DNA of 32,122 bases from Thermoanaerobaculia bacterium (GTDB lineage: Bacteria > Acidobacteriota > Thermoanaerobaculia > UBA5066 > Gp7-AA6). The position numbers were made by a program, and so were the translations under genes. Positions within the stretch are counted from its first letter, which is position 1. Each line of letters begins with the position of its first letter. Location: assembly GCA_049273755.1 (NCBI GenBank), contig JBASRI010000159.1, positions 1 through 32,122 of the forward strand, written 5' to 3'. Below the pieces are notes generated by a model that saw only the letters and a list, made by a program, of their open reading frames with translations, did not search any database and was not told the origin of the DNA. Shown one piece after another: positions 1 through 32,122 of this stretch.

Positions 1-53
1 CTTCTAGATATATTCCTAAACAAACGAAGAGGGAGGAAAGGAGGAATCAAGCC

Positions 54-416
54 ATGTCCTACAGCATATCGACCTTGCTGACCCGCAATCTTCACGACGT
101 CTTCGGTGAAAACGACCCCGCGCGTCGGCGCGCGGCCATCGACGAGATCTTCACCGAAGATTGCGTGTTCTATGAGCCCAGGGGCGTCTACCGGGGCCGC
201 GACGAGATCGATCGCGTCGCGGGCGCGATCAAGGCTACTCACCCGGACTTTCGATATCAGCCAATTGCCGGGCCCGAGGAATTGGGCAATGGCGGGCGGA
301 TCCAATGGGTATCGGGCCGCCCTGGTGAGGCGCCAGCTTACGCCGGGACTGATTTCATCATTGCCCGGGACGGCCGGATTGCCGCCGTTTATCTCTTTTT
401 CGACAAGGTGCCCTGA
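54..416 (+). CDS. SnoaL-like / NTF2-fold domain protein (120 aa)
   Basis: ATG preceded by aggaaaggagg RBS. Recalled SnoaL-type pattern: IDEIFTEDCVFYEP..GVYRGRDEI...DFIIARDGRIAAVYLFFD. TGA stop upstream of attC. Confidence 0.75.
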   Translation: MSYSISTLLTRNLHDVFGENDPARRRAAIDEIFTEDCVFYEPRGVYRGRDEIDRVAGAIKATHPDFRYQPIAGPEELGNGGRIQWVSGRPGEAPAYAGTDFIIARDGRIAAVYLFFDKVP

Positions 417-495
417 GCAACCAAACGCGGCAGATCCCATCATCAAGACGGGACGCTTTTGGGTGAGAGGCGAGGGAGCCATCGGAAAGGGTGGC

Positions 496-571
496 GCCTA
501 ACATGCGCGTGCAGCGTACTCGCTCGTCGGCTTCGCCTCCTCACTCGCCGCTGACGCGCCACTCGTTCGGC
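496..571 (+). repeat. attC site (76 bp)
   Basis: gcctaacatgcgcgtgcagcg...ctcgccgctgacgcgccactcgttcggc. R'' is GCCTAAC; R' is the variant GTTCGGC. Confidence 0.8.
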
Positions 572-612
572 GGACTGCCGCACGTCATCTTTAGGGGAAA
601 GACATTCGATTC

Positions 613-1059
613 ATGAGTCAGTGGGAGCGTCTTTTCATTGACGGGGAGTTCATGTCCCGGGCTCGCCTGCTCTCGGGTCTGACGGTCGAGCAGGTGAGCG
701 TGCGGCCACCTGGGCTCCCGCATACGATCTACGAGGAGCTCTGGCACACAACCAAGTGGCAGTCGATCGTCGTTCAATGCGATGAACCAGCCGCAGCTGC
801 ATGGATCGACGGGGGACAGGACTTTCCCTCAGAGGCTCCTGGCAACGAGCGCATGTGGGAGGATCTCGTCAGTGAGTTTCTCGCCGGGTCGGAGACGGCA
901 GTAGAGTTAGGGCGCTCGCCTGAGGCGCTGATGGAGAAAGTGGGCCCGGGCGTCACGCTTGCCGAGAAGCTCGAGAGCTTGGCCGTTCATAATGCTTACC
1001 ACCTCGGGAAGATCGTTGCCCTGCGTCAGGTCATCGATGCGTGGCCCCCACCGGGGTAG
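613..1059 (+). CDS. DinB-family (DinB_2-like) protein (148 aa)
   Basis: ORF begins 42 nt after attC. C-terminal HNAYHLGKI motif and overall helical-bundle pattern recall DinB/YfiT-like proteins. Confidence 0.65.
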   Translation: MSQWERLFIDGEFMSRARLLSGLTVEQVSVRPPGLPHTIYEELWHTTKWQSIVVQCDEPAAAAWIDGGQDFPSEAPGNERMWEDLVSEFLAGSETAVELGRSPEALMEKVGPGVTLAEKLESLAVHNAYHLGKIVALRQVIDAWPPPG

Positions 1060-1168
1060 GTTCAGTGGCTCTCAGGCGTATCCAGGGACCGACATGGTGA
1101 CATTGAGCTGAGTGGCGACAGGAGATGCACCCATTGCTGAGAGCGGCCGAACACGGGCGTGAAGCTGA

Positions 1169-1475
1169 CGGGCCTGCGGCCCGCAGCTTACGCCGATCGA
1201 GACACTCGAGAAAGAGATCGAGGGGCTGTCGCCCCAGGAGATGCGGGCGTTTCGGCGCTGGTTCGAGGAGTTTGACGCGGAGCTTTGGGACCGGGAGCTC
1301 GAGCGCGATGTGGTGGCCGGGAAACTCGACCGGTTGGCCGACGCAGCGGTCGCGGCACACAAGCGAGGCGAGGCCGAGACATTTGAGGCATCATGCGACG
1401 CCGGAATTCTGGCGGCTTTTCGATCAGTTGCCTGAGACGGTGCGCGATCAGGCTCTTATCTCCCAGATTCATTAA
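1169..1475 (+). pseudogene. Degenerate toxin-antitoxin remnant: antitoxin-like fragment with no start codon, plus a 31-codon 5' fragment of a toxin-like gene
   Basis: One frame reads ..IETLEKEIEGLSPQEMRAFRRWFEEFDAELWDRELERDVVAGKLDRLADAAVAAHKRGEAETF with no ATG/GTG/TTG between the upstream TGA (1166-1168) and M at 1241. An overlapping frame from TTG 1383 reads (M)RHHATPEFWRLFDQLPETVRDQA then stops at 1473-1475, 12 nt before the next gene. Confidence 0.35.
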
Positions 1476-1487
1476 GGGGGCCACAAA

Positions 1488-1973
1488 ATGCAGAGATTTC
1501 TAGCGATACTGGCGGCGGTGAGTCTGTCGACGACGGCGATCGGCAACCAGTCGCCGAAGCCCGCCGCGGAAACAAAGGCGGGCGGTAAGGCGCCGCTGAT
1601 GCTGTCGTTTACCGATCTGAAGTGGACCGAGCTGCCCGAGCTGAAGGGAACGCAGTTCGCCGTGCTCTCGGGCGACCCCAAGACGGGGCCGTACACGCAG
1701 ATGCGTAAGGTCCCGGCCGGCACTGACAATCCGCTGCATGCGCACAGCAGCGAGATCACGAATGTGATCATCAGTGGCGTCTTGTACACCGGCAAAGATG
1801 CGGCGTCGGCCAAGGATTTCGGGCCCGGGTCGGTCGTGATGATGCCTGCCAACTGGGTGCACGTGAGCGGCTGCCGCGCCGGAAGCGATTGCGTGTTCTA
1901 CCAGGAGGGCAAGGGCAAGTTCGACTACAAGCCCGTTGCGGCCGAGGCGCCCGGTGCAAAGCCAGGCCAGTAG
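1488..1973 (+). CDS. Secreted cupin-domain protein (DUF4437-like, 161 aa)
   Basis: N-terminal signal peptide MQRFLAILAAVSLSTTAIG. Cupin-like PAGTDNPLHAHSSEITNVIISG ... MPANWVHV. Confidence 0.65.
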   Translation: MQRFLAILAAVSLSTTAIGNQSPKPAAETKAGGKAPLMLSFTDLKWTELPELKGTQFAVLSGDPKTGPYTQMRKVPAGTDNPLHAHSSEITNVIISGVLYTGKDAASAKDFGPGSVVMMPANWVHVSGCRAGSDCVFYQEGKGKFDYKPVAAEAPGAKPGQ

Positions 1974-2054
1974 CGGGATATTCGTCGCTCCCGAAGCGGG
2001 TCAGTGGCGTTTCAGCGCCTGGCTGTAGGTTCCCGGTCCGATGAATCAACGGCG

Positions 2055-2130
2055 GCCTAGAACGCGCGTTCAGCGGACTCGCTCGTCGGCTTCGCCTCCT
2101 CGCTCGCCGCTGACCCGCCACCCGTTAGGC
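2055..2130 (+). repeat. attC site (76 bp, variant R'' region gcctagaac)
   Basis: gcctagaacgcgcgttcagcggactcgctcgtcggcttcgcctcctcgctcgccgctgacccgccacccgttaggc. Confidence 0.8.
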
Positions 2131-2245
2131 CGACGCATCGTCCTCCTTGCGAAGGCGGTCGCACCGCCAACGTTTCATCACGGGTAGACTCGACATGTTT
2201 CAGCACCCCCGGGGCGCGTCCAAACCGACTCACTGGGAGGCAATA

Positions 2246-2764
2246 GTGAGCGACTCCTTCCGTAGACTGGTGCTCTGTACCGTGGTTCTCAGCTCAGTCT
2301 CACCGCTACCGGCTGCGACCCATCATGAAGACGAGGCGGAAATCCGCGCGGTTGCAATGCGCCAAGGCGAGACGTGGAGCCGCCATGATGCGAAGGCCTA
2401 TGCGGGGCTGTTCACGGAGGATTGCGATGTCGTGAACGTAGTCGGCTGGTGGTGGAAGGGACGCGCGGAGCTCGAGCGGAAGCTCACCGCGGCCTTCACT
2501 TACACGTTTAGCGAGAGCCAGCTCACAATCACAGACGTGCAGGTGCGATTTCTGTCGCCCAACATCGCCCTCGCACATGCTCGCTGGACTATGACCGGTG
2601 CCCGGACGCCGCCTGGCATTCCGGAGCCCCGCTCGGGCATTCAGACCTTGGTGTTCACCAAGCAGGCGGAGCATTGGCTGATCGCGGGGTTTCAGAATAC
2701 GCACAGTATCCCCGAGCAGCCATTCCCGACGGCGCCCACAAAGCCTCCTGAGCGAAAGCCGTAG
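2246..2764 (+). CDS. SgcJ/EcaC-family, DUF4440-like NTF2-fold protein (about 172 aa from the GTG; the ORF opens at 2147)
   Basis: GTG 2246 follows ggagg RBS at 5 nt. Signal-like N-terminus. Motifs DEAEIRAV..ETWSRHDAKAYAGLFTEDCDVVNVVG..GRAEL...VRFLSPNIALAHARW...WLIAGFQNT. Confidence 0.75.
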   Translation: MSDSFRRLVLCTVVLSSVSPLPAATHHEDEAEIRAVAMRQGETWSRHDAKAYAGLFTEDCDVVNVVGWWWKGRAELERKLTAAFTYTFSESQLTITDVQVRFLSPNIALAHARWTMTGARTPPGIPEPRSGIQTLVFTKQAEHWLIAGFQNTHSIPEQPFPTAPTKPPERKP

Positions 2765-2817
2765 GGCGTGAGTCAGTGACTACCGGGAGCCGCAATGCCA
2801 GCGACTCAAAACACGCG

Positions 2818-2893
2818 GCCTAACACCTGGGTGCAGCGGACTCGCTCGTCGCCTTCGGCTCGGAGCTCGCCGCTGACGCGCCACTCGTTAGGC
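2818..2893 (+). repeat. attC site (76 bp)
   Basis: gcctaacacctgggtgcagcggactcgctcgtcgccttcggctcggagctcgccgctgacgcgccactcgttaggc. Confidence 0.85.
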
Positions 2894-2918
2894 CGCTCCA
2901 GACCAAGGAGGTAGCACC

Positions 2919-3407
2919 ATGCGACGCGTTGTCCTCGTAGTTTGGGCTGCCGCCCAAATGTCCATTCTGAGCGGACACCTCCTCGCCGGCGACAAGCTGG
3001 TAGCCGAGGATGAGCTCGCTAGAGTTAAACGCGAGTACGCCGACGTTGTCGCGCTTCAGGGCAAGTCGAAGGGCGAAATTCTAGCCATCGCCCGGATTCT
3101 TCGGGCGAATCCCGAAATGGTGATCGACCGTACGGCTGAGAGTGGCGAATACTGCTTCCAAAGCGGCCTGGGTACCATGGTTCACTTTGCTGCCGAGCCG
3201 GAGCACACGTCGGAGGATGTTCTCTACGAGTTCGACGCCTCTGGTCTGATCGCGGCAGGCCTGGACCCGGCGCGCATGAAACGGCTACCTGAACTGGGCC
3301 GAATGACACCTGGCGTGTGGTATTTCCTCCCAAAGGGGCAGCTAGACCCGCATCACGCGCACGCGATGACCGGCCCCACGATAGCAATTGCAGTCAACGT
3401 GAAGTGA
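2919..3407 (+). CDS. Hypothetical secreted protein (162 aa)
   Basis: aaggagg RBS, ATG 26 nt after attC, hydrophobic N-terminus. No family recognised. Confidence 0.65.
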   Translation: MRRVVLVVWAAAQMSILSGHLLAGDKLVAEDELARVKREYADVVALQGKSKGEILAIARILRANPEMVIDRTAESGEYCFQSGLGTMVHFAAEPEHTSEDVLYEFDASGLIAAGLDPARMKRLPELGRMTPGVWYFLPKGQLDPHHAHAMTGPTIAIAVNVK

Positions 3408-3418
3408 ATCGAAAAGCG

Positions 3419-3440
3419 GCCTCACATGCGCCGGCTAGGC
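3419..3440 (+). repeat. 22-bp mini attC-like remnant (gcctcac-atgcgccg-gctaggc)
   Basis: R''-like and R'-like boxes are present but the whole central part is missing. It lies exactly where a cassette boundary is expected, between an unrelated ORF and the TA module. Confidence 0.4.
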
Positions 3441-3454
3441 AGCCCTGAGGAGCC

Positions 3455-3483
3455 TTGACGTCATAACGTCAAAGCGCTAAGAT
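3455..3483 (+). promoter_or_regulatory. Sigma70-type promoter of the TA cassette, with an operator-like palindrome
   Basis: TTGACG (3455-3460), 17-nt spacer, TAAGAT (3478-3483). Inverted repeat TTGACG-tcataa-CGTCAA (3455-3472) overlaps the -35. ATG 3490 is only 6 nt past the -10, so the transcript is probably leaderless. Confidence 0.55.
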
Positions 3484-3489
3484 GGCGGC

Positions 3490-3720
3490 ATGCGTAGCGT
3501 TAAGAGAGCGACCGTGTATTTCGAACCCGAGATCCATCGGGCCTTGCGGCTCAAGGCAGCGGCATCGGACAAGTCGATCTCCGACATGGTGAACGACGCG
3601 GTGAAGTTGACCCTGGCCGAGGACGCCGAGGACCTGGAAGCGATCGAGTCACGCAAGCGAGAGCCGAATCTCGACTTTGAGCAGTTCGTAAAGGCTCTCA
3701 AACGTCGTGGCAAGTTATAG
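3490..3720 (+). CDS. Ribbon-helix-helix (CopG/RelB-like) antitoxin (76 aa)
   Basis: N-terminal RHH pattern KRATVYFEPEIHRALRLKAAASDKSISDMVNDAV. Overlaps the downstream toxin gene by 14 nt. Confidence 0.8.
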   Translation: MRSVKRATVYFEPEIHRALRLKAAASDKSISDMVNDAVKLTLAEDAEDLEAIESRKREPNLDFEQFVKALKRRGKL

Positions 3721-3970
3721 GGTTCTGATCAAGCCGTCCGCGGCCAAGGAGATCGAGGCCGTTGACCAAAAAAAAGACCGGCAGCGCATCGTGGCGAGCA
3801 TTCTGGCGCTGGCCAAGGAGCCACGCCCTGTCGGCTGCGAGAAGCTGGCCGGGGAGGGCGATCGCTATCGGGTTCGGGTCGGCCGATATCGGGTTGTGTA
3901 CACGATCGCTGATGCTGAGCTGCAGGTGCTCGTCGTACGAGTCGCAGATCGTAAAGATGTCTATCGATAG
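3707..3970 (+). CDS. RelE/ParE-family toxin (87 aa)
   Basis: GTG start overlapping the antitoxin. Pattern YRVLIKPSAAKEIEAV....RIVASILALAKEPRP.G.EKL.G..DRYRVRVGRYRVVYTI.D..L.VLVVRV.DRKDVY is typical of the family. Confidence 0.8.
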   Translation: MASYRVLIKPSAAKEIEAVDQKKDRQRIVASILALAKEPRPVGCEKLAGEGDRYRVRVGRYRVVYTIADAELQVLVVRVADRKDVYR

Positions 3971-3973
3971 GCC

Positions 3974-4052
3974 GCCTAACGCGCGGGTGCAGCGGACTCG
4001 CTCCTCGCCTTCGGCTAGTCACTACTCGCCGCTGACCCGCCACCCGTTAGGC
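3974..4052 (+). repeat. attC site (79 bp)
   Basis: gcctaacgcgcgggtgcagcggactcgctcctcgccttcggctagtcactactcgccgctgacccgccacccgttaggc. Confidence 0.85.
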
Positions 4053-4075
4053 CGCTGTCGTTGAGGAGGTCCTAG

Positions 4076-4915
4076 GTGCTGACCGACCACGGCAAGCAAC
4101 GAACAAGTTACGGTTTCCTTTGCGCAACGCCGTTTATCGCATTCGGCGCCGCGGCTGTGCGCCCGCTTCGCATCCCGGGTGTGTATCACGTTATCGGAGG
4201 AGTACTGTTTGCGGCGATATCCACCGCCGCGTGGACACTGGGTGCGCGGGCGATCAGAGCCGATGCGCAGAGTCGGCGACAGCTCGCGCTCGCAGGTACG
4301 CTCCTTGTGACACCATTTGCGATGGTTGCACTCTTCTGGGTCGGCATTGGAGCACCCTGGGCGGCATCCGCGGCAGAGAACCAAATGCGCTACCTTGTCC
4401 TAATTGCGATGGCGCTGGCGGCAACGGGTGGATTCGTGGTGCTCAAGGAAGCACTAAGCCAAGCCAGCGAGCGCCTCCATTCGACGCTCGGCTTCGCCGC
4501 GGTCATACTCGCCTGTTCCCTCTATCTCATCTGGAATGCCTTCGTGTTCGGAGCGTATTTCGCCCAGGAACACGGTGGGGCAATGCCTTCGGCGATTGTC
4601 TCGCTCCATCCATTTCGGGATCTCGTCGTATCCCTGGCGGGCGCTCTGACCTATGCCGCGACGGCAGCGTTTGCGGCTTCTCTCGCCCGAACCCAATGGT
4701 TGGGCCGCAAGGCATCCCTCGCATATATCATCGTGAACTTCATCGCATTGTTCTTCATCGTGATCAAAGTACTGGAACATCCGGACCCTGCGGCGGCCTC
4801 TCAACCCTGGTACACCATTCCCGGTTTCATTCTCGGGGTCCCTGCTCTTCCATTGATCATGCCGTCTTTGTTGGGAGTCGTCTTGCTGCGGCGCGCTGGG
4901 GACGAGCAACAGTGA
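4076..4915 (+). CDS. Multi-pass integral membrane protein, unknown function (279 aa)
   Basis: GTG after gaggagg RBS. About 8 hydrophobic segments. The competing frame 4120-4938 is Arg/Gly-rich junk. Confidence 0.65.
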   Translation: MLTDHGKQRTSYGFLCATPFIAFGAAAVRPLRIPGVYHVIGGVLFAAISTAAWTLGARAIRADAQSRRQLALAGTLLVTPFAMVALFWVGIGAPWAASAAENQMRYLVLIAMALAATGGFVVLKEALSQASERLHSTLGFAAVILACSLYLIWNAFVFGAYFAQEHGGAMPSAIVSLHPFRDLVVSLAGALTYAATAAFAASLARTQWLGRKASLAYIIVNFIALFFIVIKVLEHPDPAAASQPWYTIPGFILGVPALPLIMPSLLGVVLLRRAGDEQQ

Positions 4916-4961
4916 CGACGACGGTACGGCTGCGATGAATGTCGCGAATGAGTAACGAGCG

Positions 4962-5037
4962 GCCTAACACCCGCGCGCAGCGGACCCGCTCATCAGCTTC
5001 GCCTCGTCGCTCGCCGCTAACCCGCCACCCGTTAGGC
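4962..5037 (+). repeat. attC site (76 bp)
   Basis: gcctaacacccgcgcgcagcggacccgctcatcagcttcgcctcgtcgctcgccgctaacccgccacccgttaggc. Confidence 0.85.
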
Positions 5038-5059
5038 GGCTTGGCCAATTCCGTCCGCG

Positions 5060-5656
5060 TTGGTCATTCCTGCCGATTACGACCGGAGGCGTCGGTTGGG
5101 TGAACTCATCTACTTCGTCATCTCGTCCTTAGACGGCTACATCGAGGACAAGAGCGGAAAGTTCGACTGGGCTGAGCCAGAGGAAGAGGTCCACCGCTTC
5201 GTCAACGATCTCGAACGGCAGGCCGGCACCTATCTGTACGGTCGGCGGATGTACGAGACCATGCGGGCCTGGGAGACTGATCCCACCCTCGCCGCTGCCT
5301 CTCCTCTCATGCAGGACTTCGCGACCATATGGAAGGCGGCCGACAAGATCGTGTTCTCTAGCAGCCTCGAGAAGGCCTCAACTTCGAGAACTCGAATCGA
5401 GCGCCGCTTTGACCCCGAGCTGGTCCGTCAGCTGAAAGCCAACGTTCGCCACGAAATCCTAGTCGGAGGGCCCGAACTTGCCAGCCACGCGTTCAAAGCT
5501 GGCCTCGTCGACAAGTGCCACTTGTTCCTCTTCCCCATCATCGTAGGAGGGGGAAAGAAGAGCCTCCCTGATGACGTCCGTTTAAGGCTAGAACTCGAGG
5601 ACCAACGGCGGTTCAGCGATGGGACAATCTTCCTTAGCTATGCCTGCAAGGTCTGA
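5060..5656 (+). CDS. Dihydrofolate-reductase-family protein (RibD C-terminal domain type, about 185-198 aa)
   Basis: LIYFVISSLDGYIEDKSGKFDW ... YLYGRRMYE ... ILVGGPELA...GLVDK.HLFLFPIIVGGGKK. Start is uncertain (TTG 5060 or the TTG about 35 nt downstream). Confidence 0.75.
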   Translation: MVIPADYDRRRRLGELIYFVISSLDGYIEDKSGKFDWAEPEEEVHRFVNDLERQAGTYLYGRRMYETMRAWETDPTLAAASPLMQDFATIWKAADKIVFSSSLEKASTSRTRIERRFDPELVRQLKANVRHEILVGGPELASHAFKAGLVDKCHLFLFPIIVGGGKKSLPDDVRLRLELEDQRRFSDGTIFLSYACKV

Positions 5657-5689
5657 AGTCCCCTCGCCGCGACTTCGCGGACCCAAGCC

Positions 5690-5765
5690 GCCTAACATGC
5701 GCCTGCAGCGGACCCGCTCATCGCCTTCGGCTCTTCGCTCGCCGCTGACGCGCCGCCCGTTAGGC
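5690..5765 (+). repeat. attC site (76 bp)
   Basis: gcctaacatgcgcctgcagcggacccgctcatcgccttcggctcttcgctcgccgctgacgcgccgcccgttaggc. Confidence 0.85.
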
Positions 5766-5772
5766 CACTAGC

Positions 5773-6186
5773 ATGATGCGACGCGCTCCAGCCGGTCCCC
5801 GAAGATCAACGGCAGGGCTGATCCTGGAGGTACTGTGGCTCCTTGTCGGCGTACTCGCCATGAGCCAGGGTGGCTTGGGCGCCGTTGGCACCTCGACGCA
5901 GCATCCGAGTGCGCGGTCGTCATATCAACTCCTCACGGCATTCGGATTCGTGGCGCTTGGCGCGTCCGCCACTCATGCGATGCGCGGGCGAGCCTTCTTG
6001 ATCGTCGGGAGCGTTGCCGGGGGCGTTCTGACGCTCTACGGTCTCGCCCTCATTCTTCTCGGGCATGAAGATGTCGGTGGCCTCCGGGCGGCATTACCGT
6101 TCGGCGCCGGGGCCGTTGCCTTGGGGCTTTGGACTGTTGCAGAGGTGCGAAATCGCGCGCGGGAGAGGCGAGTCAATGTGGCCTAA
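5773..6186 (+). CDS. Small integral membrane protein (137 aa)
   Basis: 4 hydrophobic segments. Starts 8 nt after attC. The stop TAA is the TAA of the next attC R'' box. Confidence 0.6.
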   Translation: MMRRAPAGPRRSTAGLILEVLWLLVGVLAMSQGGLGAVGTSTQHPSARSSYQLLTAFGFVALGASATHAMRGRAFLIVGSVAGGVLTLYGLALILLGHEDVGGLRAALPFGAGAVALGLWTVAEVRNRARERRVNVA

Positions 6187-6256
6187 CACGCGGGTGCAGC
6201 GGACTCGCTCATCGCCTTCGGCTCTTCGCTCGCCGCTGACGCGCCGCCCGTTAGGC
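6181..6256 (+). repeat. attC site (76 bp)
   Basis: gcctaacacgcgggtgcagcggactcgctcatcgccttcggctcttcgctcgccgctgacgcgccgcccgttaggc. Confidence 0.85.
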
Positions 6257-6281
6257 GGCACTTGGCTCAAGGAGGTCTGAG

Positions 6282-6488
6282 ATGGAACGTAGCGGCTACC
6301 GGACGGTCTCGGGGATGGTGTTCGGCTTGATCGCAATCGGCCAGGGGATCCGGGCGGCACTGCAAGTGCCAGTGCAGGTGGGTTCGATGGCGATCCCAGT
6401 GTGGGTGTCTTGGGTTGCGGTCGTAGTGGCGGGGAGTCTTTGCGTTTGGGCATTTCGGTCATCGGCGCAACATCAGCGTGCCGCCTAA
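6282..6488 (+). CDS. Small membrane protein (68 aa)
   Basis: aaggagg RBS, two hydrophobic helices, stop TAA inside the R'' of the next attC. Confidence 0.6.
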   Translation: MERSGYRTVSGMVFGLIAIGQGIRAALQVPVQVGSMAIPVWVSWVAVVVAGSLCVWAFRSSAQHQRAA

Positions 6489-6556
6489 CGTGCATGCAGC
6501 GGACTCGTTCGTCGCCTTCGGCTCCTCACTCGCCGCTGACGCGCAAGCCGTTAGGC
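6483..6556 (+). repeat. attC site (74 bp)
   Basis: gcctaacgtgcatgcagcggactcgttcgtcgccttcggctcctcactcgccgctgacgcgcaagccgttaggc. Confidence 0.85.
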
Positions 6557-6594
6557 GGCGATAGCATCTACTCGCAACAAGCGGAGGTGCGGCC

Positions 6595-7104
6595 ATGCGG
6601 CAGCTCGTCGTAGTCCTGAAGTCCCTATTCATGGCGGGCTGCGCCGTCGTAATCTTCGGCGTCATCACCTGGCAGGTCCGGCGCTTGGACCCGCTGATCT
6701 TGGTCACCCTGCCGCCTTGGACGGCGGTCGGCGGTGTCGTCCTGATGGTCGCGGGCGCGGTCCTCGCCTTTGCCTGCTTTGGTCTCTTCGCGGCGAGCGG
6801 CGCGCTATCTCCGGGCACCCATTTTCCCGACCCGGAGGTGTTCATCTCCTGGGGGCCGTACAAGTACGTCCGTAACCCGATGACCAAAGGGGCCTGGACT
6901 GTGCTGTGCGGCTGGGGCTTCTACAAACACTCTCCATCGATTCTTCTCTTCGCCGTGCTGATGGCCGCTTTCATGCACCTGTTTATCGTCTTCGTCGAGG
7001 AACCGAGGGTGGAGCGGCGGTTCGGGGAGAGCTATCGGGAGTACAAGCGCCGGGTGAATCGGTGGGTTCCGAGTTGGCGGTCACTGGTCGGGGGCGCCGC
7101 CTAA
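6595..7104 (+). CDS. Isoprenylcysteine carboxyl methyltransferase / phospholipid methyltransferase-family membrane protein (169 aa)
   Basis: GPYKYVRNPM motif followed by EEP.VERRFGESYREYKRRV. Several TM helices. Stop TAA inside attC R''. Confidence 0.75.
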   Translation: MRQLVVVLKSLFMAGCAVVIFGVITWQVRRLDPLILVTLPPWTAVGGVVLMVAGAVLAFACFGLFAASGALSPGTHFPDPEVFISWGPYKYVRNPMTKGAWTVLCGWGFYKHSPSILLFAVLMAAFMHLFIVFVEEPRVERRFGESYREYKRRVNRWVPSWRSLVGGAA

Positions 7105-7174
7105 CACGCGCGTGCAGCGGACTCGCTCATTGCCTCCGGCTCTTCGCTCGCCGCCGACGCGCCGCCCGTTAGGC
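7099..7174 (+). repeat. attC site (76 bp)
   Basis: gcctaacacgcgcgtgcagcggactcgctcattgcctccggctcttcgctcgccgccgacgcgccgcccgttaggc. Confidence 0.85.
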
Positions 7175-7224
7175 GCCTCGCACGTAAGACGGCGGACGGG
7201 GCGCCGTCTCGAAAGGAGAGCCGG

Positions 7225-8130
7225 ATGAGGAACCTGTCGTCGTGGCTTTTCGGCGCCCTCCTGGCCGCGACTCTCGGCGCCCGCGCGGCGAGCGCGGCTG
7301 CGCCTTTGAAGCTCAAAGTGTTCATTTCGGCCGACATGGAGGGCGTCGGCGGTGTCAGCACGTGGACGGTGCAGGCGGACTCCAAGGGCCGCGAGTACGA
7401 AAAGTTTCGACAGCTCATGACCAAAGAGGTCAACGCCGCGATTGCCGGCGCTTTCGACGCGGGCGCCACGGAAGTCGTGGTGGGCGACTCCCACGGCGAC
7501 GGGCAGAACATCGACGTGGAGCTGCTCGACAAGAGGGTCCGGCTGATTCGCGCCTGGCCGCGGCCGCTCGGAATGATGCAGGGTATCGACGAGACCTTCG
7601 GCGCGGTGGTATTCGTCGGCTACCACGCCGCGGAGGGGCGCCCCGCGGCGATCCTTTCCCACACGTTCACCGGCACGATGGAGGTCGAGCTCGACGGCGT
7701 GGCGGTCTCCGAAGCCGGCTTCAACGCCGCAATCGCGGGTGACTTCGGCGTGCCGGTGGTGTTTCTGTCGGGCGATCAGACCATCTGCGGGGACGCGCGC
7801 AAGCTCGTCGGCCCGATCGAAACGGCGGCCGTCAAGGACGCGACCGGCTTCTACTCGGCCTCCATGATGCACCCGGAGGAAGCGCAGAGGCGCATCCGGG
7901 AAGGTGTGCGGCGGGGTGTCGAGCGGCGGCGGGAGATCCAGCCGTATCGCGTGGCGAGGCCGGTGCGGCTCCAGTTGCGCTTCCACCAGGTCGTCGATGC
8001 CGAAGTCGTCTCGCTGCTCCCGGGCATGGAGCGTCCTTCCGGCAACGTCGTCGTCTTCCAGGGCCGCGACATGGTGGAGGTCACGAAGTTGATGGAAGCC
8101 ATCACGAACATGAACCGGGTCACCCCTTGA
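7225..8130 (+). CDS. M55-family D-aminopeptidase (DppA-like) with signal peptide (301 aa)
   Basis: ISADMEGVGGV, VVVGDSHGDGQNI, FVGYHAAEG..AILSHTF, VVFLSGD motifs. The antisense 301-aa ORF is Arg-rich shadow. Confidence 0.75.
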   Translation: MRNLSSWLFGALLAATLGARAASAAAPLKLKVFISADMEGVGGVSTWTVQADSKGREYEKFRQLMTKEVNAAIAGAFDAGATEVVVGDSHGDGQNIDVELLDKRVRLIRAWPRPLGMMQGIDETFGAVVFVGYHAAEGRPAAILSHTFTGTMEVELDGVAVSEAGFNAAIAGDFGVPVVFLSGDQTICGDARKLVGPIETAAVKDATGFYSASMMHPEEAQRRIREGVRRGVERRREIQPYRVARPVRLQLRFHQVVDAEVVSLLPGMERPSGNVVVFQGRDMVEVTKLMEAITNMNRVTP

Positions 8131-8272
8131 CTCCGGCGGCCAGTGGCAATGGTCGAGTGTGGCAGAGGCGTCGAGTCTTGAGCGCCGCCCGCCTGCGGGA
8201 TGTGGGCCGACGCGTCAACGCCTGAAGCGATCGAGAGGCCGTGATGGCGAGCAAACCCGAATGGGAATGGGC

Positions 8273-8348
8273 GCCTAACATGCGCGTGCAGCGGACTCGC
8301 TCGTCGGATTCGCCTCCTCGCTCGCCGCTGACCCGCCGCCCGTTAGGC
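8273..8348 (+). repeat. attC site (76 bp)
   Basis: gcctaacatgcgcgtgcagcggactcgctcgtcggattcgcctcctcgctcgccgctgacccgccgcccgttaggc. Confidence 0.85.
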
Positions 8349-8373
8349 GGCCCGACGGGAGAGCTCGGCGTCA

Positions 8374-8787
8374 ATGACTGAGCGCTCGATCGAAGCCTTT
8401 TTCTATGGCCTATTCATGGACGTGGATGTCTTGCGTGAGAAGCAAATGACGCCGCTCACGCCACGCCCTGCATACGTTGACGGGTTCGCTCTGCGAATCG
8501 GCGAGCGCGCAACTTTGGTCCCTTCTTTGGGAGCTCGCGCCTTTGGCATGCTTATCTCGCTCACGCGCCGTGAGCTCTCGCAGCTCTATTCCGGTGCTGG
8601 CCTTGAGCACTACCGTCCTGAAGCTGTCGTCGTCAAGACTCTCGACGGCGAGTCTGTGCCTGCTTTGTGTTACAACCTGCCCGACGCACCTCTCCCGCAT
8701 GAGCGTAATCCAGAGTACGCCGCGCGCTTGCAGGCTCTCTTGCGCAAACTGAATTTTCCGCCTGACTATGTCGCATCAGTCGTCTGA
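8374..8787 (+). CDS. Gamma-glutamylcyclotransferase (AIG2/GGCT-like) family protein (137 aa)
   Basis: FFYGLFMDVDVL...GFALRIGERATLVP..G..AFGMLISL...EL..LY....HYRPEAVVV pattern. GC looks lower than in neighbouring cassettes. Confidence 0.55.
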   Translation: MTERSIEAFFYGLFMDVDVLREKQMTPLTPRPAYVDGFALRIGERATLVPSLGARAFGMLISLTRRELSQLYSGAGLEHYRPEAVVVKTLDGESVPALCYNLPDAPLPHERNPEYAARLQALLRKLNFPPDYVASVV

Positions 8788-8808
8788 GCAGAGGCTCGGA
8801 AGCGGGCC

Positions 8809-8872
8809 GTCTAACCCGCAGCTGCAGCGGACTCGCGCTGCGCGCTCGCCGCTGACGCGCCGCCCGTTAGTC
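8809..8872 (+). repeat. attC site (64 bp, short variant, GTCTAAC...GTTAGTC)
   Basis: gtctaacccgcagctgcagcggactcgcgctgcgcgctcgccgctgacgcgccgcccgttagtc. Confidence 0.75.
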
Positions 8873-8910
8873 GGTGCATCTGGTAGATTGACATAGGCGA
8901 CGAGGCTCCC

Positions 8911-9399
8911 ATGAAGGCGACTGCGAAGGCTACTTCAACACCTGCTGGTGCCGAGAGGCTGCTCAAAAGCTTTGTCGGCAAGTTCGACTCCAAGCACCAA
9001 ACCTTGATTCTTGCGGTGCGCAAGGCGCTACGCAAGCGGTTCCCGACTGCCAACGAGCTGGTCTACGACAATTACAACTTCTTCGTAATCGGTTACGGCG
9101 CGACGGAACGCCCGTCCGACTGCATTGTTTCGATGGCCGCGGGAGCAAACGGCGTCGGCCTGTGTTTTATCCGCGGCGCGAGTCTTCCCGATCCCAAGAA
9201 AATCCTTCTCGGTTCGGGCAACCAGACTCGCTTTATTCGTCTCGAGTCGGTTGGCGTGTTAGAGCGTGCCGAGGTTGAAGCGCTCGTTGCTGCCGCCGTT
9301 GTTCATTCTAAGATCCCGCTCCCAGCGGGCGGTCGAGGCAAGCTAATCATCCGATCGGTTTCGGCGAAGCAGCGGCCGCGGCGTCGCACGGCGAAGTGA
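8911..9399 (+). CDS. DUF1801 (YdhG-like) domain protein (162 aa)
   Basis: Pattern ...LILAVRKALRKRFP.ANELVYDNYNFFVIGYG...R.SD.IVS.AA...GV.L.F..GA.L.DP. No attC separates it from the next gene, so this is a two-gene cassette. Confidence 0.55.
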   Translation: MKATAKATSTPAGAERLLKSFVGKFDSKHQTLILAVRKALRKRFPTANELVYDNYNFFVIGYGATERPSDCIVSMAAGANGVGLCFIRGASLPDPKKILLGSGNQTRFIRLESVGVLERAEVEALVAAAVVHSKIPLPAGGRGKLIIRSVSAKQRPRRRTAK

Positions 9400-9459
9400 C
9401 GACAATTTGGGCGAGCGCCGCGGCAAACTCAGGACGACGGTAGCTCGGCCGGCGTTTGA

Positions 9460-10158
9460 GTGATGATGGTCCCTGTGGAATCGAATCTCGAGGCGCTGGC
9501 CCGCGATGTGCGCGTCTATGTCTTCCGGCAGGCGGCCGAGACAGCTCGTGTGCCTCAGCCCGCCCAGATTGCGGACGCACTCCGGCGCCCACAGACTGAA
9601 ATCCGTGAGGCGCTGAAGAACCTTGCTGCGGGCAAGGTGCTCATTCTCGCCCCGAACGACGGTAATATCTGGGCAGCGAACCCGTTTTGCGCTGTACCGT
9701 CTGGCTTTCGCGTGCTCGCGGGCGGGAAGACCTACTGGGGAATCTGCATTTGGGATGCACTGGGCATTCCGGCCGCTCTCGGGAAGGATGCGGTGATCAG
9801 CGCTCCCTGCGGCGATTGCGGCGAGCCGATGGGACTTGAAGTGCAGTATGGCAGGCTTGTGCGGAGCGAAGGTGTCATTCACTTCGCCGTTGCTGCACAC
9901 CACTGGTGGGACAACATTGGATTCACGTGAACGACGATGCTTCTCTTCCGGTCGGAAGCGCACATTGATCGGTGGTGCCTGGCTCGAGACCTCTCGCGAG
10001 GAGGGGTCCTCACCCCGGAGCAGGGATGGAGGCTCGCCCACGGTTGGTACAAAGACAAGGTGAGGCCAGACTGGCGGCGGCATAGTCTTGAGGAAACAGA
10101 GGCTCTTCTCGGAGATCTTGGGATCACGGGTCCCTTCTGGAACCTACGAGGAGAATAG
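9460..10158 (+). CDS. MerB-like (alkylmercury lyase family) protein. Two same-frame ORFs are joined by one in-frame TGA at 9928-9930: candidate selenocysteine codon, otherwise a pseudogene
   Basis: ORFs 9460-9930 and 9937-10158 share a frame. YWGICIWDALGIPAALGKDAVISAPCGDCGEP resembles MerB YAWCALDTLIFPALIG (Cys96/Asp99). GFT-TGA-TTMLLFRSEAHIDRW aligns without gaps to MerB SF-C159-CHVHFFAS. MerB sequence is recalled from memory. Confidence 0.55.
9945..9958 (+). other. Candidate SECIS-like hairpin downstream of the MerB-like TGA
   Basis: cttcc-GGTC-ggaag: 5-bp stem with GGUC tetraloop. The loop starts 19 nt after the TGA. A possible 3-bp lower stem tgc/gca (9938-9940 with 9960-9962) is separated by an internal loop. 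Confidence 0.3.
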
Positions 10159-10207
10159 GACATCGTCGTGGCCTCGCGGACGCCGCCGGCGAGGCTATGC
10201 ACCAGTC

Positions 10208-10273
10208 GCCTAACAAGGATTCGCTCGTCGGCTTCGCCTCTTCGCTCGCCGCTGAACCCGACACCCGTTAGGC
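10208..10273 (+). repeat. attC site (66 bp; left arm gcgcgtgcagcgg is missing)
   Basis: gcctaacaaggattcgctcgtcggcttcgcctcttcgctcgccgctgaacccgacacccgttaggc. Confidence 0.7.
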
Positions 10274-10280
10274 AGCAGCT

Positions 10281-10652
10281 TCAGTAAGGCAAATCCCTCG
10301 GTCCACGGCCCACGTGATCCGGCTCAGGATCCTCCTCAAACTGGACGGCCTCGATTTCTTTCCGGCCCTGCCGCGCCGCCTTGACGACGCGGTGCATGCC
10401 ATCCATGACGGCTCCGGATGAGGACAGGATTATTGGAAACGATAGATCCGCCTCGTCTATCAATTTCAAGTGCTCGAGCATCGTCCGCCAAGTTGGAGGC
10501 TCATCATCGCCGGACCAGACCTCGTCGAGCTCCCGAATCTTAGTCAGCGGAATGTGTTTCCGGGGAAGGTTACCCGAGAGCCGCACTAAACGGTCCACGT
10601 CCCATGCCAAGAGGCCGCGATTCGACGGTCGAAAGTAATATTGTTTTCGCAT
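10281..10652 (-). CDS. ParB-like nuclease-domain protein (DGxHR motif), reverse-oriented cassette gene (about 123 aa)
   Basis: MRKQYYFRPS...AWDVDRL...IPLTKIRELDE......PIILSSSGAVMDGMHRVVKAARQGRKEIEAVQFEEDPEPD. I prefer the internal ATG at 10652 to the ORF-track start at 10739. Confidence 0.6.
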   Translation of the reverse strand: MRKQYYFRPSNRGLLAWDVDRLVRLSGNLPRKHIPLTKIRELDEVWSGDDEPPTWRTMLEHLKLIDEADLSFPIILSSSGAVMDGMHRVVKAARQGRKEIEAVQFEEDPEPDHVGRGPRDLPY

Positions 10653-10767
10653 GCGAGATCCCTTATGGTTCTCACAACCCCGATCTAAGTTTAGGGCGGA
10701 GGCTATGGGAGTGCCGTACGGCCTTTTTCCAAGGCCCAAAGAAGGCTTGTCGTGTCAGGAAGGCGGG

Positions 10768-10890
10768 ATGATGTGGTTTAGCGATCATGCGATCCTGGTG
10801 CACGAAACTTCCGATGGATTGGGGTTCGATCGGTCCGAATTCGAGGCAATTTTGGAGAAGGTGAGCCGTGTCGAGCTTGGCGACGCCTAA
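10768..10890 (+). CDS. Possible small ORF (40 aa), divergent from the ParB-like gene
   Basis: aggaagg RBS then ATGATG. MMWFSDHAILVHETSDGLGFDRSEFEAILEKVSRVELGDA. Stop TAA inside attC R''. No homology recognised. Confidence 0.3.
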   Translation: MMWFSDHAILVHETSDGLGFDRSEFEAILEKVSRVELGDA

Positions 10891-10960
10891 CACGCGCATG
10901 CAGCGGACTCGCCCATCGCCTTCGGCTCTTCGCTCGCCGCAGAGCCGCCACCCGTTAGGC
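10885..10960 (+). repeat. attC site (76 bp)
   Basis: gcctaacacgcgcatgcagcggactcgcccatcgccttcggctcttcgctcgccgcagagccgccacccgttaggc. Confidence 0.85.
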
Positions 10961-10990
10961 GTCCGCGCGAAACCTCAGGGGAGGCCCGAA

Positions 10991-11509
10991 ATACCCGCCA
11001 TCGGTGATCTCGCCGAGACCATCTTGGCGGCCTGGCGGACCAATCATCAGATCACTGTCTTTCTCGTCAGCCACGTTCCCACCGCGGTCTGGGCGGCTCC
11101 GGTCCCCGGAGCCCCGCGGAAGACGATTCGCATGCTCGCCGGCCACCTTCACAACAGCCGGTGCATGTGGCTCAAGACCCTGGGCCGGCCCCATGGCATC
11201 CCGGTTCCGTCCGCCGTGGACCGCCGGAAGGTGAGCCGCCGCCAGTTGGTCGCCGCACTGAACAGGAGTGGCCGGGGCATCGAGGCGCTCTTACGGCTGG
11301 GGCTTCGCTGCGGCGGCAAGGTTCCCGCCACCCCGGCTTACGTGTGGCGGAATCTGCCGCTGGACGTCGGTCACCTGCTAACTTACTTCGTGGCCCACGA
11401 GGGCCATCACCGAGGACAGATCGTGTTGGCGGCGAGGCAGATCGGCTCCCGCTTGCCAGCCGCAGTGACCGCCGGCCTGTGGCAGTGGACGAAACGTGCC
11501 GTGGAGTAG
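10991..11509 (+). CDS. DinB-family protein (about 172 aa); start codon unresolved
   Basis: DLAETILAAWRTN.....L.SH.P...W.......RKTIRMLAGHLHN....WLK...; C-terminal YFVAHEGHHRGQIVLAARQ. I see no ATG/GTG/TTG in frame between attC and the conserved domain; ATA 10991 and ATC 11000 follow a ggggagg RBS. Confidence 0.65.
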   Translation: MPAIGDLAETILAAWRTNHQITVFLVSHVPTAVWAAPVPGAPRKTIRMLAGHLHNSRCMWLKTLGRPHGIPVPSAVDRRKVSRRQLVAALNRSGRGIEALLRLGLRCGGKVPATPAYVWRNLPLDVGHLLTYFVAHEGHHRGQIVLAARQIGSRLPAAVTAGLWQWTKRAVE

Positions 11510-11530
11510 CAGGGCTTGCTCCGCGCTAAC

Positions 11531-11609
11531 GCCTAACCCGCGCGTGCAGCGGACTGGCGCAGCTCGCTTCGCTCGCTGCGGCTCGCCGCTGACGCGCCAC
11601 CCGTTAGGC
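11531..11609 (+). repeat. attC site (79 bp)
   Basis: gcctaacccgcgcgtgcagcggactggcgcagctcgcttcgctcgctgcggctcgccgctgacgcgccacccgttaggc. Confidence 0.85.
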
Positions 11610-11652
11610 GAGGGGAATCAAGCTCGGAATGCGCGGCGTTCCGTGAGAGACA

Positions 11653-11681
11653 CCCTGCCGCCGGCACCGCCAGCGGCAGGG
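11653..11681. terminator. GC-rich hairpin 3' of the reverse-oriented gene (possible terminator)
   Basis: ccctgccgc-cggcaccgcca-gcggcaggg: 9-bp stem with 11-nt loop. Flanked by tcgattt on + and tgtctctc on -. No strong U-tract. Confidence 0.35.
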
Positions 11682-11715
11682 TCGATTTAGTCGACACCCA
11701 CCTCGTCTAGGCTTC

Positions 11716-12156
11716 CTACTTGCTCGCTGCCGCTACCAAGTCAGCGGCGGTCACCGGCCCGATCACGGACGTGTCGGTGTGCCATGCGACGAAGGTGCGG
11801 AACTCAAGGCCCGCCGCGAAGCCCGTCTTACGGCCGTGCTTCTTGGTGATCTCATCCACCTTGGCCTGCTGCTCTTTGCTCAGGTCGGGAACGACTTGCA
11901 TGTAGTCCCAGCTATCTCCGTTCGTGTGTGCATAAACCTGGGACGCCGGCACGCCGGCCTCCTTGTCGATCGCTTCCGTTTCGGCCATCCACTTCAGGAA
12001 GTCCAGTTGCTTGCCTGGCGCGATGCGATAGAGCGCGACTCGGGCTTGCGGCGGCTGCTTTGCTTCCGCTTTGGCGGTCTGCGCGCGCGCGGTGCGGGCG
12101 GGGAGTAAAATGAAGGCCAGGAGCAGGAGCGGGGTTAAGCGAAACCATCGACTCAC
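11716..12156 (-). CDS. Secreted hypothetical protein, reverse-oriented cassette gene (146 aa)
   Basis: GTG start after aaggagga RBS. Signal peptide MSRWFRLTPLLLLAFILLPARTARAQ. Non-repetitive, well-mixed composition. Confidence 0.7.
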   Translation of the reverse strand: MSRWFRLTPLLLLAFILLPARTARAQTAKAEAKQPPQARVALYRIAPGKQLDFLKWMAETEAIDKEAGVPASQVYAHTNGDSWDYMQVVPDLSKEQQAKVDEITKKHGRKTGFAAGLEFRTFVAWHTDTSVIGPVTAADLVAAASK

Positions 12157-12271
12157 GATGTCCTCCTTGGGTGAACGTCACCCGCGTCGCCGAAAGAGAG
12201 GCCCCCGAGCCGGCGGGGCACCCGCCTGCCACAACGGCCTTTACGCGTCTTCGGGCGAAAAATCGGAGTCG

Positions 12272-12300
12272 ACCATATGCTGACCGCTTGGCAACGTCAA
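12272..12300 (-). promoter_or_regulatory. Sigma70-type promoter for the reverse-oriented gene 11716-12156
   Basis: On the - strand: TTGACG (12300-12295), 17-nt spacer ttgccaagcggtcagca, TATGGT (12277-12272). Predicted leader of about 110 nt includes hairpin gggtga-cgt-tcaccc just 5' of the RBS. Confidence 0.55.
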
Positions 12301-12348
12301 CCTTCCGAGGCATGCGCCCGATGGGGAACCGACCCGAATGATCCCGTC

Positions 12349-12424
12349 GCCTAACCCGCGGGTGCAGCAGACTCGCTCCTCGCCTCCGGCTTGTCGCTCG
12401 CCGCTGACGCGCCACCCGTTAGGC
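12349..12424 (+). repeat. attC site (76 bp)
   Basis: gcctaacccgcgggtgcagcagactcgctcctcgcctccggcttgtcgctcgccgctgacgcgccacccgttaggc. Confidence 0.85.
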
Positions 12425-12438
12425 ACGCTGAAGAGACG

Positions 12439-12747
12439 ATGAAGCCTGAAGCGATCGGCTTGCTTGGCGGAATCGTCGGCTCGGCGATCGGCGTCCTGGG
12501 CGGTGCTGTCGGCACGTACTTCAGCATACGAAACACGCGCGGACCGAGAGAGCGGGCTTTCGTAATCAAGGCATCGGTTCTTTGCTGGGTGCTGGTGAGC
12601 GCTTTCGTCGCGGCGTTGTTGCTTCTCCCCTCGCCTCAGCGATATTTCCTGTGGCTTCCGTATGGAATCCTTCTGCCAGTGGGAATCCGAGCTTGGAATC
12701 GAATCCAGTCAAAGATTCGGAAGGAAGAGTCTGGCGAGCGTGCCTAA
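12439..12747 (+). CDS. Small membrane protein (102 aa)
   Basis: ATG 15 nt after attC. The ORF-track start 12391 lies inside attC and is rejected. Three hydrophobic helices. Stop TAA in an R''-like box. Confidence 0.6.
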   Translation: MKPEAIGLLGGIVGSAIGVLGGAVGTYFSIRNTRGPRERAFVIKASVLCWVLVSAFVAALLLLPSPQRYFLWLPYGILLPVGIRAWNRIQSKIRKEESGERA

Positions 12748-12758
12748 CCCGCGGGTGC
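12742..12758 (+). repeat. Truncated attC, left half only (gcctaacccgcgggtgc)
   Basis: Identical to the first 17 nt of attC 12349-12424, then diverges. No R' box before 14456. Confidence 0.5.
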
Positions 12759-13645
12759 TAAGTGCGTGGCTCGCGACCGATGTGCTTGCACTGGCCTGCC
12801 CAATCCCCCGCCAGGTTCTTTGCGCCGCGGGGTTCCTGAGTTTGTCCCTTTCCGCCGCTGGCTTCGCTCAGAGTGTCGAGGCGGCGTTCAAGATCCAGAT
12901 GGGGGGCAGCGTCGTCTTGGCTCTCGATCGTCCGCAGTCGGATGGTAGCCGACTTGTCTTTCATCACTACCCCGATGGCCTCCTGATGAGCATCGGAAAG
13001 ACCACGGTTACCTCCGTTGGGCCTGCCAGCGCCTTCACCGGGCAAGGCTCGCAGGGCTCGCCCGAGAAGGGTAGAGACTCGAGCGAGCGATTTCGGATGC
13101 GGACTTCAGAAGAGGTGCTTGTGATCGGTAAGCGTCCCGGACTGGAGCCGGGCGACGTCCTACACCTCGGCCCGACGGCATCCCCGAATGTCGCCAGAAT
13201 GGTTGCTTCGCGACCGCAACTACCAGCGCCAACGACCAAGTACATTCCCCGACCGGGTGAAGGCCTACCCGGCAAAGCCCTCTTCAATCCGAATCGAGAC
13301 TATCGTCCCGAATGGGACTCGAAGCTCGTTCCTGGATATTCGATGCCCTTTTCAAATTCTCCGGATGACTACGTCGAGGGTCGGACGCTTCCTTACCCTC
13401 CCGGCAACGGCATTCAGGGAGGGTCCGGTAGTCCTCCGACAATCGTTTACGATGGAGCCGAGCCGCCTCAGGTCTTGACCCGCCCTGGTGGTTGGAACCC
13501 GCCGGTGAACAACGTGTCGATCGAGCCGCGCGGTGTGGGTGCTGGCAGCTCGGTGATTGCCCACGTGCCCGACATTCACGAGGTTCCCAGGATTGGTTAC
13601 GACCCAAGGCTTCCGCCGCCCGGCCTGACACCAGCTTCACCCTAA
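12755..13645 (+). CDS. Pro/Gly-rich secreted hypothetical protein (about 296 aa from the GTG)
   Basis: Longest ORF in the interval. Signal-like VLSAWLATDVLALACP...SLSAAGFAQS. No family recognised. Start is uncertain. Confidence 0.45.
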   Translation: MLSAWLATDVLALACPIPRQVLCAAGFLSLSLSAAGFAQSVEAAFKIQMGGSVVLALDRPQSDGSRLVFHHYPDGLLMSIGKTTVTSVGPASAFTGQGSQGSPEKGRDSSERFRMRTSEEVLVIGKRPGLEPGDVLHLGPTASPNVARMVASRPQLPAPTTKYIPRPGEGLPGKALFNPNRDYRPEWDSKLVPGYSMPFSNSPDDYVEGRTLPYPPGNGIQGGSGSPPTIVYDGAEPPQVLTRPGGWNPPVNNVSIEPRGVGAGSSVIAHVPDIHEVPRIGYDPRLPPPGLTPASP

Positions 13646-13690
13646 GCCGCGATGGAAAGCCCAGTTGGGCGGGCTTAAGGATTTCCAGAC

Positions 13691-14233
13691 ATGAACTTTG
13701 ATCTCGAGCTTTCCGCACAGGCCCTCGCGAAGACGCCAGGTGCGTTGCACGCCCTCCTGGACGGGCTTCCGGCTCTCTGGACCCGGGGTGTGGAAGGCCC
13801 CGACACCTTCAGTCCCTTCGATGTCGTCGGTCACCTGATTGACGGCGAGGAGACTGATTGGGTCCCTCGGGCTCGCATCATCCTGGCCCAGGGTCCGAAC
13901 CCCCTTTTCGAGCCCTACGACCGCTTTCGACATCGCGCTCGCAACGTCGGTCGTACGCTCCGCTCCCTGCTCGAGGAATTCGCTCAACTGCGCAGGGAGA
14001 ATCTCGTGCTGCTCCGCTCCTGGAACCTGACTCCCGCCGCCCTCGAACTGCCAGGCATTCATCCCAGCTTGGGAGGCGTAACGCTCCGCCAGCTCCTGGC
14101 AGCCTGGGTCGTGCATGACTTCGGGCACCTCGCTCAGGTCGCTCGAGTCATGGCCAAGCAACTCCGCCACGAGGTGGGTCCCTGGGAGCCCTCTTTGCCG
14201 GTGCTGACCGATCATGAGACGCCCCGTTCCTAG
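13691..14233 (+). CDS. DinB-family protein (180 aa)
   Basis: FSPFDVVGHLIDGEETDWVPR ... LRQLLAAWVVHDFGHLAQVARV, typical DinB_2 His-containing motifs. Confidence 0.75.
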   Translation: MNFDLELSAQALAKTPGALHALLDGLPALWTRGVEGPDTFSPFDVVGHLIDGEETDWVPRARIILAQGPNPLFEPYDRFRHRARNVGRTLRSLLEEFAQLRRENLVLLRSWNLTPAALELPGIHPSLGGVTLRQLLAAWVVHDFGHLAQVARVMAKQLRHEVGPWEPSLPVLTDHETPRS

Positions 14234-14277
14234 CCGGACTCGCTCCCGCGCTTCGCTTCGTCTCTCGCCGGTTCGCT
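14233..14277 (+). repeat. attC-derived remnant (central part plus gttcgc; no R'' or left arm)
   Basis: gccggactcgctcccgcgcttcgcttcgtctctcgccggttcgct resembles the family core (a)gcggactcgctc...cttcg...ctcgcc. Confidence 0.35.
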
Positions 14278-14422
14278 TCTTGGCCGGTTCCTTGTATCCT
14301 TCGGGCGGAAGACCGCGCTCCCAATCGAATCGCTCCCATCGCGAGTCAAATGCCTGTCCGTACTGCTTTCGACTGCAGAAGCTTGCGGCTGCCGCAAGCA
14401 GGGTCTATCCAAGTAGCGGGCC

Positions 14423-14462
14423 GCCTGACATGCGGGTGCAGCGGACCCGCCGCCCGTTAGGC
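14423..14462 (+). repeat. 40-bp mini attC (gcctgac-atgcgggtgcagcgg-acccgccgccc-gttaggc)
   Basis: Both end boxes and the left arm are retained. The about 36-nt centre and the ccgctg right arm are deleted relative to the 76-bp family. Confidence 0.5.
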
Positions 14463-14516
14463 CGCTCTCGAACAACCCCAAGAGTCATGGCATGACAGGA
14501 GCATCAAGGGGGGAAC

Positions 14517-14945
14517 TTGACCCAAACTCTCGTTACCTACCGGGGAGCGGTTTATCCCTCGCAGTGTGACCACATGGGTCACATGAACGTCATGTGGTAC
14601 GTAGCCAAATTCGATGAGGCTACCTGGCAGCTTTTCTCCGCCATCGGGCTCACGCCATCGCGCCTGCGCACCGAGAGCAGCGGAATGGCCGGTGTCGAGC
14701 AGCACATCGAATACAAGCGTGAGTTGTTCGCCGGTGATGTCGTCACGGTCTCTTCCACGATCCTTGAAGTCAAGGAGAAGGCGATTCGCTTTGCTCATGA
14801 GATGAAGAACGACGAAACGGGGGAGGTGGCCGCGAGGACGGTTCTCGTTGCTGTCCACCTCGATAGAGCCACGCGAAAGGCGCGCGCCTTGCCGAGCGAC
14901 GTTCGAAACCGAGCATACTCAATGACTCATGGACAGCAGTCCTGA
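14517..14945 (+). CDS. Acyl-CoA thioesterase, hotdog fold (4HBT/YbgC-like, 142 aa)
   Basis: TTG start after aagggggg. VYPSQCDHMGHMNVMWYVAKFDEATW ... GVEQHIEYKRELFAGDVV ... RFAHEM. Confidence 0.75.
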   Translation: MTQTLVTYRGAVYPSQCDHMGHMNVMWYVAKFDEATWQLFSAIGLTPSRLRTESSGMAGVEQHIEYKRELFAGDVVTVSSTILEVKEKAIRFAHEMKNDETGEVAARTVLVAVHLDRATRKARALPSDVRNRAYSMTHGQQS

Positions 14946-14956
14946 TGTAGGGAGCG

Positions 14957-14979
14957 GCGTAACCCGCGAGGTGCAGCGG
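14957..14979 (+). repeat. Truncated attC, left half only (gcgtaacccgcgaggtgcagcgg)
   Basis: R''-like GCGTAAC plus the left arm, then the RBS and ORF of the next gene. No matching R'. Confidence 0.45.
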
Positions 14980-14991
14980 AGGGGTAGCGGA

Positions 14992-15288
14992 ATGGAATAC
15001 ACGGCGCAGCAGGTCACTGCCTTCAAGGCGGAATTCGCCCGCCGCAGGCGGCTGACTGCGGCCGGGTTGCTAATTCTCAGCCTACCGCTCTACGGTATTT
15101 TGTTCAGCCTTCGTAGAGGTCCGGTTCTTGGCCTGGGACCCAACGGTTGGTTGGTGGTCTGGGTGGCGGTGGCGGCGGGTGTCGGGTTGGTGTTCTCACG
15201 GATCTGGCGTTGCCCGGCGTGCGGCGCGTCGCTTGGTCAGCCGCCGGCCGTGTCCGTCTGCCGAAAATGTGGCGTCGCTCTGAAATGA
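14992..15288 (+). CDS. Small membrane protein with C-terminal zinc-ribbon-like CPxCG...CxxCG (98 aa)
   Basis: ggagggg RBS. Two TM helices. RCPACGASLGQPPAVSVCRKCG. Confidence 0.5.
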   Translation: MEYTAQQVTAFKAEFARRRRLTAAGLLILSLPLYGILFSLRRGPVLGLGPNGWLVVWVAVAAGVGLVFSRIWRCPACGASLGQPPAVSVCRKCGVALK

Positions 15289-15319
15289 GGGCGCCGAAGC
15301 AGACGAAAGTTCTAGTGGC

Positions 15320-15382
15320 CCAGCTAGCTTCATGATTGCTGATCCAGATGGAAACACGATTCTGATAGACCAACACGTATAG
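15320..15382 (+). pseudogene. C-terminal fragment of a VOC/glyoxalase-family gene
   Basis: Frame reads ..PASFMIADPDGNTILIDQHV-stop, the typical VOC C-terminus (DPDGN.I.L). No upstream body. Locally AT-richer. Confidence 0.45.
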
Positions 15383-15386
15383 GCCA

Positions 15387-15761
15387 ATGCCTCCCACACG
15401 CGCGAACGGCAAGATCTGCTACCTCGAGATTCCCGCAATCGACGTTCGTCGCTCGGTCGAGTTCTACCAAAGAGTCTTTGGCTGGACGATCAGGCGCCGG
15501 GGCGACGGGTCAACGGCGTTCGACGACGGGGTCGGCGAAGTGAGCGGCACCTGGGTCACTGGCCGGCCGCCGTCGCGAGAAGCCGGTCTGCTGCTCTACA
15601 TCATGGTCGCCAATGTTGCAGCCACGATCGACACGGTCGTCGCGCACGGGGGCGAGCTCGTGCAGCCGATCGGCATGGACGCCCCCGAGGTGACCGCCAG
15701 GTTTCGCGACCCTGCTGGAAACATCATCGGTCTCTACCAGGAACCCGGCGACTCCGCGTAG
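15387..15761 (+). CDS. VOC-family (glyoxalase/bleomycin-resistance fold) protein (124 aa)
   Basis: ICYLEIPAIDVRRSVEFYQRVFGW ... ARFRDPAGNIIGLYQ. Confidence 0.75.
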   Translation: MPPTRANGKICYLEIPAIDVRRSVEFYQRVFGWTIRRRGDGSTAFDDGVGEVSGTWVTGRPPSREAGLLLYIMVANVAATIDTVVAHGGELVQPIGMDAPEVTARFRDPAGNIIGLYQEPGDSA

Positions 15762-15786
15762 GCTGCGGCGGAATCGTAAGAGTCTG

Positions 15787-16170
15787 TCAGTCCGTGAGCG
15801 AATGCAGGGCGACAATCGCCAGGACACCGACGGCTATCAATGTCGCCGCAGCGACGATGAGCGTCGCAAGGTGCGAACGCATGGCGGCGAGCGCCCGCCG
15901 CGCGGCCTGCCGCAGTTCAGCGTCATGGTTCCAGCTGCGCAGCAACGTGGCGCAGCCGATGACCAGCACGGCAAGCGGCAGAGCCATGAGCAGCACCCAG
16001 AGACCGACGCGCGGCCGCACCGCGTACCACGTAACGATGCGCTCGGCGGTGTGTGCCGGTTCGTATTCCGGGGGCTGCACGTTGCGCACGAAGAGCGCGG
16101 TCATGAAGAGAACGGCCGGGAGGATGAGCAGCAGTTCCGTGGCGGCGATGGTGCGCTTGATCATGTTCAT
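15787..16170 (-). CDS. Membrane protein, reverse-oriented (127 aa)
   Basis: MNMIKRTIAATELLLILPAVLFMTALF... with 4 TM helices. The 369-aa ORF-track extension upstream crosses attC and the antisense of a VOC gene and is rejected. Confidence 0.6.
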   Translation of the reverse strand: MNMIKRTIAATELLLILPAVLFMTALFVRNVQPPEYEPAHTAERIVTWYAVRPRVGLWVLLMALPLAVLVIGCATLLRSWNHDAELRQAARRALAAMRSHLATLIVAAATLIAVGVLAIVALHSLTD

Positions 16171-16177
16171 AATGTAC

Positions 16178-16207
16178 TTTATAGTATAAAGCTTGTGGTG
16201 GGCGCAA
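16178..16207 (-). promoter_or_regulatory. Candidate promoter in an AT-rich island with a 15-bp palindrome, upstream of 15787-16170
   Basis: On the - strand: TTGCGC, 18 nt, TATAAA, then 7 nt to the ATG (near-leaderless). Perfect palindrome CTTTATA-G-TATAAAG at 16177-16191 covers the -10. Confidence 0.3.
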
Positions 16208-16257
16208 GGGAAACCAAAGTGGACTGAACCTCCGAGGCTGCGCCTGCGGCGAAGGTC

Positions 16258-16336
16258 GTCTAACATGCCGTTGCAGCGGGCTCGCTCTCCGGGCGTCGCG
16301 CGTCGGCGCTCGCCACCGACTCGGCACGCGTTGGGC
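16258..16336 (+). repeat. attC site (79 bp, divergent: GTCTAAC...GTTGGGC)
   Basis: gtctaacatgccgttgcagcgggctcgctctccgggcgtcgcgcgtcggcgctcgccaccgactcggcacgcgttgggc. Confidence 0.7.
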
Positions 16337-16374
16337 GGCTGGAACCCAGCGCAGACTTCAGGGGACACGCGATC

Positions 16375-16839
16375 ATGAGCAATGTGAAACCGATCCCCGA
16401 CGGCGTCTCGGTCGTGATGCCGACGTTGGTCTGCCGCGACGCGTCGGCAGCAATTGACTTCTGCAAGGCCTCGTTTGGCGCCGTGGAGCTGGTGCGCCGA
16501 CCCGGTCCGGACGGGACCGTGGCACACGCGGCGCTGACGATCGGCGGGAGCATGATCATGATCGAAGGGGAGTGGCCGACCCTTTCGAGCCGTGCTCCGC
16601 AGCCGGACGGCAGCTCGCCGGTGGTGATCTACGTCTATGTCGACGACGTGGACACCGTGATGGAGCGGGCGGTGGCCGCCGGGGCGAAGGTTCTGATTCC
16701 GGCGAAGAATCAGTTCTGGGGCGACCGCACCGGGCGGATTCTCGATCCGTCGGGGCATGTCTGGACGGTCGCCACTCGCATCGAGGAGACTTCGTCCGCG
16801 GACCGGGAGGAACGATGGTCCAGCATCGTCAAGGGTTGA
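16375..16839 (+). CDS. VOC-family protein, PhnB-like (154 aa)
   Basis: VMPTLVCRDASAAIDFCKASFGA ... HAALTIGGSMIM ... FWGDRTGRILDPSGHVWTVA. Confidence 0.75.
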   Translation: MSNVKPIPDGVSVVMPTLVCRDASAAIDFCKASFGAVELVRRPGPDGTVAHAALTIGGSMIMIEGEWPTLSSRAPQPDGSSPVVIYVYVDDVDTVMERAVAAGAKVLIPAKNQFWGDRTGRILDPSGHVWTVATRIEETSSADREERWSSIVKG

Positions 16840-16852
16840 CGTGGCCGCCACG

Positions 16853-17380
16853 ATGACGGTATCTGTCTTTGTCGGCGCCAGCGTCGACGGCTTCATCGCG
16901 CGACCGAACGGCGATCTGGACTGGCTGCCGGCGGGCGGCGGCGAACCCCACGGCTACGACGAGTTCATAGCGAGCGTCGATGCGATAGTGATCGGTCGAA
17001 AGACCTTCGAGACGGTTCTGACCTTTGAGCCTTGGCCATATGGCGACAAGCGCGTCGTGGTCCTGAGCACTCGCCCCGTCGATTTGTCCGCAGTCGTCGG
17101 AGGCGTTGTGGAACAGATGGCCGGGCCTCCGGCAGAGATCGTTTCGCAACTCGCTGCCAGTGGCGCCCACCACCTCTACGTCGACGGTGGGATCACGATT
17201 CAAGGGTTCCTGCGCGCGGGGTTCATTCAGCGTCTCGTGATCACGCGTGTGCCTGTGCTCATCGGGGAAGGAGTTCCTCTCTTCGGCACACTACCGCGCG
17301 ACATCCGGCTCCGTCACGTGGCGACTCGGCACTATCCGAGCGGCTTGGTTCAGAGCGAGTACCATGTTGTCCTAGGCTGA
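16853..17380 (+). CDS. Dihydrofolate-reductase-family protein (RibD C-terminal domain type, 175 aa)
   Basis: VFVGASVDGFIARPNGDLDWL ... IVIGRKTFE ... LYVDGGITIQGFLRAGFIQRLVITRVPVLIGEGVPLF. Confidence 0.75.
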   Translation: MTVSVFVGASVDGFIARPNGDLDWLPAGGGEPHGYDEFIASVDAIVIGRKTFETVLTFEPWPYGDKRVVVLSTRPVDLSAVVGGVVEQMAGPPAEIVSQLAASGAHHLYVDGGITIQGFLRAGFIQRLVITRVPVLIGEGVPLFGTLPRDIRLRHVATRHYPSGLVQSEYHVVLG

Positions 17381-17393
17381 ATCTCGCGTCAGG

Positions 17394-18077
17394 TTGCGCT
17401 GCTGTCCAATGACCCTCCTCGCCAAACTCTCCGGGGATCATCGCTCGGCGGCATCAGGCGTTGCGCTGTGGCGCGTGATGGAGACTTCGGGAAAATCACT
17501 GGCGTGCATTTCGATCGGTGGGGGGCCGACACGGGCGCATCCTCGGCTCAAGAACCTCAACCTCGAGCTGTTGCCCAATGTCGACATCGTCGCCGATGCC
17601 CATCTGCTCCCGTTTCGTGGAGGCTCGCTCTCGGCCATACATTGCGAAGCGGTACTCGAGCACCTGGAATACCCAGACGTCGCCGTTGGCGAGATGTGGC
17701 GCGTTCTCGAACCGGGCGGGCAGATCTTTGCGGCGACCCCGTTTCTGCAGGCGTTCCACGGCTATCCCAGCCACTACCAGAACTTTACGCTCGTCGGTCA
17801 CCGTCGCCTGTTCGAGCGGGCCGGCTTCGAGGTGCTCGATGCGGGTGTTTGTGTGGGGCCGACGGTTGCGCTGACGGATCTTGCGTTCGAGTATCTGCGC
17901 GAGCTTGGTCCGGGCCCGGTCGTTCGCCGTTTTCTTGCGTGGGGAGTTCGGCTCCTGCTCTTCCCGCTACGGCTGGTAGACCGGCGCGCGAATAGACACC
18001 CGAACGCTCACACAGTCGCGTCGACGACCTTCGTGCACGGCCGAAAGTCCCTGGTTCACACTCAGGACGCAACCTAG
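17394..18077 (+). CDS. Class I SAM-dependent methyltransferase (Methyltransf_11-like, about 222-227 aa)
   Basis: ISIGGGP ... DIVADAHLLPFRGGSLSAIHCEAVLEHLEYP...V.EMWRVLEPGG. Start is TTG 17394 or ATG 17409. Confidence 0.65.
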   Translation: MRCCPMTLLAKLSGDHRSAASGVALWRVMETSGKSLACISIGGGPTRAHPRLKNLNLELLPNVDIVADAHLLPFRGGSLSAIHCEAVLEHLEYPDVAVGEMWRVLEPGGQIFAATPFLQAFHGYPSHYQNFTLVGHRRLFERAGFEVLDAGVCVGPTVALTDLAFEYLRELGPGPVVRRFLAWGVRLLLFPLRLVDRRANRHPNAHTVASTTFVHGRKSLVHTQDAT

Positions 18078-18090
18078 GCTGCGGAGAGCG

Positions 18091-18522
18091 ATGAGCCGCC
18101 TGAGCCGCAACGCATTCCTGGCCTTGATCCTTGTCCAGGCGGGTCACTCGATCGAGGAGTACTTCGGTCGGCTCTACGACGTTCTCGCCCCGGCTCGTTT
18201 TGTGACCGGTCTTCTCGCCAACGACCACCGCATTGGATTCGCCATCTTCAACATCTCGCTGGTGGCCTTCGGCCTGTGGTGCTATTTCGGTCCCGTTCGC
18301 CATGCAAGGCCGTCGGCGCTGGCGCTGGCATGGTTCTGGGTCGTGCTCGAGCTATTCAACGGCGCGGCTCACGTTGCTTGGGCGATGTCGGTGGGTGCCT
18401 ATCGGCCGGGTCTCGCTACGGCCCCGGTTCTCATGGCGATTGCGCTGATCCTGGCCTGGGACCTTCGGCATGTTCAGCCGCAAGCAGGGCAGCCGTCTAA
18501 CATGGGCGCCGCCGCCCGCTAG
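18091..18522 (+). CDS. HXXEE-domain membrane protein (143 aa)
   Basis: GHSIEEY motif near the N-terminus plus 4 TM helices. Confidence 0.65.
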   Translation: MSRLSRNAFLALILVQAGHSIEEYFGRLYDVLAPARFVTGLLANDHRIGFAIFNISLVAFGLWCYFGPVRHARPSALALAWFWVVLELFNGAAHVAWAMSVGAYRPGLATAPVLMAIALILAWDLRHVQPQAGQPSNMGAAAR

Positions 18523-18524
18523 AC
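18495..18524 (+). repeat. 30-bp mini attC-like remnant (gtctaac...gctagac)
   Basis: gtctaacatgggcgccgccgcccgctagac. The stop codon of the HXXEE gene lies in the R'-like box. Confidence 0.35.
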
Positions 18525-18558
18525 GGCCGGGCGCCGTCCGGCATAGGCTGACGAGTCC

Positions 18559-18915
18559 ATGAATCATCGCAGCCTCTTCCTGAATCTGACCTACCTTGGC
18601 CGCGTGAGATCCCTTCGGCGGGACTATCACGTCCTGGAGGGATCGGATCACTACGTGCTTCTTTCGCCGAGCGCTGCGGCCGGCGGAAACTACTCGGTTG
18701 TCACGAAGGCTACCGTCGCTTACTTGCTGAAGCGGGTTGGCGGCAAGCGATCGGTTACCTCCGCAGATGTCTGGGCGGCCTGTAAGCGGTCCAAACTGCT
18801 GTCCGACCGGTTTTCGGTGCTGCATGCGCTGTACGTCTTGGTTGCGATCCGAGCCGCCACGATCGTCAAGTACGGCAGCCCCCTCCGTTTCAATGTGCGA
18901 AAGAGGGCCGTCTAA
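18559..18915 (+). CDS. Hypothetical protein (118 aa)
   Basis: ATG ORF in the cassette orientation. Stop TAA lies in GTCTAAC. No family recognised. Confidence 0.5.
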   Translation: MNHRSLFLNLTYLGRVRSLRRDYHVLEGSDHYVLLSPSAAAGGNYSVVTKATVAYLLKRVGGKRSVTSADVWAACKRSKLLSDRFSVLHALYVLVAIRAATIVKYGSPLRFNVRKRAV

Positions 18916-18927
18916 CCCGCGTGTGGC
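18910..18927 (+). repeat. Truncated attC, left half only (gtctaacccgcgtgtggc)
   Basis: Matches the R'' box plus the start of the left arm of the taacccgcg subtype. No R' follows. Confidence 0.4.
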
Positions 18928-18932
18928 TGGAG

Positions 18933-18955
18933 CATGGCCGGTGGTGCCGGCCATG
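18933..18955 (+). terminator. Perfect 9-bp GC-rich hairpin (possible terminator)
   Basis: catggccgg-tggtg-ccggccatg followed by ttct. Located where the right half of an attC would be expected. Confidence 0.35.
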
Positions 18956-19009
18956 TTCTACGACAAGTCCAGGACCGTCTACTGCTCATCGGAAATTGGA
19001 GAGGTCCAG

Positions 19010-19294
19010 ATGACAACGCTGCGGATCGAACATCCTGTCCCGAACTTTGACGCGTGGAAGAAGGCCTTCGACAGTGATCCGATCCGTCGTGAAGCGTCGG
19101 GCGTGCGTCGCTACAGGGTCCTACGGCCGATCGACGACCCACACTTCGTTACGGTCGATCTCGAGTTCGACGGCTCGAGCGAGGCGGAGGCGTTTCGCGC
19201 CACGCTGCGCGACGTATGGCGTCGAGTCGAGGGCACGATCATGCAGAGTCCGCGAGCTCAGATTCTCGAGACGGTCGAGAGCAAGGAGTACTAG
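19010..19294 (+). CDS. Hypothetical small protein (94 aa)
   Basis: ggagagg RBS then ATG. MTTLRIEHPVPNFDAWKKAFDSDP... The ORF-track N-terminal extension from 18737 is rejected. Confidence 0.55.
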   Translation: MTTLRIEHPVPNFDAWKKAFDSDPIRREASGVRRYRVLRPIDDPHFVTVDLEFDGSSEAEAFRATLRDVWRRVEGTIMQSPRAQILETVESKEY

Positions 19295-19333
19295 TGGGTG
19301 GGCTCGGATGAGACCGTTCCTTCATTTCAACTC

Positions 19334-19675
19334 ATGGTGAAGGTGCGCGAGGTTCGCCGTCTGGCGCTCTCACTCCCTGAAGCCAGCGAGGAGGGTCATC
19401 ACGGCATACCTTCATTTCGCGTGGCGAAGAGGATCTTTGCCACGGTTCCCGACGACCAGCACCTTCACGTGATGGTTGGGCCCGACGAGACGGACATGGC
19501 GGTCAGCACCGCTCCTCATGCGGTTGAAGAACTTTGGTGGGGCAAGCGGTTGGCAGGTGTTCGTGTAAATCTGGCCGCCGCCAATCTCGACCTGCTCACC
19601 GTGTTGTTGAGCGAAGCATGGCGGCGAAAGGCGCCGCGTAGACTTGTAAGCCCTTTCAATTCATCCAACAAATGA
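19334..19675 (+). CDS. MmcQ/YjbR-family protein (113 aa)
   Basis: VREVRRLALSLPEASEE.HHGIPSFRV.KRIFATV pattern. Start is ATG 19334 or GTG 19298. Confidence 0.6.
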   Translation: MVKVREVRRLALSLPEASEEGHHGIPSFRVAKRIFATVPDDQHLHVMVGPDETDMAVSTAPHAVEELWWGKRLAGVRVNLAAANLDLLTVLLSEAWRRKAPRRLVSPFNSSNK

Positions 19676-20367
19676 ATGCAGGGAGTCTGGCAGCCGTGGT
19701 CGTGCTCGGAGGCGCGATGCTCACGCATCCGGCGCGCTTGCGAGCGCAGGAACGCGTCTCGTTTTCGACGGAGGACGGCGGACGCATCGTCGGCGACGTC
19801 TATGGCACCGGTAGCCACGGCGTCGTGCTCGCCCACGGCGGCCGGTTCAACAAGGAAAGTTGGTCAACGCAGGCTCGAGCGCTCGAAGCGGCAGGGTTTC
19901 GTGCCCTCGCCTTCGACTTTCGAGGGTACGGCAAGTCGCGGGGCCCGGGCGAGTCCGACCCCCTGAGTGCCCCGCTCCACTTCGACGTGCTCGCCGCCGT
20001 CCGGTATCTGCGTAGGACTGGCTCAGCCAGGGTGTCGATCGTCGGCGCAAGCTTGGGCGGAGGAGCGGCCGCCGACGCAGCCGTCCGAGCGGAGGCAGGC
20101 GAGATCGACCGCCTGGTGCTGCTGGGCAGCGACGCCGGCCGCTCCCCCGAGAAGCTCCCAGGGCCCAAGCTCTTCATCGTCAGCCGCGACGACCTGGGTT
20201 CGGGGGGTGTCCCGCGGTTGCCGAGGATTCGCGCCCAGTACGAGCTCACGCCGGATCCGAAGGAGCTGTTGATCCTGGAAGGCTCCGCCCACGCCCAGTT
20301 CATTTTCCAGACGGACCAGGGTGAGCGCGTGCAGGGCGAGATTCTCCGCTTCCTCACAAAGCCGTAG
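19672..20367 (+). CDS. Alpha/beta hydrolase, secreted (231 aa)
   Basis: HGVVLAHGG ... nucleophile elbow VGASLGG ... LEGSAHAQ. 4-nt overlap with the upstream gene. Confidence 0.75.
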   Translation: MNAGSLAAVVVLGGAMLTHPARLRAQERVSFSTEDGGRIVGDVYGTGSHGVVLAHGGRFNKESWSTQARALEAAGFRALAFDFRGYGKSRGPGESDPLSAPLHFDVLAAVRYLRRTGSARVSIVGASLGGGAAADAAVRAEAGEIDRLVLLGSDAGRSPEKLPGPKLFIVSRDDLGSGGVPRLPRIRAQYELTPDPKELLILEGSAHAQFIFQTDQGERVQGEILRFLTKP

Positions 20368-20376
20368 AGTGGTGCC

Positions 20377-21000
20377 GTGACTGGGCACTCGGCGAGCAAG
20401 CCGGGCGTGAACCCACCTCGGACCGTGATTCAGGCCCTGGCCAGGCGCGGGCTCCTGCTCAAACAGGACAAGCAGCTTCCCAGCGTCGTCGGGCTCGTGA
20501 CCGGAGAGTCGCTGCGGGTGTCGTGGTGGTCCCACCCGCAAGCCAGGCTGATTTTCAGCGTGCTGGTCGAGCTTGCGGACCACCCCGATGTCCAGTTCGC
20601 AAAGCTGATTTCCGGCAAGGATACGCTGGTGCATCGCCGGCTCTGGCCGGCGCTTCTCGCGGTCGGATCGTCGGGCGAGAGGTGGCAGAACGAGGGGCTG
20701 TCGGACGCTGGCCGCCGACTCTTTGCTTCGGTCGCACGGGAGGGCTCGGTCGAAGGCGAAGGCAAGCAGGCCAAGGACCTTGCGGTTCGTCTTCTTGCCG
20801 TGGCCTCAGAGCGCCACACGGAGTCTGGAAAGCACGTGCTTGTGCTCGAATCGTGGAAGTCCTGGGCAGCCAGGAAACGTATCAAGGCCCTGTCGTCGGT
20901 TAGCGAGGCCCGGCGTTTGCTGGAAGAGGCGACGGTGGCCTTGGGTGCTCCTCTCACATCCCTGCCGTGGGTAAGGCTCGAGACGCGGGCGCGGCGGTAA
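20377..21000 (+). CDS. Hypothetical protein (207 aa)
   Basis: GTG-start ORF, mixed composition. The antisense ORF is Arg/Ser-rich. No family recognised. Confidence 0.5.
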   Translation: MTGHSASKPGVNPPRTVIQALARRGLLLKQDKQLPSVVGLVTGESLRVSWWSHPQARLIFSVLVELADHPDVQFAKLISGKDTLVHRRLWPALLAVGSSGERWQNEGLSDAGRRLFASVAREGSVEGEGKQAKDLAVRLLAVASERHTESGKHVLVLESWKSWAARKRIKALSSVSEARRLLEEATVALGAPLTSLPWVRLETRARR

Positions 21001-21044
21001 AGTGGTAACTGTGGTGCTTGATGCCTCGAGCCCGGATACCTAGC

Positions 21045-21071
21045 GTGAACCCGCCGCGCCGCCCGTCGGGC
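21045..21071 (+). repeat. attC right-half-like remnant
   Basis: gtgaacccgccgcgccgcccgtcgggc, compared with the family right end gctgacccgccgcccgttaggc. Confidence 0.3.
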
Positions 21072-21076
21072 CGCAC

Positions 21077-21442
21077 GTGACCGCGACACGCCTCGTCGCC
21101 TGGACGTTCGTGTGGCTGGCGGGCTGGGCTCTCTTTTTCATCGACCCCGTGGCCCACTCGAGCATCGGCAGCCTGCTGCTGCTCGGCGCCGCGGCGTTGG
21201 TCATGATTTGGCCTCGGCAGAGCAAGGACAACGCATCGGCCCGCAGCGACGCGAAGGCCCTGCTCGCCCTGGTGCTCGTCTTTCTCCTCTCGGTCTTCAT
21301 GCTTCCGCCCTCGTATACATGGCAGTTTCCGAGGGATCCGCGATTGGTCTCCGGGCTGAAAGTCTTCGGCGTGCTCGTCGCTCTGTTCGGGATCGGCGTG
21401 AACGGCCGACGGTTCGCCCGCGGCGCCGCCGGCGCGGCCTGA
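21077..21442 (+). CDS. Membrane protein (121 aa)
   Basis: GTG start, 4 hydrophobic segments. Stop TGA lies within gcctgac. Confidence 0.5.
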   Translation: MTATRLVAWTFVWLAGWALFFIDPVAHSSIGSLLLLGAAALVMIWPRQSKDNASARSDAKALLALVLVFLLSVFMLPPSYTWQFPRDPRLVSGLKVFGVLVALFGIGVNGRRFARGAAGAA

Positions 21443-21448
21443 CATGCG
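21437..21448 (+). repeat. attC left-end-like remnant (gcctgacatgcg)
   Basis: Identical to the first 12 nt of the mini attC at 14423. Confidence 0.3.
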
Positions 21449-21471
21449 TCGCTGATTCGGAAGGGTCTCTC

Positions 21472-21867
21472 ATGACTCTCAAGGTTGAAGGCGTCTGTCC
21501 TCTCCTCATCGTGTTCGACATGCCTAGGTCGATCGCGTTCTATCGCGACGTGCTCGGTTTCGAGGTCGTCGCCGCGGCGGGCGACGACTGCGATTGGGCG
21601 CTGCTCAGACTCAATGACACCGAGCTGATGCTCAACACGGCGTACGAGAGGGACCAGCGGCCGCCAGCTCCGGATCCCGGTCGCATCGCCGCCCACATCG
21701 ACACGGCGCTCTATTTCGGCTGCCGGGACGTGGACGCGGCGTACGCGTACCTCCGCGGGAAGGGCCTGAACGTGCAGGCGCCCGTCATCCGAGACTACGG
21801 CATGAAGCAGCTTTATTTGACGGATCCGGACGGGTACAACCTGTGCTTCCAGTGGCGCGCGGCGTAG
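21472..21867 (+). CDS. VOC-family (glyoxalase fold) protein (131 aa)
   Basis: LLIVFDMPRSIAFYRDVLGFEVV ... LYLTDPDGYNLCFQ. Confidence 0.75.
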   Translation: MTLKVEGVCPLLIVFDMPRSIAFYRDVLGFEVVAAAGDDCDWALLRLNDTELMLNTAYERDQRPPAPDPGRIAAHIDTALYFGCRDVDAAYAYLRGKGLNVQAPVIRDYGMKQLYLTDPDGYNLCFQWRAA

Positions 21868-21937
21868 GGGTTGAGCGCGTGGACGACCCGGTTGACCGTG
21901 CCGCACGTGCGGGCCACTCGTCCCGCCGCGCGATCGC

Positions 21938-22324
21938 ATGACGGCGCTCGCGCTCGCCGTCGGTCTTCTTGTCGCCGGGATCGGCCTGGTCGGCGTCGTG
22001 GCGCCGCAGGGTCTCCAGGCCATCGCCCAGCATGTCGACACGCCTCTCGGGATCTACGTCGCGGCGGCTGTCCGAGTGGCTTTCGGCCTCATCCTGGTCC
22101 GGGCGGCGCCCGCCTCGCGTTCACCGGGGGTCCTGCGGGTCGCCGGCGTCGTCGCAATCGTCGCGGGGCTTTCGACGCCCTTCGTCGGCGTGGACCGCGC
22201 GAGAGCGATCCTGGACTGGTGGTCCCGTCAGGGGCCCGTGCTCATGCGGCTGGGGCCCGCACTGGCGTTGGCCGTCGGAGGCTTCATCACGTATGCGGTC
22301 CGAAGCGGCCGCGGCGAGGCCTAG
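21938..22324 (+). CDS. Membrane protein (128 aa)
   Basis: 4 hydrophobic helices. Preferred over the overlapping N-terminal extension of ORF 21969-23558. Confidence 0.5.
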   Translation: MTALALAVGLLVAGIGLVGVVAPQGLQAIAQHVDTPLGIYVAAAVRVAFGLILVRAAPASRSPGVLRVAGVVAIVAGLSTPFVGVDRARAILDWWSRQGPVLMRLGPALALAVGGFITYAVRSGRGEA

Positions 22325-22397
22325 CACGACTTGCCGCCTCGCCTCGGGGGTTATCCCGACGAGTCGGGCGCCGCGTCCGTATCCCCTGAGAGGAACG

Positions 22398-23558
22398 ATG
22401 GGTTGGCGTTTTCTCGACGTTTTCCGGCGAGCTCTGGTTGAGACGGCCTCCGAGCCGGCCTCGCCGGATTACGAAGACCTGAAGCGCAAGCTGCTCTGGC
22501 GAGGCAACGGTCCGTCCCGCGGGCGGGCCCTCAGCGTCTACATGGATCAGAACAACCGGTGCAACCTCAAGTGCAAGATGTGCGGCTTCAGCGACGAGCG
22601 CGTGGCCGCTGTTCCCAAATACGACATGCCCCGCTGGCTGTTCGATTCGATCGCCGCCCAGGTGTTTCCCCGGACGAACTTCCTCATTCTCTCGATTCTG
22701 ACGGAGCCGTTCATGACGCGGGACTTTCCCGACCGATTGGAGGTCGTGAGGAAGTTCGACGTCCCCTACAGCGAGATCATCACGAACGGAACGCTCCTCG
22801 ACGAGCGAAGCGTCGGCAAGATCCTGGACGCCAGGATCACGTGCCTGACCGTCTCCATCGACGGCGGAACGAAGGAGACGTACGAGGCCATCCGGACGGG
22901 CGCCCGATTCGAGGACGTGATGGCCAACGTCCGCCTGTTTCAGGCGATGCGGAGGCAGCGGCGGGCCGCCCTGCCGCGCCTCCGGATCAATCACGTCCTC
23001 TCCGAACCGAACATCGATCACTTCGACACGTTTCTGGCCCTCGTAGACGAGATCCACCCCGAAAAGATGGGCGTGCGCACGGTGTCGCGGATGAGCAACG
23101 CGATCATTCAGGAAAGCGCGGATCCGGCGTTCTGGGCCAAGGTCGGCGTGGTACGCGAGAAGCTCGCGGCATTTTGCCGGCGGACCGGAATCGAGGATGC
23201 CGGATTCCTGCGCGACCGGCCGACCCGGATCGATCTGTTCGGGGACGGAGGAGAAAAGATGATCTGCCGCGCTCCCTGGGAGATGCTTGCCATTCACCCC
23301 AACGGAGACGTCTATCCGTGCATGGCCTGGACGCGGCCCCCGATCGGCAACTTCGCGAGGCAGTCGTTCGCGGAGATCTGGCAGGGTCGAGAGCTCGAAG
23401 CGCTGCGGCGTGAGTTTGCCGAGGTCAAACCCGGCCTGGACTGTCTGAACTGCCGGATCCGGAGAGACTCGAGCTCCGACCCCAACGACGACTTCTTCTA
23501 CGCGAAGGTCGCCAAGAAGCCGGCGCCGTCGGATTTCGGGGTTGCAGGCCGCGCCTAG
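22398..23558 (+). CDS. Radical SAM enzyme with C-terminal SPASM-like domain (386 aa)
   Basis: CNLKCKMCGF (CxxxCxxC). ITNGTLL and SIDGGTKETYE motifs. C-terminal CRAPWEMLAIHPNGDVYPC...CLNC. Confidence 0.8.
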   Translation: MGWRFLDVFRRALVETASEPASPDYEDLKRKLLWRGNGPSRGRALSVYMDQNNRCNLKCKMCGFSDERVAAVPKYDMPRWLFDSIAAQVFPRTNFLILSILTEPFMTRDFPDRLEVVRKFDVPYSEIITNGTLLDERSVGKILDARITCLTVSIDGGTKETYEAIRTGARFEDVMANVRLFQAMRRQRRAALPRLRINHVLSEPNIDHFDTFLALVDEIHPEKMGVRTVSRMSNAIIQESADPAFWAKVGVVREKLAAFCRRTGIEDAGFLRDRPTRIDLFGDGGEKMICRAPWEMLAIHPNGDVYPCMAWTRPPIGNFARQSFAEIWQGRELEALRREFAEVKPGLDCLNCRIRRDSSSDPNDDFFYAKVAKKPAPSDFGVAGRA

Positions 23559-23592
23559 TCACGCCTCTACAGAGCCGGATCGGGCGGCGGCT

Positions 23593-24210
23593 ATGATTGC
23601 GGCCATGTCCGGCCGGCAGGTCGCTCTCATACGCGGGATCAACGTCGGCCGCGCGAAGCGGGTGGCCATGGCAGACCTGCGGAAGCTCGTGGCGGACCTC
23701 GGCTATCTCGACGTATGCACGTTGCTCAACAGCGGCAACGTCGTCTTCACCGTTCCCGGAGCGGTTCGCGACGACGCGGCGGAGAGGATCGAGAGGGAGA
23801 TCGCCAAGCGGCTGGGCGTCTCGGCCCGGGTGACGACCCTGACGGCGGCGGAGCTCGCGGAGGTCGTCGGCGAGAACCCCCTCAGAAAGGTCGCGCACGA
23901 CCCGAGCCGCCTCCTGGTCGCCGTTCTCTTCGATCCGAAGGATCGAGCTCTGCTGAAACCCCTTGCGCGTCAGGGCTGGGGCCCGGAGGCCCTGGCGCTC
24001 GGGGCCCGCGTGGCTTACCTCTGGTGCCCCAACGGGATCCTCGAGAGCCGCGTCGGCGAGGCCGTCGGGCGCGCGCTGGGCGACGCCACGACGACGCGCA
24101 ACTGGAACACCATGACGAAGCTTCACGCCCTCGCCGGGGATCGCGCCCCCCGGGCGGATCGCCCGCCGCGGCGCGCAAAGCTCGCGGCTTCGGATCTCCG
24201 CAAGAAGTAG
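23593..24210 (+). CDS. DUF1697-family protein (205 aa)
   Basis: VALIRGINVGRAKRVAMADLRKLVADLGYLDVCTLLNSGNVVF is the characteristic N-terminus. Confidence 0.7.
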   Translation: MIAAMSGRQVALIRGINVGRAKRVAMADLRKLVADLGYLDVCTLLNSGNVVFTVPGAVRDDAAERIEREIAKRLGVSARVTTLTAAELAEVVGENPLRKVAHDPSRLLVAVLFDPKDRALLKPLARQGWGPEALALGARVAYLWCPNGILESRVGEAVGRALGDATTTRNWNTMTKLHALAGDRAPRADRPPRRAKLAASDLRKK

Positions 24211-24577
24211 ACCGGCCAGGAAGCGCGGGCCGTCCGCGCGCTCGTCCAGGGGGCAGGGTCGGCGGCCGCGCAGCAGACCGGGGCCGCAAGAAGCCGACCT
24301 CCGAGACCTGGCAGTCTTCCAAAGACGGCTTCAACGTCCTCGCCGTGTTGACCGAGGCCCGGATGCGTTCATGAAGCAGTTGTTGACGCCGCCCCAGACG
24401 CGGAGCATTCTGGTGCAGAAGGGAAGGATCCGCGCCGCCTACGGTGTGCAGCTCAGCGTGGTCAACCTGGGCATTCGGATCGAGCCGGAAGATCCTCCGG
24501 GTCTACCGGCTCCGCGCGGTCGTGCACGATCGCAACGCCGGGATCGATCTGCCGCTCGAGCGCCCGAAGCTCGCGTC

Positions 24578-24853
24578 ATGACCTTCCCCGACGAGTACGG
24601 CGAGGCGGATCTGGTTCAGTTGGCGGAAGTCGTGCGTGACTGGTCTCACGATCCGTCCGGTTCCTATCTCGTCGAGGCCCGATGCCGGCCCACGGGTCGA
24701 ATCTTCATCAGCGGATACCATCCCAAAGAGCTGGACATCACCCTGCTGAGGATGGTGCATTGCCCGCACTGCAAGGATTGGCACCGGCTCGTCCTCGCGG
24801 TCGAGCCGATCATTCGAGAGCCGATTCGGTTGATTCGATCGTCAGGAGCCTGA
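24578..24853 (+). CDS. Hypothetical protein (91 aa; the ORF opens at 24371)
   Basis: The portion from ATG 24578 has protein-like composition (MTFPDEYGEADLVQLAEVV...HCPHCKDWH). The upstream 69 codons are Arg/Pro-rich. Confidence 0.35.
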   Translation: MTFPDEYGEADLVQLAEVVRDWSHDPSGSYLVEARCRPTGRIFISGYHPKELDITLLRMVHCPHCKDWHRLVLAVEPIIREPIRLIRSSGA

Positions 24854-24916
24854 TGAAGGCTCGCGGTCGATCTGAAGCCGTGCATGTCGTAGACGCGACG
24901 CTCGCCCTCCGCAGCC

Positions 24917-25318
24917 ATGGCCGTGTGGCGTAGGCGAGCGCGGGAGCTCTTCCCCGAGCTGAGCCGGGAGCTCGCTGTGGACGCGTACAGCGTGCACCAG
25001 CTCTTCTTCGACCTCGTGCCCCGGGTCGAGCAGGCTCACGCCGACGGAAACGAGGAGTTCTTGAAGCGCGCCTACGGCTTCGCGGGCTGGTGTGGTTCCC
25101 AGAATGGCAAGGACCTCTGGAACGCCGCGGGCGTCGCATTCTTCGAGCATGCGTTCGATCGCTGGAACCAGCGGCACCTCGTCGTTCCGTGGCTGTCGCC
25201 GCAGGTGATCGCGGATTCGTGGCCGCTCTGGGAGTCCCGGTTGAATCGGGTCCAGCTCTCGGAGCTTCGCGAGCTCTTCGAAAAGCGCCGGGAAAGAAAG
25301 TATGCCCAGTGCGTCTAG
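24917..25318 (+). CDS. Hypothetical protein (133 aa)
   Basis: Helical, Trp-rich, balanced composition. The antisense ORFs are Arg/Pro-rich shadows. Confidence 0.55.
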   Translation: MAVWRRRARELFPELSRELAVDAYSVHQLFFDLVPRVEQAHADGNEEFLKRAYGFAGWCGSQNGKDLWNAAGVAFFEHAFDRWNQRHLVVPWLSPQVIADSWPLWESRLNRVQLSELRELFEKRRERKYAQCV

Positions 25319-25467
25319 CGCACGCGTCGAGCGGGGTTTTGGGTCCGGCGAGGGGACGCCTGAGGCTGCATCTGCTGGCCACACTCGGATAGGCTTTCGT
25401 CCGGTCGCGTGCCTCTTGCTCCGGCTTTCGGTGCGGCGGGTGGGACCTGCCTGATAGGGAGGTCGTC

Positions 25468-25944
25468 ATGACGAAGACGCGGCGGTCCGTTCTCAAGGCG
25501 GTCGTTCATGGGTGCACGGGCCTGGCTGCGCTGGCGGGGTCGTCCGCAGCCGCGGCGCAGGAGCTCGCCTCCGGGGGCGCGCCGCAGAAGTTTCTGCTCG
25601 TGGGCCTGTGCGGCTCCGAGAATCCGACCCGGGCCAACTTTCCGTTCGTCTGGGCCTCGGCGTTGAAGTCGGCTGGCCACGAGGTCCGGATCGAGATCGC
25701 CGGCGACGCGACCGTGCTCATCCGAACGCCCGTCTCCGACTCCGTGACGCCGGTGGGCTGGCCGCCGTTCCGCGAGGCCCTCGCGCGCGTCGTCGAGCAC
25801 AAGATCCCGATCTATGTTTGAAAGGCCTGCGCGACCGCCCGTGGGGTGGTGGAAGCCGATCTCGCCAACAAGAACGCGCAGTTCACGAACCCGCAGCTGA
25901 CGGCCCAGACGATGGCGTGGGCGAGCAAGATCCTGGTCGTTTAG
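25468..25944 (+). CDS. Tat-signal DsrE/DsrF-like protein with in-frame TGA at 25819-25821 (candidate selenocysteine in a U-x-x-C motif; 158 codons if read through)
   Basis: TRRSVLK twin-arginine signal. FLLVGLCGSENP...KIPIYV-TGA-KACATARGVVEADL....TAQTMAWASKILVV-TAG in the same frame. DsrE-like proteins carry a Cys at this position, as I recall it. Confidence 0.6.
25834..25850 (+). other. Candidate SECIS-like hairpin downstream of the DsrE-like TGA
   Basis: accgccc-gtg-gggtggt: 7 pairs including one G-U. The loop starts 19 nt after the TGA. Possible lower stem ggc/gcc (25824-25826 with 25855-25857). Confidence 0.3.
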
Positions 25945-25989
25945 TCCTCGGGAGGTTCGCGCGCCGAGGGGTTGAGAGGAGGCCGGATC

Positions 25990-26382
25990 ATGAGCAGCCC
26001 TGTTGCGGGATTCGGACTGAGACAGATCGGCCAGATCGCCGTCCCCGTCGCCGACATCGATCGAGCCGTCGGCTTCTATCGGGACACGCTGGGCATGCGC
26101 TTCCTGTTTCAGGCCCCCCCGGGACTGGGGTTCTTCGATTGCTCGGGAGTGCGGCTGATGCTCGATGCTCCGGCCAAGGCGCAAGGCGGGAGCGGCGGCT
26201 CCGTCATCTACTACGAGGTTCCGGATCTTCAGGCGGCCTTCGAGGCCCTCTCCGCCCGCGGCGTCGTCTTCGAGGCGAAGCCTCACTTGATCGCTAAGCT
26301 GCCCGACCACGAGCTGTGGATGGCGTTCTTCCGCGATCCGGACGACAACCTCCTGGCGCTCATGAGCGAGGTCCGTCCGTGA
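25990..26382 (+). CDS. VOC-family (glyoxalase fold) protein (130 aa)
   Basis: gagaggagg RBS. IGQIAVPVADIDRAVGFYRDTLGM ... AFFRDPDDNLLALM. Confidence 0.75.
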   Translation: MSSPVAGFGLRQIGQIAVPVADIDRAVGFYRDTLGMRFLFQAPPGLGFFDCSGVRLMLDAPAKAQGGSGGSVIYYEVPDLQAAFEALSARGVVFEAKPHLIAKLPDHELWMAFFRDPDDNLLALMSEVRP

Positions 26383-26529
26383 GCCCAGGCGACGCCAAAC
26401 GGCAGCTCGCGGTCTTCCAAAGGCCGCTCGAAGACGTTCGTGCGGGCGGTCGCGGCGAAGCGGCTTCCCCGAAGACCCCAGAACCGCCGCGCATGACTTC
26501 TTCTATGGAACTCCAATGAGGGGGTCGTC

Positions 26530-27255
26530 ATGAAACTGCCGGCAGTGCAGGGCGTGATTCGCCGACGAATCCTGGTGAACTTCCGCGTTCGGCCCGACGT
26601 GATGCAGGCCCAGATCCCGGCGCGCTTCACGCCGAAGCTGCACGCGGGCAACGCCATCGCCGGAATCTGCCTCATCCGGCTGGAGGAAATCCGGCCGCGG
26701 TCGCTGCCATCGTTCGTGGGCCTGGCGAGCGAGAACGCTGCCCACCGCGTGGCGGTGCGATGGAAGGGCGACTCCGGGGAGGAAAAGGAAGGCGTGTTCA
26801 TTCCGAGACGGGACACGAACTCGACGATGAACCGACTCGCGGGCGGCCGGCTCTTTCCGGGGGAACACCACCTGGCCGCGTTCGAGGTCGACTGTTCCGA
26901 CGAGCGGATCGCCCTGGAGATGGAGTCGTCCGACGGCGAGGTCGCGGTCAGAGTTCGCGGGACGCCAGCCGCGAACCTTCCGGCCACGTCCTGCTTTTCG
27001 AGCCTCGCCGAGGCGTCCGCCTTCTTCGAGCCCGGGAGCCTGGGCTACTCCACGACCGCGGAGCCGGGCCGGCTCGACGGCGTGGCGTTGAAGACCAGGA
27101 GCTGGAAGGTCGAGCCCCTCGAGGTCGAGGAAGTCTTCTCGAGCTACTTCTCGGACGAGACGCGGTTTCCGAAGGGCAGCGTCGCCTTCGACTGCGCGCT
27201 CCTGATGCGCAACATCGAGCACGAGTGGCAAGGCACCGGTGACCTCTACGTTTGA
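26530..27255 (+). CDS. DUF2071-like protein (241 aa)
   Basis: N-terminal RRRILVNFRVRPDVMQAQIP..F.P.....AIAGICLIRLEEIRP...P....L.SENAAHRVAV resembles DUF2071, from memory. Confidence 0.55.
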   Translation: MKLPAVQGVIRRRILVNFRVRPDVMQAQIPARFTPKLHAGNAIAGICLIRLEEIRPRSLPSFVGLASENAAHRVAVRWKGDSGEEKEGVFIPRRDTNSTMNRLAGGRLFPGEHHLAAFEVDCSDERIALEMESSDGEVAVRVRGTPAANLPATSCFSSLAEASAFFEPGSLGYSTTAEPGRLDGVALKTRSWKVEPLEVEEVFSSYFSDETRFPKGSVAFDCALLMRNIEHEWQGTGDLYV

Positions 27256-27332
27256 AACGAGACCACGCGCGGAGTGAGACGTCGCGAGGCCGGACCTGGC
27301 TGTATCCTCTGCCGTGCGACGGGAGGTGTGAC

Positions 27333-27785
27333 TTGCTCGCTTCCGCCCTGATGCTCGCGGCCGTGCTCTCGGCCCCGATGACGCCGACCCCGCAGGCCGC
27401 CGCGCCGTTGCCGAGCGTGGCGCTGCCGCCGGAGCTCGCCCGCGTGCTGACGGACTACGAGACGGCCTGGGGCAATCGCGACGCCTCCGGCCTCGCGGGC
27501 CTCTTCGCCGAAGACGGGTTCGTGCTCTCCGGCGGGAAGCCGCCGATCCGAGGACGCGCCGCGATCGAAGACGCGTACAAGGGAAGCGGCGGCCCCTTGT
27601 TCCTCCGGGCCCTGGCCTTCGCCACCGAAGGCGACGTCGGCTACATCATCGGAGGCTACTCGCACGCGAAGGGCGCGCCGGACGACGGGAAGTTTACGCT
27701 GACGTTGAAGAAGGGTTCCGGCGGGCGTTGGCGGATCATGTCCGACATGGACAACGGCAACCGTCCGCCGCGCCGGGAGCCCTGA
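27333..27785 (+). CDS. Secreted DUF4440/SnoaL-like NTF2-fold protein (150 aa)
   Basis: TTG after ggagg RBS. Signal peptide. YETAWGNRDASGLAGLFAEDGFVL..G.PPIRGRAAIE...; GGRWRIMSDMDN. Confidence 0.65.
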   Translation: MLASALMLAAVLSAPMTPTPQAAAPLPSVALPPELARVLTDYETAWGNRDASGLAGLFAEDGFVLSGGKPPIRGRAAIEDAYKGSGGPLFLRALAFATEGDVGYIIGGYSHAKGAPDDGKFTLTLKKGSGGRWRIMSDMDNGNRPPRREP

Positions 27786-27812
27786 GCGGGGCCTGAGGAA
27801 GAGGAGGCTGGC

Positions 27813-28286
27813 GTGGTGTCGAGCAAAGCCGCCACGGTGAAGGAGTATCTCGATGGGCTTCCGGAGGACCGCCGCGATGTCGTCTCCGCGGTCCGGAGGA
27901 CGATCCGCGAGAACCTTCCTCCCGGCTACCGCGAGGCGATGCAGTGGGGGATGATCACGTACTCCGTCCCGCTGGCCCGCTTTCCCGACACCTACAACGG
28001 CCAGCCTCTGTGCTACGTCGCGGTGGCGGCGCAGAAGAACCACTTCGCCGTCTACATGTCGGGCCCCTACCAGAATCCGGAAGAGCTTTCGCGGCTCAAG
28101 GAGGGCTTCCGAAAAGTAGGCAAGAAGCTCGACATGGGCAAGTCCTGCGTCCGCTTCCGCAAGCTCGAGGACCTGCCGCTCGACGTGATCGGCGAGTCCG
28201 TCGCCCGGGTGCCGGTCGAGAAGTTCCTCGCCTGCTACGAGCAGGTCAAGCAGGGCACGAAACCCCGTACGAAGAGAAAGGCGTAG
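27813..28286 (+). CDS. DUF1801 (YdhG-like) domain protein (157 aa)
   Basis: GTG after gaggagg. TVKEYLDGLPEDRRDVVSAVRRTIRENLP.GYREAMQWGMITY ... KSCVRFRKLEDLPLDVI. Confidence 0.7.
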   Translation: MVSSKAATVKEYLDGLPEDRRDVVSAVRRTIRENLPPGYREAMQWGMITYSVPLARFPDTYNGQPLCYVAVAAQKNHFAVYMSGPYQNPEELSRLKEGFRKVGKKLDMGKSCVRFRKLEDLPLDVIGESVARVPVEKFLACYEQVKQGTKPRTKRKA

Positions 28287-28343
28287 CGCCCTTCGGGGCC
28301 TCGAGACTTCGGGTTGGCCCGTTCCTTGCGGGCGAGAAGCGGA

Positions 28344-29807
28344 ATGCGTCTCGCCGTACGCATCGCGGTGGCGGGGATCGCCCTCGCGGCGCTCCTGCTG
28401 GCCGGATACGCGGCGACGGCGAAGTGGCTGCTGTCCGGCCCGAAGCTGCGGTCCCTGATCAACAGCGATCCTGAATCCTCCCTGCTCGACTGGGACGAAG
28501 CCTGGTCGATCTGGCCGGGGCGCATCCGCGTCCGGAACCTGCGGATCCGCGGCAGCGACCGCAACGTGCAGTACATCATCGTCCTCAAGGAGGCGCGGGT
28601 CCGCTACTCGGCGCTTGCGCTCGCCTCTCGGCGGTTCCGCGTCACCGCCGTCGACGGCGCGGGGCTCTCGTTCCGGCTCCGGCAGAAGCTGACCCGGGAG
28701 GAGCTCCGCACGACCGCGGTCGATCTGCTCCCACCCGTGCCGGGGTTCGACGATCCGCCGCTGCGCGAGGAGAAGCCGCCGGCGCCGCCCGTCGAAGGGA
28801 ATCCCTGGACGCTCGTCATCCGCGGCATCGCGATCGAGCGGCTGGAAGAGATCTGGGTCGATGCCTGGCGGTACGAGGGCGCCGCATCCGTCCGCGGGGA
28901 GTTCCTGCTGCGCTCGGGCCAGCGGGCGAGCGTGGGTCCTGCATCCATCACGTTCCCCGGCGGGCTCCTGAGGCTCGGGAAGGCGGCAGCGCTCACGAAA
29001 GTCGACGGCAAGCTGGAGGCGACGTTCGACGAGTGGGATCCGCGCGTGGTCCAGGGCAATGCGGTCTGGAAGGAGGTCACTGGCCAGGCGCGCGTCGCGG
29101 GGCCCACGGAAAGCATCGCGTTCCTGAACCACTTTCTGCGCGCGTCGAAGGAGCCGCGCTTGTCCGGAGGGGCGGGAACTTTGTCGGCCGAAGGCTCGAT
29201 CGCGCACGGCCTCGCCCGCGGCGACGTGGTCCTGGAGGCGCGCAAGGCGCGGATGGAGCGCGCCGGGCGGACGATCGTGGGCGACACGGCCGCGCGGCTG
29301 CACGTCCCGGAGGGGAATCTCGAGACGGGCCGGCTCGTGATCTCGGGAAGCCGGCTGGAGCTCACCGACGCCCGCGTCACCGGGAGCGAGGCGGCGCCGG
29401 GCTGGTGGGGCAAGTTCCTCGCGCGGTGGGGAGTCCTTGATCGGGGCCTGAGCGCGCGCGTGGAGCTCGAGTGCCGCGACGCGCGGCCGCTCTTCTTCGC
29501 CTTCGGCGTCCAGCTGCCGAAGTGGGCGCAGGAGATTCTCAAGCTCGAAGGGCTGCGCGGGTCGGCCCGCGTGACGCTGGCCCCGTCGCTCACCGTGGTC
29601 CGGAATCTCGAGGTGAAGGGCGGAAAGTTCGTCATCCTCGGCGACTACGAAGCGCGAAAAGGAATCCCAAGCGGCGCCTTCCTGATCGACACCGGCTCTC
29701 TGAACGTCGCCGTGGAGATCGGTGGCGGCATGCCGCACCTCCGGCTGATCAACGCGAAGCCGTGGTTCGAGGAGAGGAGGGCGGCGCAAGCGCGGCCCGC
29801 GGAGTGA
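28344..29807 (+). CDS. Large membrane-anchored hypothetical protein (about 487 aa; possibly AsmA-like)
   Basis: N-terminal TM MRLAVRIAVAGIALAALLLAGYAA. Long beta-rich body. The 859-aa antisense ORF is an Arg-rich shadow. Confidence 0.6.
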   Translation: MRLAVRIAVAGIALAALLLAGYAATAKWLLSGPKLRSLINSDPESSLLDWDEAWSIWPGRIRVRNLRIRGSDRNVQYIIVLKEARVRYSALALASRRFRVTAVDGAGLSFRLRQKLTREELRTTAVDLLPPVPGFDDPPLREEKPPAPPVEGNPWTLVIRGIAIERLEEIWVDAWRYEGAASVRGEFLLRSGQRASVGPASITFPGGLLRLGKAAALTKVDGKLEATFDEWDPRVVQGNAVWKEVTGQARVAGPTESIAFLNHFLRASKEPRLSGGAGTLSAEGSIAHGLARGDVVLEARKARMERAGRTIVGDTAARLHVPEGNLETGRLVISGSRLELTDARVTGSEAAPGWWGKFLARWGVLDRGLSARVELECRDARPLFFAFGVQLPKWAQEILKLEGLRGSARVTLAPSLTVVRNLEVKGGKFVILGDYEARKGIPSGAFLIDTGSLNVAVEIGGGMPHLRLINAKPWFEERRAAQARPAE

Positions 29808-29835
29808 CAGGCGGCGCAGAGTCATCCCGCGCCCT

Positions 29836-29895
29836 TTGTCATCCCGAGCGCAGCGAGGGATCCCTTTCGAGTCATGGTGCGGCTCTTAAAGGGAT
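29836..29895 (+). repeat. GIY-YIG-associated repeat, copy A1 (60 bp)
   Basis: ttgtcatcccgagcgcagcgagggatccctttcgagtcatggtgcggctcttaaagggat. Confidence 0.8.
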
Positions 29896-29926
29896 CCCTC
29901 GGGCTGCCGCCCTCGGGATGACAAGG
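29891..29926 (-). repeat. GIY-YIG-associated repeat, inverted partial copy B1
   Basis: gggatccctcgggctgccgccctcgggatgacaagg is the imperfect reverse complement of the A core. It forms a long imperfect inverted repeat with A1. Confidence 0.7.
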
Positions 29927-29944
29927 GGAACTTGCAGGCCTTGT

Positions 29945-30004
29945 TTGTCATCCCGAGCGTAGCGAGGGATCCCTTTCGAGTCATGGTGCGACTTCTAAAG
30001 GGAT
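29945..30004 (+). repeat. GIY-YIG-associated repeat, copy A2 (60 bp, about 4 mismatches to A1)
   Basis: ttgtcatcccgagcgtagcgagggatccctttcgagtcatggtgcgacttctaaagggat. Confidence 0.8.
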
Positions 30005-30044
30005 GAACGCCGCGCTTCGCGCGACGTTGCCTACTGCCCAGGGT

Positions 30045-30380
30045 CTACCTCTGGTGGTCGGCTGTCTCGTCGCTGCGCTCCTCGGGATGACAAAGAGACT
30101 GTGAGAACAGATCGCGCCACGACGGATTGATCGTCTCGATGAGCCGGATCTTCTTCCGACGACCCCAACCCTTGATTTGCTTTTCTCGAGTGATCGCCGC
30201 GAAGACGTCGTTCGTTGACTCGAAATAGAGGAGGCGGGAAACGCCGTAGCGAGAGGAAAATCCCGGGAAGCTTCCGTTACGGTGCTCCCACAGGCGGCGC
30301 TCGAGGTCGTTTGTAACGCCGACGTAGAGCGTGCCCGTGCGGCTGCCAAGGATGTAGACCCAGAACTGATAATCACGCAT
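30045..30380 (-). CDS. GIY-YIG nuclease-family protein (111 aa)
   Basis: FWVYILGSRTGTLYVGVTNDLERRLWEHRNG...REKQIKGW. The C-terminal LCHPEERSDE is encoded by repeat copy B2. Confidence 0.85.
   Translation of the reverse strand: MRDYQFWVYILGSRTGTLYVGVTNDLERRLWEHRNGSFPGFSSRYGVSRLLYFESTNDVFAAITREKQIKGWGRRKKIRLIETINPSWRDLFSQSLCHPEERSDETADHQR
30071..30095 (-). repeat. GIY-YIG-associated repeat, inverted core copy B2 (inside the 3' end of the GIY-YIG ORF)
   Basis: cgctgcgctcctcgggatgacaaag is the reverse complement of ctttgtcatcccgaggagcgcagcg. Confidence 0.7.
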
Positions 30381-30410
30381 CTACAAGTCTCATTGTCGCG
30401 AACTGGGGCC

Positions 30411-30452
30411 TTGTCATCCCGAGCGCAGCGAGGGATCCCTTTCGAGTCATGG
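30411..30452 (+). repeat. GIY-YIG-associated repeat, copy A3 (42 bp), 30 nt upstream of the GIY-YIG start
   Basis: ttgtcatcccgagcgcagcgagggatccctttcgagtcatgg, identical to the first 42 nt of A1. Confidence 0.8.
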
Positions 30453-30502
30453 ACAGGGGCTAGAATCGCGGTCCCTTCCCGGAACACGACACGGAGGTGA
30501 CG

Positions 30503-32122
30503 ATGCACGCTCGAATCCTGTCGGTCGCGGTGGCCGGCGCCGCGCTCGCCGCATTCTCTCCGGCCCAGCAGGACCCGCTCGAGTTCGCGAGACTCAAGGA
30601 CTTCACGGCGCACCGCTCTTCATCGAGCAATGAGGACCCCGCCTCCAACGACGACAGCAAGCACCCGATCCCCGGCGAGGAGATCACGCTCGCCGATCTC
30701 GAGGGCCCGGGGGTCGTGACCCACATCTGGCTGACGATCGCGGCCAGCGAGTACGCCTGGCCGCGCCTGTTTCGACTGCGCGCGTACTACGACGGAAACG
30801 CCGAGCCCTCGGTCGATGCCCCGGTCGGAGACTTCTTCGCCGTGGGACACGGATTCGAGCGGCCCGTGAAGTCCGAGATGGTCCGCGCGAGCTCCGACGG
30901 CCGCGCGCGCAACGCCTACTGGCCGATGCCGTTCGCCAAGTCCTGCCGCATCACGCTGACGAACGAGGGCCGGCGCCGCGCGGACCACGTCTACTACCAC
31001 GTGGACTGGGAGAAGCGCGCCGCGCTTCCGCCGGGGACGCTCTACTTCCACGCGCGGTACAAGCAGGAGCTGCCGGCGCCGGCGGCGAAGCGCTCGTACA
31101 CGTTCCTCGACGTCCAGGGGCGCGGCTTCTACGCCGGCACCGTGCTGTCGGTGATTCAACCGTCCGCCGGCTGGTTCGGGGAGGGCGACGAGCGCTTCTA
31201 CATCGACGGCGCGACGGCGCCCTCGATCGTGGGGACCGGCTCGGAAGACTATTTCAACGACGCGTGGGGTCTCCACGTCGTCGACGGCCCATACTACGGC
31301 GTCACGGTGGCCGACGGCACCGGCCTGGGCTCCCGCATGACGGCCTATCGCTGGCACCTCCGGGACCCGATCCCGTTCAACACGTCGCTCCGCTTCGAGC
31401 TCGAGCACCTCGGTTGGACGTACAACCAGGACGGGTCCCTCAAGTCGGCTTTCGGCGAGCGCGACGACCTGATGTCGTCCGTCTCGTTCTGGTACCAGGA
31501 GGGTGCGGCGATGGGGCTGCCCCCGGTGCCCTACGGCTCGGCGCGTCTGCCGCAAGGCAACGCGCAGCAGATCGAGGTCGAGAACGCGATCGGCTCGATG
31601 CGCGCGGAGAAGGGAAAGGCGTCGCTGTTCAAGGACCTCTTCTGGTCCAAGGACGTCGTCGTCTTCGCCGGCGAGGGTCCGGACGCGAGGCTCGAGATGC
31701 CCTTCGACGTCGACGAGGCGGGGGACTACGAGCTCTACACGCAGGTCGCGCAGGGCTCGGACTACGGGATCTACACTGTCCTCCTCGACGGGAAGAAGGC
31801 CGAGGCGCCCGTCCTCGAGCACGAGCCGGGCGCCGACGTGCGGCCGCAGCTTTCGTTCGACGGCTACGCCTACGAGACCTACGTGGGCATGGACTACCAG
31901 GTGGGCTGGCCGCGCCTGACGAAGGGGCGGCACACGCTGACGTACGTCTGCCTCGGCAAGAACGCGGCCTCCACGGGTTACGTGCTCGGTGTGGACAACA
32001 TCGTCCTGGCCCGCGTCGGGAAAGAGGGCTGGGCGAAGGCGGCCGCCGTGCGCCCGCCGAACGTGCCGTCGGACCTGCAGGGATTGACGCGGGCGCTCTC
32101 GGATCCGGACGCGGTCGTGCGG
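30503..32122 (+). CDS. DUF2961 / GH172-like secreted protein, 3'-partial (540 codons, runs off the window)
   Basis: Not in the ORF track because there is no stop in the window. ggagg RBS plus ATG 30503. Signal peptide. THIWLTI...LRAYYDG...PSVDAPVGDFF..GHG...YWPMPF...HVDWE...FHARY...GEGDERFYIDG...GTGSEDYFNDAWG. Confidence 0.75.
   Translation, partial: MHARILSVAVAGAALAAFSPAQQDPLEFARLKDFTAHRSSSSNEDPASNDDSKHPIPGEEITLADLEGPGVVTHIWLTIAASEYAWPRLFRLRAYYDGNAEPSVDAPVGDFFAVGHGFERPVKSEMVRASSDGRARNAYWPMPFAKSCRITLTNEGRRRADHVYYHVDWEKRAALPPGTLYFHARYKQELPAPAAKRSYTFLDVQGRGFYAGTVLSVIQPSAGWFGEGDERFYIDGATAPSIVGTGSEDYFNDAWGLHVVDGPYYGVTVADGTGLGSRMTAYRWHLRDPIPFNTSLRFELEHLGWTYNQDGSLKSAFGERDDLMSSVSFWYQEGAAMGLPPVPYGSARLPQGNAQQIEVENAIGSMRAEKGKASLFKDLFWSKDVVVFAGEGPDARLEMPFDVDEAGDYELYTQVAQGSDYGIYTVLLDGKKAEAPVLEHEPGADVRPQLSFDGYAYETYVGMDYQVGWPRLTKGRHTLTYVCLGKNAASTGYVLGVDNIVLARVGKEGWAKAAAVRPPNVPSDLQGLTRALSDPDAVVR

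Follow-up and report, generated by a model that had tools for sequence, protein, structure and literature searches.

The coding sequence at positions 9460-10158 of the 32,122-nucleotide Thermoanaerobaculia contig analyzed here (hereafter the window) is very probably a single gene of the MerB fold, whose in-frame UGA would be decoded as selenocysteine (Sec) under the direction of a SECIS element, and which was captured as an integron cassette. Within this reading we infer three things: Sec as the inserted residue, the presence of the decoding machinery in the host, and cleavage of a carbon-metal bond by the product. All features described below lie on the + strand.

Two open reading frames, 9460-9930 and 9937-10158, had been predicted to share a frame; they do, with the TGA at 9928-9930 and two sense codons between them. 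Read through the UGA, the gene encodes about 232 residues and ends at a TAG (10156-10158). The start codon is ambiguous (GTG 9460, ATG 9463, ATG 9466 or GTG 9475, the last being the NCBI choice), and the NCBI entry for the product, MFY9550310.1, is a truncated protein of 151 aa. The proposed Sec codon would specify residue 157, in the column of MerB Cys159. It is followed by 75 codons (9931-10155) that are translatable only if the UGA is decoded and that contain the end of the MerB domain and a conserved tail finishing in FWNLR. Homologues of the gene have the same length and frame. Elsewhere in the window TGA acts as a normal stop, as originally predicted: coding-like open reading frames end with it at 414-416 and 3405-3407.

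The Pfam MerB profile (PF03243) runs across the UGA, with residues 77-197 matching profile positions 2-125 of 126 at 94.3 bits (cut-off 27). Taken singly, the two halves of the gene each match their own section of the profile. Judged by these alignments, the window gene is a member of the MerB superfamily. The codons for Cys96-Ile-Trp-Asp99 (9745-9756; Cys 9745-9747, Asp 9754-9756) align with the C-x-x-D catalytic pair of MerB, and the predicted correspondence of GICIWDALG to MerB WC96ALD99 was recovered. Among the cluster representatives truncated at the UGA that align in this region, Cys96 is present in all and Asp99 in all except P0259, which has Glu. The TGA had further been placed on the catalytic Cys159, and profile alignment to E. 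coli MerB (SFC159C160HVHFF, E = 8.6e-14) puts it in that very column. Against MerB2 the family profile reaches E = 1.3e-24, the TGA column aligning gap-free with the Cys of 'GGTCKQIHYF'; C96, D99 and C159 are all aligned in both comparisons. The family also keeps a C-G-D-C motif (Cys117, Cys120) and Cys77, which are additional relative to MerB.

The fold was approached through P0004, a relative that has Cys at the UGA column and is 59% identical to the window protein. A shallow, mostly truncated alignment gave an AlphaFold model with a pLDDT of 62.6, which was discarded; a deeper alignment raised this value to 95.4. The only significant matches of the model in the PDB were MerB2 and MerB (E = 1.7e-12 to 1.5e-6), the best at E = 1.7e-12 with TM-scores of 0.67/0.74. 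The model of this Cys-form relative thus assigns a predicted MerB fold to the window protein.

The protein search with the window gene yielded 1225 clusters at 90% identity. In 116 of the 120 best protein matches, …WWDNIGFT is the end of the protein. Of the best 150 representatives of the 50%-identity clusters, 72 likewise stop at the UGA column, and a further 63 carry Cys at that position. At the nucleotide level, TGA occupies the column in 136 sequences, made up of the window, 59 loci from genomes and 76 from metagenomes; they represent at least five phyla, and TAA or TAG never occurs in the column. Two close relatives of full length, P0004 and P0005, have Cys at this position. Cys is also encoded there, as TGC, in L065 and L108, both of which are nested among TGA forms 82-92% identical to them. 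Together with the 63 cluster representatives, these sequences establish the coincidence of the TGA with a conserved Cys column on which the original prediction depended. One relative, L064, has TCA at the column. The residue preceding the UGA is Thr, except for a few genome loci with Ala or Ser and two metagenome loci with Asn, and Cys never follows the UGA directly. L003, L091 and L092, which are closest to the window's subclade, have an identical arrangement. The metagenome search that had been proposed for orthologues thus returned TGA-bearing loci, in a family that also conserves the hairpin described below.

The family is large and consists of stand-alone genes. Its hosts are mainly soil Acidobacteriota and Gemmatimonadota, together with Chloroflexota, Actinomycetota, Armatimonadota and Myxococcota. 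Every genome with a homologue is a MAG, with no isolate among them. Clustering of the neighborhoods of 60 loci revealed no conserved neighbors of the MerB-like UGA gene, the top clusters being shadow frames of the gene itself.

Downstream of the UGA, the predicted fold contains a SECIS-like stem-loop at 9935-9967. It consists of a lower stem (9935-9939/9963-9967), a C-G pair (9943/9960) and an upper stem (9945-9949/9954-9958) capped by a GGUC tetraloop (9950-9953). The hairpin cuucc-GGUC-ggaag of the original prediction is therefore found at 9945-9958, 14 nt past the UGA, with its loop starting after 19 intervening nt. The E. coli fdhF SECIS cited in that prediction proved exact (a 100% match within fdhF in 5419 of 5426 genomes), and in it 18 intervening nt separate the UGA from the start of the GGUC loop. 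The two elements are alike in being stem-loops within coding sequence, immediately 3' of the UGA. They differ in stem sequence, and the family hairpin has no evident counterpart of the bulged U17 of fdhF. Rfam gave no match at gathering thresholds over the whole window, nor at E <= 10 over 9850-10050. The bSECIS rules that Zhang and Gladyshev are said to have set out in 2005 ask for a stem-loop whose apical loop contains a G and lies about 16-37 nt from the UGA; the family hairpin has this spacing and this G.

Considered by itself, the window hairpin is no more stable than shuffled sequence (z = -0.5 to +1.5). It is weak (-9 kcal/mol, z = -0.5) and contains a U·C mismatch, which arises because Glu31 is Ala in the window's subclade. 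The genuine fdhF SECIS also scores only z = -0.9, so single-sequence z-scores are uninformative here, and the significance of the hairpin comes from comparative data. The family-consensus hairpin reaches -18.2 kcal/mol (z = -3.4). Across 107 distinct sequences, 85-89% of cells pair in register; sliding the partners brings this down to 65% or less. Compensatory changes occur at pair 16-33 (C-G to A-U or G-C), pair 17-32 (U-A to G-C) and pair 22-27 (C-G to U-A). Covariation is modest, most stem pairs being invariant, and the constraint is chiefly at the sequence level. The Arg codon of the loop is CGG or CGU in 126 of 126 sequences, whereas these two make up 43% of the CGN codons in the rest of the same genes. 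Likewise, Leu16 is CUC in 106 of 106 (47% elsewhere in the same genes) and Glu28 is GAA in 110 of 129 (30% elsewhere); the binomial values ignore phylogenetic non-independence. In both Cys forms, L065 and L108, the loop codon is relaxed to CGC. In place of GGUC, about two thirds of the family have a loop of 6 nt (CGGGAC, CGUGAC and similar), and G, or G/U, is kept at loop positions 23 and 24. The hairpin is thus maintained by strong synonymous-site constraint, with a few compensatory changes.

We propose the following mechanism. A bacterial SECIS is bound by SelB carrying Sec-tRNA(Sec). Recoding would be driven by the in-gene stem-loop, whose lower stem begins about 5 nt past the UGA and whose upper stem begins after 12-14 nt. 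With a G-rich apical loop after 18-19 nt, it has the geometry of a bacterial SECIS. The UGA at 9928-9930 would then be read as Sec, giving an active site of Cys96, Asp99 and Sec157 in place of Cys96, Asp99 and Cys159 of MerB. If the enzyme works like MerB, protonation of the leaving carbon would fall to Asp99, and Cys96 and Sec157 would hold the metal. Gene callers would everywhere truncate the proteins of the family at the UGA, and in this genome a chromosomal integron would have taken up one copy and a DUF1801 gene in a single cassette.

That the gene is an integron cassette, as originally predicted, is borne out by an array of at least 15 attC sites, detected by a filter combining core sites with folding and by an nhmmer profile built from the window's own sites. 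The cassette is closed by the attC at 10208-10273 (GCCTAAC…GTTAGGC). Its 5' boundary is a shorter attC at 8810-8870 (GTCTAAC…GTTAGTC; window attC profile, E = 1.5e-10). Between these sites lies a DUF1801 gene (8911-9399; PF08818, 31.4 bits), with no attC between it and the MerB-like gene, and DUF1801 is not a conserved neighbor in the other loci. Integron cassettes are promoterless genes that attC sites delimit within chromosomal arrays. The array resembles them in its canonical RYYYAAC…GTTRRRY cores, in the imperfect dyad symmetry inside the attC sites, in its near-identical sites of 66-79 nt and in the small, unrelated genes of the adjoining cassettes. It differs from typical cassettes in that two genes share one. 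A scan of 20 larger open reading frames of the window found no integrase domain; the start of the array may lie upstream of the window. The description of the gene as a mobile cassette suits the window copy, which is bounded by attC sites; it does not extend to the family, since most members are not cassette-borne. To our knowledge, no selenoprotein gene has been reported before as an integron cassette.

Cassettes deep in integron arrays are often poorly expressed. The MerB-like gene is about 11 attC sites deep in the visible array, and neither a promoter nor an attI was identified in the window. The gene might therefore be a genuine selenoprotein gene in its usual hosts and silent cargo here, the host being devoid of Sec decoding or the cassette not being expressed. 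We consider this unlikely, in view of a second UGA-containing gene on the same contig. This DsrE-like gene (25468-25944) carries a twin-arginine-type signal, and the Pfam DsrE model spans its UGA. The TGA (25819-25821) stands inside YV-U-KAC-ATARG and is followed by a hairpin at about 25832-25852. In 119 of 120 DsrE-like homologues the protein ends at the UGA column, and a full-length relative, P0389, has Cys there. Comparison with homologues reveals a U-x-x-C / C-x-x-C pairing, and four independent DsrE-like loci share the TGA, 40 conserved codons and a conserved hairpin. The gene lies outside the detectable attC array, and its neighbors, DUF1697 and DUF2071, are also found in the related contigs L145 and L146; the host lineage would therefore maintain a selenoprotein gene of its own. 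This second recoded gene suggests that the host decodes Sec. Moreover, the MerB-like UGA gene is present, and not in a cassette, in other Thermoanaerobaculia MAGs (L003, L015, L021, L034 and L037). The 32-kb window contains no tRNA genes, and no tRNA-Sec was found near the gene in any of the 32 homologue loci scanned. Acidobacteria, Chloroflexi and Actinobacteria include documented Sec decoders (PMC1794560, Table 2). A literature search on Sec decoding in Gemmatimonadota or Thermoanaerobaculia returned nothing usable.

The inserted residue is not identifiable from sequence alone, and the UGA might be read through without Sec, either by hairpin-stimulated decoding as Trp, Cys or Arg or in a code where UGA is a sense codon. 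Such a reassigned code is excluded because genes in these genomes most often have TGA as their genuine stop; of the 53 terminal stops of the MerB-like gene itself, 39 are TGA (TAG 7, TAA 7). Read-through with another residue is very unlikely as well: the column is that of a catalytic, metal-binding Cys and interchanges with TGC, and the stem-loop has the spacing and the G-containing apical loop of a bacterial SECIS. The pairing of U-x-x-C with C-x-x-C in the DsrE-like gene argues in the same direction, as does the precedent of SaoL, in which Sec occupies the same position of the MerB fold (10.1101/2022.07.06.499078).

In the window and in most relatives an ATG lies two codons past the TGA (9937 in the window), and gene callers annotate the 5' part alone. 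These features would fit a naturally split gene, in which a 156-residue protein ends at the UGA and the C-terminal part is made by re-initiation at the AUG, the pieces perhaps assembling. However, both intervening codons are under amino-acid selection: the first specifies Ser, as AGC/AGT and as TCG, and the second Thr, with all four synonymous codons in use. A Shine-Dalgarno-like motif precedes the AUG in 0 of 60 loci, and the Met at +3 is swapped for Thr, Leu or Ile in ten UGA relatives (L067-L070, L122, L131, L133, L135, L141 and L143). At the column the stop would always be TGA, yet the same genes end in TAG or TAA in 26% of cases, and the split protein would wholly lack the equivalent of the catalytic Cys159. 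We therefore regard a split gene as highly improbable. Over the stretch of some 75 codons that follows the UGA, sequences differ pairwise by 0.236/0.164/0.505 at codon positions 1/2/3. This coding periodicity indicates that the downstream region is translated and that its codons are under purifying selection.

A pseudogene, or a sequencing or assembly error, in which TGA replaced the former Cys codon of a cassette copy, is scarcely credible, and for the family as a whole as good as refuted: TGA is one base from TGC or TGT, cassette arrays gather decaying genes, and the relatives include one later frameshift (L020) and the TCA of L064, but the same TGA recurs in 136 independently assembled sequences from several phyla, including L003, L091 and L092, and the frame beyond it is open and conserved, not broken by the scattered stops and frameshifts expected of decay.

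The reading of the gene as a Sec-decoded member of the MerB superfamily invites comparison with SaoL, a MerB-like 'selenocysteine-assisted organometallic lyase' (NCBIfam NF040728; Haft & Gwadz 2022, bioRxiv 10.1101/2022.07.06.499078) that is also treated as a selenoprotein in reviews (PMC9312934, PMC13188914). Sec162 of SaoL was aligned to MerB Cys159 in that work. Since SaoL is already described, Sec in the MerB superfamily is not unprecedented. The remark in the original prediction that this family is not among the standard selenoproteins therefore does not hold for the superfamily, and stands for the present family, which is not SaoL. The two share the MerB fold, Cys96 and Asp99, and the UGA of the family would place Sec at the Cys159 equivalent, as in SaoL. 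They differ in several respects: the window protein scores 36.3 bits against a SaoL cut-off of 140, with a match limited to residues 7-137, and the family motif is T-U-[S/T] where SaoL has C-U. Moreover, the nine-gene SAO locus is absent around the family genes, the window gene lying in an integron cassette. SaoL hosts are strict anaerobes (Clostridioides, Syntrophobacter, Brachyspira), whereas the family occurs in soil MAGs of Acidobacteriota, Gemmatimonadota and Chloroflexota. Identity as SaoL is ruled out by the HMM cut-off, the motif and the gene context.

Compared with MerB (E. coli plasmid R831b; PDB 3F0O, 3F0P, 1S6L) and MerB2 (5C17), the family has the same fold (Foldseek E = 1.7e-12 to 1e-8, TM 0.57-0.74) and is covered by the same Pfam model. 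It retains Cys96 and Asp99, its third catalytic position lines up with theirs, and it too has an N-terminal winged-helix-like region. Identity, however, is about 20%, and the family has UGA at position 159 and no Cys160. The window protein scores 32.4 bits against 193 for the NCBIfam MerB model NF009710, and 25.9 against 200 for NF033555. No merA, merR, merT or merP was found among the 20 window open reading frames scanned, nor as conserved neighbors across the 60 loci. Identity as a bona fide MerB (EC 4.99.1.2) is ruled out by these cut-offs and by the gene context. A true organomercurial lyase cycle is questionable at the step of product release because, on our own reasoning, the Hg-Se bond would be very strong.

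We found no published description of a MerB-like UGA family. On balance, we lean slightly towards viewing it as an undescribed, abundant selenoprotein family that forms a second independent Sec branch of the MerB fold (T-U-S/T). It would be stand-alone in soil phyla, would perhaps cleave carbon-metal(loid) bonds, for instance in methylmercury, without a mer operon, and could be moved by integrons. If this is true, hundreds to thousands of database entries named 'organomercurial lyase, about 155 aa' would represent the front two thirds of a selenoenzyme. In practice, a family HMM spanning the UGA could correct gene callers and PGAP models. The cassette context would make the gene portable, its SECIS lying inside the coding sequence, and useful only in hosts that decode Sec.

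Sec would also have been recruited repeatedly to the Cys159 position, in SaoL and in the MerB-like UGA family, which is informative on the chemistry of this site. The use of Sec would extend into Acidobacteriota and Gemmatimonadota, abundant soil phyla whose selenoproteomes are barely charted, and the DsrE-like UGA gene of the window points the same way. For these organisms, the family raises the question of whether methylmercury or other organometal(loid)s may be demethylated in soils independently of mer, or whether the protein may instead serve as a high-affinity metal trap.

The MerB-like gene of the window (9460-10158, + strand) is interrupted by TGA 9928-9930. As originally predicted, two open reading frames share one frame: the first (9460-9930) stops at this TGA, and beyond it the same frame runs ACG ACG ATG… up to TAG 10156-10158. 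The read-through product scored 94.3 bits with the Pfam MerB model (PF03243; cut-off, 27 bits) in a match that runs across the stop, residues 77-197 aligning to profile positions 2-125 of 126. Either half alone matched just its own portion of the model. The proposed location of the TGA on the catalytic Cys159 of MerB was borne out by two alignments. In direct alignment with MerB2 (PDB 5c17), the TGA corresponds to the Cys of 'GGTCKQIHYF'. A family profile built from 70 members and aligned to E. coli MerB (E = 8.6e-14) placed 'nCawD' on WC96ALD99 and 'ftC-stillF' on SFC159C160HVHFF, so that the TGA column is the Cys159 column.

The fold was assessed on P0004, a Cys form 59% identical to the window protein. 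With a 70-sequence alignment, AlphaFold gave a model with a pLDDT of 95.4 and a pTM of 0.91; a shallow-alignment model (pLDDT 62.6) was set aside. When the P0004 model was compared with the PDB by Foldseek, matches were significant for MerB2 and MerB alone (E = 1.7e-12 to 1.5e-6, TM ≤0.74). The next matches, winged-helix regulators, were confined to the N-terminal 60 residues. Cys96, Asp99 and Sec157 would form the active site; Cys77 and a C117-G-D-C120 motif are also conserved in the family.

A protein search with the gene recovered 1225 relatives, and 116 of the best 120 end exactly at …WWDNIGFT. At the DNA level, 63 genome loci were collected, from Acidobacteriota/Terriglobia, Thermoanaerobaculia, Vicinamibacterales, Gemmatimonadota, Chloroflexota, Actinomycetota, Armatimonadota and Myxococcota. 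These 63 species-representative genomes are all MAGs, and none is from a cultured isolate. One locus, L033, is labelled Bifidobacteriaceae; since it is 71% identical to Gemmatimonadota and Acidobacteriota copies, its binning or its label looks faulty. TGA occupies the column in 59/59 genome loci that cover it, and in two loci (L030 and L035) the gene reaches the contig end. Frameshifts and stops, proposed as signs of a pseudogene, were looked for in these loci. Only L020 is frameshifted, downstream of a retained TGA, and it is likely a pseudogene; elsewhere about 74 codons of conserved sequence follow in an open frame (STMLLFRxEEH[IV]DRWC…FWNLR). The same genes terminate with mixed stops (39 TGA, 7 TAG and 7 TAA), indicating that the internal TGA does not act as an ordinary stop.

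Cys-containing homologues and further TGA-bearing orthologues were both found. A metagenome scan seeded with P0004 added 76 TGA forms and two TGC forms (L065 and L108), the latter nested among TGA forms 82-92% identical to them. One further sequence, L064 (744-1430), carries TCA (Ser) at the Sec column with an intact hairpin, owing either to recent mutation or to an error in sequencing. When representatives of 50%-identity clusters were searched exhaustively, 1701 relatives were obtained. Among the best 150 (P0121-P0270), 72 end at the UGA column and 63 have Cys there. The truncated representatives whose alignment covers the Cys96 and Asp99 columns have Cys96 in all cases and Asp99 in all but one. 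Separately, 31 of these 150 are full-length Cys-type relatives whose Asp99 column holds Cys, so that the MerB active site takes a C-x-x-C form; this variant was seen in none of the UGA-truncated forms of the same set.

The TGA might instead divide a split gene, with translation stopping and restarting at the AUG that follows it. Mean pairwise differences at codon positions 1/2/3 were 0.236/0.164/0.505 over the 66 codons after the UGA and 0.258/0.248/0.52 over the 60 codons before it. The codon right after the UGA encodes Ser, as AGC/AGT in 47 loci and TCG in 5, and the second encodes Thr, with all four synonymous codons in use. A Shine-Dalgarno-like motif preceded the AUG in 0/60 loci, and several UGA-containing relatives have Thr, Leu or Ile codons in place of this AUG. 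Thus, a stop-restart arrangement is excluded by codon selection past the UGA, the lack of such motifs and the replaceable AUG.

The predicted hairpin with a GGUC tetraloop (cuucc-GGUC-ggaag) is present at 9945-9958. Its proposed comparator, the SECIS of E. coli fdhF, proved exact, with a 100% match inside fdhF in 5419/5426 genomes. Counted from the U of UGA, its GGUC loop spans nt 22-25, whereas the window loop spans nt 23-26. Pairing was compared in register and with slid partners in 107 distinct sequences: 84.7% of cells were paired for the stem of nt 14-22 with 27-35 (≤64.7% slid), and 89.0% for a 13-pair version, nt 8-21 with 28-40 (≤50.8% slid). Because the pairs are mostly invariant, classical covariation is modest. 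Compensatory changes occur at pairs 16-33 (CG 85, AU 2, GC 1, GU 1), 17-32 (UA 96, GC 1) and 22-27 (CG 36, UA 1, GC 1), and wobble changes at 19-30 and 21-28.

Synonymous constraint, gauged against the codon usage of the same genes, is a stronger signal than covariation. The loop Arg codon (nt 22-24) is CGG or CGU in 126/126 sequences (43% of CGN codons elsewhere in these genes), Leu16 is CUC in 106/106 (47% elsewhere) and Glu28 is GAA in 110/129 (30% elsewhere), although these comparisons take sequences as independent, so nominal probabilities are overstated. A loop codon relaxed to CGC occurs only in the two Cys forms L065 and L108, which have TGC at the Sec column. The folding energy is -18.2 kcal/mol (z = -3.4) for the family-consensus hairpin and weaker, -9.0 kcal/mol (z = -0.5), for that of the window. 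In the window subclade (window, L003, L091 and L092), Glu31 is replaced by Ala, which introduces a U·C mismatch. In the same test, the genuine fdhF SECIS reached only z = -0.9. Rfam contained no family matching the hairpin. Altogether, the conserved TGA column, the Cys forms, the translated downstream codons and the constrained hairpin support the predicted selenocysteine protein, and in this family the UGA very probably encodes Sec.

The window carries an integron array of the chromosomal type. With an nhmmer profile, 15 or more attC sites were detected from 496 to 12424, and weaker sites at 14423 and 16260. The sites are highly similar (66-79 nt, GCCTAAC…GTTAGGC), share a single orientation and separate small unrelated genes (M55 peptidase, GGACT, DUF1801, DinB, RibD_C and others). 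A scan of the 20 larger ORFs found no integrase domain, and intI may therefore be located beyond the window. Cassette carriage holds for the window copy: attC sites at 8810-8870 and 10208-10273 bound a two-gene cassette (8873-10273) comprising a DUF1801 gene (8911-9399) and the MerB-like gene, with no attC between them. It does not extend to the family, which is mostly not cassette-borne; attC-like sites lie within about 3 kb of the gene only in L002 and L017. Outside the window, the DUF1801 pairing does not recur in the family loci, and neither mer genes, an SAO locus nor any conserved neighbour was found around the gene.

Screening the window for further coding-like ORFs interrupted by TGA yielded a DsrE-like gene (25468-25944, + strand), a candidate second selenoprotein gene. 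It has a twin-arginine-type signal and a TGA at 25819-25821 within YV-U-KAC-ATARG, and is annotated by NCBI as a 117-aa hypothetical protein (WAU32_04225). The Pfam DsrE match crosses the UGA. Of 120 homologues, 119 end at …KIP[IV][FY]V, and the sole full-length relative (P0389) has Cys at the column. Four independent loci, from Thermoanaerobaculia, Acidobacteriaceae, Blastocatellia and a lineage with the gene order of the window, retain the TGA together with 40 conserved codons. A hairpin, GACCGCC-CGU-GGGUGGUC, is also common to them and shows a compensatory C-G to U-A change in L151. A DsrE-like selenoprotein family is already listed (PMC1794560). The order DUF1697, small ORF, DsrE-like gene, DUF2071 (23542-27255) recurs in two of these loci, L145 and L146, indicating that the DsrE-like gene and this right-hand part of the window are conserved chromosomal backbone, not cassette array.

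The DUF1697 gene adjoins a radical SAM ORF (21969-23558, + strand; 529 aa) with a SPASM domain, which may encode a peptide- or cofactor-maturation enzyme. Long ORFs lacking a Pfam match lie at 27246-29825 (-), 28314-29807 (+) and 30620-31933 (-). The 859-aa minus-strand ORF among them is probably a shadow frame, because the plus-strand ORFs it overlaps have very high GC3 (0.89-0.90).

The MerB-like protein is neither a canonical MerB equivalog (32 vs 193 bits) nor SaoL (36.3 bits vs a 140-bit cut-off). SaoL is a MerB-like selenoprotein with a C-U motif, in which Sec falls on MerB Cys159, and belongs to the nine-gene SAO locus of anaerobes (10.1101/2022.07.06.499078). It is listed in reviews (PMC9312934, PMC13188914) and is the sole entry under MerB in a 2026 inventory of prokaryotic selenoproteins. 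MerB-like proteins therefore already figure among the described selenoproteins. The window protein has T-U-T in place of C-U, and its family differs from SaoL in its hosts and in lacking the SAO neighbourhood. A literature search of incomplete coverage found no description of this family.

Acidobacteria, Chloroflexi and Actinobacteria include Sec decoders at the phylum level (PMC1794560, Table 2). With two independent UGA-recoded genes predicted in one contig, the window host likely decodes Sec. The MerB-like family is best read as a new branch of the MerB fold that bears Sec; its putative organometal lyase function is inferred solely from its conserved triad of Cys, Asp and Sec.
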